Source of the DNA: an uncultured Solirubrobacteraceae bacterium
GTDB lineage: Bacteria > Actinomycetota > Thermoleophilia > Solirubrobacterales > Solirubrobacteraceae
Assembly: GCA_964588985.1 (NCBI GenBank)
Contig: CAZPQW010000001.1
Span: forward strand, 192,001-256,000
Direction: 5' to 3'
Length of the DNA stretch: 64,000 nucleotides
Positions 1-64,000 of this stretch are shown here, in pieces. The notes beneath the pieces were generated by a model. It was not told where the DNA came from, did not search any database, and saw only the letters and a program-made list of their open reading frames with translations. The translations under genes and the position numbers were made by a program. Numbering within the stretch: position 1 is the stretch's first letter; each line of letters opens with the position of its first letter.

Positions 1-855
1 TTGCAGCAGCGCCGGGTTCGTACCGCCGACCGAATGGCCATGTACGTATACGGTGCTGTGTGCCCAAAGCTGGGTGAGAAGCCGTTGATCGTCGACGTGG
101 CCGAGCCACGAGACACGTCCCGCCGCCTCCAGCTGCCGCAGACGTCCTTCGATCGGCGAGTCGAAGTTGGCGCTGCCCACGATCACCGCCTGTGGCGCCT
201 CATCGCCCAGCAGCTCGAGCGCGTCCAACGTCAGGTCCACGTTGTTCTCGGGCGCCAGACGAGCGACAACCAGCAGATAGGGCTTGACCCCAAGGCCCAT
301 GGCGTCCAGCCTGTCGCGGCCCACGTCGCTCAGCACCGAGGCGCCGTACGGGATGAAGGTCGAGTCACGACCGAAGATCTTCTTCCAGACGTCCCCGATC
401 GCGCGAGAGTCGCAGATCAGCGCGTTTGCGTTACGAGCGGTCATCCATGCCCCCGCCCGAAACGTGGCGCGGCCAAGGCGGCTCCACTTACCGCGCTCCC
501 ACTCGATTCCGTCCGTGTTGACAGCGAACGGCGTGCGAGCCAGACGAAGCATGGGAAACCAGAATCCATTGGCGATGTTGAGAACCAGTATCGAGTCGAA
601 GCGGCGAAAGCTCGCATCGAGCGTCGCGGTCATGCCAAAGGAAAGCGTCGAGAAGGACTTGGTATCGCGTCCCGGCGTTGCGATGCATCGCACGTCCTCA
701 GTGATCGAAATCCGCCGACCGTCGTCGCGCGTGCGGCAGTAGACCGTGACTTCGTGCCCGGAGCGGACCAGGTGCGGAGCCAGGTGTCGAACGAGGGTCT
801 CATAGCCCCCATAGGTGCTCGGAAAGCCACGGCTGCCGATGATCGCGAGCTTCAT
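1..855 (-). CDS. DUF1972-containing GT4 glycosyltransferase (RgpA/Cps2T-like); 3' end runs off the window
   Basis: Not in the ORF track; hand translation from ATG at 855 gives MKLAIIGSRGFPSTYGGYETLVRHLAPHLVRSGHEVTVYCR, and the window edge reads YVHGHSVGGTNPALLQ; both are typical motifs of this family. Confidence 0.85.
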   Translation of the reverse strand, partial: MKLAIIGSRGFPSTYGGYETLVRHLAPHLVRSGHEVTVYCRTRDDGRRISITEDVRCIATPGRDTKSFSTLSFGMTATLDASFRRFDSILVLNIANGFWFPMLRLARTPFAVNTDGIEWERGKWSRLGRATFRAGAWMTARNANALICDSRAIGDVWKKIFGRDSTFIPYGASVLSDVGRDRLDAMGLGVKPYLLVVARLAPENNVDLTLDALELLGDEAPQAVIVGSANFDSPIEGRLRQLEAAGRVSWLGHVDDQRLLTQLWAHSTVYVHGHSVGGTNPALLQ

Positions 856-1377
856 GGAAGATGGGGAGGGAACAATGGGATGACGAAGCCGTCGTTGCTG
901 GCTGACCTAAGGATGAGAGACCGCGGATCCTACCGCGCAAAGGCTCTTAGGTCGTCTGCCGCCGCCAATCGTGGTGCGGCCGTCGACGGCATACCACGTG
1001 GCCAAACCCCGTGATTTCGGATGCCTGGACTCGTGCTCGACCCACCCGGCAAGCCCCATCGATGGCCAGCCATGGCGCACTCCTGGATGGCTTCGGGACG
1101 GATCGTGGATCGCGTGTCGATCCGCACCGGCGACAGCGGGCAGCGATCGCCGGCCGGCCGCGCATGAGCTCGGGATGAGCGGCCGCAGAGGCGCGTCCGA
1201 CTACGCCGACGACCCGCCAACCACATATCGGGTCGCGATGCGGTTGCTGTCGTGTGAACGGGCTCGCGTCCTCTGTGAGCACTGTTAAATAAAAACACCC
1301 TGAAACAGATGGTGATACCATCGCGCTCCATGGGGCGTGTGAGAAGGACCGGTTAGACGAGTGCCTCGTACGAACGC

Positions 1378-2508
1378 ATGAGGGTCCTGCTGCAGGGACG
1401 CTCATCTCGAAGTATCGCCGTGAACCCGGGAGGGGATCAGGTCCAGCTCGACGCCACCGCGGATGCGCTTCGAACTACAAAGGGCGTCGATGCACATGTC
1501 TCGGCCGAGGTCGCCCCGGATCTAACCGGCTTCGACGCCGTTCACCTATTCGGGCTGGTGCGGCCGCAGGAGACCTGGATGCAGGCGAGGAATGCGCATC
1601 GGCAGGGCAAGCCGATAGTTCTCTCCACTGTTTATTGCGACGTTTGGGAGTTTGAGCGAGTGGCGCGCACGGGTCCTGTGGGTTGGATCGCGCGTCACTC
1701 CAATCGCGATATCATGGAGGCATTGAAGGCGGCGGGTCGCGGGCTCAACAGTCGCGAGTGGAGCAGCGGCTCGACAGCGCTGTTCATTCGGCGCTTCACG
1801 CGTATGCAGAGAGAGTTGATAGCGATGTCGTCCTCGTTGCTGCCGAATTCACACTCCGAGTGGTTGCGTATAGCCGACGATCTCGGATTCGACCGGACCG
1901 ATGGGCGCGTGACCGTCGTTCCGAATGGCTTCGACGCCGACGCTTGGAATTCCGTCGCGGTCGGCGGATCTCCTCCGGACCATCTCGCGCAGCTCGAGAA
2001 TTGCGTGCTGTGCGTCGCTCGCATCGAGGGCAGGAAGAACCAGTTGAACCTGATAGAGGCGGTCCGCGACACCGACATGACACTCGTCCTCGCCGGTCCG
2101 GCGACCGCGAATCAGAGCCGCTATGTTCGACGGGTCAGGGAAGCGGCCGCGTCGGCAAGCAACGTACACATGCTTGGAGAGGTCACAGCCGAGGAAAAGG
2201 CCTGGCTCTACGCGGTGGCCGGCGTGCATGTCCTGCCGAGTTGGATGGAGACGACGGGGCTCTCTTCACTGGAAGCCGCGGTCGCCGGCTGTGCGATCGT
2301 CGTCTCACCGAATGGCGATACCCGCGAGTACTTCGTCGATGACGCCGAGTACTGCGACCCCGCGGATCCGTTGTCGATCCGTGCGGCGATCCTCAGGTCG
2401 CGCGAACGTGGCCCGAGCCCCGAGCTCATGCGCCGCATTCGAACCGAGTACACATGGGAGCGGGCGGCCGATGCCACCTACCGTGCGTATAGCGACGTCA
2501 TCGCCTGA
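1378..2508 (+). CDS. Glycosyltransferase family 4
   Basis: N-terminal GGDQVQ, VARIEGRKNQ, and ETTGLSSLEA (EX7E) motif. Confidence 0.9.
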   Translation: MRVLLQGRSSRSIAVNPGGDQVQLDATADALRTTKGVDAHVSAEVAPDLTGFDAVHLFGLVRPQETWMQARNAHRQGKPIVLSTVYCDVWEFERVARTGPVGWIARHSNRDIMEALKAAGRGLNSREWSSGSTALFIRRFTRMQRELIAMSSSLLPNSHSEWLRIADDLGFDRTDGRVTVVPNGFDADAWNSVAVGGSPPDHLAQLENCVLCVARIEGRKNQLNLIEAVRDTDMTLVLAGPATANQSRYVRRVREAAASASNVHMLGEVTAEEKAWLYAVAGVHVLPSWMETTGLSSLEAAVAGCAIVVSPNGDTREYFVDDAEYCDPADPLSIRAAILRSRERGPSPELMRRIRTEYTWERAADATYRAYSDVIA

Positions 2509-2537
2509 CCTTCCGCGCGCAGAGCCAGATCAGGCAC

Positions 2538-3416
2538 TCACGACAGCTCGCGCAGCGGCTTGCCGCTGATCACGTCGTCGTAGGCGACCTTTGGGAAGAT
2601 CGTGAGCTTGCCACCGACGGTAGCGTCGACGATGACGCGTCCGGCGCGCTCGTAAGCGCGTCGTGTCTCAGCGTACGCCGCCTCCATCTGCTGCCAATCT
2701 GGCAGCTGCCACTTGACGCCCTTGCCGAAGTAGCCGGGCGTGAAGTGATTCGGGTCATCGCCATGAGATACGACCACCGCCGGTCGCAGGTCGTCGGCGT
2801 CCTGCGGAAGCGTCTCGGCAGCAACGATTCCCGTCTCGACGAACGCGTGATCCACGCCGATGAGGATGACCTCGGAGAAGCCGAAGTAATAGGCAAGCTG
2901 CATGGAGAAGTGGGTCACGGTCGCACCTTCGTAAAAGCCCCAGCGAGTCGGGTGCGTGCCGAAGTGCGGCCCGCGACGGGCCAGGAACGCCGTCACGGTT
3001 CTCGGCAGATCCTGAAATCTTGCGTACTTGTGGCTCATGAACACCTCGCACGGCGTTTGGGCCATCTCCTGTCCAAACTGTTCAATTATCTCCACTGCAA
3101 TCGCAGACAGGAAGGTCGTATGAAATCCGAGATCCTCGAACGCGAGGTAGATTCGGTTGGCCCCGAAAGTGTATTCGTCCGCGAGTGGAGACAGGTCCAT
3201 GTTCTTCAGGCTCGGCCCATTGCCGATGATGAACGCACGCTTGCCCCAATGGCGATCGCGCATGCCGACCAGACGCTGCGCCGATTCCCTGCCCCAAGGC
3301 GATCTCAGGTACGACGACAGGAGAAACGAATCGTCGAATGCTCCTCCGACGCGCGCTGGAAGCTCGGAGCCGACGGCCGCGCGGGCTACACCCGCTACTT
3401 TCTTTCTCAATGTCAT
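2538..3416 (-). CDS. DUF115 / Maf-MptE-like putative glycosyltransferase
   Basis: AFIIGNGPSL and TVTHFSMQLAYYFGFSEVILIGVDH motifs. Confidence 0.8.
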   Translation of the reverse strand: MTLRKKVAGVARAAVGSELPARVGGAFDDSFLLSSYLRSPWGRESAQRLVGMRDRHWGKRAFIIGNGPSLKNMDLSPLADEYTFGANRIYLAFEDLGFHTTFLSAIAVEIIEQFGQEMAQTPCEVFMSHKYARFQDLPRTVTAFLARRGPHFGTHPTRWGFYEGATVTHFSMQLAYYFGFSEVILIGVDHAFVETGIVAAETLPQDADDLRPAVVVSHGDDPNHFTPGYFGKGVKWQLPDWQQMEAAYAETRRAYERAGRVIVDATVGGKLTIFPKVAYDDVISGKPLRELS

Positions 3417-3541
3417 CAGCGGTCAGACCTCCGGTGGCTCGCGGGTGCGCGTTGGCAAGCTCCGGCCCTGTCGGCGGAACTGGCCACGTAGGCTAGCGAG
3501 TCGCGTCCCGAGCAGCCTGCTCCCCGGGGGCCGTCGTCTGC

Positions 3542-4501
3542 GTGAAACGTGTGCAGTCGATGGGTTCCCGTGTACCCTTATCGGCGATGATGACCGGGAA
3601 GACCGTGATCGGCATAGCAACCGGTGGACGCCACGAGGAACTTCGCCGGCTTCTCGACGCGCTGGCAGCCGATTACGGATATCGAGAAGATGTGTACCTG
3701 CTTGTGGTTGACAATAGCGCGGATGCCGGCTCACGTTCCGTCTTCGACGAGTGCAGCGTCGGCTTCGGGGAGCGGTGCCTCTATGTGCACGAGCCCAAGC
3801 GCGGCTACGCGGCGGCTCGCAACGCGGTGATCCGCAACGTCGACGGCGCGCGGGCGCTGGCGCTCATCGATGACGACGAGGTCCCGGAGTCCGGTTGGCT
3901 CGACAGCCTGCTCGAGGCTCAGCGCCGCACCGGAGCCGACGTGGTCGCCGGTCCCGTGATCAGCATCTACCCGCCGGGCGTCCCGGACTGGTACGAGAAG
4001 AGCGGGGTATTCACGATGGAGGCTCCGGACTTTCCGGAAGGGCATGAGATGCCCTGGTGCGCCACGAACAACACCCTGATCACTCCGCGGGTCCTGGAGG
4101 CGGTGCCGGAGGGCTTCGACGACCGCTTCAACACGATGAGCGGCGAGGACAGTCACTTCTTTCTGCTCGCTCGACTCCGCGGCTGCCGGCTCGTGTGGAC
4201 CCGCACAGCGGTGGTCCGTGAGTATCTTCAGCTGGCCAGGTTCAACCGGAGGTGGATCTTCAAGCGCGCCATGCGCAGCGGGAACACGCGGGCGCTCATC
4301 GAGCGACAGCTCATCGGGGGAGCTCGGATCACATTGGTCCGAGGGTTCAAGGCCGCCGGCCTGCTCGTACTGGGATCCGCATCGGCCATCGTCGCCGCCG
4401 TCCGTCGGGACCGGGCGCTCAGCCTGCGCGCAATCCACAGGATCGGGCTCGGTTGCGGGATGGTGCTCGCATTCGTCTTCTCCGACCCATGGAAACCATA
4501 G
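3542..4501 (+). CDS. Glycosyltransferase family 2 (ExoM-like); start may be slightly downstream
   Basis: VVDN, GYAAARN, IDDDE (DxD) and GEDSHF motifs; hydrophobic C-terminus. Confidence 0.85.
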   Translation: MKRVQSMGSRVPLSAMMTGKTVIGIATGGRHEELRRLLDALAADYGYREDVYLLVVDNSADAGSRSVFDECSVGFGERCLYVHEPKRGYAAARNAVIRNVDGARALALIDDDEVPESGWLDSLLEAQRRTGADVVAGPVISIYPPGVPDWYEKSGVFTMEAPDFPEGHEMPWCATNNTLITPRVLEAVPEGFDDRFNTMSGEDSHFFLLARLRGCRLVWTRTAVVREYLQLARFNRRWIFKRAMRSGNTRALIERQLIGGARITLVRGFKAAGLLVLGSASAIVAAVRRDRALSLRAIHRIGLGCGMVLAFVFSDPWKP

Positions 4502-4527
4502 GTTGCGCGGGAGCCGATTGCCTCAGC

Positions 4528-6087
4528 TCACTTGCGGAACGTCATGACAATGGCGCTCGAAGGCGCAAGCGCGACCCGAAAGGCTCCACCGAGCTTGGGA
4601 ATCGCCGTTCCGGTTGATCGCCGCCCAAAAGTCACACCGCTGGTCGCGCTGATCGAGGGGCCCGTCAAACGCTTGCCCGTGGCTTTGCTGTAGCCCGACA
4701 TTCTCACGGCGAAATCAGTCACACCTTCGGTGGCGAAGTTGTCGATCGCCAGGGTTGTCACACCGTTAGAGTGCGTCGTCGCATACGCGGTGAAGTCTTC
4801 TGGTGTGCCCTGTTCGCCGATATCGACTGGGATGAAGCGCCCGCCCTCGAGCTGTCGAGCGGCCAGCAGGCCAAAGTACTCCGGGCGGGGAGCGACTCGT
4901 CCGCGCGCCTCCGCGGTTCTGCTGGGCGCACACATGGGACTGAAGGAGGCCGGCGTGCAAAGTCCAAAGGAACCATGGAAGTTGAGTCCGGTGACTCCGG
5001 CGCTGGCGGCGCGCAACACCCAGTCGAAGGCCCACAGCGCGCTTGCGAACACAGGGCTTGTGGCGGGGCCGCCGCCCGTGTTGCAGGAGGTGGTCGTGTT
5101 CGTCTCACTGATGCGAGCTTCGCGGTGGGCGGCCTGGCCCGCGGCGACAAGCATCTCGAGCATGGAGGTCTCCTGCTGGCGAACTTCTGGGGAGAGGAGA
5201 TCGATCGCGGTGGGCATGGCCGTGGCTTTGCAAGCACCGCGAGCGACACTGTACGTAGTGGGGTAGTAGTGCTCGGTCAGCGCCGCAAACGGCGCCGGTG
5301 AGTTTGAGGTAATCGCAGTCAACCAGCTGGACGTGGAAAGCTCTGGGCCATATAGCCGGATTCCGGGTGAGGCGGCATGGATCGCAGTGCTGTATGCCGA
5401 GAGTTCTTCGAGATAGGTGCCGACGCTGTAGGAGCTGTCGCGGAGGCCGATCGAGGGAGTGCTGTAGCCATTGGGCTCGTTCCCGATCTCGATGCCCAGT
5501 AGACGCGAGCCCACGACGTGCCTCGCGACGCGAGCCTCGCTTGCCGCTCGCGTGGGGTCGAAATGGCCGAGGTCGACGCCGATGATCGCCCGCCAACCGG
5601 TTGCTTCCAACAGCCTGCGAAGGGCGCTTAGATCTGAAGGGGTGATCACGTTTGTGGCCCACGCTGGCGCTGCTTCGCGGTCGCTGGTCCACCACGAGGT
5701 GTCGAGTGAATTGCCGCCGATCCGAAGCACTCCTGGACCGAGCAGTCGCATGAGCGCTACGAGCGACCTGTGGCCGGCGCTCATGTTACGGGTTGTGAGC
5801 TGGGCGACCTCCACGGACAGGCCGATTGCGCCTGACACGAATCTCTTTCCCGGATGCGCGGATTCGACGGTCAAAGTTACGCGCCGCGCGGCGCTCTCGG
5901 TGGCGCGATGGGTGTGGTCGAGACCTCGTACCGGTGCGTGAGCCAAGCGGGCGGATCGAGACCCGTGCGGGAGCGCCACGCCGAGGCTTGACAGCAGCAG
6001 GATCATCGCCGCGGACGCGACCACCAGTGCTAGTGAGGCTCGCAGGCGAGTCCGTAGCGCTGAATGACGCTCAGGTTGCGTGAGCAC
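4528..6087 (-). CDS. Secreted glycoside hydrolase family 79-like protein (beta-glucuronidase/heparanase family)
   Basis: N-terminal signal/TM segment; LRIGGNS, EIGNEPN (acid/base), RISETN (nucleophile), ALWAFDW, GLNFHG and RPEYFGLL. Confidence 0.75.
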   Translation of the reverse strand: MLTQPERHSALRTRLRASLALVVASAAMILLLSSLGVALPHGSRSARLAHAPVRGLDHTHRATESAARRVTLTVESAHPGKRFVSGAIGLSVEVAQLTTRNMSAGHRSLVALMRLLGPGVLRIGGNSLDTSWWTSDREAAPAWATNVITPSDLSALRRLLEATGWRAIIGVDLGHFDPTRAASEARVARHVVGSRLLGIEIGNEPNGYSTPSIGLRDSSYSVGTYLEELSAYSTAIHAASPGIRLYGPELSTSSWLTAITSNSPAPFAALTEHYYPTTYSVARGACKATAMPTAIDLLSPEVRQQETSMLEMLVAAGQAAHREARISETNTTTSCNTGGGPATSPVFASALWAFDWVLRAASAGVTGLNFHGSFGLCTPASFSPMCAPSRTAEARGRVAPRPEYFGLLAARQLEGGRFIPVDIGEQGTPEDFTAYATTHSNGVTTLAIDNFATEGVTDFAVRMSGYSKATGKRLTGPSISATSGVTFGRRSTGTAIPKLGGAFRVALAPSSAIVMTFRK

Positions 6088-6271
6088 GAAGGATTGCGTA
6101 GATGCGAAGAATATGACGATTCACAACGGCACGCGCCGTTTGACAAGAGCGCATTGTGTGGCTCGAAGGCGCTCGGGCAGGAGCGTGAGGCGTTGCGACG
6201 TGCTTGCTGTATAGTGCGCCGTCCGGTATTGTACGGAACTTGCACATGGATGCGGCGAGTAGGATGACCTG

Positions 6272-7882
6272 ATGGGCTCTGAGCGGCCAAGCCTAAGTAT
6301 TGAGCAGGTTCTGGGCGTCCTTCGACGTCGCGCGTCATGGATCTTGCTGTGCGTTGTTCTCGCCGCGGCGGCGTCCTACGGCTTCTCGAAGCAGCAGACC
6401 AAGAAGTACAAGGCGACCGCTTCCGTCTCTTTCAGCAACAACCCGCTCGGTCAGCAGATCGCCGGCCTATCTTCGGGCGGCGGCAGCAACAACAGTGTGC
6501 TTGTTCAGCAGGACAACGACCTGGAACTCCTCAGTCTTGGCGACATGGCGGCGAAGACCGCAAGTCTGCTCGGGCATGGCTTGACCGAGGAAAAGGTCAG
6601 CTCGATCGTGAGCATAAGCGGCAAAGGAGAATCGAGCATCTTCGCCGTCGCGGCGACCTACACGTCTCCGGGGGCAGCCGCCGAGATCGCGAACACCTAC
6701 GCGCGGCAGTTCGTCAAAGAGCAGCAGACCGCCAACCGTCAGTTCTTCAAGTCCGCGCTTGCGCTCGTCAAGAAGCAGCTGTCTGCATTGTCACCGGTGC
6801 AGAGGATCGGCTCAGACGGACTTGATCTCGTGAACCGCGCTCACACGTTGGCCCTTCTTGCCGCCCTGGGCTACAACAGCGTCGAGTTGGCCCAGGAAGC
6901 TGGGGTGCCTACGAGTCCGTCCACCCCGAAGACCAAAAGGAACACCGGATTGGGCGCGGTCTTGGGCTTGTTGCTCGGCCTGGGCATCGCCTTCCTCCTG
7001 GAGCGCTTCGATCGTCGGATCAGGGAGCTCGAGGAGCTGGAGGAGATCTATCGCCTGCCCATGCTCGGCATCGTCCCGAAGAGCGCTGCGCTCGCACGAT
7101 CCGCTACGCACGATGGGAGGGGCAAAGGCGCAGCTCTGCCGCCCGCGGAGGCGGAGGCGTTCAGTCTGATCCGCGCTCACCTGCGGTTCTTCAACGTGGA
7201 TCGAGACGTGCGCACGATCGTGATCGCATCGCCTGCGCCAGGCGACGGCAAGACGACGATCGCTCGCCATCTGGCCGAGGCGGCTGCAAGATCGGGGTCG
7301 CAGGTGCTGCTTCTGGAGGTGGATTTGCGGCAGCCGACGCTCGCCAGGCAGTTCGGCATCGACGCCGGACCAGGCCTCGCCGGCGTGCTGATCGGCGCCA
7401 TCTCGATGAACGAGGCCACTCAGTCGGTGGCGGTGCAGGCGCCTTCTGGCGAGGGCGTCCAGGGGCGAACGCTCGATGTGCTCGCCGCCGGCACGGTATT
7501 GCCGCCCAACCCGGGTGAGCTGCTCGAGAGCCACGCAATGAGCGTCGTGCTTGAGCAGGCAAAGTCCGTATACGACCTCGTCGTCATCGACACGCCGCCT
7601 CTCACCGCGGTATCGGATGCGTTCCCGCTGCTCATGAAGGTCGACGGTGTCGTCATCGTCGGCCGAGTCGGGCGCAGCCGGCGCGACGCCGCGGAGCAGC
7701 TCCACCAGGTTCTCTCGAGCAGTGGCGCGCCGCTGCTCGGAGTCATCGCCAACGGCTCGAAGTCGGGCAGTCTCAGTCCCTACCCCGGGCCCGGGGGAAG
7801 TGGCAAGTCGTCTTCTGCCGTCGCCTCGGTCAACGGTGCCTCTTCGTCATCCGAGCAGCTCACCCCGAGCGCCAGGATCTGA
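6272..7882 (+). CDS. Wzc/CpsCD-type polysaccharide co-polymerase with BY-kinase domain
   Basis: Two TM helices flanking an extracellular Wzz-like domain; SPAPGDGKTT Walker A, EVDLRQP Walker A', PPNPGELL, VVIDTPP Walker B. Confidence 0.9.
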   Translation: MGSERPSLSIEQVLGVLRRRASWILLCVVLAAAASYGFSKQQTKKYKATASVSFSNNPLGQQIAGLSSGGGSNNSVLVQQDNDLELLSLGDMAAKTASLLGHGLTEEKVSSIVSISGKGESSIFAVAATYTSPGAAAEIANTYARQFVKEQQTANRQFFKSALALVKKQLSALSPVQRIGSDGLDLVNRAHTLALLAALGYNSVELAQEAGVPTSPSTPKTKRNTGLGAVLGLLLGLGIAFLLERFDRRIRELEELEEIYRLPMLGIVPKSAALARSATHDGRGKGAALPPAEAEAFSLIRAHLRFFNVDRDVRTIVIASPAPGDGKTTIARHLAEAAARSGSQVLLLEVDLRQPTLARQFGIDAGPGLAGVLIGAISMNEATQSVAVQAPSGEGVQGRTLDVLAAGTVLPPNPGELLESHAMSVVLEQAKSVYDLVVIDTPPLTAVSDAFPLLMKVDGVVIVGRVGRSRRDAAEQLHQVLSSSGAPLLGVIANGSKSGSLSPYPGPGGSGKSSSAVASVNGASSSSEQLTPSARI

Positions 7883-7909
7883 CTCGACGCACTTTCGGAG
7901 CCCGTCGGC

Positions 7910-8788
7910 TCAAGGGCAAATTCCGCCTGTAGAGGGCCGGTCCGGTTGTGAGACGACCGCGAATCTCGTCAGGTCGTCGTAGAGGGCGACAGCCTCGTCA
8001 TCTTCGACAAGATCTCTCCAGTCGTCGGTTCGCGATCTGACGAGGCGATCTTCAAAGAAGTTAGCCGCGACGTCGTCGCTGTAGCCGTGGTGACGTGTGC
8101 AGCGAATCACCTGATCGGCGAAGTCGGGGCTATCGAATAGCGCTATCGGACAGTCATGGCTCTGCGCAAAGCCCAGCAGCGCTCGGTTGTAGGTCTTCCA
8201 GAGGGCGATGGCCTGCCGGTTCGTCATCGGCTCGCCACGCCGCACCAGCGATTCGGCGACATCGATCGGGTTCCGAACGGTCGCCATCGGATTGATCGAC
8301 ACGCCATCCCACAGATCGAGCATGAGGAGCATTCTCGGGTCCTTCAATACGCATCGTCTCCCGGCGCACTGACTGATGATGCGGTTTCGATCCGCCATGT
8401 GGGCCTTGAGATATTTGACCGCGGTCTTTGGCGGTTCGCGCCACGATGACGCGTTCACCTGAAGCACTCGGTTAGTAAGCGCCGTCAGCTCGACCGGCTC
8501 GCGTGTGCCCCGCTTGTTGTCGCCGGTCCCGTCGGAGGCGACCGTTCCAGGCACCGTGAAGCCAAGGTCCTCGAGAATCCCGACGGCCGCAGACGTGCCG
8601 CTCCGGTGCATACCGAAAACGACGAGAACGGGGTCGTGTGGTGGGGCATCGGACTTCGGGGCTCGATACCGCAATCGCCACGCAGCTCGCTGCAGGGCAT
8701 ATCCAGAGAGCCGTAGCCGTTCGTTGAGCGAGGTGGGCTGGTCGGTATATGGAAATGAGCCTCGTGGAGACTGCACGGGCTGCGGCAT
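7910..8788 (-). CDS. Sulfotransferase family protein
   Basis: VFGMHRSGTS PAPS-binding loop, LKDPR, VRNPIDVAESL; start set at ATG 8788, which overlaps the ABC stop (TGATG). Confidence 0.8.
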   Translation of the reverse strand: MPQPVQSPRGSFPYTDQPTSLNERLRLSGYALQRAAWRLRYRAPKSDAPPHDPVLVVFGMHRSGTSAAVGILEDLGFTVPGTVASDGTGDNKRGTREPVELTALTNRVLQVNASSWREPPKTAVKYLKAHMADRNRIISQCAGRRCVLKDPRMLLMLDLWDGVSINPMATVRNPIDVAESLVRRGEPMTNRQAIALWKTYNRALLGFAQSHDCPIALFDSPDFADQVIRCTRHHGYSDDVAANFFEDRLVRSRTDDWRDLVEDDEAVALYDDLTRFAVVSQPDRPSTGGICP

Positions 8789-10650
8789 CAAACCGGATCC
8801 CGGCCGGGTGCTCCCGTGGCTACAGTCGTTGCGGAGCGGTAGTAAGGGTTGGTTTGCTCCAGCTGCGTGATGGTGTCGAAAGCGTTCAGGTGGCCGTCGA
8901 GAATCACCATTACCCGGTCGCACATGTCGAGCGTAGACATGCGATGCGCGATGATGAATAGCGTGACCTTGTGCTTGAGCGCGGTCAGGGACTCCTGTAT
9001 GAGGACCTCCGAGCGTGGGTCGAGTGCACTGGTGGGCTCGTCCAAGATCAGGATTTCCGGTTGGGCGGCGAGTGCACGCGCCAGACAGATCCTCTGCTGT
9101 TGTCCGCCTGAGACCGCGTCTGCTCGAGGCCCGACGATCGTCTCATAGCCGTTCGGCCAACTCGCTATGTCCTCATGGATCCGGGCGAGTGTGGCAGCCC
9201 GAATCACAGCGTCATCGTCGAGGTCGCGGAAGTACCGTATGTTCTCCGCCACGGTCGCATGCACGAGGCGGGGTTCCTGCGGTACATATGCAACGCGCGA
9301 GTGCCAGTCGTCCTGACGGAACTGCTCGACGGGTACGTTGTTGATGAGATATCGCCCCGCGTCTGGTGCGCGCAGGTTCAGCAAGATCTGGACCAGCGTC
9401 GACTTTCCTGCACCTGATGGACCGATCACACCAACGGCCTCGCTTCCACGGGCCTCGAAGGTGATATCGGACAGCACGGGCCGGCCTGGTTGGTAAGCGA
9501 ACGACACGTGCTCGAACTTCAAGGTCAGCACTTTCTGCATCGGCAACGAGCCGCTTGCTCGACTGCTTGCCGAATAGCGCTGCTCGGCCTCATCCAGGCG
9601 CTCGATGAACGGGGCGGCCTGACGAACGAATGTGTAGGAGCCCTGGATCTGCTGACCGTAGAGGCCGGCCCGCACGAGCAGCAGGACCACCGCTCCCAGC
9701 GATGCCACGTGGCTGCTTCCGGCCTCGTACAGAACGCCAAGACCCCCAACGAGGACCAGGTAGACCAAGCTCTGATAGACGTTTGGAATCAGGCGGGCGA
9801 CGAACTGTGTGCGAAAAAACAGATCCTGAGCGATGGCGACGAAGCCATTGATGCGGCTGCGCTGAGCGTCGGCCACCCCGAATACCCGGGTCTCTTCGAT
9901 CACCCGATTGGCCTCGCTGACCCCACCGGCGTAGGACATCTGCGCCTGCGACAGCGACCTCGAATGCCGAGCGCCCATTGCGTTTATCGGTCGCAGAAGA
10001 GAGAAGAGCAGGATGGCGGCCGCGAGTACGACGATGGCGGCCACGATGTTCAGGGCCAGCGCCGAGACGACCAGAACGGCGAAGGTGAAAAGCGAGGAGA
10101 TCAACGTCGTCGCCTGGAGCGCTCCCTGGCTGGCCTGCATAATCTGACTTGTCATGATCTCCTGCAGATGTCCCTCGCGGTCGCGCGACTGCATCTCCCA
10201 GGAGGCGTCGGTGAAAGACTCGAACATGCGTCTACGCAGGCGCCCCTGCACTTCGGCGGCGATGCGCGCGGGAAGCCACGAGATCAATACTTGAAGCGCG
10301 ATGCGAACGACGGCTAGGGCGAACGCGATGGCCAGCAGGGCGCCGACCGACGCGTTTGCATGCAGCGGCCCGATTTCAAGATGAACTCGCGTAACCCTGT
10401 TGACGAGTGTCGTCGCCACCTGGGCCACGATCGCGAGGACGCCGGCTTCGGCGAACCCCGAGATCACCGAGCCGATCGCCAGTGCCACGATCGACCGGCG
10501 CCGATCGCCGAGCAGCGGGCGCAACTGCGACCACACCGACAACCGCAGTGGTGTTGTCACAGGTTCGGACGGTCCAAGAGGTCTGGTTCCGGGATCCACC
10601 CGCGAGCGGAACGCAGCCCATCTCTTGCGGCCAATCGTGTCGTCAGCCAT
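8788..10650 (-). CDS. ABC exporter, fused TMD-NBD (MsbA/PglK-like)
   Basis: Multiple TM helices; GPSGAGKST, VSGGQQQR, ILDEPTSALD, IAHR. Confidence 0.92.
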   Translation of the reverse strand: MADDTIGRKRWAAFRSRVDPGTRPLGPSEPVTTPLRLSVWSQLRPLLGDRRRSIVALAIGSVISGFAEAGVLAIVAQVATTLVNRVTRVHLEIGPLHANASVGALLAIAFALAVVRIALQVLISWLPARIAAEVQGRLRRRMFESFTDASWEMQSRDREGHLQEIMTSQIMQASQGALQATTLISSLFTFAVLVVSALALNIVAAIVVLAAAILLFSLLRPINAMGARHSRSLSQAQMSYAGGVSEANRVIEETRVFGVADAQRSRINGFVAIAQDLFFRTQFVARLIPNVYQSLVYLVLVGGLGVLYEAGSSHVASLGAVVLLLVRAGLYGQQIQGSYTFVRQAAPFIERLDEAEQRYSASSRASGSLPMQKVLTLKFEHVSFAYQPGRPVLSDITFEARGSEAVGVIGPSGAGKSTLVQILLNLRAPDAGRYLINNVPVEQFRQDDWHSRVAYVPQEPRLVHATVAENIRYFRDLDDDAVIRAATLARIHEDIASWPNGYETIVGPRADAVSGGQQQRICLARALAAQPEILILDEPTSALDPRSEVLIQESLTALKHKVTLFIIAHRMSTLDMCDRVMVILDGHLNAFDTITQLEQTNPYYRSATTVATGAPGRDPV

Positions 10651-10877
10651 GGATCACGTCTCCGAACTCTGCCGTATTCGAGGCGATCCGCTGTCTTGCG
10701 CATGTAGCCATCCGTTAGCTCTGAGGTTACGTCATCCGCTTTGCACGATGATATTGGCCGTGCACAAGGAGAATGTCAACTGAACAGAGCAGACAGTCGT
10801 AGTCTACGGTATCTAGGCTGGGCTCAGCCCTTCCACCCGCGTCGCTTCGGTCCGGCGCTGGAGCGGCTCCCCGGACG

Positions 10878-11840
10878 TCAGTCCTCCGAGGTTCCGAAAA
10901 CCTCACTGCTTCCATGACGAACGCGGTGTCGTAGTGCGGACATCATCAGCAGGAGGCCAAATGGCAGGCCGTTCATGATGTAGCGCCGCGCGAGGCGACG
11001 TGTGGGTTCTTGGCTGAGGCGATACGCCCACTCCAGCCCGAGGCGGCAGATCCAGGCCGGTGGGCGCGACAGGTCCCCTGTCGCATAGCTGAGACTGATG
11101 CCCACGCCGAGGAACGATGCGCCTGGCAGGGAGCTGCGCAGGGAGCGAATCAGGAGATCCTGCTTCGGAAACCCAAGCGCCACGAACACGACATGGGGCG
11201 CCGTCTCGACGAGTTGACGCTGAATTCGGTGTAGCTCCTGCTCGTCGCTCTCAAAACCCACGGGAGGACAGGTCGTGCCCACGATGTCGAGATTTGGATA
11301 GCGGTCCTGGAAAACCTTCGCCGCTCGCTCGGCGACGCCGGAGTTGCCGCCGAGGAGAAAGAGCGTCTGCCCGCGGGCGCTCATCGCGTCGCACATGGAC
11401 CAGACCATGCTCGACCCGGACACGCGTTCCGGGAGCGGCGCGTCGGCGAGACGGCTCGCCCAGATCAGCGGCATCCCGTCGGCGACGACCATGTCGGCCT
11501 CGTCGATCAGGCTCTTGGCGATCGGTTCGCGACGGTAGCGGCGGAGATGATCGAGGTTTGCGGTGATCGTCCAATGCCCCAGGCCTGCATCGGCCGCGTC
11601 GAGGATCGTCCGCACCGCGGTCTCTTCGGTCACGACCGCTATCGGCGCTCCCATCAGGCGCACGTGCCGCTCGGGCCCGGCTGATACTTCATCGGTTGAG
11701 AATCCGGGTATCAAGGTCTGAGCCGTGGAAGGCGGGTCGCTGTTAGCACGCGGCGATGGCGATACGGTAGCCAGCGCACTGGAGGGGCGCCCCCGGCTTG
11801 TGAGCATGCCTACGATCGTCTGCACGCTCCAGCGACTCAA
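10878..11840 (-). CDS. WecB/TagA/CpsF family glycosyltransferase; true start uncertain
   Basis: TANLDH, ADGMP, ERVSGS, FVALGFPKQD, GLEWAYRL. Confidence 0.88.
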   Translation of the reverse strand: MSRWSVQTIVGMLTSRGRPSSALATVSPSPRANSDPPSTAQTLIPGFSTDEVSAGPERHVRLMGAPIAVVTEETAVRTILDAADAGLGHWTITANLDHLRRYRREPIAKSLIDEADMVVADGMPLIWASRLADAPLPERVSGSSMVWSMCDAMSARGQTLFLLGGNSGVAERAAKVFQDRYPNLDIVGTTCPPVGFESDEQELHRIQRQLVETAPHVVFVALGFPKQDLLIRSLRSSLPGASFLGVGISLSYATGDLSRPPAWICRLGLEWAYRLSQEPTRRLARRYIMNGLPFGLLLMMSALRHRVRHGSSEVFGTSED

Positions 11841-11899
11841 CCAGTGCGAAGATTCTTCCAGATTCCACGTGTGGAACCACTCTACGACCTAATCCGCAC

Positions 11900-12601
11900 C
11901 TATCGCGTCACGGTCGACGTCTGCCCCACCGGTTCCCCTCCCAGCGCCAGGATACCCATCCCCAGCCCTCGCTCCGGATCCAGGATCAGGCCCACCGCCT
12001 CGTTGCGGGAGCGCACGCCCAGCTTGCCGAACGCCGACGACAGGTGGCTCTTGACCGTGCTCTCCGCGAGGAACAGCTGTGCTGCGATCTGGCTGTTCAT
12101 ATAGCCCATCACGACCAGTCCCAGAATCTGCTTCTCCCGCGAGGAGAGAGCCGGCGGCTGGATCTGGCGCCAGTGGTCGCGCGGCACGCAGGCCTGGCCG
12201 GCCTGCACCGCCTGCAGGCATGGGCACAAAGCCGTGTCGATGTCGTCCAAGAGCACCACGCCGGCAGCTCCCGCGGCCAGGGCGGAGCGCACGGCCCAGC
12301 GCTCGATGTCGGCGCAGACGATCACGATCGGCGTCTGCACGAAGTGCTGTGCAAGCGGCTCGACGAGTCCCGCTGGCGCAGAGGCCGTGTCCGACCTCCA
12401 GAGCACGATCGCCGCGAGACACTGCCCTTCGCTCTCGTCGAGCAGTTCCTCCACGCTGTCGAAGACGGCGATCTCCAACGCCAGCCCGCTGAGGCTCTCC
12501 GCGATCCGCTCGCCCGGTCCGTCGCCGACGACCAGCGCCACCCGTCCTCGCGCTACCTCCGCGTTCGGCGCCTTCCGTGTCGCGATGTGGGTCCTGGACA
12601 C
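11900..12601 (-). CDS. LuxR/NarL-type HTH regulator with degenerate receiver domain
   Basis: LSSREKQIL...GYMNSQIAAQLFLAESTVKSHLSSAFGKLGVRSR. Confidence 0.88.
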   Translation of the reverse strand: MSRTHIATRKAPNAEVARGRVALVVGDGPGERIAESLSGLALEIAVFDSVEELLDESEGQCLAAIVLWRSDTASAPAGLVEPLAQHFVQTPIVIVCADIERWAVRSALAAGAAGVVLLDDIDTALCPCLQAVQAGQACVPRDHWRQIQPPALSSREKQILGLVVMGYMNSQIAAQLFLAESTVKSHLSSAFGKLGVRSRNEAVGLILDPERGLGMGILALGGEPVGQTSTVTR

Positions 12602-12661
12602 AGATGACTAACGGTGGGCCTGCGCTCAGACTTGCGAAGCTCGAGCTCGAGCCCGCCGATC

Positions 12662-13285
12662 TCAGCCGATCTCAGGTAGAGACTCCTCCGGAGAGATGTG
12701 AAGGATGCCGGGGCCCAGGCCGCTCTCTCGGTCGAGGATCAGCTCGGCGGCCGCGCTGCGGGACTTCACGCCCAGCTTCTGAAACGCCGAGGAGAGGTGG
12801 TTCTTGACGTTGCTTTCGCTCACGAACAGCTTGCGTGCGATCTCGGCGTTGGAGAAGTCCAGGACGATCATCGCCAGGATCTGACGCTCGCGTGGCGACA
12901 GGGGAGGCCTGTCGACGATCTGTCGGATCGCCTTGGGCATCACGCACTGCCCGACCGCTACGGCCGCGAGCGTCGGCATCAGCGTGTGCTCGATGTCGGC
13001 GACCATCACCGCGCCCTCCAGGCGGGCGGCGAGAACGCGTGCGCCCCGCGGGCTGGGCGTGTCCTTCAGCACGACCACCAGGGGGCCGTTGTGCTCCTCG
13101 CGCACCGTCGAGAGGCTCGCGATCTCCTCTCCCGTCGCGCTCACCCAGCCGAGCAGCCCGATCTCGCTCGCGTCGGAGCTGCCGCGCTCGGCGTGGGTTG
13201 AGCCAGGTATGAGGGCCTGCACCGCGGGCCAGATCGTGGCTCCGTCCCCCAGCAGCGAGACGTGGTAGTCGGGAGAGCCGCTCAT
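12662..13285 (-). CDS. LuxR/NarL-type HTH regulator with degenerate receiver domain
   Basis: LSPRERQIL...SNAEIARKLFVSESNVKNHLSSAFQKLGVKSR. Confidence 0.88.
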   Translation of the reverse strand: MSGSPDYHVSLLGDGATIWPAVQALIPGSTHAERGSSDASEIGLLGWVSATGEEIASLSTVREEHNGPLVVVLKDTPSPRGARVLAARLEGAVMVADIEHTLMPTLAAVAVGQCVMPKAIRQIVDRPPLSPRERQILAMIVLDFSNAEIARKLFVSESNVKNHLSSAFQKLGVKSRSAAAELILDRESGLGPGILHISPEESLPEIG

Positions 13286-13330
13286 CTACTCATCAGCGGA
13301 CTTGTCTCCATGAGCAGAGGTCATTAAAGC

Positions 13331-13370
13331 GCACATGTCGGTCGGTCCCGCGGGACCGACCGACATGTGC
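13331..13370 (-). terminator. Perfect 40-bp palindrome downstream of the lasso precursor; probable terminator or mRNA-stabilising hairpin
   Basis: GCACATGTCGGTCGGTCCCG|CGGGACCGACCGACATGTGC; followed by GCTTTAAT on the minus strand. Confidence 0.7.
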
Positions 13371-13396
13371 CAAGGTCTATCCGTCCAGCTCGCAGC

Positions 13397-13549
13397 CTAC
13401 GGCGTGGAGAAGGTCAGATCCTTTTTCGGGGTGTGAATCGGGAAGGCGGCGTCGGTCGATTCGCCTTCGTGACTACCCGCGGTGAGTTCCGCGAGGTCCC
13501 CGTGATCCTCGATCCTGGGGCTCTCGTACGTGGGGGTGTCCTTCTCCAT
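13397..13549 (-). CDS. Lasso peptide precursor (50 aa): MEKDTPTYESPRIEDHGDLAELTA-GSHEGESTDAAFPIHTPKKDLTFSTP
   Basis: Hand-translated; SD AAGGAAGG upstream; leader YxxP..G motif, Thr at -2, core Gly1 with Asp9; lies directly downstream of the cyclase gene. Confidence 0.92.
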   Translation of the reverse strand: MEKDTPTYESPRIEDHGDLAELTAGSHEGESTDAAFPIHTPKKDLTFSTP

Positions 13550-13581
13550 GAGCTTCCTTCCTTAGGTAGGTAAGAGGGGGA

Positions 13582-13609
13582 ATGATAGGGACGCTCCCGT
13601 GGAGCGCAA
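13582..13609 (-). promoter_or_regulatory. Putative sigma70-type promoter for the precursor gene
   Basis: TTGCGC-N16-TATCAT on the minus strand in the cyclase-precursor gap. Confidence 0.5.
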
Positions 13610-13641
13610 GACCCGAAAAAGTACCGGGTCCGAATTTGCTC

Positions 13642-15465
13642 CTATCCGCGACGCGCAGCCCCTTCGAGCAGTTCGCACGGATACTCCGGGCGCTCGAGCG
13701 CCCGGAGCCACGCGTCGGCCAGGCCGACGTGCCACAGTCGGCGAGCGGCCCGACTGTCGCGAGGATTCGAACCTTCCCGCAAGAGCTGCTCCAGGGTCTC
13801 GGCTCGGACGAACGCGCGCACCGGCGCATCGTCGCGGGCTGGGCCGTCGGCGAGCAGGGTTCCGTCGGCTGCGAGCCCGGCGGGCAGCAGCGCGGTGAAG
13901 AAGCTCTTCGCGTGGCGGGTGCGTATCGCCTCGGGGATGTGGCCGGCGAGCGCGTCGCGCAGCAGCGCGCGGTCGCGAACCGGGTCGAACTGCATCTGAG
14001 GGGGAGTGGAGAGCACCGTGCGCAGCAGATCGACGTCGAACTGGAAGGGATGGCGTCCATCGACCCGCTCGTCGATCGCCTCGCGGCGAAAGTGGGCCGA
14101 CACGCCGAGTTTCTCGCCCGCCTCGGTCAGGTCCTCCGCCAGCGATCGCCACCACACAGGGCCGTCGAGCCGTGTTCCCCGCTGGTCGTCCACAAGCTCG
14201 AGGAGGGCCGATGCGTCGGTGGGCAGCAGCAGCGATCCCGGCGAGCCGGCGGCTCTCGGGCGCCGTTTCAGGCCCGCGGGCACCAGGCGGCGGACGCCGT
14301 ACACGCGAAGCGCTCGTAGGCGCATGCGCACGTCCGCCTCGGCCCCGACTTCCGGGATGCGCCGGGTGAGCCTCCAGGCCGCGAGCGCCCTCCCGCCGCG
14401 CAGCATGTCGGCGATCAGATAGGGCGCGAATCCGAACAGCTCATCGCCTCCCTCGCCGTCGAGCATAACGTCCACGCCGAGCCGGCGGGCGCTCGCCAGC
14501 AGCGGCTTCCACACGAACAGGTTCGGCGTGGCCGGCGGAAGCTTCCAGCGATCGATGTGCTCGAGCGCCGGCGCCAGGATCGAGGCTCGATCGTCGAAGG
14601 GAACCAGCTCGACGGGCATGCCGGTGTGACGCGCCGTCGCCTCGATCAAATCCCGCTCGTCGGTCTCGGGGTGGGTGGGGAAGATCGCGCCGAGCGCGAG
14701 CGCTCGACTCACGGAGCCCTTCCGCGCCGCGAGCCCCGCCGCCACGCAGGCCGAGTCGAGGCCGCCGCTGAGACGCACCGCGGGCTGGTGCGCTCCCTGG
14801 GCCGCTCGCTGCACCGCGTCAAACGCCGCGGTGCGCAGACGTTCGGCCGCCTCCTCCCGCGATCCGGAGACGACGCCCTCGTAACAGGGGCGCCAGTAGG
14901 GCTCGATCGTCATCCCGTCCACGGCGAGTAGGACCCTGTGTGCCGGTGGGATGCGCGCGATGCCCTCGAACATGCTGCGCCCGGCGGGGACGCTGCCGCG
15001 CTCGATCCACTGCGCCAGCGCCAGACGATCGGGTCCGGGGGCGCTCGGCAGCAGATCCACGATGACGCGCTCGTGTTCTGCGAACAGAGCTCCGCCGCCC
15101 ATGCGAGCCTGCACCAGCGGCCGGCCGCCGAGCTGGTCGCGCACGATCGTCGCGACCCCGCGTTCGCCGTCGTAGGTCACCACGACGAACTCCCCGCGAA
15201 GGAGCTCGCAGGCGCCTGGGCCGAGCCGCGCGTGCGCTCGAGCGATCACAGCGGGCACCCCCGCGGTGGGGGGCAGGCCGAACCGGTCGCGCAGCGCGTC
15301 CGCGTTGCTCAGCCGTCCGGAGATCCAGCAGCGCCAGCTTCCGTCGACGTCGCCCTCGGCGCCCACGACCGCCAGCTGCCCGACGCGCTCGGGCGTATCG
15401 CCGGCACGCCTCGCGCCAAGCTCGAGCAGCTCGACCGATCGCTCGCCCCACGCTGCCGCGAACAT
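13642..15465 (-). CDS. Lasso peptide cyclase (asparagine synthetase-like, C protein)
   Basis: LRGEF, RDQLGGRPL, LSGGLDS and DGEGGDELFG motifs; no N-terminal catalytic Cys; clustered with B2, RRE and precursor. Confidence 0.9.
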   Translation of the reverse strand: MFAAAWGERSVELLELGARRAGDTPERVGQLAVVGAEGDVDGSWRCWISGRLSNADALRDRFGLPPTAGVPAVIARAHARLGPGACELLRGEFVVVTYDGERGVATIVRDQLGGRPLVQARMGGGALFAEHERVIVDLLPSAPGPDRLALAQWIERGSVPAGRSMFEGIARIPPAHRVLLAVDGMTIEPYWRPCYEGVVSGSREEAAERLRTAAFDAVQRAAQGAHQPAVRLSGGLDSACVAAGLAARKGSVSRALALGAIFPTHPETDERDLIEATARHTGMPVELVPFDDRASILAPALEHIDRWKLPPATPNLFVWKPLLASARRLGVDVMLDGEGGDELFGFAPYLIADMLRGGRALAAWRLTRRIPEVGAEADVRMRLRALRVYGVRRLVPAGLKRRPRAAGSPGSLLLPTDASALLELVDDQRGTRLDGPVWWRSLAEDLTEAGEKLGVSAHFRREAIDERVDGRHPFQFDVDLLRTVLSTPPQMQFDPVRDRALLRDALAGHIPEAIRTRHAKSFFTALLPAGLAADGTLLADGPARDDAPVRAFVRAETLEQLLREGSNPRDSRAARRLWHVGLADAWLRALERPEYPCELLEGAARRG

Positions 15466-15469
15466 CGAT

Positions 15470-16504
15470 TCAGAGTTCCAGCGTGTGCTCGATGAGATTG
15501 TCGGCCAGCTGCGTGGCGTTCACGTCGGGCTGGACGCGCAGGCGGTAGATCCGCTCCGTGGCGGCAAGGGCGACCGCCAGGTCGAGATGGCGGACGAGGC
15601 GCTCGGGTGTGCGCACGGACAGGTTGAAGGTGCTCGCGAGCAGCGCGAAGGGGTCGACCGCGTCGATGCGCTCGACGAGAGGGCCATCCGCGGAGCGCTC
15701 CAGCAGGAACAGCTCGCCGAATGGCGCCGGCGACGCGTTCAGGCTGGGGCTGTAGCGCTGCTTGCCGAGGAAGCTCGTGGCGGGGCCGAGGGCCGTGCGC
15801 TCCCGCGTCGAGAGACGATCGTGCTCGGCGGCGCGCAGTTGCAGCAGGGCCGCGCCCGGATGGGCCAGCAGCTCGGGGCCGCACTGCTCGAGCGCCACCG
15901 TGTCGTCGCTCAGCAGCGTCGCTCCGTGGCGCAGCAGGGCCGCCGCCAGCGAGGACTTGCCGGCCCCGGGCGGACCCGTGAACAGCGCCGCCCTGCCTCG
16001 CAGCACCACGCCCGAGGCGTGCAGCACCTCGAACCCCCTCAGGGTCGCCGCAAGCGGCAGGGCCTGGGCGGTGAGGAGGGCGGTCCACTCCGAGCTTCCA
16101 TCCTCCGGGTCGCAGATCACCTCGGTCCCGTCCAGGGCGATAAGGATCCGCGCGAATCCCGGCGCATGCAGGAGGTAGCCGGCGGGAGGAGCGAAATCGA
16201 CGGTGAGCAGTACCGCGTCCCCGTCGCGCAGCTCGCGCACGCGTCCGGCCGCGTGCGCGGCGACGCTCCAGCGTCGCGAGAGCTCTCGCGGATCGAGCCT
16301 CACACGCGTCGATGGCCGCGAGTCGCAAGGAGAGGCCGGGTGCCCAGGGGCGGGAGCGTCCGGGTCGCGGGCGCCGTTAGCATCGAGCTGAGCGATGCCG
16401 GGGATATCGATGCTGGGGTCGACTTCGAGTCGAAGGCCAAACGCGGCGCCGTGGGCCGCTTGCTCGCGGACCGGGCTGTCGGGCGCCTCAGGCTCGATCT
16501 GCAT
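15470..16504 (-). CDS. HPr kinase-like protein (candidate lasso tailoring kinase; promoter-distal copy)
   Basis: LHASGV...GPPGAGKSS...LLSDD motifs. Confidence 0.85.
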   Translation of the reverse strand: MQIEPEAPDSPVREQAAHGAAFGLRLEVDPSIDIPGIAQLDANGARDPDAPAPGHPASPCDSRPSTRVRLDPRELSRRWSVAAHAAGRVRELRDGDAVLLTVDFAPPAGYLLHAPGFARILIALDGTEVICDPEDGSSEWTALLTAQALPLAATLRGFEVLHASGVVLRGRAALFTGPPGAGKSSLAAALLRHGATLLSDDTVALEQCGPELLAHPGAALLQLRAAEHDRLSTRERTALGPATSFLGKQRYSPSLNASPAPFGELFLLERSADGPLVERIDAVDPFALLASTFNLSVRTPERLVRHLDLAVALAATERIYRLRVQPDVNATQLADNLIEHTLEL

Positions 16505-16826
16505 CCACCGTCTCGATCAGCCCGCGCTCGAGCAGCCCACGGGTGAGGGCGAGCAGATCGCTCTGGATCTGCTTCTGCTCGAGGCCGTACTCGCCGGCGA
16601 GCACAGGCGCCGCGTCACCGATCGTGGACGCCGCCTCGAGCGCCTCGAGCATCCTGCCCGCGGTGGGGTTCAGTCCGTGGTATCTGCCCGTCCTGAGGTT
16701 GAGGACGACCGTCTCCGAGACGAAGCTGCGATGGACGACGTGCTGGGGCAGCCGCGCTCGCGCTTGCAGGAGCTGTTGGTCGGAAAGCTGGGACATGGTC
16801 GTGGTATCGACGTTTTTGTCGGTCAT
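16488..16826 (-). CDS. PqqD/RRE family leader-binding protein (lasso B1)
   Basis: ETVVLNLRTGRYHGLNPTAGRMLEAL...DLLALTRGLLERGLI; ATG at 16826 lies just after the permease stop. Confidence 0.9.
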   Translation of the reverse strand: MTDKNVDTTTMSQLSDQQLLQARARLPQHVVHRSFVSETVVLNLRTGRYHGLNPTAGRMLEALEAASTIGDAAPVLAGEYGLEQKQIQSDLLALTRGLLERGLIETVDADRA

Positions 16827-16827
16827 C

Positions 16828-17637
16828 TCAATACTCGGCAATCGTTCCGGAGCGTTGACCGTAGCGAATCGATGCGCGCAGCAGCATGAGGCCGGCGGGT
16901 AGCAACACGGCGCAGAAGCCCACCAGCTTGAGCAGCTCCACCCCCGCGGGGTGAACCAGCGGTGTGTCGATCAGCAGGTGGCGCAGCAGATCGGTCGCCG
17001 GTGTGAACGGCTGCACGTCGGACGCCCAGCGAATCCACCCCGGCAGCACGGCGGTCGGGAAGTACAGTCCGCCGACGATCGCAACGCCGGCGACGATGAA
17101 CTGGGTCGCGCTGGATGCCTGCTTGAACGCCATCACCAGCGCCACGAGGAAGAACGCGAACGGCATGAATGCGAGCGTGCCGAGCAGCGCCACCGGAATC
17201 GCGAGCACCGCTGTGCTCGCCAGGGGAAGCCCGAATATCACCGCGGCCAGTGTGAGCATCAGGATGCCGCTGAAGAACGCGTTGATGAGGGGAAACAGCA
17301 TCGTGCCGAGTATCCCGTTGATCGGCCCGTGGGCACTCACGAGGAAACGCTCGATCGTGCCCGAGATGAGTTCCTGTCGCACCGTCACCGGCATCACGCC
17401 CATGGATATGGTGAGGATCTGGACGATCACCAGGCCCACGATCACGAACCCGAAATAGCCGCCCGGAGAGTGAATGCTCCTGGCGGTGACGAGATGGCTG
17501 ATGTAGTAGAAGAGGGTGATCGAGAACAGCGGGCCGAGGAACTGCGCGACGAGCTGGCTGCGGTAGCTGGCGAACAGGATCGCGTCGCGGCGGATGATCC
17601 CCCACATGGCTTCGCACCACAGGGCCACAGGACTCAT
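16828..17637 (-). CDS. ABC-2 type transporter permease
   Basis: Starts MSPVALWCEAMWGIIRRD (ATGA overlap with the ATPase); about 6 TM helices; EL..GTIERFL, GGLYFP..VLPGW. Confidence 0.88.
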   Translation of the reverse strand: MSPVALWCEAMWGIIRRDAILFASYRSQLVAQFLGPLFSITLFYYISHLVTARSIHSPGGYFGFVIVGLVIVQILTISMGVMPVTVRQELISGTIERFLVSAHGPINGILGTMLFPLINAFFSGILMLTLAAVIFGLPLASTAVLAIPVALLGTLAFMPFAFFLVALVMAFKQASSATQFIVAGVAIVGGLYFPTAVLPGWIRWASDVQPFTPATDLLRHLLIDTPLVHPAGVELLKLVGFCAVLLPAGLMLLRASIRYGQRSGTIAEY

Positions 17638-18371
17638 TGGATTTGCTCCAGGCAGCCCTCGGTGAGGGTGTAGCTGGCGTCGCACGCGATCACGCGATCC
17701 TCGCCTCGCGGCGAGCACCACAGCACCGTCGAGCCGCGGCTCGACGCCCGCGCGATCTGCTCGTTGAGCAGCCGGTAGCCATCGTCGTCGAGCGAGTTGC
17801 GCGGCTCGTCGAGCAACACCACCCGAGGTTCGTGCAGGAACGCCATCGCCAGCCGGATGCGCTGGCGCTGGCCCATCGACATGCGGTCCACGCGGCGTGT
17901 GGCGAACTCCATAAGTCCGAATCGTTGCAGACTGTCGGCAACCAGCTCGGCGCGTCGCTCGCGGGGCACATAGGCCAGCCGGCCCCAGTAGTCGAGCTGC
18001 TGAGAGACGCGCATGCGCGCCTGTAGGCCACGGTCGCCCGCCGACAGAAAGCCGATCTGGCGTCGGTAGAGGCCCCCCCTCGATGCCGGCGTGAGCTCGC
18101 CGATGCGTACGGTCCCTCGCTGTGGCAGCAGGATCCCGGCGGCGAGCCGCAGCAGTGTGGTCTTGCCGACGCCGTTGCGACCGCCGACCCACGTGACCTC
18201 GCCCGCGCGCAGGGTCAGGCTGACGTCGTCCAGCACCGGCGGCTTGGGGCCCTTCCACCGGTGGTGCAGACCCTCGAGCTCGAGGATCGGCTCGCCCGCG
18301 CCGGCGGCGGGCGGCGGATCGGAAAACGGGGCTGACACCGAGGAAGCGGACATCGAAGGAGAGCTTTTCAC
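17634..18371 (-). CDS. ABC transporter ATP-binding protein
   Basis: GRNGVGKTT, MSMGQRQR, LLDEP. Confidence 0.9.
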   Translation of the reverse strand: MKSSPSMSASSVSAPFSDPPPAAGAGEPILELEGLHHRWKGPKPPVLDDVSLTLRAGEVTWVGGRNGVGKTTLLRLAAGILLPQRGTVRIGELTPASRGGLYRRQIGFLSAGDRGLQARMRVSQQLDYWGRLAYVPRERRAELVADSLQRFGLMEFATRRVDRMSMGQRQRIRLAMAFLHEPRVVLLDEPRNSLDDDGYRLLNEQIARASSRGSTVLWCSPRGEDRVIACDASYTLTEGCLEQIQ

Positions 18372-19351
18372 AGCTCAGCCGCCAGGAGCGTGTCTGCGAG
18401 GACGCTAGGGGGGGTGTCGAGGTTGGCCGACAGTCGCCACAGCTCCACGCTCGAGGCGATCGTGCTCGCGAGCTCGAACCGCGCTCGCTCGCGCTCGGGG
18501 AGGCGGGGGAAGCGCAGCAGCGAGTCCAGCAGCGGGCCCAGCTGGCTCTCGATCCTCTCCAGCGACGGCAGCGCCCCGGCCCCCTGCGATTCGGGCCGTC
18601 GGTCGAGCACGACCAGCGCCTTCAGCGGCAGCGGCTCGGGGTGCACTGGAACCGCGATCCAGCGCTCGTCGCCGATCGAGAGGATCGTCGCTCGGGGGTC
18701 GGCGTCATCACGCGCGCGAATCCCATCGGCGGGGACGGTCATCAGCGGGGGAGCAGGATGGGCGAGAGGGGCCTGGGCTCCACGGGGCTCCAGCACGAGC
18801 ACGTCGTCCGCCATCAGCGCCAGCCCGCGCCCGAGGAGCTCCGCGAGCAGGGTGCTCTTGCCGCCGCCGGTCGCCGCGGCGATCGCGATCGCGCCGTCAG
18901 GTGTGGCGATCGCGCCCGCGTGCAGCGCCTCATAGCCCCGCAGCAGCGCGACCGTGAACAGCGCCGAGTCGAGCACCACCCGCCACCACGAGGGATCGGC
19001 GGGGTCCGACGGTGCGCACCGCAGCACGCTCGCGTCGGCCCGGAGGTGGTGGACCGCTCGGGTCTGCGCCGACGGGACGCCGCTGGGATCAGGTGGCGCG
19101 CCGTGCACGAAGCGATGATCCCCCTCGGCTCCTCGCTCCACCACGAATGGGGCGCCGTCGATCTCGCCCGCCCAGCCGACCGCCTCGAAGCCGGACCAGC
19201 TCTCCTGGATGGCCTGGGGGGTGACGGACAGGAGCCGCAGTTCGGGCTCCTCGCGCAGGGGTCGTGCCTGCCACGCGCCCGGGGGGGGCGCATCGCTTCG
19301 TAGGCTGAGGCCGAACGCGGCCAGGCCCGGCTGGGGCACTGCGTGCGTCAG
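18368..19351 (-). CDS. HPr kinase-like protein (candidate lasso tailoring kinase; promoter-proximal copy); start CTG 19351 or GTG 19339
   Basis: AAFGL N-terminus shared with its paralog; LHAGAI...AATGGGKST...MADD motifs. Confidence 0.82.
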   Translation of the reverse strand: MTHAVPQPGLAAFGLSLRSDAPPPGAWQARPLREEPELRLLSVTPQAIQESWSGFEAVGWAGEIDGAPFVVERGAEGDHRFVHGAPPDPSGVPSAQTRAVHHLRADASVLRCAPSDPADPSWWRVVLDSALFTVALLRGYEALHAGAIATPDGAIAIAAATGGGKSTLLAELLGRGLALMADDVLVLEPRGAQAPLAHPAPPLMTVPADGIRARDDADPRATILSIGDERWIAVPVHPEPLPLKALVVLDRRPESQGAGALPSLERIESQLGPLLDSLLRFPRLPERERARFELASTIASSVELWRLSANLDTPPSVLADTLLAAEL

Positions 19352-19824
19352 AGCTCGACCAGTCGGCCGAAGGACTCCGTGCCGGGGTCCAGCACCGCGA
19401 TTCCGTCGTGCTCGACCCACGCGTGCGCGAGGAACTCCGGATCCGCCTGCGCTCCGATCACCAGCTTCGCCTCTATGCCGCGCCTGGCGAGCAGACGTGT
19501 CAGCACGAGCGAGCGGGCCAGGCAGCGGGTGTCTCCGGGGACGTGCGCGAGCAGACGCGTCACCGCATGACCGAGACGGTAGGCCTCCGCGAGCGAGTTC
19601 GTGGCCGAAGGCGCGGTCGACGGCGATCGCGAGCGCAGGGCGGCCACAACGTCGGCGATCGGGGCGCGGCGCAGCGTGCGTCGCGCCTGCACGTATGCCG
19701 CGAGTATCTCGATCGCGAGTCGCGCGCGGGCCGGGTGGCTCAGGCGCTTTGGGCGTGCGCTGCGGGCTGCTGCGATCGTCGGGACCGCAGCAGCGCAGCG
19801 AGGCTCAGGGCTTGGGACTGCCAT
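19348..19824 (-). CDS. Lasso peptide leader peptidase (B2, transglutaminase-like)
   Basis: TRCLARSL...LVIG...AHAWVE with Cys/His catalytic residues. Confidence 0.92.
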   Translation of the reverse strand: MAVPSPEPRCAAAVPTIAAARSARPKRLSHPARARLAIEILAAYVQARRTLRRAPIADVVAALRSRSPSTAPSATNSLAEAYRLGHAVTRLLAHVPGDTRCLARSLVLTRLLARRGIEAKLVIGAQADPEFLAHAWVEHDGIAVLDPGTESFGRLVEL

Positions 19825-19842
19825 CGGCGGCCCTGTGACGCG

Positions 19843-20688
19843 TCAGCCGAGTTTCTTGGGGTGCGATTTTTTGGCTTTCTTCGCGCACGTGTGGTAAGAG
19901 CGGGTGGCCGACAGATGGTGCCCGAGGACCGTCGTCGCCGCGATCTTGATCGTGAACTTGCCAAGCGGGAAGCCCTTGAGGTTGATCGTCGCGACGATGT
20001 AGTTGCCCTTGCGCGCCGTCCTGATTTTTTTGCCCTTGATCGATACGAGCACCTTCTTGAAGGGGTCGTATTTCGGGTCGAGCAGGTGGATGCGGAAGAG
20101 CCTCGCGCTCAGGCACTTCTTGCTGCTCGGCAGCGACAGAGTCTCTTTCAGGCCGGCGGTGCCGGAGTTCCCGGTGGGCAGGGGAGCGATCAGAGCGGAG
20201 CTCGTGCAGCCATAGCTGGCGCCGACGCCCGGGCTGCCGGACGGGATGCTCGGCGTTCCGGTACCGGGGCGGCTCAGGCATACGCGCAGGTAGCGCGACC
20301 CGCTGGCTTCTTCGACCACTCGCCACGCCGTGGGTCCGACGAACGTCGGGTCTTCAGTGCAGTCTTCTCCGGATGTCGTGCTTTTGAACCACTGGTGGGA
20401 GCCTAGGTAGGAGCCGTCCGGTTGGAGGGTGATTTCTTTCCAGATCTTCTGTCCGGCGGGGTGGGTGCAGGTCGCGAACTTTGTCGGCGAGACGACGACG
20501 CCTTCGAACTTCCCGTTGCCTTCCGGCTGGATGGCGATCTGGCCGCCGTTGAAGGACCAGATCCCTTCGATGTTCGTCGTCGCAGCTGTGGCTACGCCGG
20601 CGGTGAGCAGGAGGATGGTCGCGGCGATCGCCAGTAGCAGCGATGAGCGGCGCCTTGTGCGTGTGGGAGTGTTCTGAGTTCTAGGCAT
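19843..20688 (-). CDS. Secreted protein of unknown function with Lys-rich C-terminal domain
   Basis: Signal peptide (RRRSSLLLAIAATILLLTAGVATA); several Cys; C-terminus ...ATRSYHTCAKKAKK; ends 18 bp before the B2 gene. Confidence 0.75.
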   Translation of the reverse strand: MPRTQNTPTRTRRRSSLLLAIAATILLLTAGVATAATTNIEGIWSFNGGQIAIQPEGNGKFEGVVVSPTKFATCTHPAGQKIWKEITLQPDGSYLGSHQWFKSTTSGEDCTEDPTFVGPTAWRVVEEASGSRYLRVCLSRPGTGTPSIPSGSPGVGASYGCTSSALIAPLPTGNSGTAGLKETLSLPSSKKCLSARLFRIHLLDPKYDPFKKVLVSIKGKKIRTARKGNYIVATINLKGFPLGKFTIKIAATTVLGHHLSATRSYHTCAKKAKKSHPKKLG

Positions 20689-20774
20689 TGCTCTATCAAC
20701 GCGGGGCCGATTCGATTCTTCCACGCATCCGAGTGGGGGCTCGGGGCCGCTCGCTTGTATGCTCGGTTCGACGC

Positions 20775-21530
20775 ATGCGCAACTGCATCATCCTCGGCTC
20801 GGGCCGTAGCGGGACGAGCATGCTCGCGGGCATGTTGCACGGCGCCGGGTATTACATGGGCGACCAGCTGCTCGAGCCCACGCCCGCAAACCCGAAGGGC
20901 TATTTCGAGAGCCAGGAGGTCAACCTCCTCAACGACGAGCTCATCGCGTCCATTGTGCCCGTCAGGCCGCGAGTGCCGCTCGGATGCCTGTTCCCCTGGC
21001 GACTGCCGGCTGGCCTGCTGTGGTTGGCGAGCATCGACGCCGACGTGCAGATACGTCCGAGCCCCGAGCAGCTGAGTCGCATCCGCGGGCTCGTCGCCAA
21101 AGAGCCGTTCTGCTTCAAGGATCCCCGCTTCTGCTACACGTTGGACGCATGGCGTCTCGCGTCGGAGGACGTCGTCTTCCTGTGTGTGTTTCGAGAGCCG
21201 GGCCGCACGGCGACGAGCATGAGGCAGGACGTTCGCGACAGGCCCTACCGCGGTTTCTACCTGACCAGAGCCCGTGCGCTACGGGTGTGGACGTCAATGT
21301 ACGAGCACGTGCTCCAATCATCAGGACAAGACGGAAGATGGCTGTTTGTCCACTATGATCAGATCCTCGACGGCAGCGCGATGGCTCGCATCGAAAGCGC
21401 TGTTGAGGCCGGGGTCAGCAGCAGCTCGATCGATCCCAGCCTGAAGCGCTCTCGCGACGACTCAAGCCATCTGCCACAACGTACGATCCAGGTGTATCAG
21501 CGACTGTGCGAGCTTGCCGGAGCGAACTGA
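20775..21530 (+). CDS. Sulfotransferase family protein
   Basis: MRNCIILGSGRSGTSMLAG, NPKGYFES, FKDPRF. Confidence 0.85.
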   Translation: MRNCIILGSGRSGTSMLAGMLHGAGYYMGDQLLEPTPANPKGYFESQEVNLLNDELIASIVPVRPRVPLGCLFPWRLPAGLLWLASIDADVQIRPSPEQLSRIRGLVAKEPFCFKDPRFCYTLDAWRLASEDVVFLCVFREPGRTATSMRQDVRDRPYRGFYLTRARALRVWTSMYEHVLQSSGQDGRWLFVHYDQILDGSAMARIESAVEAGVSSSSIDPSLKRSRDDSSHLPQRTIQVYQRLCELAGAN

Positions 21531-21557
21531 CCCCACATACTGGCGCTTTCGAGGACC

Positions 21558-22511
21558 GTGACCACACAGCAGCAGACAGCAACGACGCTACCGATCTGCG
21601 TCATCATCCCGGTCTACAACCGCGCGCATCTCCTGGAGCGCGCCATCGGGAGCGTCTGGGCACAGAGACCGATGCTTCCGGCGGAGGTCCTCGTGGTGGA
21701 CGACGGATCCGACGACGACACGCCTGAGGTGGCAAAACGGTTCGGGGCCCGGATCGTCAGCCATCCCGAGAACCTGGGTCTGGCGGCCGCACGCAACACC
21801 GGGCTGCGTTCGACGTCGCAGCCGTGGGTGGCGCTCCTGGATTCCGACGACGAGTGGCTGCCCGGCCATCTCGCCCACCTCTGGCGCATACGAGACGACC
21901 ACGCGCTCGTCGCCGGCGCGGCTCTGCGCTGTGGTGTCAACCCCAACGACGACCGGTACCACGGTCCGAGCGGCAAGAAGCCGAAGATCCTCCACTCCGG
22001 CGATCAGCTCGTCGTCCCCGAGAACATCATTCCCGTGAGCGCTTCGATGATCAAGCGCGAGGTCGCCATTGAGGCCGGTGGCTTTCAGGCTCGGCACGGC
22101 GTCACCGAGGATCTGGACCTCTGGCTGCGCGTGCTCGCCAACCACACGGCCATCTGCTCCCCGGAGGTCAGCATCATCTACCACATGCACGGCGAGCAGA
22201 TGTCGTCCGCGCTGTCGCAGATGCTGCTCGGCCACTATGCGGCGGGCGAGGCTCACAGGGTGCGGACCGACGGGTCGCGGATACCGATTCGGCGATGGGA
22301 GGGCGCCTCGGCGTTCTACAACCTGCGCGACGCCCAGCTGTCCGGCGAACTGGGGCGGATGATGCGATGGGGGCTCTACATCCTCGCTAGGCCCTACCGC
22401 CTGAGGGGCTCGCTCGAACTGGTGGCGCAGCGCTACAACGGGATCCGGCGCGCCTCTGCCCTGCGGGCGGCTGGCGTCGGGCCGAATCGCCGTGGGAGCG
22501 AGAGGGCGTGA
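21558..22511 (+). CDS. Glycosyltransferase family 2
   Basis: IIPVYNR, VVDDGSDD, GLAAARN, LDSDD, EDLDLW. Confidence 0.92.
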   Translation: MTTQQQTATTLPICVIIPVYNRAHLLERAIGSVWAQRPMLPAEVLVVDDGSDDDTPEVAKRFGARIVSHPENLGLAAARNTGLRSTSQPWVALLDSDDEWLPGHLAHLWRIRDDHALVAGAALRCGVNPNDDRYHGPSGKKPKILHSGDQLVVPENIIPVSASMIKREVAIEAGGFQARHGVTEDLDLWLRVLANHTAICSPEVSIIYHMHGEQMSSALSQMLLGHYAAGEAHRVRTDGSRIPIRRWEGASAFYNLRDAQLSGELGRMMRWGLYILARPYRLRGSLELVAQRYNGIRRASALRAAGVGPNRRGSERA

Positions 22512-22578
22512 GGCCTGCCGGGGGCGCCCCGGTGCGCACCGCCGCGTCGATGCGATCCCGGGCGACGTAGGCCCGCGA

Positions 22579-23571
22579 TCAGCTCTCGAGCGACTGCTGC
22601 AGCTTCTCCAGCACCCGCACCACCCGTAGGCCGCTGTGTCCGTCCGAGCGAGGCGTGGTCCCCGTGCGGATGCACTCGAGGAAGTGCTCGCACTCGATTC
22701 GCAGCGGCTCGACGTTGGGGATGCGCGGCGAGAAGGTGTCGCCTGAGCGGGCTATGTACTCCCCCCACGAGCGCGTGTCCTCGTCGAAGCCCTTGTCGTA
22801 GATCGTGAGCTTGCCCTCGATCAGCATGTCGTCGAACGTCGCCATCCGGCGCGCGCCCACCACGGTGATTCGCCGCTCCTTGTGCGGATCCAGCCACGAG
22901 AGGTGCAGGTGCGCGACGATCCCCGAGGGGAAGCGCAGGTAGCAGAACACCACGTCCTGGATGCCTTCTCGTACGTAGGAGGCGCCGTGCGCGGTGCACT
23001 CCTCCGGCTCTTCGCCGATCAGATGCAGGGCGACTGAAACGTCGTGCGCGCCGAGGCTCCACAGCGCGTTCTCGTCGGCGCGCAGCTTGCCCAGGTTCAG
23101 GCGGTTGCCGTATATGTAGTAGAGGTCGCCGAGCTCTTCGCCGTCGATCAGCTCCTTCAGGCGCGCCACCGCCGGGTGGTACTCGAGCAGGTGGCCGACC
23201 ATCAGGATCCGCTCCGCGTCCGCCGCGGCCGCCACCGCACGTTCGGCGTCCGCCGCGTTCGTGGCCAGTGGCTTCTCCACGAAGCAGTGCTTGCCGGCGC
23301 GCGCCACAGCGATTGCCAGCTCGGCGTGCGTGGGCACGGGCGTGGCCAGGATCACCGCGTCGAGCTCGCCGTCCTCGAGCAGGTCCTCGAGCCTGCCGGT
23401 CGGGCGCGCGTTCGGGAAGGAGCGCGCGAGCTTCTCGCGCGCCTGCTCGGAGGCGTCGCACAGCCATGTCAGCTCGCAGCCGGGAATCGAGCCGAAGTTG
23501 CGCGCGAGGTTCGGGCCCCAGTAGCCGAGGCCGACCACGCCGACGCGGATCGGGGTCGAGGCGTCGCTCAT
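22579..23571 (-). CDS. Gfo/Idh/MocA family oxidoreductase (probably nucleotide-sugar related)
   Basis: GLGYWGPNLARN, ATP..TH, VEKPLA. Confidence 0.9.
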   Translation of the reverse strand: MSDASTPIRVGVVGLGYWGPNLARNFGSIPGCELTWLCDASEQAREKLARSFPNARPTGRLEDLLEDGELDAVILATPVPTHAELAIAVARAGKHCFVEKPLATNAADAERAVAAAADAERILMVGHLLEYHPAVARLKELIDGEELGDLYYIYGNRLNLGKLRADENALWSLGAHDVSVALHLIGEEPEECTAHGASYVREGIQDVVFCYLRFPSGIVAHLHLSWLDPHKERRITVVGARRMATFDDMLIEGKLTIYDKGFDEDTRSWGEYIARSGDTFSPRIPNVEPLRIECEHFLECIRTGTTPRSDGHSGLRVVRVLEKLQQSLES

Positions 23572-23661
23572 GGAGATACTACAGCTGGCATGGAGGGGTG
23601 GCGCATCGCCTCATAGTCTCCCGTCTGCGGCGGCGGGATGACAGCCAGTCGTGCCGGACGA

Positions 23662-23694
23662 ACGAGGGGAAGGACAGGGGGCCCTTCCCCTCGT
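23662..23694 (-). terminator. Hairpin downstream of the Ig-like gene
   Basis: ACGAGGGGAAGG-N9-CCTTCCCCTCGT, a 12-bp perfect stem. Confidence 0.55.
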
Positions 23695-23737
23695 AGGTCT
23701 CATCGGGCCGTCTCAGACGGCCATGAGCCGGCGAGCG

Positions 23738-25297
23738 CTACCCGTCGGTCTCCTTCTGGGTGGGCGTCGTGAACGGACCGCCGACCGTCCACTCCAGCGC
23801 GCCTTTCTTGTTGTAGACGTGCAGCTTGATCGTGTCCGGCCCGGTCGACCCGGCGTCCTCGATCTCGACCCGGAACGTGTAGCCCGGTTTGGCATGGCCA
23901 CCGGTGACGAACGTCCCGATTCCCTTACCGCTGATCGCGTTGAACTGATTCCCATTTGACGGAATGGTCGAGTTCTTGAAGCACCTCGTCGACGTCAGCG
24001 ACGTCAGCCTGAGGAGCCTGCCGTTGCCTCTGACCACGAGGTGCTCCGGCAGTTCAAGGTTGGAATTCAGTAGGTCCTCCGCGTACAGCGTGTGATGCGT
24101 CTTCGTGTCGGTGAACGGGTCGGCCTTGCTGCCGCCTGTCATGGAGCAGCCTTCCGTCGAGGCCACCCAGTGCTTCACGGCCGTCGCCGACTGCAGAGAG
24201 CCGGCGGCGTCGACGAAGCTCGCCTTGATCGTGTCTTCGCCGGCGCCGTTGTCGTCGTGGTAGGTGAACGCGACGTTACCGGAGGAATCCGTCACGCAGC
24301 CGAGCGGCGCACACGTGCCGCTCACGCCCGCGTTCTGCCCGGTCACCGTGAACGTGACCGCCTGACCGGCGAGCGGGGAGCCGCCGCTGGTGAGATGGGC
24401 CGTCACGGTGTGACTGGTCCCGGCCGGGTTCGTGGCTTCGAGCGGCGTCAATTCGATCTGTTCCGATTTCACCACGATCTTAGATCCCGCGATGAGGATG
24501 TAAGCCTCGCCGCATGCTTCCAGCCCTGTGTTGGGATCGACACCGCAGGTCGGATGGCTGGTGGTGTCGGTCGCGACTGAAAGCGCGCTGAATTCAGTTG
24601 GGAACGTCGGGAAGGACTCGTGTACCGAGCATTCCCAGCCCTCGAGGCTTTCGGTTGTCAGTTCCGAAAACGCCGGATTCGACGCGATCAGCGAGACGTT
24701 GCCACCGCACGGCGGTTCCGAGTCGATCGTCCACGAGCCGGGACCGCCATTCAGCGCGGTCGCGATTTCGAGAACCTGGGGAGCCTGGCTTATCTCTCCC
24801 GCGCACGAGGCGTCGTAGTACATGCCCGTGCTCCCGGACTGGGCGCTCGCGAAGCCGATGCCCTCACGGATGATCGTGCCTCTTGCGCCCGGTGCTTCGA
24901 AGCTGCCGCCGTCGTGGAATACCGGATCGGTACCCACGATGACCCTGTTGCCCGCAGACGTTCTGCCGCCGGCGAGTCCCAGCACCACGGGGCCATAGGT
25001 CGAAGCGCTTGCGATGAGGCCGGGCGGTAGCGTGCTGCAAGTCGGGTCGCCGGCGATCAGGACTTGATATTCCCCGAATTCGGCCTGTGTCATGGAGCCC
25101 CAGGTCGCGTCGCTGACCACGTTCACTTCAAATCCCTGTTTCGCGGCGATCATCGCCTCTTGGCTTTCTGCGCCGCCGGTCACCGTCGCTTCGTCGATCA
25201 AGGCTTTCGGTGGCGTCGCCGAAGCCGACGACGCCATAAACGAGCTCATCGCGAACAGCGCCACGATGCAAGCTCCGATCAGCCTGCTGCGTCTCAT
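23738..25297 (-). CDS. Secreted Cys-rich protein with bacterial Ig-like (Big_1-type) domain
   Basis: SD GAAAGGGA; signal peptide; HTVTA...GQAVTFTVTGQNAG...TDSSGNVAFTY...GEDTIKASF. Confidence 0.75.
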   Translation of the reverse strand: MRRSRLIGACIVALFAMSSFMASSASATPPKALIDEATVTGGAESQEAMIAAKQGFEVNVVSDATWGSMTQAEFGEYQVLIAGDPTCSTLPPGLIASASTYGPVVLGLAGGRTSAGNRVIVGTDPVFHDGGSFEAPGARGTIIREGIGFASAQSGSTGMYYDASCAGEISQAPQVLEIATALNGGPGSWTIDSEPPCGGNVSLIASNPAFSELTTESLEGWECSVHESFPTFPTEFSALSVATDTTSHPTCGVDPNTGLEACGEAYILIAGSKIVVKSEQIELTPLEATNPAGTSHTVTAHLTSGGSPLAGQAVTFTVTGQNAGVSGTCAPLGCVTDSSGNVAFTYHDDNGAGEDTIKASFVDAAGSLQSATAVKHWVASTEGCSMTGGSKADPFTDTKTHHTLYAEDLLNSNLELPEHLVVRGNGRLLRLTSLTSTRCFKNSTIPSNGNQFNAISGKGIGTFVTGGHAKPGYTFRVEIEDAGSTGPDTIKLHVYNKKGALEWTVGGPFTTPTQKETDG

Positions 25298-25400
25298 ATC
25301 CATCCCTTTCCAGTACGTTGCCCCCCGCGCGGGCCGCGCGAGCAGGCGCAAGAGTACAGGATGTTGGAACTTTTTGGTTACGCTGATGTGACTGGAGCAG

Positions 25401-26465
25401 CTACAGCGCTGCGATCGCCTCAACACACCGCTCCGCGGCGTGGCCGTCGCCGTACAGCACCGGACGCTCGGCCGGAGCGCCGCGCTCGAGCGCCGCGAGC
25501 GCCGCGTCCGTGTCGAGGTCCACGAGGATGTTCCAGCCGGACTGGACCGTCTCGACCCACTCGGTGTTTGCTCTGAGGGTCACGCAGGGCACCCCGGCAA
25601 GGTACGCCTCCTTCTGGACGCCGCCCGAGTCGGTGAGCACCGCGCGGGCCTGGCACACGAGCGCGCTGAACTCCGCGTAGCCCAGGGGCCCGGCCAGGCG
25701 CACTCCGTCGCTCTGCTCGAGCCGTGCCAGCAGCTTGGCGTCCCGCAGGCGCGCGCGGGTGCGTGGGTGCAGCGGGAAGAGGACCGGGCCTGGAAGGGCT
25801 TGGATGAGCTCCACCAGTCCGTTCAGGCGCTCGGGATCGTCGACGTTGCCCGCGCGGTGGGCCGTCAACAGCAGGTAGTCGCCGGGGCTGAGGCCGTACG
25901 CGGCGGGCACGCCCGCGTCGGCGCGTGCGGCTGGCTGCCAGCGCATCGCCACGTCGACCATCACGTCGCCCACCACCTCGACCGTGCCTGCCACCGACTC
26001 CGCGCGAAGATTGTCAGCGGCGGTCTGCGACGAGCACAGCAGCAGCTCGGCGAGGTGATCGCTGAGCACGCGGTTGAGCTCCTCCGGCATCGAGCGGTCG
26101 AACGAGCGCATCCCCGCCTCCACATGCACGACCGGAACGCCGACCTGCGCGGCCGCAAGCCCCCCCGCGAGCGTCGAGTTGGTGTCGCCGTAGACCAGCA
26201 CCGCATCCGGCGCGATCTCCGCCAGCAGCGGCTCCAGCGCGGCGAGCATCCGCGCGGTCTGTGCGGTGTTGCTGCCGCCGCCGATACCCAGCTCGCGGTC
26301 CGGGCGCGCGAGCCCCAGCTCGGTGAAGAACACCTGCGAGAGCGAGTCGTCGTAGTGCTGGCCGGTGTGCACGAGGATCTCCTCGTGGCGCTCGCGCAGC
26401 GGTCCGGACACCGCGGCCGCCTTGATGAACTGCGGCCGGTTGCCTACGACGGTGAGGATCTTCAC
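25401..26465 (-). CDS. wecB: Non-hydrolysing UDP-N-acetylglucosamine 2-epimerase (WecB/WbpI-like)
   Basis: GNRPQFIKAA, HTGQHYD, GDTNSTL, HVEAGMRS, MPEELNR, TDSGGVQKEA. Confidence 0.92.
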   Translation of the reverse strand: MKILTVVGNRPQFIKAAAVSGPLRERHEEILVHTGQHYDDSLSQVFFTELGLARPDRELGIGGGSNTAQTARMLAALEPLLAEIAPDAVLVYGDTNSTLAGGLAAAQVGVPVVHVEAGMRSFDRSMPEELNRVLSDHLAELLLCSSQTAADNLRAESVAGTVEVVGDVMVDVAMRWQPAARADAGVPAAYGLSPGDYLLLTAHRAGNVDDPERLNGLVELIQALPGPVLFPLHPRTRARLRDAKLLARLEQSDGVRLAGPLGYAEFSALVCQARAVLTDSGGVQKEAYLAGVPCVTLRANTEWVETVQSGWNILVDLDTDAALAALERGAPAERPVLYGDGHAAERCVEAIAAL

Positions 26466-26524
26466 GCGCTCAGCCTATTTGGCCGCGCACACAGGGGCCC
26501 CGTCCAGGTGGCCCGAGGCGTCCC

Positions 26525-27427
26525 TCAGGCCGCCGCGCCCACGACCGACGTGGACCAGTCGATCACCGCCGTCGGTCGCACCACGTGGCGGTTGAGGCCG
26601 ATTTCCTTGGGGTCGAGGCCGAGCGCCAGGCCCACGAGCTGGGGCAGGTGCAGCACCGGCATGTTCAGCTCACGGCCGACGACACCAGCCGCGGTCGGCT
26701 GCTGCAGGTCGAGGTTCAGGTGGCACAGGGGGCAGGGGGTCACGAGGCAGTCGGCTTCCGCGTCGACCGCGTCGCCGAGGTGGCGGCCGGCCTGCTTGAG
26801 CGAGGCTTCCTTGTTCATGGTGATGATCGGGAAGCCGCAGCACTTGCGCATGCCCGCGTACTCGATCACCGTGCCGCCGAGTGCCTCGATCACCTGCTCG
26901 AGGTAGTGGTCGCGCGGGTTCTCGTCGTCGATGCCGAGGCGGTTGCGCGGGCGGACGATGTAGCAGCCGTAGAAGGGGCCGACCTTGAGGTTGCTCAGCG
27001 GCCGCTTGACCCGCGCGGTGAGGTTCTCCAGGCCGAACTCCTCGACCAGCAGCCATAGGAAGTTCTTGTTCGTGAGGCCCGTCTCGTACGTGAGTCCCTC
27101 CGCGGCGAGCGTCGTGTTGACGTGGTCGCGGTACTCCTTGTTCGCGTCCAGGCGCTCCTGGCACTCGCTCTGCGCGCCCTGGCAGGTGGAGCAGATGTTC
27201 ATCATCATCGCCGCGCCGTCGACCTGCTGGGCGAGCGCGAACGTGCGCGCGTTGAGCGTGTCCGCCAGCTCCTGGTTGTGCTCCGCGATCACGCCCGCAC
27301 CGGTGCAGCACGCGCGGTCCAGTTCGACCAGCTCGATGTCCAGCAGCGGCGCGACCTTCGCCATCGAGCCGTGCAGCTCGGGAGTGAAGCCGCGGCTCAC
27401 GCAGCCGGGCCAGTAGGCGACCTTCAT
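26525..27427 (-). CDS. CCG-domain protein (HdrB/SdhE-like succinate dehydrogenase subunit)
   Basis: MKVAYWPGC, CCTGAG, CSTC, FYGC, CCG, CPLCHLNLD; start overlaps the sdhB stop. Confidence 0.88.
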   Translation of the reverse strand: MKVAYWPGCVSRGFTPELHGSMAKVAPLLDIELVELDRACCTGAGVIAEHNQELADTLNARTFALAQQVDGAAMMMNICSTCQGAQSECQERLDANKEYRDHVNTTLAAEGLTYETGLTNKNFLWLLVEEFGLENLTARVKRPLSNLKVGPFYGCYIVRPRNRLGIDDENPRDHYLEQVIEALGGTVIEYAGMRKCCGFPIITMNKEASLKQAGRHLGDAVDAEADCLVTPCPLCHLNLDLQQPTAAGVVGRELNMPVLHLPQLVGLALGLDPKEIGLNRHVVRPTAVIDWSTSVVGAAA

Positions 27428-28551
27428 CAGTTGGCGCTCCCTTCGGGGCTCGCGGCGACGGGCTCCGGGGCCTCGTCCTCGCCGACGATGTACAGGTTCA
27501 GCTCGTAGCGCTCCTCGCGGCTCTCGACCTTGTCGTAGATCGCCTTCACCGCCTTGAGGTCGCTGCTGGGGATCTTGTGCGGTTTGAGGATTCCGCCCAA
27601 CGTCATCTTGCGCCGCAGCAGCCCATAGAAGGCGACCGGCAGCGAAGCCAGCAGCTCCTTGCCGGCGGCCGGCGCGAACTTCCCGAACCACGAGGCGCCG
27701 CCGTAGGAGCGCGGCACCAGCTCCGCCTCCCACAGGATGCCGTTGTCGCGGATCAGCCCCGTGAACGCCGCCTCGTGGCGCTCGCCGTTGTTCTGATCGA
27801 CGATGTGGTGGTCGGAGATCGCGATCCGTCGCAGGCGCATGATCTGGCCCATCGGGTTGACGTCCTTGGGGCACGCCTCGACGCACTTGAAGCAGTGTGT
27901 GCAGTCGAAGATGCCCTGGGGGTCCTGGGCGAGGTCGTTGAGGCGCTCGAACTGCTCGTCGTCGCGCGGGTCGCCCACGAAGCGGTAGGCCTTCGCGAGG
28001 GCGGCGGGGCCGATGAAGCCGGGGTCGACCTCCATCGCGAGGCAGTCTGAGACGCACGCGCCGCACTGGATGCAGCCCATCGCCTGGGTCACGTCGACCA
28101 TCGACTCTTTCGAGACGATGTACTCGCGCTCGGGCACGGGCTGCTTGGCGAGCAGCCACGGCGTGACGCGCTGGATCTTCTTCCAGTGAACAGCGTCCAT
28201 GTCGACGACGAGGTCCTTCAGCACGGGCATGTTGCCCATCGGCTCGATCTCGATCACGCCGTCCTTCGCGCTGCGCTTGGCGGCGTCGAGGTGCGTGTGG
28301 CACGCGAGCGCCGGTTCGCCGTTGACGCGGATACCGCACGATCCGCAGATCGCCTGGCGGCAGGAGCAACGCACGCCGATCGATCCATCAAAACGGTCTT
28401 TCGCCTGCAGGATCGCCTCCAGCACCGAGCGGTGCGGAGCCAGTTCGACGGTGTGCTCGTCCCAGTAGGGAGCCTCGCCGGACTCGGGGTCGTAGCGGCG
28501 CAGTCGGAGGGTGAACTGCTCGGGTGGTTTGTCGTGCGCTTCGGCGGGCAT
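27427..28551 (-). CDS. sdhB: Succinate dehydrogenase/fumarate reductase Fe-S subunit
   Basis: SCRQAICGSC, CIQCGACVSDC, CTHCFKCVEACP, KDLVVD. Confidence 0.92.
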   Translation of the reverse strand: MPAEAHDKPPEQFTLRLRRYDPESGEAPYWDEHTVELAPHRSVLEAILQAKDRFDGSIGVRCSCRQAICGSCGIRVNGEPALACHTHLDAAKRSAKDGVIEIEPMGNMPVLKDLVVDMDAVHWKKIQRVTPWLLAKQPVPEREYIVSKESMVDVTQAMGCIQCGACVSDCLAMEVDPGFIGPAALAKAYRFVGDPRDDEQFERLNDLAQDPQGIFDCTHCFKCVEACPKDVNPMGQIMRLRRIAISDHHIVDQNNGERHEAAFTGLIRDNGILWEAELVPRSYGGASWFGKFAPAAGKELLASLPVAFYGLLRRKMTLGGILKPHKIPSSDLKAVKAIYDKVESREERYELNLYIVGEDEAPEPVAASPEGSAN

Positions 28552-30245
28552 CAGTATTTCCTCTCCTCGGGCTGCCACTGGGTGATCGTGACCGGCGAGT
28601 AGCTCACCTCTGGGCCGTCTTGCCCCAAGGTGATGTCGATGTGCTTGAGCCACTCCTCGTCGTTGCGCTCCGGGTAGTCGGTGCGGAACTGCGCGCCGCG
28701 CGACTCCTTGCGCTCGATCGCCGCGACCACCGTGGCCTCGGCGCAGTCGACCATGTAGCCAAGCTCGATCGCTCCGAGCACGTCCTGGTTGAAGACCGTC
28801 CCGCGGTCGTCGATCCAGGCGCTCTGAGCCTCCTCTTTGAGGCGGCCGATCGTCTCGAGCGCGCCCTGCAGCCCGGCCTCGTCGCGGAACACGGCGGCGT
28901 GTTTGTTCATCAGCTCGCCCAGCTCGTTCTTGATCTCCGACACTCGCCTGCCGTCGTGGGAGCGGGCGATGATCGAGTCGATCCGGCCCGCGTCCTCGCG
29001 CAGCTGCGGGCGCGTGTCCACGTCGGGCATGCCCATCGACGCGGCCCGGTCGGCGGCGTGTTCGCCCGCGCGGCGGCCGAAGATGAGTGTGTCGAGCAGC
29101 GAGTTCGCGCCGAGGCGGTTGCCGCCGTGCACCGACACGCACGCGACCTCGCCCGCCGCATACAGGCCCTCGATCGGCGTGCGCCCGTCGACGTCTGTCT
29201 TGACGCCGCCCATGATGTAGTGCTGGCCGGGGCGGATCATGATCGGTTCGCGGGTGATGTCCACGCCGGCGAAGTCGCGCCCGAGGTTGACGATCTCGCG
29301 AAGCGCCTCCAGCGTGCGCTTGCGCGGCACGACCGTCACGTCGAGGTAGATGCCCTCGCCGTTGGGGCCCACGCCGCGGCCCTCGTTGATCTCGATCTGC
29401 TCCGCGCGCGAGACCACGTCGCGGGAGGCGAGCTCCATCTTGTTGGGAGCGGATTTCTCCATGAACCGTTCGCCGTTGGCGTTCAGCAGGTGCGCGCCCT
29501 CGCCGCGCGCGCCCTCCGTGATGAGGATGCCCGTCTCCACGAGGCACGTGGGGTGGTACTGGACCATCTCCATGTCCATCAGCGGCGCGCCCGCGCGGTA
29601 TGCCATCGCGATTCCGTCGCCGGTCACGATCAGGCCGTTCGTCGTCGGCTTGTAAGCCTGGCCGGCGCCGCCACACGCGAGGATCACGTTCTTCGCGGTG
29701 AAAGCCTCCATGCGCCCGGTGCGGATGTCGCGCGCGAGCACCCCGCAGCAGCGGCCGGACTCGTCCTTGAGCAGCGAGGTCGTGAACCACTCCTCATACC
29801 GTTCCACGGTCTCGTGGTGCTTCATCAGCTGCTCGTAGAGCACGTGCAGGAGGGCCTGCCCGGTGATGTCGGCCACGTAGGCGGTGCGCTTCATCGAAGC
29901 GCCGCCAAACGCGCGCAGGTCCATCTCGCCCTTGTCGTTGCGGTGGAACGTCACGCCCATGTGCTCCAGGTCCATGACCTCCTTGGGCGCCTCCGAGCAC
30001 ATGATCTCGATCGCGTCCTGGTCGCCGAGGAAGTCCGAGCCCTTGACCGTGTCGTACGCGTGCGAGCGCCAGTCATCGTCGACGCTGATCGCCGCGTTGA
30101 TGCCGCCCGCGGCCGCCACCGAGTGGGAGCGCACCGGGTGGACCTTGCTCATGATCGCCACGCTCGCGCCCTTCTGAGCAGCGGCGAGCGCCGCGCGCTG
30201 TCCCGCGAGACCGGCCCCGATGATCAATACGTCGTTTGCTGGCAT
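28551..30245 (-). CDS. sdhA: Succinate dehydrogenase/fumarate reductase flavoprotein subunit
   Basis: GAGLAG, RSHSVAAAGG, QYHPT, ELASRDVVSR, HGGNRLGANSL. Confidence 0.95.
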   Translation of the reverse strand: MPANDVLIIGAGLAGQRAALAAAQKGASVAIMSKVHPVRSHSVAAAGGINAAISVDDDWRSHAYDTVKGSDFLGDQDAIEIMCSEAPKEVMDLEHMGVTFHRNDKGEMDLRAFGGASMKRTAYVADITGQALLHVLYEQLMKHHETVERYEEWFTTSLLKDESGRCCGVLARDIRTGRMEAFTAKNVILACGGAGQAYKPTTNGLIVTGDGIAMAYRAGAPLMDMEMVQYHPTCLVETGILITEGARGEGAHLLNANGERFMEKSAPNKMELASRDVVSRAEQIEINEGRGVGPNGEGIYLDVTVVPRKRTLEALREIVNLGRDFAGVDITREPIMIRPGQHYIMGGVKTDVDGRTPIEGLYAAGEVACVSVHGGNRLGANSLLDTLIFGRRAGEHAADRAASMGMPDVDTRPQLREDAGRIDSIIARSHDGRRVSEIKNELGELMNKHAAVFRDEAGLQGALETIGRLKEEAQSAWIDDRGTVFNQDVLGAIELGYMVDCAEATVVAAIERKESRGAQFRTDYPERNDEEWLKHIDITLGQDGPEVSYSPVTITQWQPEERKY

Positions 30246-30384
30246 GGCTCCCTGAGGTTGATTGGGCTAAGGGGTTGCGGGCGGGACTCTATAACGCGGG
30301 GGCGTTTGGGCTCTGAGTGGCGGTGGGGTGGGGAGCTGGGTTGCGCGGATGACGTGGGCTACTCGACATCCCGCGGCCAGCCAT

Positions 30385-30513
30385 CAGGCGCGCTGGGCGT
30401 CAGGACGGTCCTGCTCGCCCTCGCCGCAGCCATCCCCCTCAACCACCAGCTCAGCCGCCCAAGCAGAGCACTCGTCAACTACTGCGCCTGACTCCCGTGG
30501 AATCGATCATCTA
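30385..30513 (+). pseudogene. Possible 3' remnant of an IS982-like transposase plus terminal inverted repeat
   Basis: Frame reads ...VLLALAAAIPLNHQLSRPSRALVNYCA* followed by TGGAATCGATCATCTA; resembles, from memory, ends of actinobacterial IS982-like elements; needs a search. Confidence 0.4.
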
Positions 30514-31137
30514 AGCGCGACGGCTTGAGGCCGCCCGGAGCGCCGTCACCTTGCCGACTCGCTCGACGACAGCTAGCTCACCTGCATCAATCAGCTCGCC
30601 GATGAGACGATGGGGGCCAGCGGACTTGTCGGTGGAATCGTCGAAGGCGACCGCGGCGCCCGCGACCAGGTGAGGGTTCCATGCATCCCAGTCGCGCCGA
30701 ACCCCCTCGTAGCTGTGGTCACCGTCGATCCACAGGAGTCGCACCGGCATTTGCCAGCCGGGGGTGATCACCTCGCTTGAGAGATTAACCAATCGCACGC
30801 GCTCGTATGCTCTCGAGCTCAGCATGGTCCTAAAGAAGGCGGCTCGGTCTGCCGGGCCGAAGACGCCTCCGAAGACGCCCTTGAACGGCTCGTGGGGCTC
30901 GATAGCGAAAACTGGACTTGAGCCGGCGCCCTGGGCGAGGGCTACTGTCGAGCGTCCGCGGTAGCTGCCGACCTCAACGATGCATCCTGCCGGGTCGTCC
31001 TTCTTGGCGAGACGCAACAGCAGATCGGCCTCATCCAATGAGATCATCCCTGGCGCGCGGTCCACGGCGCGAAGAGCTGGAGGTACGCGACGCCACCTGG
31101 AAGTCAGGACGGTTCTAGCTGTTTGAACCACAGGCAA
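30511..31137 (-). CDS. Class I SAM-dependent methyltransferase (Methyltransf_24-like)
   Basis: IVEVGSYRGRST, LLWIDGDHSYEGV, AFDD. Confidence 0.88.
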   Translation of the reverse strand: MPVVQTARTVLTSRWRRVPPALRAVDRAPGMISLDEADLLLRLAKKDDPAGCIVEVGSYRGRSTVALAQGAGSSPVFAIEPHEPFKGVFGGVFGPADRAAFFRTMLSSRAYERVRLVNLSSEVITPGWQMPVRLLWIDGDHSYEGVRRDWDAWNPHLVAGAAVAFDDSTDKSAGPHRLIGELIDAGELAVVERVGKVTALRAASSRRA

Positions 31138-31188
31138 AGCATAGTGATCCCTGCATGTGTTCGGGCAGGCAGAACTGCGAGACGTGCC

Positions 31189-32361
31189 TCAACCGACCAT
31201 GCCGGCCCGTCCCACCGGCCGCAGCGCCTGCCGAACTTGAGCCAGCGTGACGACCCCCTGCAGCACACCATCGGCGTCTACAGCCACCATCGCGCCGAGC
31301 CGGGCTATGCCCTCGGCGCGCAGCAGCGATTCGAGCGGCATCTGTTCTCCGATGCGCACGGGCATGTCCTCCTCGAGGACGTCGGTGACCGGCAATGCCG
31401 GCCTGCCGGCGGCGATCTCGCTCTCGACGCGCTGCTGGCGCACGACGCCGAGGAAGTGGCGCGCGGGGTCGACGACAGCGAACCACGGCCAGCGGTAGCG
31501 AAGGAAGAACTGCTCCTGGGCGTCGAGCAGCGTGAGGTCCGCCGAGATCGTCACGGGCTCGCGGTCCATGATGTCCGCGACGGTGATGTGCTGGATGCGC
31601 CGGCCGAGCGCGCCCTGCACGACCGCCGCGCCCGCGGATTGGTAGATGATGAAGGCGAGCATCAGTGTCATCAGGGCGAGGAACGAGTCGCTGCTGGTGA
31701 GCGTCCACAGGCCGAGCGCGCCGAGCGCGAGCGCGAACGCCTGTCCCGAGCGTCCCGTGGCGAGCGTCGCGCGGTTGCGGTCGCCGGTGAAGCGCCACAC
31801 GGCGGCGCGCGCGATTCGTCCGCCGTCGAGCGGGAACGCGGGCACGATGTTGAAGATGAACAGCGCGGCGTTGATGAAGCCGAGCCAGCCGACGAGCGCG
31901 AGCGCCGGCGTGGCGATCACGGCTTCGTTGGTGAGCGATGCGACGTGGGTGAAGCTCCCACTGCTCGCCAGAAGCGTGCCGACTCCCAGGCATAGGCCGA
32001 ACAGCACGAGCGTCACCAGGGGCCCGGCGGCGGCGACCTTGAACTCCTCGCCGGCGGTCTCCGGCTCGCGACGCATGTGCGAGAGCCCGCCGAAGAACCA
32101 CAGATCGATGCCCGCGATCGGGATGCCCAGGCGCCTCGCCATGAGCGCGTGTCCCAGCTCGTGCAGGATCAGCGAGGCGAAGTAGCCGAGCGCGCCAGCC
32201 ACGGCCACCGCGTAGGCGGTGCTCTGCGATCCGCCCAACAGCCGGTGAAAGTATTCAGAGAGGTAGTAGATCAGCAGGAACAGCACCACGAACCAGCTGG
32301 CGCTGACGCCGATGCGAATGCCGAAGACGCGGGCTAGCTGGAAGTTGGTGCGTTTGGGCAT
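31189..32361 (-). CDS. Site-2 protease (M50) with CBS domains
   Basis: HELGH, AGP, NIVPAFPLDGGR; C-terminal CBS pair. Confidence 0.92.
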   Translation of the reverse strand: MPKRTNFQLARVFGIRIGVSASWFVVLFLLIYYLSEYFHRLLGGSQSTAYAVAVAGALGYFASLILHELGHALMARRLGIPIAGIDLWFFGGLSHMRREPETAGEEFKVAAAGPLVTLVLFGLCLGVGTLLASSGSFTHVASLTNEAVIATPALALVGWLGFINAALFIFNIVPAFPLDGGRIARAAVWRFTGDRNRATLATGRSGQAFALALGALGLWTLTSSDSFLALMTLMLAFIIYQSAGAAVVQGALGRRIQHITVADIMDREPVTISADLTLLDAQEQFFLRYRWPWFAVVDPARHFLGVVRQQRVESEIAAGRPALPVTDVLEEDMPVRIGEQMPLESLLRAEGIARLGAMVAVDADGVLQGVVTLAQVRQALRPVGRAGMVG

Positions 32362-32400
32362 TGACTCAATGGTAGGCCGGCGGGTCTCTCGACCCGCCTA

Positions 32401-34098
32401 CTACTGCGGAAGGCCGCGGGCGATGATCGAGTCGAAGTCGACCCACGCGGGGAGCGTGCCGTACTCGAGGCCCGCATCCCGGGCGACGCGCGACGCGCAG
32501 AACGCGTCGGCCACCGCGGCGGGGGCGTGGCGCACGAGCAGCGAGCCCTGCAGGCACACGGCCATCGATTCGACCACCCGTCGCGCGCGGGTCTCGAGCG
32601 TGCTCGGGTCTGAGAACTGGTCCTTCAGCGACTGCACGCGCGCGTCCAGGCGCCCATCGGCGCCTTGGGCCAGCTCGACCTCCGCGAGGAACACCTCGAG
32701 CGAACGCGGTGAGCGCGTGAGCGCGCGCAGCACGTCGAGGCTCATCACGTTTCCCGAGCCCTCCCAGATCGAAGCGAGCGGCGCCTCGCGGTAGAGACGG
32801 GGCATCCCCGACTCCTCCACGTAGCCCACGCCGCCGAAGCACTCGAGCGCCTCGAACGCATGGTTCGGCGCGCGCTTGCACGTCCAGTACTTGCCGACCG
32901 CGGTCGCGAGGCGCTTGAACAGCTGCGCGTCGCTCTCGTCCTCGCCGGCCTGCGCGTCGGCGTGCGCCTCGTCGTAGGCGCGCGCTAGACGCATCGCGAG
33001 CACGGTGCTCGCCTCGGACTCCACGCACAGGTCCGCGAGCACGTTGCGCATCAGCGGCTGGTCGATCAGCAGCTTGCCGAAAGCGCTGCGGTGCGCCGCG
33101 TGGTGGGTCGCGAGGACGACCGCCGAGCGCATCCCCGCGGCCGCGCCGATCGCGCAGTCCAGGCGCGTGTGGCCGACCATCTCGATGATCGTCGGCACGC
33201 CACGGCCAGGCTCGCCCACCATCCGCGCCCACGCGCCGTGCAGCTCGATCTCCGAGGAGGCGTTGGAGTGGTTGCCGAGCTTGTCCTTCAGGCGCTGGAT
33301 GTGAAACGCGTTGCGCGAGCCGTCCGGGAGGATGCGCGGCAGCAGGAAGCACGAGAGGCCGTCGTCGGTCTGCGCGAGCACGAGGAACAGGTCCGACATC
33401 GGCGCCGAGCAGAACCACTTGTGGCCGATCAACTCATACTCGCCCCCGGCTCCGCCACCGCCCAGCGGCTTGGCGAACGTGGTGTTGGCGCGCACGTCCG
33501 AGCCGCCCTGCTTCTCGGTCATCGCCATCCCCGCGATCGCCGACCCCTTCTCGCTCGCGGGGATCGAGCGTGGGTCATACGTGGCGGCTGTGATCAGCGG
33601 CTCCCACTCGGCGGCGAGCTCGGGTTGCGCGCGCAGCGCGGGGACCACGGCGAAGGTCATCGTTATGGGGCAGGCGAAGCCTGCCTCGGCCTGCATCGCT
33701 GTCATGTACATCGCGGCGCGCGCCGCGTGAGCGAATGGCTCGTCGCTCGTCCACGGCAGCGAATGCAGCTCGTGCTCCACACCGAGCTGCATCAGTTTGT
33801 GCCACGCGGGATGGAACTCGACCTCGTCGATGCGGTTGCCGTAACGGTCGTGGGTGCGCAGCACCGGCTTGTTCTCGTTCGCCAGGCGGCCCCACTGCTG
33901 CTGCGGCTCGCCGCCGACGATTCGCCCGAGCGCGGACGCGCGCTCGATCACCCACTCCGCGCCCTCCCGTGCGACAGCCTCCACGAGCGGCGTGTTGCTC
34001 GCGAACACGTCCACGCCTTCGAGCGGCGGGGGCTGGTTGAAGACCGTGTGCGTCTGCCACGGCGCTTCCCCGTGCGCGGGATGCGAGGCGGTGGCCAT
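32401..34098 (-). CDS. aidB: Acyl-CoA dehydrogenase, AidB-like
   Basis: THTVFNQPPPL, CPITMT, MTEKQGGSDVRAN, SIWEGSGNV. Confidence 0.85.
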   Translation of the reverse strand: MATASHPAHGEAPWQTHTVFNQPPPLEGVDVFASNTPLVEAVAREGAEWVIERASALGRIVGGEPQQQWGRLANENKPVLRTHDRYGNRIDEVEFHPAWHKLMQLGVEHELHSLPWTSDEPFAHAARAAMYMTAMQAEAGFACPITMTFAVVPALRAQPELAAEWEPLITAATYDPRSIPASEKGSAIAGMAMTEKQGGSDVRANTTFAKPLGGGGAGGEYELIGHKWFCSAPMSDLFLVLAQTDDGLSCFLLPRILPDGSRNAFHIQRLKDKLGNHSNASSEIELHGAWARMVGEPGRGVPTIIEMVGHTRLDCAIGAAAGMRSAVVLATHHAAHRSAFGKLLIDQPLMRNVLADLCVESEASTVLAMRLARAYDEAHADAQAGEDESDAQLFKRLATAVGKYWTCKRAPNHAFEALECFGGVGYVEESGMPRLYREAPLASIWEGSGNVMSLDVLRALTRSPRSLEVFLAEVELAQGADGRLDARVQSLKDQFSDPSTLETRARRVVESMAVCLQGSLLVRHAPAAVADAFCASRVARDAGLEYGTLPAWVDFDSIIARGLPQ

Positions 34099-34190
34099 GC
34101 GTCTAAGTCAAGCAGATGGCGCCGAGGCCGTAGTCGCCTGGGCGATAGCATCGGCGGCCCGGACCGCCCCCACCCGAAGGACCGACACAC

Positions 34191-35404
34191 ATGGCCAAGA
34201 TCAAGGTTGAGAACCCCGTCGTCGAGCTCGACGGCGATGAGATGACGCGGATCATCTGGTCGTTCATCAAGGAGCAGCTGATCCTCCCCTACCTGGACGT
34301 GGACCTGAAGTACTACGACCTGGGCATCGAGAGCCGCGACGCCACCGAGGACCGCATCACCGTCGAAGCGGCCGATGCGATCAAGCTCTACGGCGTGGGC
34401 GTGAAGTGCGCGACGATCACCCCCGACGAGGCGCGCGTTGAGGAGTTCGGCCTGAAGGAGATGTATCGCTCTCCAAACGGCACGGTGCGAAACATCCTCG
34501 GAGGAGTGATCTTCCGCGAGCCGATCGTCATAGCCAACATTCCCCGACTCGTACCCGGCTGGACGAAGCCGATCGTGATCGGACGTCACGCCTTCGGCGA
34601 TCAGTACCGCGCCACCGATCTGGTGGTGCCGGGCGAGGGCAAGCTGACGCTCACCTACACCCCGGCCGACGGCTCCGAGCCGATCGAGCTGGACGTGTAC
34701 GACTTCCCGGGCGCGGGTGTCGCGATGGCGATGTACAACCTCGACGACTCGATCCGCGACTTCGCTCGCGCGTCGCTGCGCTACGGGCTGGACCGCACCT
34801 ATCCCGTTTACCTGTCGACGAAGAACACGATCATGAAGCGCTACGACGGCCGCTTCAAAGACATCTTCGAGGAGGTCTACGAGGCCGAGTTCAAGAGCGA
34901 CTTCGAGGTCGCCGGCATCACCTATGAACACCGCCTGATCGACGACATGGTCGCCGCGTGTCTGAAGTGGGAGGGCGGCTATGTGTGGGCGTGCAAGAAC
35001 TACGACGGCGATGTCCAGTCGGACACCGTCGCACAGGGCTTCGGCTCGCTCGGGCTGATGACGAGCGTGCTGATGACCGCCGATGGCAAGACGGTGGAGG
35101 CCGAGGCGGCGCACGGAACAGTCACGCGCCACTACCGCCAGCACCAGCAGGGAAAGCCAACTTCGACCAATCCGATCGCGTCGATCTTCGCGTGGACGCG
35201 TGGCCTAGCCGCGCGTGGGCGCATGGACGGCACACCGGATGTGATCGGCTTCGCGGAGACGCTCGAGCGCGTTTGCATCGAGACCGTCGAAGGCGGAAAG
35301 ATGACCAAGGATCTGGCGCTGCTCGTCGGCCCCGATCAACCGTGGCAGACGACGCAGGAGTTCCTCGCGTCGATCGCCGACAACCTCACCCAGGAGATGA
35401 AACT

Positions 35405-35408
<4 letters not shown>
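34191..35408 (+). CDS. icd: NADP-dependent isocitrate dehydrogenase
   Basis: [36 protein letters not shown]. Confidence 0.97.
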
Positions 35409-36388
<980 letters not shown>

Positions 36389-36461
36389 GGGCGGGCTCCA
36401 CGGTCGGGGAGGCTCAGCAAGCAGCCTCCGCAAAGCAGATTCAGGGCAGTTGCAATACAAG

Positions 36462-36496
36462 AAGAGGGGCGCGGTCATTACGACCACGCCCCTCTT
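36462..36496 (-). terminator. Intrinsic terminator between convergent mdh and the DNA-binding gene
   Basis: Minus strand GAGGGGCGUGGUC-GUAAU-GACCGCGCCCCUC followed by UUCUUGUAUU. Confidence 0.7.
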
Positions 36497-36626
36497 TCGT
36501 TCAGCTGATCCGCAAGCTCCCTAAATCAGGAGGGAAGTCCGACGGATCGGAGACGCTGACAAGGACGCAGGATGCGTGGTGTGCTTTGCACACGAGCATC
36601 CGAGGACGCCGCCAGCGGCTTCGAGA

Positions 36627-37109
36627 CTAGGACTTCGGGTGCCAGCCACGGCCTTTCTTCTCCACCTTTGCTTCCTGCTCGAGTCCGGGCAGCACGCGGT
36701 AGAGGTAGTTCTGCTTGATCCCCATCTTGGCTGCAAGCTCGGGGATGCTGATGCCAGGCTGTCCCTGCACGAACGACAGCGCCTCGGCGGCACGCGTGCC
36801 GCTGCCTTTGCGCCGTCCGGCGCGACGGCCTGCTTTTTTCGCTGCTTTGGGGGCTTTCGGTGCTTTGGGGGCGGCTGCCGGTTTGGCAGTTGCACGATTG
36901 ACTGAGCCGCGCGGACGTCCGGGTCCACGGCGGCGAGGGGTAGCGGTGGGAGCGACCGCAACCGCGGTGCTCGAAGAAGCTGCTGGTCCGCCAACGCCTG
37001 CGAGAGCTGCCGCGGCGGCCTCCAGGCGGCTGTACTCGTCGACCAGGGGCTTCAGCTCTTTCAGCCGAGCAGCGATCTCCTGGCGCTTCTCATCAAGAAA
37101 GTCGGTCAC
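36627..37109 (-). CDS. Basic DNA-binding protein: coiled coil, AT-hook, Lys/Ala/Pro-rich linker and winged HTH
   Basis: SD GAGG then GTG at 37109; RRRGPGRPRGS; PKAPKAPKAAKK; QPGISIPELAAKMGIKQNYLYRVL...KGRGW. Confidence 0.8.
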   Translation of the reverse strand: MTDFLDEKRQEIAARLKELKPLVDEYSRLEAAAAALAGVGGPAASSSTAVAVAPTATPRRRGPGRPRGSVNRATAKPAAAPKAPKAPKAAKKAGRRAGRRKGSGTRAAEALSFVQGQPGISIPELAAKMGIKQNYLYRVLPGLEQEAKVEKKGRGWHPKS

Positions 37110-37188
37110 GGTATGAATCCTCTTCACTAGATTTGATGCAACGGCGTCACATCTTTTGAGGCTTGACCTTACACCAATTCCCTGATGT

Positions 37189-37632
37189 TCACCGTTCGAG
37201 GCGGGCGCGCAGTCGATCCAGTGTGCGCCTGGCCTCACGCTCGGGCATGCCACCGACGAGCGCACGACTGACTATCGCACCCACCGGTCCAAGTGGAGGA
37301 CGGAATTCGTTGCGATAGTCAAAGCGCGTGCCATCGCCTGTTGCCTCGAGGGCGTATTCGCTGCGCGCATGCGACCTTGCGGGCCCCCGTCCCTCCCATA
37401 TCGCCAGCTCATTAGGACGGCACTCGACGAGCTTCCAGTGAACCTCGAGGCTGACGCCGCGCATGTGGATCTGCTGATCCATCGTGTACCCAACGCGCAG
37501 CGGTCCGCCGTCGGCGTGCACGAGCTTGCGGTGAATGGTGACCCACTCACCCAGGGACGCGGGGTCCATGACGAGCGCCCACACCTGCTCGGGTGGAGCT
37601 GCGATCTCGATCGAGGCTGTGACGAGGCTCAT
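37189..37632 (-). CDS. SRPBCC family protein
   Basis: ASIEIAAPPEQVWALVMDPASLGEW. Confidence 0.85.
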   Translation of the reverse strand: MSLVTASIEIAAPPEQVWALVMDPASLGEWVTIHRKLVHADGGPLRVGYTMDQQIHMRGVSLEVHWKLVECRPNELAIWEGRGPARSHARSEYALEATGDGTRFDYRNEFRPPLGPVGAIVSRALVGGMPEREARRTLDRLRARLER

Positions 37633-37705
37633 GTGGGCTACGGCCGCGCTTCGGCCGACGCAGAACGGTAGCGGGGTGTGCGGGACGTCGCATCGGCGTG
37701 ACTCA

Positions 37706-38698
37706 TCAGCGGGCGGCCAGCGGCTCGCGCTGCTCCCACTCGGCGAGCGCGTGTTCGACGGCTGAGTCAAACGAGTGCAATCGCACGCCGAGAAGCTCGT
37801 CGGCGTGATCTTCGGCCGGCAGCAGGTCGCATTGCAGGCCCTCCATCAGTGGCACCACCAGCTCCGGGTCCTCGCTCGCGATAGCCGCCGCGACTCGGGC
37901 TGCGACCGGTGTCAAATTCACCCTGAACCTCACCGCGGGGCGCCTTACGAGCATCAGATCGGCGATCCGGGTGAGCATTTCGCCGTAGGTGAGGGTGTCG
38001 GGTCCGCCGATGTCCAGAGAGCGTCTCGTCGGTTGCGCGGTGGCGGCCGAGACGAGCATCTCGATCACGTCGCGAGCGTCGATCGGCCTGGTGCGAAAGC
38101 GCTGCCACGCGGGTAGTGTGAGTACCGGAAGTCGCTCGACCAGATGCACCAGCAGGCGAAACGAGCGCGACCGCTCGCCGATCACAATCGAGGCGCGCAG
38201 GGCCAGTGAGTCGGCGATAGCCGCCGAGAGGATGTTCTCAACCTCCACGCGGCTCGCTAGATGCGCCGAGGTGAGCTCGCGCTGTGTGGTGGCTTCTGTG
38301 TGCTGCTCCTCGCTCCGCGGGACGAGGCCCCCGAGATACACGATGCGGCGCACGCCCGCGCGTGCCGCGGCGTCGGCGAACCTCTCCGCCGCGACGCGCT
38401 CGCGCTCGACGAACGGCGACGCGTCGGCAGGGGGGCGCTCCATCGAGTGGATCAGGTAATACGCGACCTCCACATCCGCCATCGCGCGATCGAGCCCCTC
38501 GCCGGTGAGAGCGTCGCCGGACAGGACCTCGACGCGCTCCGCGTCGACGTTCGGGGTGCTGAAGGCAAGTGCCTCGCGGATACGTCGCGGGTCGCGGCCG
38601 AACGCGCGCACGACGTGCCCGTCGGCGCAGAGACGGGGGGCGAGCAGCGAGCCCACGAAGCCGCTCGCGCCGGTTACCAGGACGCGCATCCCCTCCAT
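37706..38698 (-). CDS. NAD(P)H-binding atypical SDR (YbjT-like)
   Basis: VTGASGFVGS, AYYLIHSM, IVYLGGL, HLASR. Confidence 0.88.
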   Translation of the reverse strand: MEGMRVLVTGASGFVGSLLAPRLCADGHVVRAFGRDPRRIREALAFSTPNVDAERVEVLSGDALTGEGLDRAMADVEVAYYLIHSMERPPADASPFVERERVAAERFADAAARAGVRRIVYLGGLVPRSEEQHTEATTQRELTSAHLASRVEVENILSAAIADSLALRASIVIGERSRSFRLLVHLVERLPVLTLPAWQRFRTRPIDARDVIEMLVSAATAQPTRRSLDIGGPDTLTYGEMLTRIADLMLVRRPAVRFRVNLTPVAARVAAAIASEDPELVVPLMEGLQCDLLPAEDHADELLGVRLHSFDSAVEHALAEWEQREPLAAR

Positions 38699-38911
38699 GA
38701 TGACGCGATCGCGTCAAACGCCCGGAAAGTGCGGCGGGACCGGGAGGATTGTCACAGCAAAGTGACTGGATCTCGCCTATTTCCGGGTAGCGATTGTTTT
38801 CTCTGCGATTTGCGGAGTGGGTCGCCCGAGTCCCTTGAGCGGTGCTCGCAATCCTGCTTTGATCGCTCCCGTCGAGTCCATCCCACTCTCTCAGTTCGGG
38901 GGCAGGTATAG

Positions 38912-39157
38912 GTGCCGAGTACAACGAGCAGGCGTGCTCCCAAGCGAGCCACGCCCAAAGTCAGCTGCGATCAATGCTTCTTCCGGGTCAATCTCCTGTG
39001 CGCCCTGGAGCTGGAGGAGCCGTGCGCGACGTTCCGTCCCAACGAGGCCCAGTTGCGTCCGCCGCCACAGCTGCGCTTCGTGTTCCGTCAAGAGCGCCGC
39101 ACGCGAGCCGCGTGGGCGTTTCCCTCCGCGCAGGAGCAGGCCGCACTGCACGCATAG
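38912..39157 (+). CDS. Small four-Cys hypothetical protein
   Basis: CDQC-x7-C-x7-C; coding-like codon pattern. Confidence 0.65.
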   Translation: MPSTTSRRAPKRATPKVSCDQCFFRVNLLCALELEEPCATFRPNEAQLRPPPQLRFVFRQERRTRAAWAFPSAQEQAALHA

Positions 39158-39231
39158 CGGTGTCGCGGGCGCGCTAGCTGGGTATATTGAGCTTTCGACC
39201 CGCAAAGCTTCCGGCAGAGGTGGTGGCAGAC

Positions 39232-39684
39232 ATGGCAGCAAAAGACAGGTTGGGCAAGGCTGGGGAAGCCGCCCAGAACAACCAGTACCTGCAGCGCCTG
39301 ATCGAGGACGAGGAGCTCCGCTCGAGCCTGTTCTCCGCGTATGACGCCGCGCGCAATGCTTACTCACGTGTGAGCAACGGCAAGCCCGCCGGCTGGGCCC
39401 TGCTCGACGACAGCAAGTTCCACGACGAGCTCAAGAGCGCGGCATCCGCGCTGCGCGACGCATCGGGCGCCCTGCGTGAGCCTCCCAAGCAGGCGCGTAA
39501 GCGCCGTGGCGGTCTGGGCCGCTCGCTGATCCTCTTCGCGGTCGGAGCGGTGCTCGCGCTGGCTGTGAGTGAGGATCTGCGCTCGAAGGTGCTCGATCTG
39601 CTGTTCGGAGCCGAGGAGGAGTTCGACTACAGCTCGACCACCGCCCCGGCGACGCCCGCGCCGGCAGCGGTAGTCGGTAGCTGA
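39232..39684 (+). CDS. Hypothetical membrane-anchored protein
   Basis: SD GAGG then ATG at 39232; helical N-terminus, single TM. Confidence 0.7.
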   Translation: MAAKDRLGKAGEAAQNNQYLQRLIEDEELRSSLFSAYDAARNAYSRVSNGKPAGWALLDDSKFHDELKSAASALRDASGALREPPKQARKRRGGLGRSLILFAVGAVLALAVSEDLRSKVLDLLFGAEEEFDYSSTTAPATPAPAAVVGS

Positions 39685-39705
39685 ACTCGAGCCTAGGGGG
39701 CAGGG

Positions 39706-40362
39706 ATGAGCATCTTGGATGCCACTGCAGTGGAGGAGGCTGTCGCGCCTGAGAGTCAGACGCGTCCTGGCGCCGCTCGCTCGCTCTCGGGTGAGAAGGC
39801 GCAGCGGATCATCGATGCGATGCGTCGCAGCGTCGCGCGTCGTGGCACCGCGGGCTCGACCTTTGAGCACGTCTCGCGCGAGGCGGGTGTCTCGCGAGGG
39901 CTGCTGCACTACTACTTCGGCACCAAGGAGCAGTTGCTCGTGGAGGCGGTGCGGCGCGACTGCGAGCTGCGCCTGGAGCGACTCGAGCGCCAGCTGTCCA
40001 CCGCCAAGACGGCCGAGGACTTCATCGGGTTGATGGCCAAGAACCTGCAGGACACCGTCAGCGAGGACCCCGAGTTCGTGACGTTGGTGTTCGAGCTTTT
40101 CACCATGTCGCGTCGCAACGAGGACATCGCGGTGGAGTACGCGGGCTTGATGCGACGCACGCGCGAACAGGTGGCGGGGATGCTCGCGGCCGCTCAGAGC
40201 GAGGGGATCCTGCGGTTGCACGCCGAGCCGGAGGCCGTCGCGGAGATCCTGTTCTCGATCGGCGACGGGTTCGCGCTGCGAATGCTTAGCGAGCCCGATC
40301 GCGACTTCTCGACGACGATCCAGGCGGGCATCGTGTGCGCGGGCGCGCTGCTCACCGATTGA
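39706..40362 (+). CDS. TetR family transcriptional regulator
   Basis: TFEHVSREAGVSRGLLHYYFGTKEQL. Confidence 0.92.
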   Translation: MSILDATAVEEAVAPESQTRPGAARSLSGEKAQRIIDAMRRSVARRGTAGSTFEHVSREAGVSRGLLHYYFGTKEQLLVEAVRRDCELRLERLERQLSTAKTAEDFIGLMAKNLQDTVSEDPEFVTLVFELFTMSRRNEDIAVEYAGLMRRTREQVAGMLAAAQSEGILRLHAEPEAVAEILFSIGDGFALRMLSEPDRDFSTTIQAGIVCAGALLTD

Positions 40363-40383
40363 CGGCTCCTATAATCGGCCTCC

Positions 40384-40752
40384 ATGCCGATATACGAGTA
40401 CAGGCGCCCGGACGGCACCACCTTTGAAATACAGCAGTCCTTCAGCGAAGACGCGCTGACGGTCGACCCGGACACCGGGGTGCCGGTGGAGCGCGTTCTT
40501 CACGCGCCCGCGGTTCACTTCAAGGGCAAAGGCTTCTACAACACCGACTACGGCACCCGCAACCGCCAGCGCGAGACCGCCGCGGCGGCCGAGAAGTCCT
40601 CCTCCGAGAAGTCGACGTCGTCGGAGAAGTCCTCGAGCGAGAAGACATCCGACAGCTCCAGCTCCACCCCATCGTCGACCTCGTCGGAGAGCAAGAGCGA
40701 CAAGAGCCCCGCCAAGGCCAAGGAGTCGAAGCCCGTCGCGGCCAAGGGCTGA
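40384..40752 (+). CDS. FmdB family protein lacking zinc-ribbon cysteines
   Basis: MPIYEY...FKGKGFYNTDY with a Ser/Lys-rich tail; no Cys. Confidence 0.85.
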   Translation: MPIYEYRRPDGTTFEIQQSFSEDALTVDPDTGVPVERVLHAPAVHFKGKGFYNTDYGTRNRQRETAAAAEKSSSEKSTSSEKSSSEKTSDSSSSTPSSTSSESKSDKSPAKAKESKPVAAKG

Positions 40753-40761
40753 GCTCGCAGC

Positions 40762-41913
40762 TCAGCCGCTCATGAAGCGCGCGACCGCCGCTCGGCGCGC
40801 GCTTTCTGAAACCGTCAAGCCATCTCCTCCGCCGGGCAGCGTCATCGCTCCGGTCGGTTTGAGCACGCGCGTCGGCGGTGTGCCCGAGATGGCAAGCGCT
40901 CCAAACAGCCCGAGCAGGGTGGAGCCGCTCATGTCCGAGATGATCGCCGGCGGCGCATTCCATGCGATCAGCGGCAGACGCAGGAAGCTCGAGGGCGAGA
41001 GCAGGCGGCTCTTCATACCGTTGAACAGCGCCTGCTGGTGTTCCTCGCGCTGGAGGTCGGTCTCGTTGGGTGCGCACAGGTTCTCCCGCGTGCGTGCCAG
41101 CGCGAGCGCCTGCTTGCCATTGATGTGGTGTGTGCCGGCTTTCAGTCGGAGCGTGTAGCCGCCGTTGCTGAAGCCGCCGTCGAGCTTCGACACCACACAG
41201 CCGCCCGTGTAGCTCACACCTCCCATCGCGTCGATCAGCTGCGGGAAGTTTTCGAAGTTCACTTCCACCAGGTGGTTGATCGGTATGCCCAGCCAGCGCT
41301 TGATCACCGAGATCGACTCGGCCGGCCCGCCGAAGGCGTGCGCGGCGTTGATCTTCTGCAGTCCGTGCCCCGGGATTTCCACGACGGTGTCGCGTGGGAT
41401 CGAAAGGCGAGCGGAGTGCCCGCCGCCCGTCCGGATCAGCATGATCGTGTCCGAGCGTCCCGGGCCCGACGTTTCCGCCCCTGGTTCCTTGCTGTTCTTC
41501 TGGCGCCGATCCGAGCCGAGCACGAGGATGTCGTTGACCGACGTCAGCGGATAGCCCGCCGGGTCGAGCACGCTCGCGACATCCCCCGGCGGAGAGGTGC
41601 GGTTGAACTGCGAGCTGAGCAGGAACAGCACGAGCGAGAACAGGATCCAGAGGAGGGCGAGGGAGAGGAGGCTGAGAGCGATGCGTTTGGGCGTGGTCCA
41701 CCGACGCCAGCCGACGCGGCCCAGCTTCGGACGGCGGCGCAGCCGGCCGATCCGCTTCGGTTCGCTGGCCGGGGAAGGCGCTCTCGGATGACCTCGCGGG
41801 GGTGCCTGCGGATCGCTCGTCGCGGCGCCCAGCTCGTCTTCCTCGCCGCCCAGCAGCCTCCGCCGTGCGCGGTAGCGGGTGTACTGCGGCGGCTCTTCGC
41901 GGTCGGGGGCCAT
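40762..41913 (-). CDS. LytR-CpsA-Psr (LCP) family protein
   Basis: ILVLGSD, RSDTIML, LSIPRD, KINAAH, ALALARTR. Confidence 0.92.
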   Translation of the reverse strand: MAPDREEPPQYTRYRARRRLLGGEEDELGAATSDPQAPPRGHPRAPSPASEPKRIGRLRRRPKLGRVGWRRWTTPKRIALSLLSLALLWILFSLVLFLLSSQFNRTSPPGDVASVLDPAGYPLTSVNDILVLGSDRRQKNSKEPGAETSGPGRSDTIMLIRTGGGHSARLSIPRDTVVEIPGHGLQKINAAHAFGGPAESISVIKRWLGIPINHLVEVNFENFPQLIDAMGGVSYTGGCVVSKLDGGFSNGGYTLRLKAGTHHINGKQALALARTRENLCAPNETDLQREEHQQALFNGMKSRLLSPSSFLRLPLIAWNAPPAIISDMSGSTLLGLFGALAISGTPPTRVLKPTGAMTLPGGGDGLTVSESARRAAVARFMSG

Positions 41914-41936
41914 CGGAGGGACCCTATATTTGCGAG

Positions 41937-42782
41937 ATGAACGGCACCGAAACGCCGGTCGGACGGTTGGTCGTGTGCCCCACGCCGATCGGCAACCTCG
42001 AGGACGTGACGCTTCGCGTGCTCGCGACGCTCGCCGAGGCGGACATGGTCGCGTGCGAGGACACCCGCCACACGAAGGTGCTGCTCGACCGCCACTCCGT
42101 GCGCGCGCGGACGATCAGCGTGCACGAGCACAACGAAGGCGCGCGGGCGCAGGAGCTCGCGGCGCGCATCCGTGAGGGCGCGGTGGTGGCGCTGGTCTCG
42201 GACGCGGGCACCCCGCTGGTGTCCGATCCCGGCTTCGCGCTCGTGCGCGCCTGCCTGGCCGCGGGGCTTCCGGTCGAAGTGCTGCCGGGGCCGAGCGCCG
42301 CGATGACCGCGCTCGTCGCCTCGGGCCTGCCGGGCGAGAGCTGGCGCTTCGTCGGCTTCCTGCCGCGCGCCCGCGGCGAGCTAGGGGCGCTGCTCAGCAA
42401 CGCATCGGACACGCTCGTCGCGTTCGAGTCCCCACGTCGCCTCGCGGCCACGCTCGCGCTGCTCGCCGCCGGTGACCCGCAGCGCCCCGTCGCGGTGTGC
42501 AGGGAGCTGACCAAGCTGCACGAGGAAGTGCGCCGCGGTGGCGCCGCCGAGCTGGCGGAGCACTACCGCGAGCACCCGCCGCGTGGCGAGGTGGTGCTCG
42601 TCTGCGGCGCCGCGCCCGCTGGTCAGGCCGACCGTGGGCAGGCGCTGGAGGCGCTGCGCGAGCTGATCGACGCCGGCGCCAAGGCGCGGCCCGCGGCGGC
42701 TGCGGTGGCGAGGCTGACCGGGCTGGGGGCGAACGAGCTGTACCGGGAGCTGCTGAGCGGAGAGAAGGCGTCTACACGGTAG
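41937..42782 (+). CDS. rsmI: 16S rRNA C1402 2'-O-methyltransferase
   Basis: TPIGNLEDVT, EDTRHT, SDAGTP..SDPG, RELTKLHEE. Confidence 0.95.
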   Translation: MNGTETPVGRLVVCPTPIGNLEDVTLRVLATLAEADMVACEDTRHTKVLLDRHSVRARTISVHEHNEGARAQELAARIREGAVVALVSDAGTPLVSDPGFALVRACLAAGLPVEVLPGPSAAMTALVASGLPGESWRFVGFLPRARGELGALLSNASDTLVAFESPRRLAATLALLAAGDPQRPVAVCRELTKLHEEVRRGGAAELAEHYREHPPRGEVVLVCGAAPAGQADRGQALEALRELIDAGAKARPAAAAVARLTGLGANELYRELLSGEKASTR

Positions 42783-42799
42783 GTGCTAAATCGTGTAGA
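42771..42799 (+). promoter_or_regulatory. Inverted repeat overlapping the TA promoter; putative operator
   Basis: TCTACACG-N13-CGTGTAGA; the right arm overlaps a TAGAGT -10 that lies 7 nt before the ATG. Confidence 0.55.
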
Positions 42800-42808
42800 G
42801 TGCTGTCG

Positions 42809-43072
42809 ATGAATCAGGCGACCACACGGCTGAATGTGACTTTGGACTCCGAGCACGCGGCCAAGCTCTCCATGCTGGCGGAGCGCACGCACGTTCAGGA
42901 GGGAACCCTGGCCCGATCGCTACTGTCGAGCGCACTCGACGAGGCCGATCCCGATCCGCGTACAGTGACGGCGCTGCTCGAAGGCATTCCTGGAGCGGTC
43001 GAGAACGCCCAGCTCGGTCTGCAGCAGGCCAGGGAAGGCAAGACCGTCCCACTCGACGCGCTCTTGTCGTAG
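42809..43072 (+). CDS. Putative RHH-type antitoxin
   Basis: TTRLNVTLD beta strand followed by helices; C-terminal AREGKTVPLD; upstream of a RelE/ParE-like gene. Confidence 0.7.
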   Translation: MNQATTRLNVTLDSEHAAKLSMLAERTHVQEGTLARSLLSSALDEADPDPRTVTALLEGIPGAVENAQLGLQQAREGKTVPLDALLS

Positions 43073-43080
43073 CAGGGAGC

Positions 43081-43392
43081 GTGACGCGCGTAGAGCTGAG
43101 CCTTGCGGCGAGCGAACAGCTCGAGCGGTTGATCGTGACGCACAGCCTGCCCGCGAACACAAACCCGCGCGTTGGACGCTCGCTGCGTCTGCTGGAGCAG
43201 TTTCCGTCGATGGGGCGCCATCTCGGAGGTCAACTTGAGGGCTTCCGTTTCATTCTCGGCCCGTGGCGGTGGCTGCTGATCGTGTACGCGTATGAGGAAC
43301 CCGCGGACCGCGCGCTCGTGGTGGACTTCCAGGATGCCCGCTCGTCGACCGCTGTGACCTCGCTTGCAACCCGCCCTGGCAACCCCCGCTAG
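43081..43392 (+). CDS. RelE/ParE family toxin
   Basis: VELSLAASEQL...LEQFPSMGR...LIVY...VVDFQDAR. Confidence 0.75.
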   Translation: MTRVELSLAASEQLERLIVTHSLPANTNPRVGRSLRLLEQFPSMGRHLGGQLEGFRFILGPWRWLLIVYAYEEPADRALVVDFQDARSSTAVTSLATRPGNPR

Positions 43393-43407
43393 CGTGAGAG
43401 CCGGCCC

Positions 43408-44910
43408 ATGTCCTTCTACGTAACCACCCCCATCTACTACGTCAACGCCGCGCCCCACCTCGGGCACGCGTACACGACGATCGCGGCGGATGTGATGGCA
43501 CGCCACCACCGCCAGCGCGGCGAGGAGGTGTTCTTCCTCACCGGCACCGACGAGCACGGCGAGCCGGTGGCGGACGCGGCGCACGCGCTCGGCATCGAGC
43601 CGCAGGAGCTGGCCGACCGCAACGCGGAGCGCTTCAAGGCGCTCGCACCGCAGCTCACCGCCAGCAACGACTTCTTCATCCGCACCACCGACCCCCAGCA
43701 CGAAGCGAAGGTGCAGGAGGTGCTCTCGCGGGTGCGCGACAACGGCTTCGTGTACATGGGCACGTACGAGGGCTGGTACTGCCCGCGCTGCGCGGACTTC
43801 AAGGCCGACAACGAGGTCGAGGAGGGCAACCGCTGCCCGATCCACCACATCGAGCTGACGCGCGAGCAGGAGGACAACTACTTCTTCAAGCTGTCCGCCT
43901 TCCAGGAGCGCCTCGAAGCGCTGTACGCCGAGCGCGAGGACTTCGTCGCGCCGCGCACGCGCTACAACGAGGCGCTGTCGTTCATCCGCTCGGGCCTGCG
44001 CGACGTGCCGCTCACGCGCCACAAGCTGACCTGGGGCGTGCAGGTGCCGTGGGACCCCGAGCACGTGTTCTACGTGTGGTTCGACGCGCTGCTCAACTAC
44101 TACTCGGCGCTGTCTTACGCTAGGGAGGGCGAGGACATCACCGACCGGCTGTGGCCCGCCAGCTACCACCTGATCGGCAAGGACATCCTGCGCTTCCACG
44201 CCGTGTACTGGCCCGCGCTGTTGATGGCCGCTGACATCGAGCTGCCAGAGCACGTGTTCGTGCACGGCTTCCTGCTGATGGACGGCGAGAAGATGAGCAA
44301 GTCGCTCGGCAACGTGCTCGACCCGTTCGCCGTCATAGAGCGATACGGCCCGGACGCGTTGCGCTTCTACCTGCTGCGCGACGTGCCGTTCGGCCAGGAC
44401 GGGTCGGTGTCCACCGCCGCGTTCGAGCTGCGCTACGAGAGCGAGCTCGCGAACGAGCTCGGCAACCTCGCCAGCCGCACGATCGGGATGCTCGCGCGCT
44501 ACCGCGACGGCGCCGTGTCGGCGGGCGATCTCGACCCGATCCTCGTGGAGTCCTTCGCCGGCCTGCGCGAGCGGGTCGCCGCGCACGTCGACCGCGCGGA
44601 GCTGACGCTCGCCCTCGAGGAGATCTGGCAGCTGGTGAGGCGCATGAACCGCTACGTCGAGGAGCAGGCGCCGTGGGTGCTCGCCAAAGACGAGGCGCGC
44701 GCGGAGGAGCTCGACCGGGTGCTGCGCACGCTCGCCGAGGGGCTGCGGACGGTGACGGTGCTGCTGTGGCCGTACCTGCCCACGAGCGCCGAGCGGCTGC
44801 TCGACGCGCTGGGTGCGCCCGACCTCACGTTCGCGGCGGGCGATCTGGGGGCCGGACGGATCGAGCGCGTGCAGACGCTGGAATCGCTGTTCCCCAAGGA
44901 GCAGCGGTGA
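43408..44910 (+). CDS. metG: Methionine--tRNA ligase
   Basis: HLGH, GTDEHG, YVWFDAL, KMSKS. Confidence 0.97.
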   Translation: MSFYVTTPIYYVNAAPHLGHAYTTIAADVMARHHRQRGEEVFFLTGTDEHGEPVADAAHALGIEPQELADRNAERFKALAPQLTASNDFFIRTTDPQHEAKVQEVLSRVRDNGFVYMGTYEGWYCPRCADFKADNEVEEGNRCPIHHIELTREQEDNYFFKLSAFQERLEALYAEREDFVAPRTRYNEALSFIRSGLRDVPLTRHKLTWGVQVPWDPEHVFYVWFDALLNYYSALSYAREGEDITDRLWPASYHLIGKDILRFHAVYWPALLMAADIELPEHVFVHGFLLMDGEKMSKSLGNVLDPFAVIERYGPDALRFYLLRDVPFGQDGSVSTAAFELRYESELANELGNLASRTIGMLARYRDGAVSAGDLDPILVESFAGLRERVAAHVDRAELTLALEEIWQLVRRMNRYVEEQAPWVLAKDEARAEELDRVLRTLAEGLRTVTVLLWPYLPTSAERLLDALGAPDLTFAAGDLGAGRIERVQTLESLFPKEQR

Positions 44911-44929
44911 TCGCCGGCCCGTCCGCCCG

Positions 44930-45685
44930 ATGATCGACTCCCACACCCACCTGCACCTGTGCGAGCCGTCCAACGCGCAGCTGGTGGAGGCAGCCGTGGC
45001 CGCAGGGGTGACGCGGATGGTGACCGTGGGGATCGACGGCGCCTCCTGCCGCGCCGCGCTCGCCGCCGCGGAGGACTTCCCGCAGGTCTACGCCGCGATC
45101 GGCCGACACCCGAACGCCGCCAAGGGCTTCGACGACGCCGACCTCGCTGAGCTGCAGGCGCTCGCCGCGCACCCCCGCTGCGTCGCGATCGGCGAGACCG
45201 GCCTCGACTTCTACCGCGACACCGTGCCGCCGCGCGCCGACCAGGACCGTGCGTTCGCCGCGCAGATAGCGCTCGCGCGCGACACCGGCAAGCCGCTTGT
45301 GATCCACACCCGCGCGGCCGAGAGCGAAACGCTCGACCAGCTCGCCGTCGAAGCGGACGGCGTGAGCGTCGTGATGCACTGCTTCTCGATGCCCGAGCGG
45401 CTCGACGAGTGCGTCGCGCGCGGCTACGCGATCTCCTTCGCCGGCAACGTCACCTACAAGAACGCCGCCGACCTCGCCGTCGCCGCCGCGCGGGTCCCCG
45501 AGGAGTTCCTGCTGATGGAGACCGACGCTCCATACCTCACACCCCAGGTGGTGCGAAAGGAACGCAACCAGCCCGCGTTCGTCACGCACACGCTCCAGTT
45601 CGTCGCACAGCTGCGCGGCGTAGCGGTGGACGAGCTGGGCGCGACGGTCGAGCGCAACGCGGCCCGCGTGTTCGGTTGGGCATGA
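44930..45685 (+). CDS. tatD: TatD family hydrolase
   Basis: MIDSHTHL, IGETGLD, IHTR, HCFS, ETDAPYL. Confidence 0.95.
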   Translation: MIDSHTHLHLCEPSNAQLVEAAVAAGVTRMVTVGIDGASCRAALAAAEDFPQVYAAIGRHPNAAKGFDDADLAELQALAAHPRCVAIGETGLDFYRDTVPPRADQDRAFAAQIALARDTGKPLVIHTRAAESETLDQLAVEADGVSVVMHCFSMPERLDECVARGYAISFAGNVTYKNAADLAVAAARVPEEFLLMETDAPYLTPQVVRKERNQPAFVTHTLQFVAQLRGVAVDELGATVERNAARVFGWA

Positions 45686-46536
45686 GTGTTGTGAGCGACG
45701 CGCCCGTGCAGCCGAGCCTGCGCCGGATGCGCCAGTTCGGCGTGCGCCCCGACCGCGACCTCGGACAGAACTTCCTCATCGACTCCAACATCCTCGGCGT
45801 GATCGAGCGCGCCGCGGAGCTCGACCCGGAGGATGTCGTGCTGGAGATCGGCGGCGGCCTCGGCGTGCTCTCCGAGCACCTCGCCGAGCGCGTCGCGCAC
45901 GTGCACGTGATCGAGATCGACGAGCGCCTTCGCGAGCCGCTGCAGGACGCCACCGGCGCGCACGCGAGCGTCACCGTGCACTGGGCCGACGCGATGACGT
46001 TCGATCTCAGCACGCTCGACCCGGCTCCCGACAAGGTAGTCGCGAACCTCCCCTACGGCATCGCCGCGGGCGTGCTGCTGCGCACCGTCGAGGAGCTACC
46101 CGGGGTTCGCCTGTGGGTGGGGATGACGCAACGCGAGGTCGGCGAGCGCCTCGCGGCCTCGCCGGGCAGCAGCGCCTATGGCACGCCGTCGGTGCTCGCG
46201 CAGCTCGTGTGCGAGGTGCGGGTGCTGCGCGCGGTGCCGCGCACGGTGTTCCATCCGGTGCCTAACGTGGACTCGGTGCTCGTGGGGATGTATCGGCGGC
46301 CGGAGGGGAGCAGCTCAAGGGCGCTACGCGCGCTCGTGAGCGGCGGCTTCGCTCACCGGCGAAAGACGCTCGTCGGGTCGCTCGCGCTGTCGCAGGGAGG
46401 CTCGGCGGCACTCCCGCCCCGCTCGCGAGAGCAGGTTCGCGAGGCGCTGCTGGCTCTCGGCCAGCCCGCGGACGTGCGCGCCGAGCGCCTCAGCCCGGAG
46501 GACTTTCGCGCGCTGGCGGGCCTGCTGGAGCTATGA
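45682..46536 (+). CDS. rsmA: 16S rRNA adenine dimethyltransferase
   Basis: LGQNFLID, LEIGGGLG, VANLPY, PNVDS. Confidence 0.95.
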   Translation: MSVVSDAPVQPSLRRMRQFGVRPDRDLGQNFLIDSNILGVIERAAELDPEDVVLEIGGGLGVLSEHLAERVAHVHVIEIDERLREPLQDATGAHASVTVHWADAMTFDLSTLDPAPDKVVANLPYGIAAGVLLRTVEELPGVRLWVGMTQREVGERLAASPGSSAYGTPSVLAQLVCEVRVLRAVPRTVFHPVPNVDSVLVGMYRRPEGSSSRALRALVSGGFAHRRKTLVGSLALSQGGSAALPPRSREQVREALLALGQPADVRAERLSPEDFRALAGLLEL

Positions 46537-47483
46537 GCGTCCACCGCGCGCTGGCGCCCGCGAAGGTCAACCTGGGGCTGTTCGTGGGCCCCAAGCGCGC
46601 GAGCGATGGCCGGCACGAGCTGGTCACGGTGATGCAGTCGGTCTCGCTCGCGGACGAGCTGACGCTCCAGGACGCCCCCGCGGGAGCGGAGCGCGACGAG
46701 GTTCTCTGCCCGGGCGTGCCCGGCCCGCCGGAGGAGAACCTCGCGGCCGCGGCGCTGCGCGCGTTTCGCGCGAGCACCCGCTGGGCGGCGCCCGCACAGC
46801 GGCTGACGATCAACAAGCGGATTCCCGTGGCGGCGGGGCTGGCGGGCGGCTCGGCGGACGCCGCCGCCGCGCTGCGTCTCGCCAGCCACGCGTCTGGTCT
46901 CGGAGACGAGCGACTGCTGCGCGAGCTGGGGGCGCAGCTGGGTGCGGATGTGCCCGCGCAAATCGCACCCGGGCGCTGGCTGGCGACCGGCGCGGGCGAG
47001 CGCCTGCTCGAGCTGGCCGCCCCGACGAGCGATCTCGGGGTGCTCGTTCTGCCCGCCGCCACTGGGCTGTCAACGGGGGCGGTGTACGGAGAGGCTGACC
47101 GCCTTGACGCTACCCGCACCGGCGCCGAACTCGAGGACCTGCGCCTGAGTGTGAGCACCGCGCTGCGGGACGGGGCGGCGCTCCCGGCAGCGGAGAACCT
47201 GCTCCACAACGACCTCGAGCGTGCCGCGGTGTCGCTGTGCCCGGAGATCGACGAGCGGCTCGAGCTGGCGCGGAGGGCGGGCGCTACGGTGGCGCTCGTG
47301 AGCGGGTCCGGTCCGACCGTGCTGGGGCTGTTCGCCGCCTCGGACGCGGGCGGGCGTGACGGCTTGGAGCTCGCCGAGCTGGCCGCTTCGAGCCTGCACG
47401 GGCCGGGGGTGGCGCCTATCTGTGCGACACCGGTAGACGCGACGTTCGGGCGTTGCGTCACAATCCCTGGCGGAGACACGTGA
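46533..47483 (+). CDS. ispE: 4-diphosphocytidyl-2-C-methyl-D-erythritol kinase
   Basis: APAKVNLGL, KRIPVAAGLAGGSADAAA, GADVP, SGSGPT. Confidence 0.95.
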   Translation: MSVHRALAPAKVNLGLFVGPKRASDGRHELVTVMQSVSLADELTLQDAPAGAERDEVLCPGVPGPPEENLAAAALRAFRASTRWAAPAQRLTINKRIPVAAGLAGGSADAAAALRLASHASGLGDERLLRELGAQLGADVPAQIAPGRWLATGAGERLLELAAPTSDLGVLVLPAATGLSTGAVYGEADRLDATRTGAELEDLRLSVSTALRDGAALPAAENLLHNDLERAAVSLCPEIDERLELARRAGATVALVSGSGPTVLGLFAASDAGGRDGLELAELAASSLHGPGVAPICATPVDATFGRCVTIPGGDT

Positions 47484-47695
47484 TGAGCAGAGCGGCGATC
47501 AACGAGTTGGTGGCAGGCGGAGCGGGCGCGATCGGCCTGGGGCTGTACGCCGGCCTGATCCTGAGGCCGGCGTGGATCTCCTACACGCGCCTGTGGGAGC
47601 GGCTCGCCGCGACCGTGCTCACGCTTTACGTGCTGGCCGTGCTCGTCGGCGTAGGGGTGGCCGCGGCGCTCGCGGCCGTCTACTTCTGGGGCTAG
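47480..47695 (+). CDS. Small two-TM membrane protein
   Basis: GTGA overlap with the ispE stop; two hydrophobic helices. Confidence 0.65.
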   Translation: MMSRAAINELVAGGAGAIGLGLYAGLILRPAWISYTRLWERLAATVLTLYVLAVLVGVGVAAALAAVYFWG

Positions 47696-47698
47696 GGC

Positions 47699-48928
47699 GT
47701 GTCAGACCTCGCGGCGTTGGACGCGATCACGGAGGCAGTCGAGTCCGGTGCCGGGCTGCCTGAGGTGGTGCGGGCGGCCGCGCGAGCGCTGGACGCGAGC
47801 CTCGCGGTGACGGACGCGTGGGGCGCGACACTCGCGGTCGCCGCGCGGTCCCCCGCGGAGGAGCGGGCGCTGCTGTCGCAGGGCGAGGGCGTCACGAGCG
47901 CGCCTCTGCGGGTGGCCGACACGGTCGTCGGCACGCTGCACATGCGCGTCAAGGCCGACCGCTCAGAGGGCGACCAGCCGGCGCCGATGCACAGGCTGCT
48001 GCTGACGATGATCGCCTCGGAGGTCGAGCGCGTGCGGGCGCCCGAGCGGGTGTCGGAGACCGCCTCGGCGGACTTCCTGCGCGCGATTCTGCGCCGCGAG
48101 CTGACCGGACGCGAGGAGCTGCTCGCGCGTGCGAAGGACCTGTCGCTGGCGCTGGAGGAGGGGGCGAGCATGATCGTCGCGCGCGCCAACCCGCAGTCGC
48201 CCACCGACGAGGGCTGGCGCGGTCGCGTGCGCGCGGTCGCCGAGCGCGGCGCGCGGGCGGTCACCAATCGCTCGATCGCGGCGCTCTCCGAGCGCGAGGG
48301 CGTCCCCGGCGCGGAGGTGCTCGTGCTGGTGCCTGGCGGCGAGGAGGCCACGGCGGCGCGCGCGGCCGAGGCGGTGCTGCAGGAGATGGAAGCGGCGCTC
48401 GCCGGCTATACGTTCGCGCTCGGGCGCAGCCGCATCACCGAGGACCCCGCCGATCTGCCGCGCGCGGCCAGCGAGGCGCTGCTGGCGGCGAACGTCGCCC
48501 AGGGCTCGCGCGACGGCACCGCGCTCGCCTTCGAGCAGACCGGCGCCTACCGCCTGCTGCTGTCGGCGATGAGCGAGAACCCGAGCGAGCTGCAGCGCTT
48601 CTACGCCGAGACGGTCGAACCGCTGGTCGCCTACGACGAGCAGTACGAGACCGACCTGGTGCGCACGCTCGAGACGTTCCTCGAGGCCGACGGCAACGTC
48701 GCCGGGACCGCCCAGCGGCTGTTCACCCACCGCCACACCATCTATTACCGACTCGAGCGCGTGCGCGAGCTCTCCGGTCTCGACGTCAGCTCCAGCGACG
48801 GGCGCGAGAAGCTCAGCCTGGGTCTGAAGTCGATGCGCGTGCTCGGCATCAGCTCCGCCGGCGGGCCCGCGTCGGAGGCCGGCGCCGAAGGCGGGCGCGT
48901 GCCCCGCCGCTCCGGCAGACGGCCCTAG
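47699..48928 (+). CDS. PucR/CdaR family transcriptional regulator
   Basis: DLVRTLETFL...TAQRLFTHRHTIYYRLERV. Confidence 0.9.
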   Translation: MSDLAALDAITEAVESGAGLPEVVRAAARALDASLAVTDAWGATLAVAARSPAEERALLSQGEGVTSAPLRVADTVVGTLHMRVKADRSEGDQPAPMHRLLLTMIASEVERVRAPERVSETASADFLRAILRRELTGREELLARAKDLSLALEEGASMIVARANPQSPTDEGWRGRVRAVAERGARAVTNRSIAALSEREGVPGAEVLVLVPGGEEATAARAAEAVLQEMEAALAGYTFALGRSRITEDPADLPRAASEALLAANVAQGSRDGTALAFEQTGAYRLLLSAMSENPSELQRFYAETVEPLVAYDEQYETDLVRTLETFLEADGNVAGTAQRLFTHRHTIYYRLERVRELSGLDVSSSDGREKLSLGLKSMRVLGISSAGGPASEAGAEGGRVPRRSGRRP

Positions 48929-48937
48929 AAGCGCGTT

Positions 48938-49534
48938 CTAGAAACGGCGCACGCCGAACTCGAACGCGTACGTCGCGCCGCGGTGGCCCACCCGCAGCAC
49001 GCTCGGCACGGCCGGCGTGACGGCCACGCCCGCGTCGCGGTATTGACTGCTGAGGATGTTCGCGCGGTGCGGTGGCGAGGCCATCCACGCGGCCACGATG
49101 TGGGCTGGTGTCGCGAGGCTGCCGGTGCCCCACGCGATGTTTTGCCCCACCGCCACCGCTTCGGTGTGTGCCGGGTAGCTCGTCCCCCCGACGAGCGCCA
49201 GCGGTGTCTGCCCCGAGGGCCGGATGTCGGCGAAGTAGTCCCAGCGCACCATCGTCACGACCTGGCTCGAGGCCACCGAGCCGAGCGCGCCGTTGGCGTG
49301 TAGGGCATGCAGCCCGTGGGCGCGGCGTATCTGGTCCACCAGACACAGGATCGATTTGTCGATCGCGGCCGCGTTCCTGGACGTGGGGTGCAGATTGGCG
49401 TTGAGGCAGCCCGTCCGCCTGGCGGCTGCGGCGGAGCTGACGGGTGCGAGCACGCCGAAGCAGGCCAGCGCGCATGCTGCGAGCGCAACCAGCCGCCTGC
49501 TCCCCGATGTCTGCGTCACCGCTGACAAGTGCAA
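48938..49534 (-). CDS. Secreted CAP (SCP) domain protein
   Basis: Signal peptide; GQNIAWG, AWMASPPHRANIL. Confidence 0.88.
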   Translation of the reverse strand: MHLSAVTQTSGSRRLVALAACALACFGVLAPVSSAAAARRTGCLNANLHPTSRNAAAIDKSILCLVDQIRRAHGLHALHANGALGSVASSQVVTMVRWDYFADIRPSGQTPLALVGGTSYPAHTEAVAVGQNIAWGTGSLATPAHIVAAWMASPPHRANILSSQYRDAGVAVTPAVPSVLRVGHRGATYAFEFGVRRF

Positions 49535-49663
49535 AGATGCTTGCAGGTCGAGGAGACGCTCGTGTTACGTCGAAGTTGCCGCGTCCGTGCCAAGGGTGCC
49601 GGTTGCCCGCTTGGCGACGCGTCCAAACACATACCGCGCCAGGATCTATCCTGTAGCTCCCCT

Positions 49664-49734
49664 TGGGGGGTCGTCCAACGGCAGGACATCAGGTTTTGGT
49701 CCTGAGAATCGGGGTTCGAGTCCCTGCCCCCCAG
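49664..49734 (+). tRNA. tRNA-Gln (anticodon TTG); CCA not encoded
   Basis: Acceptor stem TGGGGGG/CCCCCCA; anticodon arm TCAGG-TTTTGGT-CCTGA; GGTTCGAGTCC T-arm; usual position upstream of glmU. Confidence 0.95.
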
Positions 49735-49799
49735 CTGCAGTCCCGGAAAGGCGTCCAGCGCGACCGGCCGTACGCCGCAACTGAACTAGCATCCCCCCG

Positions 49800-51164
49800 G
49801 TGAGCGCCCCCATCGTCTTGATCCTGGCGGCCGGCCGGGGTACGCGGATGCGCTCGAAGACGCCGAAGGTTCTGCACGAGATCTGCGGGCGGGCGATGGT
49901 GCTGTGGCCGGTGACGGCGGCGCTCGAGGCGGGTGCCGGCAGGGTCGTGGTGGTGGACTCGCCGGAGCGGGCGCTCGAGGGCATCCTCCCCGAGGGCGTT
50001 GATCTGGCCGTGCAGGAGCAATCCGACGGCACCGGTGGGGCGACCGCGGCGGGGATGGCGAGGCTGGGCGACGTGTCCGACCAGGACGGCCCGGTGGTGG
50101 TTCTCAGCGGGGACGTGCCGCTCGTGAGCGCCGAGGCGATCGCTGAGTTGATCGAGGCCCACAGGGGCGGCGGCGCGGCGGCGACGATGGCGAGCACGAT
50201 CCTCGACGATCCGACGGGCTACGGGCGGGTGGTGCGCGACTCCGACGGCGCGGTGGAACGGGTGGTGGAGACGAAGACGCAGGGCGACTCGACCCAGGCC
50301 GAGCGGGAGATCGGCGAGGTCAACACAGGCATCTTCGCGTTCTCCGCTCGCGCGCTGCGCCAGGCGCTCCCGCGGCTGACGGCCGACAACGCGCAGGGGG
50401 AGCTGTACCTGCCGCAGGTGCTCGACCTGTTGAGGGCCGACGGCGCGAGCGTGGCCGCGCACGTGGTGGAGGACGAGCGCCTCGTGCTGGGCGTGAACGA
50501 CCGTGTGGCGCTCGCTCGTGTCCGTGCGCTGGCGCAGGAGTCGATCCTCGAGCGGCACATGCTCGCGGGGGTGACGATCGTGGACCCCGCCTCGACGGTG
50601 ATCGACGTGGACGTGGAGATCGGCGCAGACACCGTGATCGAGCCGTTCACCACGATCAGGGGCGGGACGAGGATCGGCGGCGAGTGCACGATCCGCCACT
50701 CCTACCTGGTGGACTGCACGCTGGAGGACGGCGTGAGCGTCGGCCCGTTCGGCTACCTGCGCCCGGGGACGGTGCTGCGCAAGGGCTCGAAGGTGGGCAC
50801 GTTCGTGGAGGTCAAGAACTCCGACATCGGCCCCGGGGCGAAGGTGCCCCACCTGTCCTACCTCGGCGACGCGGATGTGGGCGAGGGCACGAACCTGGGG
50901 GCGGCGACGATCACCGCCAACTACGACGGTCGCGCCAAGCACCGCACGACGGTTGGTCGCGGCGTGCGCACGGGCGTCGACACGACGTTCGTGGCCCCGG
51001 TCACCCTCGGTGACGGCGCGGTCACGGGCGCCGGTTCGGTGATAGTCGAAGACGTGCCCGCGGGGGCGCTGGGGATCGCGCGCGAGCGCCAGCGGAACAT
51101 CGAGGGCTACGCCGAGCGCGGCGCGCCCGCGGCGGGCGACACGAGCGGATCCACGTCCGGATGA
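49800..51164 (+). CDS. glmU: Bifunctional UDP-GlcNAc pyrophosphorylase/acetyltransferase
   Basis: LAAGRGTRM..PKVLH, hexapeptide repeats, HLSYLGD, NYDG. Confidence 0.96.
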   Translation: MSAPIVLILAAGRGTRMRSKTPKVLHEICGRAMVLWPVTAALEAGAGRVVVVDSPERALEGILPEGVDLAVQEQSDGTGGATAAGMARLGDVSDQDGPVVVLSGDVPLVSAEAIAELIEAHRGGGAAATMASTILDDPTGYGRVVRDSDGAVERVVETKTQGDSTQAEREIGEVNTGIFAFSARALRQALPRLTADNAQGELYLPQVLDLLRADGASVAAHVVEDERLVLGVNDRVALARVRALAQESILERHMLAGVTIVDPASTVIDVDVEIGADTVIEPFTTIRGGTRIGGECTIRHSYLVDCTLEDGVSVGPFGYLRPGTVLRKGSKVGTFVEVKNSDIGPGAKVPHLSYLGDADVGEGTNLGAATITANYDGRAKHRTTVGRGVRTGVDTTFVAPVTLGDGAVTGAGSVIVEDVPAGALGIARERQRNIEGYAERGAPAAGDTSGSTSG

Positions 51165-51201
51165 TCATTTCGCACACGGCCTGTTTACACTCCCTGGGGA
51201 G

Positions 51202-52224
51202 ATGAGCGCGATCGACACGCGCACCGAGTCGCGGGCAAGCCTGCCGATCGACTACAACAAGCGGCTGATGCTGTTCAGCGGGCGGGCCAACCCGCAGCTG
51301 GCGGTCGACATCGCGGACAAGCTCGAAGTCGACCTCGGGCCGGTGACGCTGAAGACGTTCTCCAACGGCGAGGTGTACTGCCGCTACGAGGAGTCGATCC
51401 GCGGCGCGGACGTGTTCATCGTGCAGTCCACGTGCGGCAACCCGCAGACGGGTGTGACGGCGAACGACTCGCTGATGGAGCTGCTGTTCATGATCGACGC
51501 CGCCGTCGGGGCCTCTGCGCACCGCGTGATCGCGGTCACGCCGTGGTTCGGCTACTCGCGCCAGGACAAGAAGTCCGCGCCGCGCGAGCCGATCTCCGCG
51601 CGGCTCGTGGCGCGCATGATCGAGGCGGCGGGCGCCGATCGCGTGCTCACCATGGACCTCCACGCGGGGCAGATCCAGGGCTTCTTCCAGAAGCCGGTGG
51701 ACCACATGACCTCGCTATTCATGCTGACGCAGTACTTCGCCGACCTCGGCCTGCCCGACCTGGTGGTTGTGGCGCCGGACGCCGGCAGGGTGAAGCTGAA
51801 CAAGAAATTCGCGTCCAAGATCGGCGCCGAGCTGGCGATCCTCGACAAGGAGCGCCCGGCCCAGCAGGTCGCGGAGATCGGCTACGTGATCGGTGACGTG
51901 CGTGGCAAGACGGCGGTGATCGTCGACGACATGATCGACACCGCCGGCACGCTCGCGGCGGCCGCAAAAACCGTCAAGGAAGAGGGCGCCGCGCGCGTCT
52001 ACGCCGCGGCCACCCACGCGGTGTTCTCCGGCAACGCGTTCGAGAACCTCCAGACCGCGGGCTTCGAGGAGATCGTCGTCACCGACACCATTCCCGTCGC
52101 CGCCAAGCGCCCGGACAACGTGCGCGTGCTGCCGTGCGCGGAGCTGTTGACCGACTCGATCCGGCGGATCTTCGTCGACGACTCCGTCAGCGAGGTCTTC
52201 GGCGGCGAGAACCAGCTGTTCTGA
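51202..52224 (+). CDS. prs: Ribose-phosphate pyrophosphokinase
   Basis: FSNGE, YSRQDKK, DLHAGQIQGFF, VDDMIDTAGT. Confidence 0.97.
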   Translation: MSAIDTRTESRASLPIDYNKRLMLFSGRANPQLAVDIADKLEVDLGPVTLKTFSNGEVYCRYEESIRGADVFIVQSTCGNPQTGVTANDSLMELLFMIDAAVGASAHRVIAVTPWFGYSRQDKKSAPREPISARLVARMIEAAGADRVLTMDLHAGQIQGFFQKPVDHMTSLFMLTQYFADLGLPDLVVVAPDAGRVKLNKKFASKIGAELAILDKERPAQQVAEIGYVIGDVRGKTAVIVDDMIDTAGTLAAAAKTVKEEGAARVYAAATHAVFSGNAFENLQTAGFEEIVVTDTIPVAAKRPDNVRVLPCAELLTDSIRRIFVDDSVSEVFGGENQLF

Positions 52225-52664
52225 AACGCGTCGTTCTGATCGCATCGGCCGTGCTGCTGTTCTTCGCGATCAGCGGCGTGCTGGCGCGGTTCCTGTCGAT
52301 GGAGAACGCCGAACGCGACGACGACGAGGCGTTGATCCAGGCGCAGGCGAAGGGAGACGCGAACGCGATGATCTCCCAGCTGAGCGGCTGCCGCGAGAAC
52401 CCCTCGTGTGTGGCGGAAGTGACGGCGCGGGTTCACAACACGCGCCTGGTGCGCCCGGGCAATGTGAAGATCCTCCAGCTGACCTCGCCGACCGCGTATT
52501 CGCTGACCGGATCGACCGGCAGGACGCGCCTCGCGTGGACGGTGATCGGCACCCTGCCGGTGGTGCAGTGCGTGCTCGTCCGCCGCACCGGCAACTTCCT
52601 CACGGGCATCCACGTTTCGCTGCTCTCCGTGAGCGCGCCCATACCGAACGAAGGCGATTGCTAG
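52221..52664 (+). CDS. Hypothetical exported/membrane-anchored protein; start uncertain (CTG 52221?)
   Basis: LKRVVLIASAVLLFFAISGVL signal/TM segment begins at the prs stop. Confidence 0.6.
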   Translation: MKRVVLIASAVLLFFAISGVLARFLSMENAERDDDEALIQAQAKGDANAMISQLSGCRENPSCVAEVTARVHNTRLVRPGNVKILQLTSPTAYSLTGSTGRTRLAWTVIGTLPVVQCVLVRRTGNFLTGIHVSLLSVSAPIPNEGDC

Positions 52665-52680
52665 AGTCTCATCTCCCGTC

Positions 52681-53340
52681 ATGGCCAGCACGACTACAAA
52701 GCTCAGTGTCAACAGCCGCTCCGCGGAGGGCTCGCGCAGCGCACGGCGCCTGCGTCGCAGCGGCCGGGTGCCCGGCGTGCTCTACGGCGGCGACGGCGAG
52801 CCGATCGGCTTCGACGCCGACGAGCGCGAGCTGCGCCACGCGCTCGCGGGCTCCGGCGCGGTCCTCGACCTGAGCATCGACGGCGGCAAAGCGACGCCGG
52901 TGGTGCTGAAGGAGTCCCAGCGCGACCCCGTGCGCGGCCAGACCACACACGTAGACCTCCTGCGCGTCAACCTGAACGAGAAGATCCACGCGGTCGTGCC
53001 GATCGAGCTGACCGGCGCGGATGACTCGCCGGGCGTCAAGCAGGGCGGCATCCTCGAGCAGATCACCCGCGAGCTGAACGCCGAAGCGCTGCCGACCGCG
53101 ATCCCCGAGTCGATCCCCCACGACGTGAGCGCGATGGAGATCGGCGAGACGATCCTGCTTTCGGCGCTGACGGTGCCCGAGGGCGTAACGCTGCTCGACG
53201 ACCTCGAGGAGACGGTCGTGGCGACGCTGCTGCCGCCGCGCCTGCAGAGCGACACCGCGGATGAGATCGAAGCCGAGACCGAGCTCGTCGGCGAGGCCAA
53301 GGGCGACGCCGACGCAGGGGACTCCTCTAGCGAGGAGTAG
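52681..53340 (+). CDS. rplY: 50S ribosomal protein L25/Ctc
   Basis: RRLRRSGRVPGVLYG, QRDPV..HVDL, GVKQGG. Confidence 0.96.
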   Translation: MASTTTKLSVNSRSAEGSRSARRLRRSGRVPGVLYGGDGEPIGFDADERELRHALAGSGAVLDLSIDGGKATPVVLKESQRDPVRGQTTHVDLLRVNLNEKIHAVVPIELTGADDSPGVKQGGILEQITRELNAEALPTAIPESIPHDVSAMEIGETILLSALTVPEGVTLLDDLEETVVATLLPPRLQSDTADEIEAETELVGEAKGDADAGDSSSEE

Positions 53341-53345
53341 AACCG

Positions 53346-53963
53346 CTGCGACGCCCCTTCGGTGGCGGTGGCGGAGCCGTCGACTGGCTGATCGTAGGGC
53401 TGGGCAACCCCGGTCGGGAGTACGCGGGAACGCGGCACAACGTCGGCTTCATGGTGGCGGAAGCCCTTGTGGAGCGATGGGGGCTCGGCAAGGGTAAGGA
53501 CCGCTTTCGCGGTCGCCTCGCGGAAGGTCGCGTGCAGAATGCCTCATCCCCGGGTACTGCCCCACGGGTGGCGGTCCTGTGCCCTCAGACGTTCATGAAC
53601 GACGCCGGACGCTCCGTGGGTCCGGCACGCGGCGCGTTCAAGCTGCCACTTGAGCGCGTGCTCGTGGTGCACGATGAGATCGACCTCCCGTTCGGCGACG
53701 TGCGCACCCGCCTCGGCGGCGGGCTGGCCGGCCACAACGGGCTGAAGTCGCTCAAGCGCGAGCTCGGCAGCCCGGACTTCATGCGCGTGCGGGTCGGCGT
53801 CGGCCGTCCCGACTCGACCGACCCGGAGATCGTCTCCGCATACGTGCTCGGCCGCTTCCGCGAGGATCGCGCCCAGGTGCGGGAGCTGGTGGACCGCGCG
53901 TGCGAGCACGTGGAGCGCGTGGTGCTGGGGCAGGACGACGAACAGCCGCAGGGGGCTGGCTAG
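53346..53963 (+). CDS. pth: Peptidyl-tRNA hydrolase; probable CTG start
   Basis: LIVGLGNPG..YAGTRHNVGF lies upstream of the first ATG; TFMN, HDEID, GHNGLKS. Confidence 0.93.
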   Translation: MRRPFGGGGGAVDWLIVGLGNPGREYAGTRHNVGFMVAEALVERWGLGKGKDRFRGRLAEGRVQNASSPGTAPRVAVLCPQTFMNDAGRSVGPARGAFKLPLERVLVVHDEIDLPFGDVRTRLGGGLAGHNGLKSLKRELGSPDFMRVRVGVGRPDSTDPEIVSAYVLGRFREDRAQVRELVDRACEHVERVVLGQDDEQPQGAG

Positions 53964-56900
53964 ATGGCGACGAGCACCGGCGCGCTGCGCTCGCTGTTGG
54001 GTCTCGTCCAGGACGACGAGTCGACGCTGAAGCTCGCGCGCGAGGGCGGCCACGCGTTCGTTTCGAGCGCCCTGCGCCCCTACACGATCGCCGCCCTCTC
54101 GGAGATCGACGAGCGGGCGCGTGCGCGCCCCACGCTGGTGGTGGTGGGCGACGACCGTGCGGCCCGCGACATGGCCGCGGACCTGCGCGCGTGGCTCGCG
54201 CCGCGACGCGTGCGCTACTACCCCTCCCGCGGCGTCGCGTACGAGTCGCACCTCGCGCCCCCCGCGCACCTCGTCGGCCTGCGGGTGGCGGCGCTCGACG
54301 CGCTGCTCGGCGCGAGCGATGGGGCGGGTGCGGGTCCGCACGACGGCCAGCCGGTGGTGGTGGTGAGCGCGGTGGCGCTGTCGGAGAAGGTCCCCGACCC
54401 GCAGCTGCGGCCGCACTCGTTCACGCTGCGCGTGGGCGAGCTGCTCGACCTGGAGGAGTGCGCGGCAGAGCTCGTCGGCGCGGGCTACGAGCGCGCCGAC
54501 CAGGTCGAGGAGCGCGGCCAGTTCGCTCTCCGCGGTGGCCTCTTGGACGTGTTCCCCGCGACGGAGGAGCGGGCGGTGCGCGTGGACATGTTCGACGTGG
54601 AGATCGAATCGCTGCGCTGGTTCTCCACGTTCACGCAGCGCTCGCTCGGCGAGGTCGAGGAGGTTGAGATCGCGCCCGCGGCGGAGCTCGCGATCGAGCA
54701 CCGCGAGCTCGCCGAGATCGCAGCCGCGACCGGCGCGTTCACGAAGAGCGAAGGGCAGGACTCCGAGCGCCCGGACATCGCGGAGCTACTGCCCGTGGAG
54801 CGCTTCGGCGCGCTGCTCGACCTCGTGGGCGAGGACGCGCAGCTGATCGTCGCCGCGGAGGAGGAGATCGCACCGGTGCTGAGCGACCATTGGAGCGACG
54901 TGTGCGCTGCGTTCGGCGACGAGGACGCGCACCACCTGTACGTGAGCCCCGAAAGCATCGAGGAGACGCTGTCGCAGCGCACGCGGATCTGGCTCTCGGC
55001 GCTCGCGAGCGGCCAGGAGATCGAGCTGCGCGCGCAGTCCGCGGACACCGCCGCTCGCTCGCTCGCGGAAGCGGAGCCGCAGCTCGAGAAGCTCGTGCGC
55101 TCCGGCTATCGCACGGTGGTGGCGTTCCCGCGCCGCGGCGAGGGCGAGCGCGCCGCGTACAACCTCGGCCGCATGAAAGCGACGTGGCTCGCCGAGGACA
55201 TCGACGCCGGTCACCAGGTCATAGAACCGTCTCTGCGCTTCACCACCGCGTCGCTGCGGGAGGGGTTCGTCGCGCCGCAGCTGAAGCTCGCGGTGTTCCC
55301 CGAGCACAGGCTGCTGCGCCGCCGCCGCGCTCAGCAGGACCCGGGCCCGGCGGGTGGCGGACTGGGGGGCGTGCGCAGGGGCGCTCTGCGCTCGTTCACC
55401 GAGCTGCGCACGGGCGACATCGTGGTGCACGAGGACCACGGCGTGGCGCGCTTCGCGGGCTTCGAGACGCGCACCGTCGCGAACGTCACCCGCGACTACC
55501 TTTACCTGGAATACCAGGGCGACGATCGCGTGTTCGTGCCCACCGACCAGCTGGCGAAGATCTCCCGCTATGTGGGCGCCGGCGGCGATCACCCGCCGCT
55601 GAGCAAACTCGGCGGCACGCGCTGGGACACGATGAAGGCGCGCGCGCGCCGCGCCGCGCAGGAGCTGGCGGGCGAGCTGTTGAGCCTGTACGCGGAGCGC
55701 AAACGCCGCAGCGGCCACGCGTTCGGGCCGGACTCCGACTGGCAGCGCGAGTTCGAGACCCGCTTCCCGTTCACCGAGACCGCCGACCAGCGCGACGCGA
55801 TCGAGCTGGTGAAGGCGGACATGGAAGCGCCGCGGCCGATGGACCGGCTGGTGTGCGGCGACGTGGGCTACGGCAAGACGGAGGTGGCGCTGCGCGCGGC
55901 GTTCAAGTCCGCGGAGGCGGGCAAGCAGGTGCTGATGCTCGTGCCCACCACGATCCTCGCCCAGCAGCACTACGGCACGTTCGCCGAGCGCCTCGCCGAC
56001 TACCCGTTCACGCTCGAGCACGTGTCGCGCTTTCGCACCGCCGCCGAGCAGAAAGAGGCGATCAAGGGGTTCGCGGACGGCCGCGTGGACATCCTCGTGG
56101 GCACCCACCGCGTGCTCTCCAAAGACGTCCGCGCGAAGGACCTCGGCCTGTTGATCGTGGACGAGGAGCAGCGTTTCGGGGTCAAGCAGAAGGAGCTGTT
56201 GCGCCAGATGAAGCTGAAGGTGGACGTGATCGCGATGTCCGCCACGCCGATCCCGCGCACGCTGCAGATGTCGCTCGCGGGGCTGCGCGACATCTCCGTG
56301 ATCGAGACCCCGCCGGAAGGCCGCCGGCCGGTGAAGACGTACGTGGGAGAGTACGAGGAGGAGCTGGTCAAGCGCGCGATCGAGCGCGAGCGCGAGCGCG
56401 ACGGGCAGGCGTTCTTCCTGCACAACCGCGTGGAGTCGATCGAGGAGACCGCCGAGCGCCTGCGCGCGCTCTGCCCAGGGGTGCGTTTCGCGGTCGCGCA
56501 CGGGCAGATGGGCGAGGGCGAGCTGGAGGCGGTGATGATGGACTACCTGCGCGGCGGCGCGGACGTGCTGGTGTGCACGTCGATCATCGAGTCCGGCATC
56601 GACATCCCGCAGGCGAACACGCTGATCGTGGAGCACGCGGACGCGTTCGGCCTCGCCCAGCTCTACCAGATCCGCGGGCGCGTGGGCCGCAGCCGCGAGC
56701 GTGCGTACGCGTACCTTCTGTATGACTCCGCGGCGGCGCTCACGCCCGAGGCCGCGCAGCGGCTGTCGGCGCTCTCGGATCACACCGAGCTGGGCGCGGG
56801 CTTCAAGATCGCGATGCGCGACCTGGAGATCCGCGGCGCGGGCAACCTGCTCGGCGACGAGCAGTCGGGGCACGTGGCGGCGCTCGGCTTCGAGCTGTAC

Positions 56901-57407
56901 ATGCAGATGCTCGACGAGGCGGTCAAAGCGGCCGAGCCGGAGATCGAGGGCGAGACGCTGCCCGAGCCGGTGCGACTCGACGTGAACGTCGACGCGTACG
57001 TACCCGCCGACTACGTCCCCTACGAGCAGGCCAAGATCGAGATCCACCGTCGCGTCGCCGGCGCGCTCGAGGTGGCCGACGTGGAACGCCTGCGCGAGGA
57101 GCTAGAGGACCGCTTCGGCGAGCTGCCCGAGCCGGTTCAGAACATGCTCGCGCTGCAGCGCGCGCGCATCAAGTTCGGCGAGGCGGGCGCGCGCACGGTG
57201 AGCTTCCACGGCGACCGGCTGACGGTCGTCCCGATCGAGCTCGACTCGACGCGTGCGAAGAGATTGCGCGAACAGCTGCCGGGCGCTTTGTATGAATCGA
57301 GCCGCTCACAGGTGTCGATGCGCGTTCCAAAGGACGGGACCGAGCGCTTCCCCAGTGTCGTGGCCGCGGCGGACGCGCTGCTGGCGATCGTGCGCGAGGC
57401 CGCGTGA
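53964..57407 (+). CDS. mfd: Transcription-repair coupling factor
   Basis: CarD-like VVHEDHGV, GDVGYGKTE, DEEQRFG, QIRGRVGR, TRCF C-terminus. Confidence 0.97.
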   Translation: MATSTGALRSLLGLVQDDESTLKLAREGGHAFVSSALRPYTIAALSEIDERARARPTLVVVGDDRAARDMAADLRAWLAPRRVRYYPSRGVAYESHLAPPAHLVGLRVAALDALLGASDGAGAGPHDGQPVVVVSAVALSEKVPDPQLRPHSFTLRVGELLDLEECAAELVGAGYERADQVEERGQFALRGGLLDVFPATEERAVRVDMFDVEIESLRWFSTFTQRSLGEVEEVEIAPAAELAIEHRELAEIAAATGAFTKSEGQDSERPDIAELLPVERFGALLDLVGEDAQLIVAAEEEIAPVLSDHWSDVCAAFGDEDAHHLYVSPESIEETLSQRTRIWLSALASGQEIELRAQSADTAARSLAEAEPQLEKLVRSGYRTVVAFPRRGEGERAAYNLGRMKATWLAEDIDAGHQVIEPSLRFTTASLREGFVAPQLKLAVFPEHRLLRRRRAQQDPGPAGGGLGGVRRGALRSFTELRTGDIVVHEDHGVARFAGFETRTVANVTRDYLYLEYQGDDRVFVPTDQLAKISRYVGAGGDHPPLSKLGGTRWDTMKARARRAAQELAGELLSLYAERKRRSGHAFGPDSDWQREFETRFPFTETADQRDAIELVKADMEAPRPMDRLVCGDVGYGKTEVALRAAFKSAEAGKQVLMLVPTTILAQQHYGTFAERLADYPFTLEHVSRFRTAAEQKEAIKGFADGRVDILVGTHRVLSKDVRAKDLGLLIVDEEQRFGVKQKELLRQMKLKVDVIAMSATPIPRTLQMSLAGLRDISVIETPPEGRRPVKTYVGEYEEELVKRAIERERERDGQAFFLHNRVESIEETAERLRALCPGVRFAVAHGQMGEGELEAVMMDYLRGGADVLVCTSIIESGIDIPQANTLIVEHADAFGLAQLYQIRGRVGRSRERAYAYLLYDSAAALTPEAAQRLSALSDHTELGAGFKIAMRDLEIRGAGNLLGDEQSGHVAALGFELYMQMLDEAVKAAEPEIEGETLPEPVRLDVNVDAYVPADYVPYEQAKIEIHRRVAGALEVADVERLREELEDRFGELPEPVQNMLALQRARIKFGEAGARTVSFHGDRLTVVPIELDSTRAKRLREQLPGALYESSRSQVSMRVPKDGTERFPSVVAAADALLAIVREAA

Positions 57408-57466
57408 GCGGCACTTAGGAACTCGTTAAGCACGACTTCGCAGCTTTCCGCTAGAGTGCCCGCGTC

Positions 57467-58612
57467 GTGACCAAGTCCCTCCGTTTCCTCTCGGCGCTAG
57501 GCGCCGTTTTGTTTGCCCTCGTGGGTCTCTCCGCGTGCGGTGGCGGCATCCCCGGCGACGCCGTCGTGCAGGTCGGCGGCAAGTCGATCACCAAGACGAC
57601 GTTCAACCACTGGATGCAGGTGGCCTCGGCGTCGACGGCGGCGAGCGGCGGCAAGCCCGTCGTGCCGGAACCGCCAAGTTACTCGGCCTGCATCGCACAC
57701 CTCGCGGCGACCGCTCCGAAGCCGGCGAAGGGGCAGAAAGCTCCCACCACCGCACAGCTCAAGACTCAGTGCGAACAGCAGTACAAATCTTTGCAGCAGC
57801 AGGTGCTCGGTTTCCTGATTTCCTCCCAGTGGGTCATCGGCGAAGCTTCCTCGCTGGGAGTGAAGCTCACGGATGCCGAAGTCCGCAAGCAGTTCCTGAA
57901 AATCAAGAACCAGCAGTTCCCCAAGGCTGCCGAATTCGAAAAATTCCTGGCCACGTCAGGTCAGACCGTCTCGGATCTGCTGCTCCGCATCAAGGCCGTC
58001 TCGCTGCTGCCGCAGAAAATCGAGGCGAAGATCGTGAAGGACAAGGGCAAGGTCACCGAATCTCAGATCGCCCAGTACTACGAAAAGAACAAGTCGCGCT
58101 TCGGAACACCGGAAAAGCGCAGCGTTCAGATCATCCTCACGAAAACCGAAGCGGCGGCGAAGAGCGCGAAGAAGGAAGTCGAATCGGGTAAGAGCTTCGC
58201 GAGCGTGGCCAAAAAGGTATCGATCGATCCGACGAGCAAGGCGAAGGGCGGCCTGCTGCCGGAAGTGATCAAAGGCGAGGAGGAGAAAGCCCTCGACGCG
58301 GCTATCTTCTCCGCTTCGAAGAACGCCCTGAGCGGACCTATCAAGACCCCGTTCGGCTTCTACGTGTTCGAAGTGAAGGGCATCACCGCCGGCCAGCAGC
58401 AGCCGCTGTCGAAGGTGAAAGCCTCGATCAAGCAGCAGCTCACAGCCACCCAGCAGCAGACGGCGCTGACTAGTTTCGTGAAGGCGTTCAAGAAGAAGTG
58501 GACCGCCAAAACCGACTGCCGCGCTGGCTACGTCGTGACCGACTGCAAGCAGTACAAAGCCCCGAAGACGGCTAAAGGCGCGTCTTCGACGGGCACGACC
58601 GAAGCCGGCTAG
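57467..58612 (+). CDS. PrsA/SurA-like parvulin PPIase lipoprotein
   Basis: LSAC lipobox; FASVAKKVSID..SKAKGGLL, PIKTPFGFYV. Confidence 0.85.
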   Translation: MTKSLRFLSALGAVLFALVGLSACGGGIPGDAVVQVGGKSITKTTFNHWMQVASASTAASGGKPVVPEPPSYSACIAHLAATAPKPAKGQKAPTTAQLKTQCEQQYKSLQQQVLGFLISSQWVIGEASSLGVKLTDAEVRKQFLKIKNQQFPKAAEFEKFLATSGQTVSDLLLRIKAVSLLPQKIEAKIVKDKGKVTESQIAQYYEKNKSRFGTPEKRSVQIILTKTEAAAKSAKKEVESGKSFASVAKKVSIDPTSKAKGGLLPEVIKGEEEKALDAAIFSASKNALSGPIKTPFGFYVFEVKGITAGQQQPLSKVKASIKQQLTATQQQTALTSFVKAFKKKWTAKTDCRAGYVVTDCKQYKAPKTAKGASSTGTTEAG

Positions 58613-58659
58613 AGCGTCGTCCGCTACGCCGGCGTCGACGAAGTGGAAGGATCCGCTGA

Positions 58660-59937
<1,278 letters not shown>

Positions 59938-59994
59938 CAATCACGCGGCACCCACCGGCAGGAGGTTCGCGCCGGTGCGCGAATCGATCAGTGG

Positions 59995-60360
59995 ATGCCA
60001 GCCGCCTCAGCAGCAGCCCCGCGCGGCAAGCGCGCCCCCCGCTCGCGCTCCAACGCCCCCCCGGCTGCTCGCGTCGGAGCGAGGATACGCTGGGACCGGC
60101 TCGGGAAGGCGGCGATGCTGTGCGTGTCGGTCGCGCTCGTGTACCTGTATCTCAGCGCCGGCATCCACATGCTCTCCACCTGGCGTCAGTCCCGTCACGA
60201 CAGCGCTGTGGTGGCGACGATGCGCCACGAACATGCGCTGCTTCTGCGCCAGCACGAACTCCTGAGCAAGCAGGCGACGCTCGAAGCGGAGGCGCGCCAG
60301 CTGGGGATGATGAAGAAAGGCGAGCAGCCATACATGGTCGGCTCGCTGCCCGACAACTGA
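59995..60360 (+). CDS. Septum formation initiator (FtsB/DivIC-like)
   Basis: TM helix, coiled coil and EAEARQLGMMKKGE; located after eno. Confidence 0.75.
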   Translation: MPAASAAAPRGKRAPRSRSNAPPAARVGARIRWDRLGKAAMLCVSVALVYLYLSAGIHMLSTWRQSRHDSAVVATMRHEHALLLRQHELLSKQATLEAEARQLGMMKKGEQPYMVGSLPDN

Positions 60361-60407
60361 GCGGGAACGCCGCCGCCGTGCGGGGCGCTGCTAGCCTCGC
60401 CGAGCGA

Positions 60408-60731
60408 GTGTCCTTCGAGAACGCGATCTACCAGTGGCAGCAGGGCGAGCGTCGCCTGCAGCGGGCTCCGTCGGAGCGTGTGCAGCTGCTGGAGCGGGTG
60501 ATCGACTCGATCGTGGCGGAATTGCGCAGGCGCCTCGGCGGTCGCTTCTCGGCGGCGGAGCTCGTCGAGCTGTACGGCGCGGGGACCGGCTGGTGCCTGC
60601 AGGTGGCGATGAAGCTCGCCCCGGCGGATCCGTGGGCGTGGGAGGCCGGCCTGGTGGCCGACGCGGCGTTTGGACGCTACCTGCGCGAGGCGAGCGACTA
60701 CGCAGGCGGGAGACTCGAGATCGGGACTTAG
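60408..60731 (+). CDS. Hypothetical protein
   Basis: GTG start; SFENAIYQW...ELRRRLGGRF...YLREASDYAGG; coding-like codon bias. Confidence 0.7.
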   Translation: MSFENAIYQWQQGERRLQRAPSERVQLLERVIDSIVAELRRRLGGRFSAAELVELYGAGTGWCLQVAMKLAPADPWAWEAGLVADAAFGRYLREASDYAGGRLEIGT

Positions 60732-60750
60732 CGCCGCCCCAGTGGTGCTG

Positions 60751-61308
60751 CTAGTCGGTCGACTCGTCCTCGCCTGTGCGCCGGATCACGATGCGATCCT
60801 CTTCGACCGTGACCTCGACCGGCCGGTGACCGGCCCAGTGCTCGGCGTAGATCGGGTTGTCCTGGATGGCGGGGTCTAGCCACAGCCCGTAGCCCTCCTC
60901 GCCGTGGTCGAACGTGCCCTCGAGCGGCCCCGTGTTGGCGCCACCTGAGCGGCGACCACGCCCGCCACGACGGCTGCGACGACGGGGTTTGGCCTCTGCG
61001 GGCTCCTCGGCGTCCTCCCCGGCCTCCTCAGCCTCTGCGCGAGCGCGCTCAGCCTCGGCTTCTGCCGCTTCGAGCTCGGCCGCGATCAGCGCGTCGTCCT
61101 CGGCCCGGAGGTCGATCTCCTCGGGGTAGTCGTTCGTGCCCGCGCCCTCGGGCGACTCCTCGTCGCTGACGAGCTCGTTCTGGCGCTTGAACTGCTCGAT
61201 GTCACGGACCGTGACCTCGAGCTGGTGGGCGACCCAGGCGTCGGTGCGACCCTGGCGGACCCAGGCGCGAATTTGGTTGAGATGCGGGCGCAATGATTTA
61301 CGGGGCAT
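60751..61308 (-). CDS. Hypothetical protein: HTH-like N-terminus, acidic linker, Arg/Gly-rich patch, small C-terminal beta domain
   Basis: Strong coding bias; RTDAWVAHQLEV; RRRSRRGGRGRRSGG. Confidence 0.75.
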   Translation of the reverse strand: MPRKSLRPHLNQIRAWVRQGRTDAWVAHQLEVTVRDIEQFKRQNELVSDEESPEGAGTNDYPEEIDLRAEDDALIAAELEAAEAEAERARAEAEEAGEDAEEPAEAKPRRRSRRGGRGRRSGGANTGPLEGTFDHGEEGYGLWLDPAIQDNPIYAEHWAGHRPVEVTVEEDRIVIRRTGEDESTD

Positions 61309-61512
61309 GAACGGTCCGGGAGACTAGCGTAAAGCGCCCCGGCGGGGACGCGGTGGTTCCAGGGCATAGCGCTCGCGGGGGTTGAGGGTGCGTGCAAGTA
61401 CTTATTTAGGATCGATCGGTATCGCGTTCCCCCGGTCCTGTGACTATGCTTGGCACACCGGCGGTGGGGGCTAGCGCCGGGTCGCCAATCGGCAAGAGGA
61501 AAGGTGCACCCA

Positions 61513-61767
61513 ATGCTGGTTCTGACACGCAAGTCCAACCAGAGCATCATGATCGGGGATGAGATCGAGGTCTCGGTCCTGTCGGTCATGGGCGAGAAGG
61601 TGCGGATTGGCATTCAGGCGCCCCAGAAGGTTCCGGTGTTCCGTAAGGAGATCTACCTCGAGATACACCGTGAAACGGGCGCTGTGACGGTCAGCGAAGA
61701 CGGCCACGCGGGCGAGCACGCGGCGAAGGTGGACGAGTCGCTGCATCAGCTCGGCGACAGCGCCTGA
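61513..61767 (+). CDS. csrA: Carbon storage regulator CsrA
   Basis: MLVLTRK...IMIGDEIEV...VRIGIQAP...RKEIY. Confidence 0.93.
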   Translation: MLVLTRKSNQSIMIGDEIEVSVLSVMGEKVRIGIQAPQKVPVFRKEIYLEIHRETGAVTVSEDGHAGEHAAKVDESLHQLGDSA

Positions 61768-61818
61768 CGCGCCCACAGCGGCGCCTGACGCGCCGCGGCG
61801 ACACCCCGGCGGAGGCCT

Positions 61819-62067
61819 TCAGCCGAGCAGCAGGTAGAGGGTGCGAAACATCACCACGGTGACGATCACCGCGGTCATGATCAGCGTGAGGACGAGTAGT
61901 CCGAAACGTACAGAGCCACGCTTGTGCCGCTTGTCGACCTCGCGCTTGAGCGCGCGCTGCTCGGCGGTGCGCTTGAGCGATGCCCGCCGATGACGGTCGA
62001 GCGAGATCTCCTTGACGAACGCCTTCTCCCAGTCGGCAAGGCTCTGGCGCATTTTCATGGCGCTCAC
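61819..62067 (-). CDS. Small membrane protein (basic N-terminus, C-terminal TM)
   Basis: ORF follows the DUF2090 gene; one TM helix. Confidence 0.6.
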   Translation of the reverse strand: MSAMKMRQSLADWEKAFVKEISLDRHRRASLKRTAEQRALKREVDKRHKRGSVRFGLLVLTLIMTAVIVTVVMFRTLYLLLG

Positions 62068-62079
62068 GCCGATTGACGT

Positions 62080-62994
62080 CTAGGACGCTTTGGCGCGCTC
62101 GTACACGGCGATGAAGCGGAGGAAGTTCTCCGCGATCTTGCGCGCGCCGGCGCTGCGCTCGATCTTGCCGTCGACGTATGCCTTGAGCGGGTCCCACCAG
62201 ATCGAGCGGCCGATGGCGAAGCCGACGAAGCCCTCGACGGGCGCGGCCTGGGTGAGCCAGTGGTCGACCTTCGCGTCGTCGGCGCCACGGCCGAGGACGA
62301 CGCACACGACGCCGTCGCGCCCGCCGGCGCGAGTCTGGGCGGCGAGCATCTCGCAGTCGGAGCGCTCGTCGACGCCCTCGATCTTCCAGATGTCGACCTC
62401 GATGCCGGCGTCCTGGATCTCGACGATCGCGCGACGCATCAGCTCGGGGCGCAGCTCCGCGTCGTAGCGGTCGCTGTCGCCGCCGACCGACGCCAGCTGG
62501 GCGTCCTCGGCGGGCACGAGCAGCTCGAACAGGAACTTGCGGTCGTGCCCGTGCAGCCAGTCGGAGAGCACCTTGAGCTTGCCGAGCTGGACGCGGTTCT
62601 CCTCGGCGTCTCCGTCGGGGTTGTAGCGGACGAGCACCTTTGTGAAGTCCGGGTCGAACTTCTCGATGTGCGCGCCAAACTCCTCGTCGTACTGGAAGTC
62701 GAACATGGGCTGACCGGAGCGCTCGGCCGGCATCGCGACCTTCAGGCCTCGCTCGCGCGCCTCGGCGGGGACGGTGGAGCCGAACTGCTCGTCCACAAGC
62801 ACGCCCGCTGAGGATGCGTCGGCGCCTCCGCCGATGGCCTGCAGCATGCCCTCGAAGATGAGGTGCTTGGCGTCGGCGATGATCGCGGTCTGCTCGGCGT
62901 CCGGCTCGCCCTCGATCCCGAAGAACTTCTTCTGGAAGGAGCCGCGGTGGTCAAACGCGAGGATGTACAGCTTGTGGTCGTATCCGAGGTTCAT
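62080..62994 (-). CDS. DUF2090 family protein (IolC C-terminal-like / class I aldolase fold)
   Basis: LAFDHRGSF, KVLVRYNP, FLFELL, DIWKIEG, LGRGA, GFAIGRSIW. Confidence 0.85.
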   Translation of the reverse strand: MNLGYDHKLYILAFDHRGSFQKKFFGIEGEPDAEQTAIIADAKHLIFEGMLQAIGGGADASSAGVLVDEQFGSTVPAEARERGLKVAMPAERSGQPMFDFQYDEEFGAHIEKFDPDFTKVLVRYNPDGDAEENRVQLGKLKVLSDWLHGHDRKFLFELLVPAEDAQLASVGGDSDRYDAELRPELMRRAIVEIQDAGIEVDIWKIEGVDERSDCEMLAAQTRAGGRDGVVCVVLGRGADDAKVDHWLTQAAPVEGFVGFAIGRSIWWDPLKAYVDGKIERSAGARKIAENFLRFIAVYERAKAS

Positions 62995-63057
62995 GGGGAT
63001 GAGTATTCCAGAGGGGCGCGGGGGGCGGGGTCGAGAGGTCCTTAGAATGGATCGACG

Positions 63058-63873
63058 ATGACCTCCGGTGCTGATCTGTTCGTGGTGTGCAAGCAGTGCG
63101 GATCAGAGGTGAGCCCGTACATCACCGAGTGCCCGTACTGCGGCAACCGCCTGCGCCGTCGCGCGCCGAAGCTGCCGCGCGTGAACGCGCCCACACGCCC
63201 GGCTGCAGGGCGCGGACGGCTGGGATCGTTGATCGGCGCATCGGCGCGAGGTGGAGCCGGTTCCCGCGCGCGTCCACGACGCTCGTCAGCCCCTCGCGGC
63301 CTGGGTCGATGGGCGGCCTCGCGCCCGTACGCGACGATCGCGCTGGTGGCGGCGGGCGCCGCGATGTGGATCGTGTTTCACGCCGAACCGAGCGTGTATC
63401 TGCACATGGCGATCATCGGGCCGATCAACGGGGACTGGTGGAGGCTGTTCACGAGTGAGTTCGCGTCTCTATCCGGGACGTACACGTTCGTGGCGTTGCT
63501 CACGCTCGCGATCTTCGGCTGGCTGACGGAGGCGCGACACGGGCCGGCGGTGGTGCTCGCGCTGTTCTTCGGCGCTGGCGCCGCGGGGGCGCTGGTGGCG
63601 GACGCCGTCTACACGATCCCGTTGGCGAACGGCGCTAACGCGGGGGCGCTGGCGCTGCTGGCGTGCTGGGCGGCTCCGGACCTGCGCGCGGCGCGCGAGG
63701 CCTCCTACTACGAGGGCGACCTGCTCGGCGCGGGGGCGATGGCGGCGCTGCTGATGGCGATGCCGTTCGCGCTGGCGTTCTCGGAAGCGAGCTGGCTGGC
63801 GGGCGTGGTGGGCGCGGCGATGGGCCTGCTGGTGGGGCTGGGGATCAGCCGGATGGGCGCCGCGGATGAGTAG
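63058..63873 (+). CDS. Zinc ribbon plus rhomboid-like membrane protein, probably catalytically inactive
   Basis: CKQC...CPYC; GDWWRLFTS; GAN in place of GxS. Confidence 0.75.
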   Translation: MTSGADLFVVCKQCGSEVSPYITECPYCGNRLRRRAPKLPRVNAPTRPAAGRGRLGSLIGASARGGAGSRARPRRSSAPRGLGRWAASRPYATIALVAAGAAMWIVFHAEPSVYLHMAIIGPINGDWWRLFTSEFASLSGTYTFVALLTLAIFGWLTEARHGPAVVLALFFGAGAAGALVADAVYTIPLANGANAGALALLACWAAPDLRAAREASYYEGDLLGAGAMAALLMAMPFALAFSEASWLAGVVGAAMGLLVGLGISRMGAADE

Positions 63874-63900
63874 GAGACCTATGATGGTGGGCAGATGTCG

Positions 63901-64000
63901 ATGACCCACGCGGTGGTGCTGATCGAGGCGGAGCGCGATGCGCTGTCGACGCTCGGGGGCGCGCTGGCGGAGATCGAGGGTGTGGCAGAGGCGTACTCGG
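63901..64000 (+). CDS. Lrp/AsnC ligand-binding domain protein (partial)
   Basis: MTHAVVLIEAE...LAEIEGVAEAYS; runs off the window. Confidence 0.75.
   Translation, partial: MTHAVVLIEAERDALSTLGGALAEIEGVAEAYS

Follow-up and report, generated by a model that had tools for sequence, protein, structure and literature searches.

Little is known of what lasso peptides do for their producers, and these compounds have been studied mostly as antibiotics. The characterized lasso kinases, according to the portions of a review available to us, act on the linear precursor and require a C-terminal Ser, and the phospho-Ser of the lasso peptide pseudomycoidin can carry hexoses (PMC8498205). Paeninodin-like lasso clusters and LPP clusters have been located inside capsular polysaccharide loci of Bacilli, with a link to biofilms speculated upon in the accessible parts of that report (Popov et al., 2026; PMC13381572). 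All comparisons below refer to the same portions of these two sources. In the literature available without subscription, our search turned up neither a report of a lasso cluster with two kinases nor one dealing with lasso peptides from Solirubrobacterales; for the lasso clusters covered there, neither a second, paralogous kinase nor a secreted protein with a predicted barrel is described.

The window analyzed here, a 64-kb stretch of DNA from an uncultured Solirubrobacteraceae bacterium, contains a nine-gene lasso peptide operon on the minus strand (13397..20688), all genes of which are present (Table 1). The gene order is secreted protein, leader peptidase B2, kinase 1 (K1), ABC ATPase, ABC-2 permease, RRE (B1), kinase 2 (K2), cyclase, and precursor. 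Adjacent genes overlap or are 4–18 nt apart, the only exception being a 92-nt gap ahead of the precursor. Thus, the tightly coupled nine-gene operon proposed in an earlier, sequence-only reading is borne out by both the profile matches and the junctions. K1 probably starts some 15–25 codons past the GTG at 19420, and the true start of the divergent sulfotransferase gene probably lies downstream of 20688. An alternative frame for the permease (ORF 16823-17620) was rejected as Arg-rich junk. The inverted repeat that follows the precursor is likely a transcript-end or stabilizing hairpin. A scan for sigma-70 promoters and T-tract terminators gave nothing above shuffles, such scans being uninformative in this high-GC organism.

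Table 1. Features of the lasso peptide operon and its immediate neighbors (positions in the 64-kb window).
Feature	Position	Strand	Evidence and remarks
Fused ABC exporter (MsbA-like)	8788..10650	-	PF00005 3.8e-29; PF00664 1.1e-5; behind TagA
WecG/TagA glycosyltransferase	10878..11840	-	PF03808 2.9e-51; first same-strand glycan gene downstream
LuxR-type regulator 1 (GerE HTH, response-regulator-like N-terminus)	11900..12601	-	PF00196 2.9e-18
LuxR-type regulator 2 (GerE HTH)	12662..13285	-	PF00196 1.3e-18
Inverted repeat (likely hairpin)	13331..13370		perfect, 20+20 nt; directly 3' of precursor
Precursor A, 50 aa	13397..13549	-	NF033521 27.9 bits (cut-off 19)
Lasso cyclase C (Asn-synthetase-like)	13642..15465	-	PF00733 4.7e-30, above cut-off
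HprK-like kinase 2 (K2)	15470..16504	-	TIGR04352 8.3e-10; PF07475 3.5e-6
RRE / B1 (PqqD-like)	16488..16841	-	PF05402 1.8e-13, 51 bits (cut-off 23.4)
ABC-2 type permease	16828..17637	-	PF01061 3.5e-14; ATGA overlap with ATPase stop
ABC exporter ATPase	17634..18371	-	PF00005 7.7e-27; ends overlap neighbors by 4 nt
HprK-like kinase 1 (K1)	18368..19420	-	TIGR04352 1.2e-7, below cut-off
Lasso leader peptidase B2 (transglutaminase-like)	19348..19824	-	NF033537 4.1e-21; PF13471 9.5e-22
Secreted protein, 281 aa	19843..20688	-	signal peptide; first gene of cassette
Sulfotransferase (Sulfotransfer_3), divergent from operon	20688..21530	+	PF13469 2.1e-6, 28.6 bits (cut-off 27)

The precursor consists of a leader (residues 1–24) with a YxxP motif and Thr at position -2, and a core (residues 25–50) that begins with Gly1, carries Asp9, and ends with Ser-Thr-Pro; Thr at -2, a small residue 1, and Asp or Glu at position 7–9 are the features by which a lasso precursor is recognized. 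It is the sole leader-like ORF between 10.8 and 21.7 kb, where a second precursor was sought and the YxxP pattern was otherwise matched by out-of-frame junk only. Precursors on the cassette strand were found in 67 related loci. Asp9 is present in 66 of these and Ala at position -1 in 65, while the C-terminal residue is Pro in 61 and the C-terminal motif [ST]-x-Pro occurs in 59; many precursors of type II have a single conserved hydroxyl residue in the C-terminal motif. The C-terminal Ser behind the analogy with paeninodin and pseudomycoidin, drawn when the sequence was first read, is missing from the end of the window's precursor.

The cluster is of the split-B type, with a discrete PqqD-like RRE (B1) and a separate transglutaminase-like B2. 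B2 scores 75.7 bits against NF033537 (cut-off 33). The lasso-specific profiles for the other two proteins were matched below their cut-offs, with 6.4e-31 and 107.6 bits against 525 for the cyclase (NF033535) and 2.9e-11 for B1 (NF033530). From the presence of these families, the conservation of Asp9, and established lasso biochemistry, we infer that the RRE would bind the precursor via its YxxP leader, B2 would cleave it after Thr-Ala, and the cyclase would close a nine-residue ring between Gly1 and Asp9.

Like clusters of the paeninodin type, the operon encodes tailoring kinases homologous to HPr kinase, here in two copies. Both K1 and K2 score far below the equivalog cut-off of TIGR04352 (200 bits). 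The best solved relatives of their profiles are HprK/P 1jb1 for K1 (4.7e-6) and HprK 3tqf for K2 (1.3e-8). The thresholds for HprK/P proper were missed, with 28.6 bits against 240 for TIGR00679 and 27.1 and 14.4 bits against 33.3 for PF07475, and the alignment with HprK/P covers the P-loop region only. Judged by their sequences, K1 and K2 are relatives of HprK/P and not members of that family. The GK[ST] and DD motifs show no variation among 21 orthologs of K1 and 22 orthologs of K2, and the E..H motif is likewise invariant in both.

K1 and K2 share 30% identity (E 5e-18). In the phylogenetic tree they form separate clades, that of K1 comprising 72 rows (SH-aLRT 98), and both lie inside one 140-row clade (SH-aLRT 97) that excludes the 13 single kinases from other families. 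By this phylogeny they are old paralogs, derived from a duplication inside the lineage. Both kinase clades split into two sub-clades that match the two precursor types. In the inspected loci, K2 adjoins the cyclase, and K1 is located directly behind the gene of the secreted protein or is separated from it by B2 alone. On the model of the PadeK-type kinases, one or both may use the linear precursor as substrate, with the hydroxyl-rich Ser-Thr-Pro at its C terminus as the phosphorylation site. This site would differ from that of the PadeK-type kinases, as the Ser is not C-terminal here; the precursors lack the C-terminal Ser that characterized kinases require, which counts against a firm assignment of the kinase substrate. 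Both old paralogs being retained, K1 and K2 are taken to perform non-redundant jobs, at two sites or in two successive phosphoryl transfers.

With the paeninodin-type clusters (PadeK, ThcoK, SyanK) described in the consulted parts of the review (PMC8498205), the operon shares split B1 and B2, an Asn-synthetase-like cyclase, the YxxP leader, and a homolog of HPr kinase. In contrast, those clusters have one kinase, a precursor with a C-terminal Ser, a fused D exporter, and hosts from Bacillota or Pseudomonadota, whereas the operon has two paralogous kinases, a precursor ending in Ser/Thr-x-Pro, a two-component ABC-2 exporter encoded in the operon, and a host from Actinomycetota (Solirubrobacterales). 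Moreover, the cassette lacks NTP_transf_5 and has, as additional parts, LuxR regulators and the conserved secreted protein. The pseudomycoidin cluster of the same source likewise combines an HprK-like kinase with a lasso precursor and provides a precedent for a phosphate-linked sugar, but differs in that the cassette contains no nucleotidyltransferase and its precursor has no C-terminal Ser.

The Bacilli clusters, as far as covered by the accessible parts of that report (PMC13381572), are similar in the location of kinase-type RiPP genes in surface-polysaccharide loci and in the occurrence of two HprK-like kinases per neighborhood; two RREs are also encoded in some relatives of the locus (G022, G002, G011). 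However, in Bacilli the two kinases and two RREs are divided between two separate pathways, which have two precursors between them and involve a SipW-like peptidase, whereas here there is one precursor, both kinases stem from a duplication within the lineage, and the location is more narrowly defined, immediately ahead of an initiating transferase. The set of features marking LPP clusters (SipW-like signal peptidase I, NTP transferase, and their own LppA-type precursor) does not occur here, and none of the scanned window ORFs matched a signal-peptidase family.

The ABC-2 pump would export the product. The secreted protein is predicted to comprise a signal peptide, a lipocalin/avidin-like beta-barrel, an Ig/FN3-like domain, and a Lys-rich tail. 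It matched no Pfam or NCBIfam family, its 476 homologs are all annotated as hypothetical, and the Protein Atlas returned only 'hypothetical protein' clusters. A wide VIA-align search with the AF2 model (pLDDT 76.7) gave 4inn (residues 36–255) and 6tn6 (residues 182–270) at Z 9.2 and 9.0, respectively, little above the quoted background Z of 7–8; Foldseek against the PDB gave nothing at E <= 0.001, returning generic Ig-like rows only. Since barrels of this type bind ligands and the tail is polycationic, the protein may bind the peptide outside the cell, retaining or sensing it at the anionic envelope, which is the weakest step of our explanation.

Using the secreted protein as bait, we retrieved 166 loci from species-representative genomes, all of them MAG records, and analyzed the best 80. 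At least two kinases were present in 61 of the best 80 loci and the full set in 54, and 62 have a LuxR homolog behind the cassette. By this comparison the operon is one member of a cassette conserved across, and specific to, Solirubrobacterales. Within the genus, kinase pairs about 3 kb apart were observed in 9 of 24 genomes. The secreted protein is retained in all 10 same-genus loci examined, adjoining K1 in each, and intact loci, i.e., those neither degraded nor cut by contig ends, keep two kinases, the ABC-2 pump, B1, B2, and the cyclase. The two-kinase lasso clusters of two sister genera (G346 and G184) have no secreted protein.

The two downstream LuxR genes (11900-13285), which the sequence-only reading had left out of its count, belong to the operon and co-vary with it: the ortholog of regulator 1 adjoins the lasso genes in seven same-genus loci, and at E <= 1e-20 none was found in the five lasso-less genomes of the genus. 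All five of the latter keep the epimerase and Gfo genes and lack both the cassette and LuxR, which makes the cassette dispensable. At the level of the genus it is an accessory module in an island of variable content, and accessory genes may simply accumulate there.

Glycan genes surround the operon in the window. The left flank contains two GT4 genes, a GT2 gene, a Wzc-like gene, the fused ABC exporter, and WecG/TagA; on the right are the sulfotransferase, GT2, Gfo/Idh/MocA, and UDP-GlcNAc 2-epimerase genes. The sequence-only reading had placed glycosyltransferases and sulfotransferases on both sides, and Wzc, TagA, GH79, and a flippase-like ABC at the left. Most of this stands, except that the sulfotransferase is on the right only, an HMM built from seven sulfotransferases detecting no further one in the 64 kb, left flank included, at E <= 1, and that the GH79 match is sub-threshold (PF16862, E 0.033). 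No Bac_transf gene was found in the window, TagA occupying that place. The order TagA followed by a homolog of the fused ABC exporter recurs in two other loci (L085 and L101).

Among relatives, 58 loci could be evaluated for neighboring initiating glycosyltransferases. In 39 of them a Bac_transf or TagA gene begins no more than 3 kb downstream of the cassette and in its orientation, as opposed to only 3 with such a gene upstream; as the 80 loci are kin, 39/58 measures conservation and does not count independent events. The downstream transferase alternates between TagA and Bac_transf, and the upstream neighbors vary (ECF sigma, sulfotransferase, PAPS genes, Gfo). Genome G000 has only 5 + 2 genes of the Bac_transf/TagA type in 3.4 Mb. 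Homologs of the window's glycan genes were found in 36 of the 80 loci, and among 15 sampled from the other 44, 11 contained other glycan genes and two more only PAPS-synthesis genes. Taken together, the junctions and these two counts show that the position has been conserved and does not reflect chance insertion; in the latter case most homologous operons would have been devoid of glycan genes, the outcome that the sequence-only reading had named as its refutation. Beyond Solirubrobacterales, 8 of 21 genomes from six families have a Wzz-domain gene no farther than 11 kb from the kinase gene, while about 0.25 is expected by chance from the 34 Wzz matches in those genomes. No glycan gene was seen at 7 of 20 kinase loci elsewhere in the phylum, five of the seven being on short or cut contigs.

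The cassette is, therefore, genetically coupled to the glycan locus, and we infer that the coupling is functional as well. The cassette and its LuxR regulators keep a set place, immediately ahead of the initiating transferase of a cell-surface glycopolymer locus and transcribed in the same direction. Such a position suggests that the product most likely acts in, or is co-regulated with, envelope or biofilm biology, rather than being a freely diffusing antibiotic. Hence, the explanation that we favor, and consider reasonably probable, is a conserved two-kinase phospho-lasso cassette that is genetically coupled to a glycopolymer locus and has an envelope or biofilm role.

An ordinary lasso peptide of competition, i.e., an antibiotic, is a somewhat unlikely but serious alternative. 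The cassette would then be self-contained, with biosynthesis, tailoring, a pump for immunity, and a regulator, and the glycan island would be a hot spot of gene gain and loss, followed by vertical inheritance. The patchy distribution in the genus (9/24) agrees with this, as does the variable content beside the epimerase and Gfo genes in all five lasso-less relatives. So do two-kinase lasso clusters lacking glycan neighbors (G346, with none, and G184, with only a sulfotransferase inside the operon) and the relatedness of the 80 loci, whose shared position may reflect one ancestral insertion. A hot spot, however, does not lead one to expect the asymmetry of 39 downstream against 3 upstream transferases, and the same-strand junction persists although both the type of transferase and the upstream neighbors change. 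Proximity to Wzz/Wzc genes is, furthermore, observed for kinase-type clusters in five other Actinomycetota families and, as the available parts of that report describe, a similar association exists in Bacilli (PMC13381572).

A more specific proposal makes the cassette a module of the glycopolymer system. After export, a doubly tailored phospho-lasso peptide would be captured by the secreted lipocalin-like protein, itself docked on the anionic wall polymer through a polycationic tail; the peptide would serve as a signal that switches on the glycan operon via LuxR, or as a structural or covalent component of the polymer. In this full form we hold the proposal to be unlikely.

In a further reading, likewise unlikely, the peptide is modified by a single kinase, and the second one, most probably K1, phosphorylates another target such as the secreted protein before export, LuxR, or a sugar, or is a non-catalytic partner. 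The constant location of K1 by the secreted-protein gene and of K2 by the cyclase fits such a division, as do the type-II precursors with one conserved C-terminal hydroxyl residue and the fact that HprK proper is a protein kinase. Nevertheless, the P-loop and DD motifs are kept in both paralogs, there is no second leader-bearing substrate between 10.8 and 21.7 kb of the window, and the kinase sub-clades parallel the precursor types, which may be co-inheritance only.

Finally, the phospho-peptide could itself be a substrate of the glycan machinery, which would attach sugars or sulfate to it or use it to prime or anchor the polymer covalently. The sulfotransferase is an occasional neighbor of the cassette and not a core part of it: it lies within 1.5 kb in 10 of 80 loci, and in six loci it stands some 100 bp ahead of the gene for the secreted protein, in the same orientation. 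No sulfotransferase occurs in 64 of the 80 loci or in any of the 10 genus relatives examined. PAPS-synthesis genes precede the cassette in 3 of 15 sampled loci. As had been stated from the letters alone, no nucleotidyltransferase is present in the window, in the sense that none of the scanned ORFs matched NTP_transf_5. The only NTP_transf_5 of the genome is situated 12.8 kb past the left window edge, in the same glycan island and 25 kb from the operon; such genes were rejected as regular cassette neighbors, as just 2 of the 80 loci have one at a distance of up to 10 kb. Although a glycan-initiating enzyme as the first downstream gene in 39/58 loci, the occasional sulfotransferases and PAPS genes, the sulfotransferase inside the two-kinase operon of G184, the Wzy_C-family proteins adjoining kinase clusters in other families, and the hexoses on pseudomycoidin phospho-Ser (in the portion of the review cited, PMC8498205) all speak for modification of this kind, it is very improbable given the scarcity of the phospho-Ser-glycosylating NTP_transf_5 and of sulfotransferases near the cassette and a core peptide in the window without Tyr.

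The cassette represents a large natural family in which lasso genes occupy a fixed position ahead of the initiating enzyme of a surface-polymer locus. This family spans no fewer than 61 genomes at species level, in a soil order of which hardly any member has been cultured. The cassette makes experimentally testable the loose idea of a capsule or biofilm role advanced in 2026 for the kinase-type lasso peptides of Bacilli. With a Ser that is not C-terminal, it may also widen the known substrate rule of lasso kinases. If the peptide indeed serves as a module of the glycopolymer system, lasso peptides would have a physiological role in building the envelope or biofilm, common to the kinase-type RiPP clusters of Actinomycetota and Bacillota.

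Profile searches and translations of the window (G000:C1:192001-256000 of the genome holding it, G000; G+C 62-74%) confirm, with small corrections, the nine-gene lasso-peptide operon with two kinases recognized in the sequence-only reading. The genes are tightly coupled on the minus strand (13397-20688); of the two HprK-like kinases, K1 lies beside the secreted-protein gene and K2 beside the cyclase gene. The permease was also considered as an ORF at 16823-17620, which was rejected since its translation is Arg-rich junk; the true frame starts at an ATGA overlap with the ATPase stop. The precursor, MEKDTPTYESPRIEDHGDLAELTAGSHEGESTDAAFPIHTPKKDLTFSTP, has a leader with the YxxP motif at residues 8-11 and the usual Thr at -2 (Thr23), and a core that starts from Gly25, carries Asp at position 9, and ends in Ser-Thr-Pro. 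A perfect 20+20 nt hairpin (13331-13370) lies 3' of the precursor, and no second leader-like ORF was found between 10.8 and 21.7 kb.

Genes of the operon and its flanks in the window, and selected genes of loci fetched around cassette homologs in other genomes (L-numbers)
Feature	Position	Strand	Location	Remarks
GT4	1-855		left flank	
GT4	1378-2508		left flank	
MptE-like gene			left flank, between second GT4 and GT2	
GT2	3542-4501		left flank	
519-aa conserved protein, without family	4528-6087		left flank	GH79 C-domain match sub-threshold, E 0.033
Wzc-like Wzz/GNVR/P-loop protein	6272-7882		left flank	
337-aa conserved protein, without family	7910-8923		left flank	orthologs adjoin fused ABC in genome G007
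Fused ABC exporter	8788-10650		left flank	
WecG/TagA	10878-11840		left flank	
LuxR-type regulators, two	11900-12601 and 12662-13285		left flank, nearest operon	
Precursor, 50 aa	13397-13549	-	operon	NF033521, 27.9 bits vs cut-off 19
Asn-synthetase-like cyclase	13642-15465	-	operon	
HprK-like kinase K2	15470-16504	-	operon	
PqqD-type RRE, B1	16488-16841	-	operon	
ABC-2 permease	16828-17637	-	operon	PF01061, 3.5e-14
ABC ATPase	17634-18371	-	operon	
HprK-like kinase K1	18368-19420	-	operon	TIGR04352, similarity to K2, ortholog profile
Lasso leader peptidase B2	19348-19824	-	operon	NF033537, 75.7 bits vs cut-off 33
Secreted protein, 281 aa	19843-20688	-	operon	without Pfam or NCBIfam family
Sulfotransferase	20688-21530		right flank	PF13469, 28.6 bits vs cut-off 27
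GT2	21558-22511		right flank	
Gfo/Idh/MocA			right flank, between GT2 and Big_1 protein	
Big_1 protein, 562 aa	23738-25426		right flank	weak Big_1 domain
UDP-GlcNAc 2-epimerase	25401-26465		right flank	
ECF-type sigma factor genes	L094:8941-9765; L144:9060-9713; L152:8689-9480; L154:9148-9768		other genomes	
Sulfate-activation genes	L117:4493-8420; L122:5625-7994; L131:4359-7512		other genomes	

The operon and its LuxR regulators form a cassette that is accessory within the genus. With K2 as the query, paired kinases about 3 kb apart were found in nine of 24 same-genus genomes, and among 400 other genomes drawn from across the phylum, 27 had a K2 match (a count that takes in G378 and G304, both left out of further comparisons). 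In genomes of the genus that lack the lasso genes, the epimerase and Gfo genes are retained next to variable content; a Wzc gene is nearby in two of five. The secreted-protein gene is present in all ten genus-level loci fetched, and those neither degraded nor cut by contig ends retain K1, the ABC-2 pump, B1, B2, K2, the cyclase, and the precursor; partial degradation is apparent in the cassettes of G004, G006, and G019. A LuxR1 ortholog lies 3' of the cassette in all seven genus loci with enough flank and is absent at E <= 1e-20 from all five lasso-less genus genomes, and therefore this regulator belongs to the cassette.

A search baited with the secreted protein found relatives in 166 loci of species-representative genomes. 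The best 80 of the 166, all from Solirubrobacterales MAG records with homologs named as Solirubrobacteraceae, include 61 loci with two or more kinases, 54 with the cyclase, two kinases, B1, and B2, and 62 with a LuxR gene, contig ends explaining part of the shortfall. Three gene orders occur among these 80: that of the window, in which the secreted-protein gene is followed by B2; one with a second RRE and B2 after the precursor; and the commonest, B1-B2-K2-C. Precursors are Cys-free in 22 loci and contain two Cys in 44, and both types share Asp9 (66/67), Ala at -1 (65/67), and an [ST]-x-Pro C-terminus (59/67). The secreted-protein gene is tandemly duplicated in nine of the 80 loci (L100, L109, L111, L116, L120, L124, L128, L136, L156), and its immediate upstream neighbor in four of 15 sampled loci is an ECF-type sigma factor gene. 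Two loci (L107:1014-4244 and L115:1787-4990) carry on the opposite strand a second, divergent kinase and cyclase cluster with its own two-Cys precursor ending in Cys-Ser/Thr-Lys.

The secreted protein has 476 homologs, all unnamed. Its features are a signal peptide (often Arg-Arg-rich), six invariant Cys, a variable-length Gly/Ser linker, and a Lys-rich tail. Its AF2 model (pLDDT 76.7) has an N-terminal eight-stranded barrel, best matched by lipocalin 4inn (Z 9.2) and avidins (Z 7-8), and a C-terminal Ig/FN3-like sandwich (Z 8-9). As these Z values barely exceed the background quoted by the tool, a ligand-binding barrel, as suggested by the model, is a lead and not a finding.

The kinase match of K1 in Pfam is faint (E 0.028). 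Its assignment is supported by other results: over 228 residues, K1 shares 30% identity with K2 (E 5e-18), it matches TIGR04352 at 1.2e-7, and, with a profile of 21 orthologs, its best solved relative is HprK/P (4.7e-6). The best solved relative of K2 in a profile search is 3tqf (1.3e-8). In a tree of 153 kinase segments (quick search, midpoint rooting, several outgroup branches long), one clade (72 rows, SH-aLRT 98) unites the copies adjoining the secreted-protein gene, and those adjoining the cyclase form two groups, one of 22 rows (SH-aLRT 100) and one of 45 rows whose SH-aLRT of 86 is below the tool's mark of 95. All cassette kinases fall within a 140-row clade (SH-aLRT 97), which separates them from the 13 single kinases that represent other Actinomycetota families. 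The GK[ST], DD, and E..H positions are invariant in both K1 and K2. We read the pair as the product of an old duplication, with selection acting on both copies. Characterized lasso kinases target the C-terminal Ser of the linear precursor (PMC8498205), whereas here the hydroxyl residue precedes x-Pro; hence, either the site rule differs or the substrate is not the one that the analogy predicts. The cassette is placed among the kinase-tailored lasso peptide clusters, as a variant that departs from their C-terminal-Ser rule. Searches of freely readable papers found no account of two paralogous kinases acting in a single lasso pathway, of the secreted protein, or of Solirubrobacterales lasso peptides.

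The glycan island around the operon extends at least 13 kb left of the window, with genes for Wzy_C, a CMP-sugar-type cytidylyltransferase, an FkbM methyltransferase, GT2, and NTP_transf_5. Succinate dehydrogenase and housekeeping genes follow the right-flank 2-epimerase. Sulfotransferases had been placed on both sides of the operon, but the window holds a single detectable copy, in the right flank. The statement that no nucleotidyltransferase lies in the window holds: the only NTP_transf_5 (PF14907) gene of G000 is 12.8 kb outside its left edge (L165:7037-8200, i.e., G000:C1:179037-180200), among Wzy_C, aldolase, Gfo, SIS, FkbM methyltransferase, CTP_transf_3 cytidylyltransferase, inositol-monophosphatase-family, and GT2 genes. 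NTP_transf_5 directly adjoins the lasso kinase in eight of 20 loci of other Actinomycetota.

Homologs of the window's own glycan genes were found in 36 of the best 80 of 166 loci. Flanks of 15 of the other 44 were annotated with Pfam: 11 contain other glycan genes (Bac_transf, GT2, GT4, Wzy_C, flippases, DegT), a Sulfotransfer_3 gene directly borders the cassette in four, PAPS-synthesis genes lie upstream in three, and just two lack all of these. The downstream junction shows the most specific pattern. Of the 58 loci that could be evaluated, 39 have a co-directional Bac_transf or TagA gene beginning no more than 3 kb downstream of the cassette, and three have one upstream, despite 10 kb of upstream DNA being available; the 3.4 Mb of G000 contain only five Bac_transf and two WecG genes. 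Outside the order, glycan genes occur within the fetched stretch in 11 of 20 loci around K2 homologs from other families and were not found in seven. In eight of 21 genomes from six families (G000, G142, G419, G066, G106, G180, G165, G422), the kinase has a Wzz-domain gene no more than 11 kb away, compared with about 0.25 expected by our own arithmetic from the 34 Wzz matches in the 21, three of the eight representing one family. Three observations weigh against a non-chance glycan context: the two-kinase lasso clusters of the sister genera G346 and G184 are without the secreted protein and without glycan neighbors, seven of the 20 loci outside the order show no glycan gene, and the 80 cassette loci are all kin.

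Several related arrangements were observed. The operon of G184, from another genus of the same family (L070:8579-13992), has an internal Sulfotransfer_1 gene (kinase, sulfotransferase, PqqD, B2, kinase, cyclase) and non-glycan neighbors (PDH, Lon, EAL, aldehyde dehydrogenase). Cyclase-less clusters with an HprK-like kinase and B2 in L062 (G419) and L071 (G180), the latter also with a PqqD RRE, directly adjoin a fused ABC exporter, a Wzy_C-TPR protein, Wzz, and a BY-kinase ATPase; their opposite flank encodes a LuxR response regulator and a histidine kinase. In L066 (G066), of the same family, this set is joined by a cyclase, NTP_transf_5, and a sulfotransferase. In L123, L132, L150, L157, L159, and L160, a co-directional Sulfotransfer_3 gene precedes the secreted-protein gene at a distance of about 100-134 bp, and sulfate-activation genes (CysN/CysC fusions, CysD-like, APS kinase) lie a few kb upstream of the cassette in three of 15 sampled loci.

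In Bacilli, capsular polysaccharide loci are reported to harbor paeninodin-like lasso clusters and, in the same kind of loci, a new family of linear polyphosphorylated peptides, the clusters having two RREs and HprK kinases; there, a contribution to biofilms is called tempting, as speculation only (Popov et al., Nat Commun 2026, PMC13381572). A putative sulfotransferase opens some Firmicutes clusters (PMC8498205, PMC4289311). The glycan-linked role proposed for the peptide stands in part, namely as a conserved and specific position beside glycan genes. The proposed primer, anchor, or sulfation chemistry is without direct support: among the best 80 of 166 loci, ten have a sulfotransferase no farther than 1.5 kb from the cassette, and two have an NTP_transf_5-like gene within 10 kb. 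A LytR_cpsA_psr ligase gene is located 20 kb to the right, at window 40762-41913. Taken together, LytR_cpsA_psr, the Big_1 protein, the 2-epimerase, and TagA are more in keeping with a secondary polymer linked to the wall than with a free exopolysaccharide.
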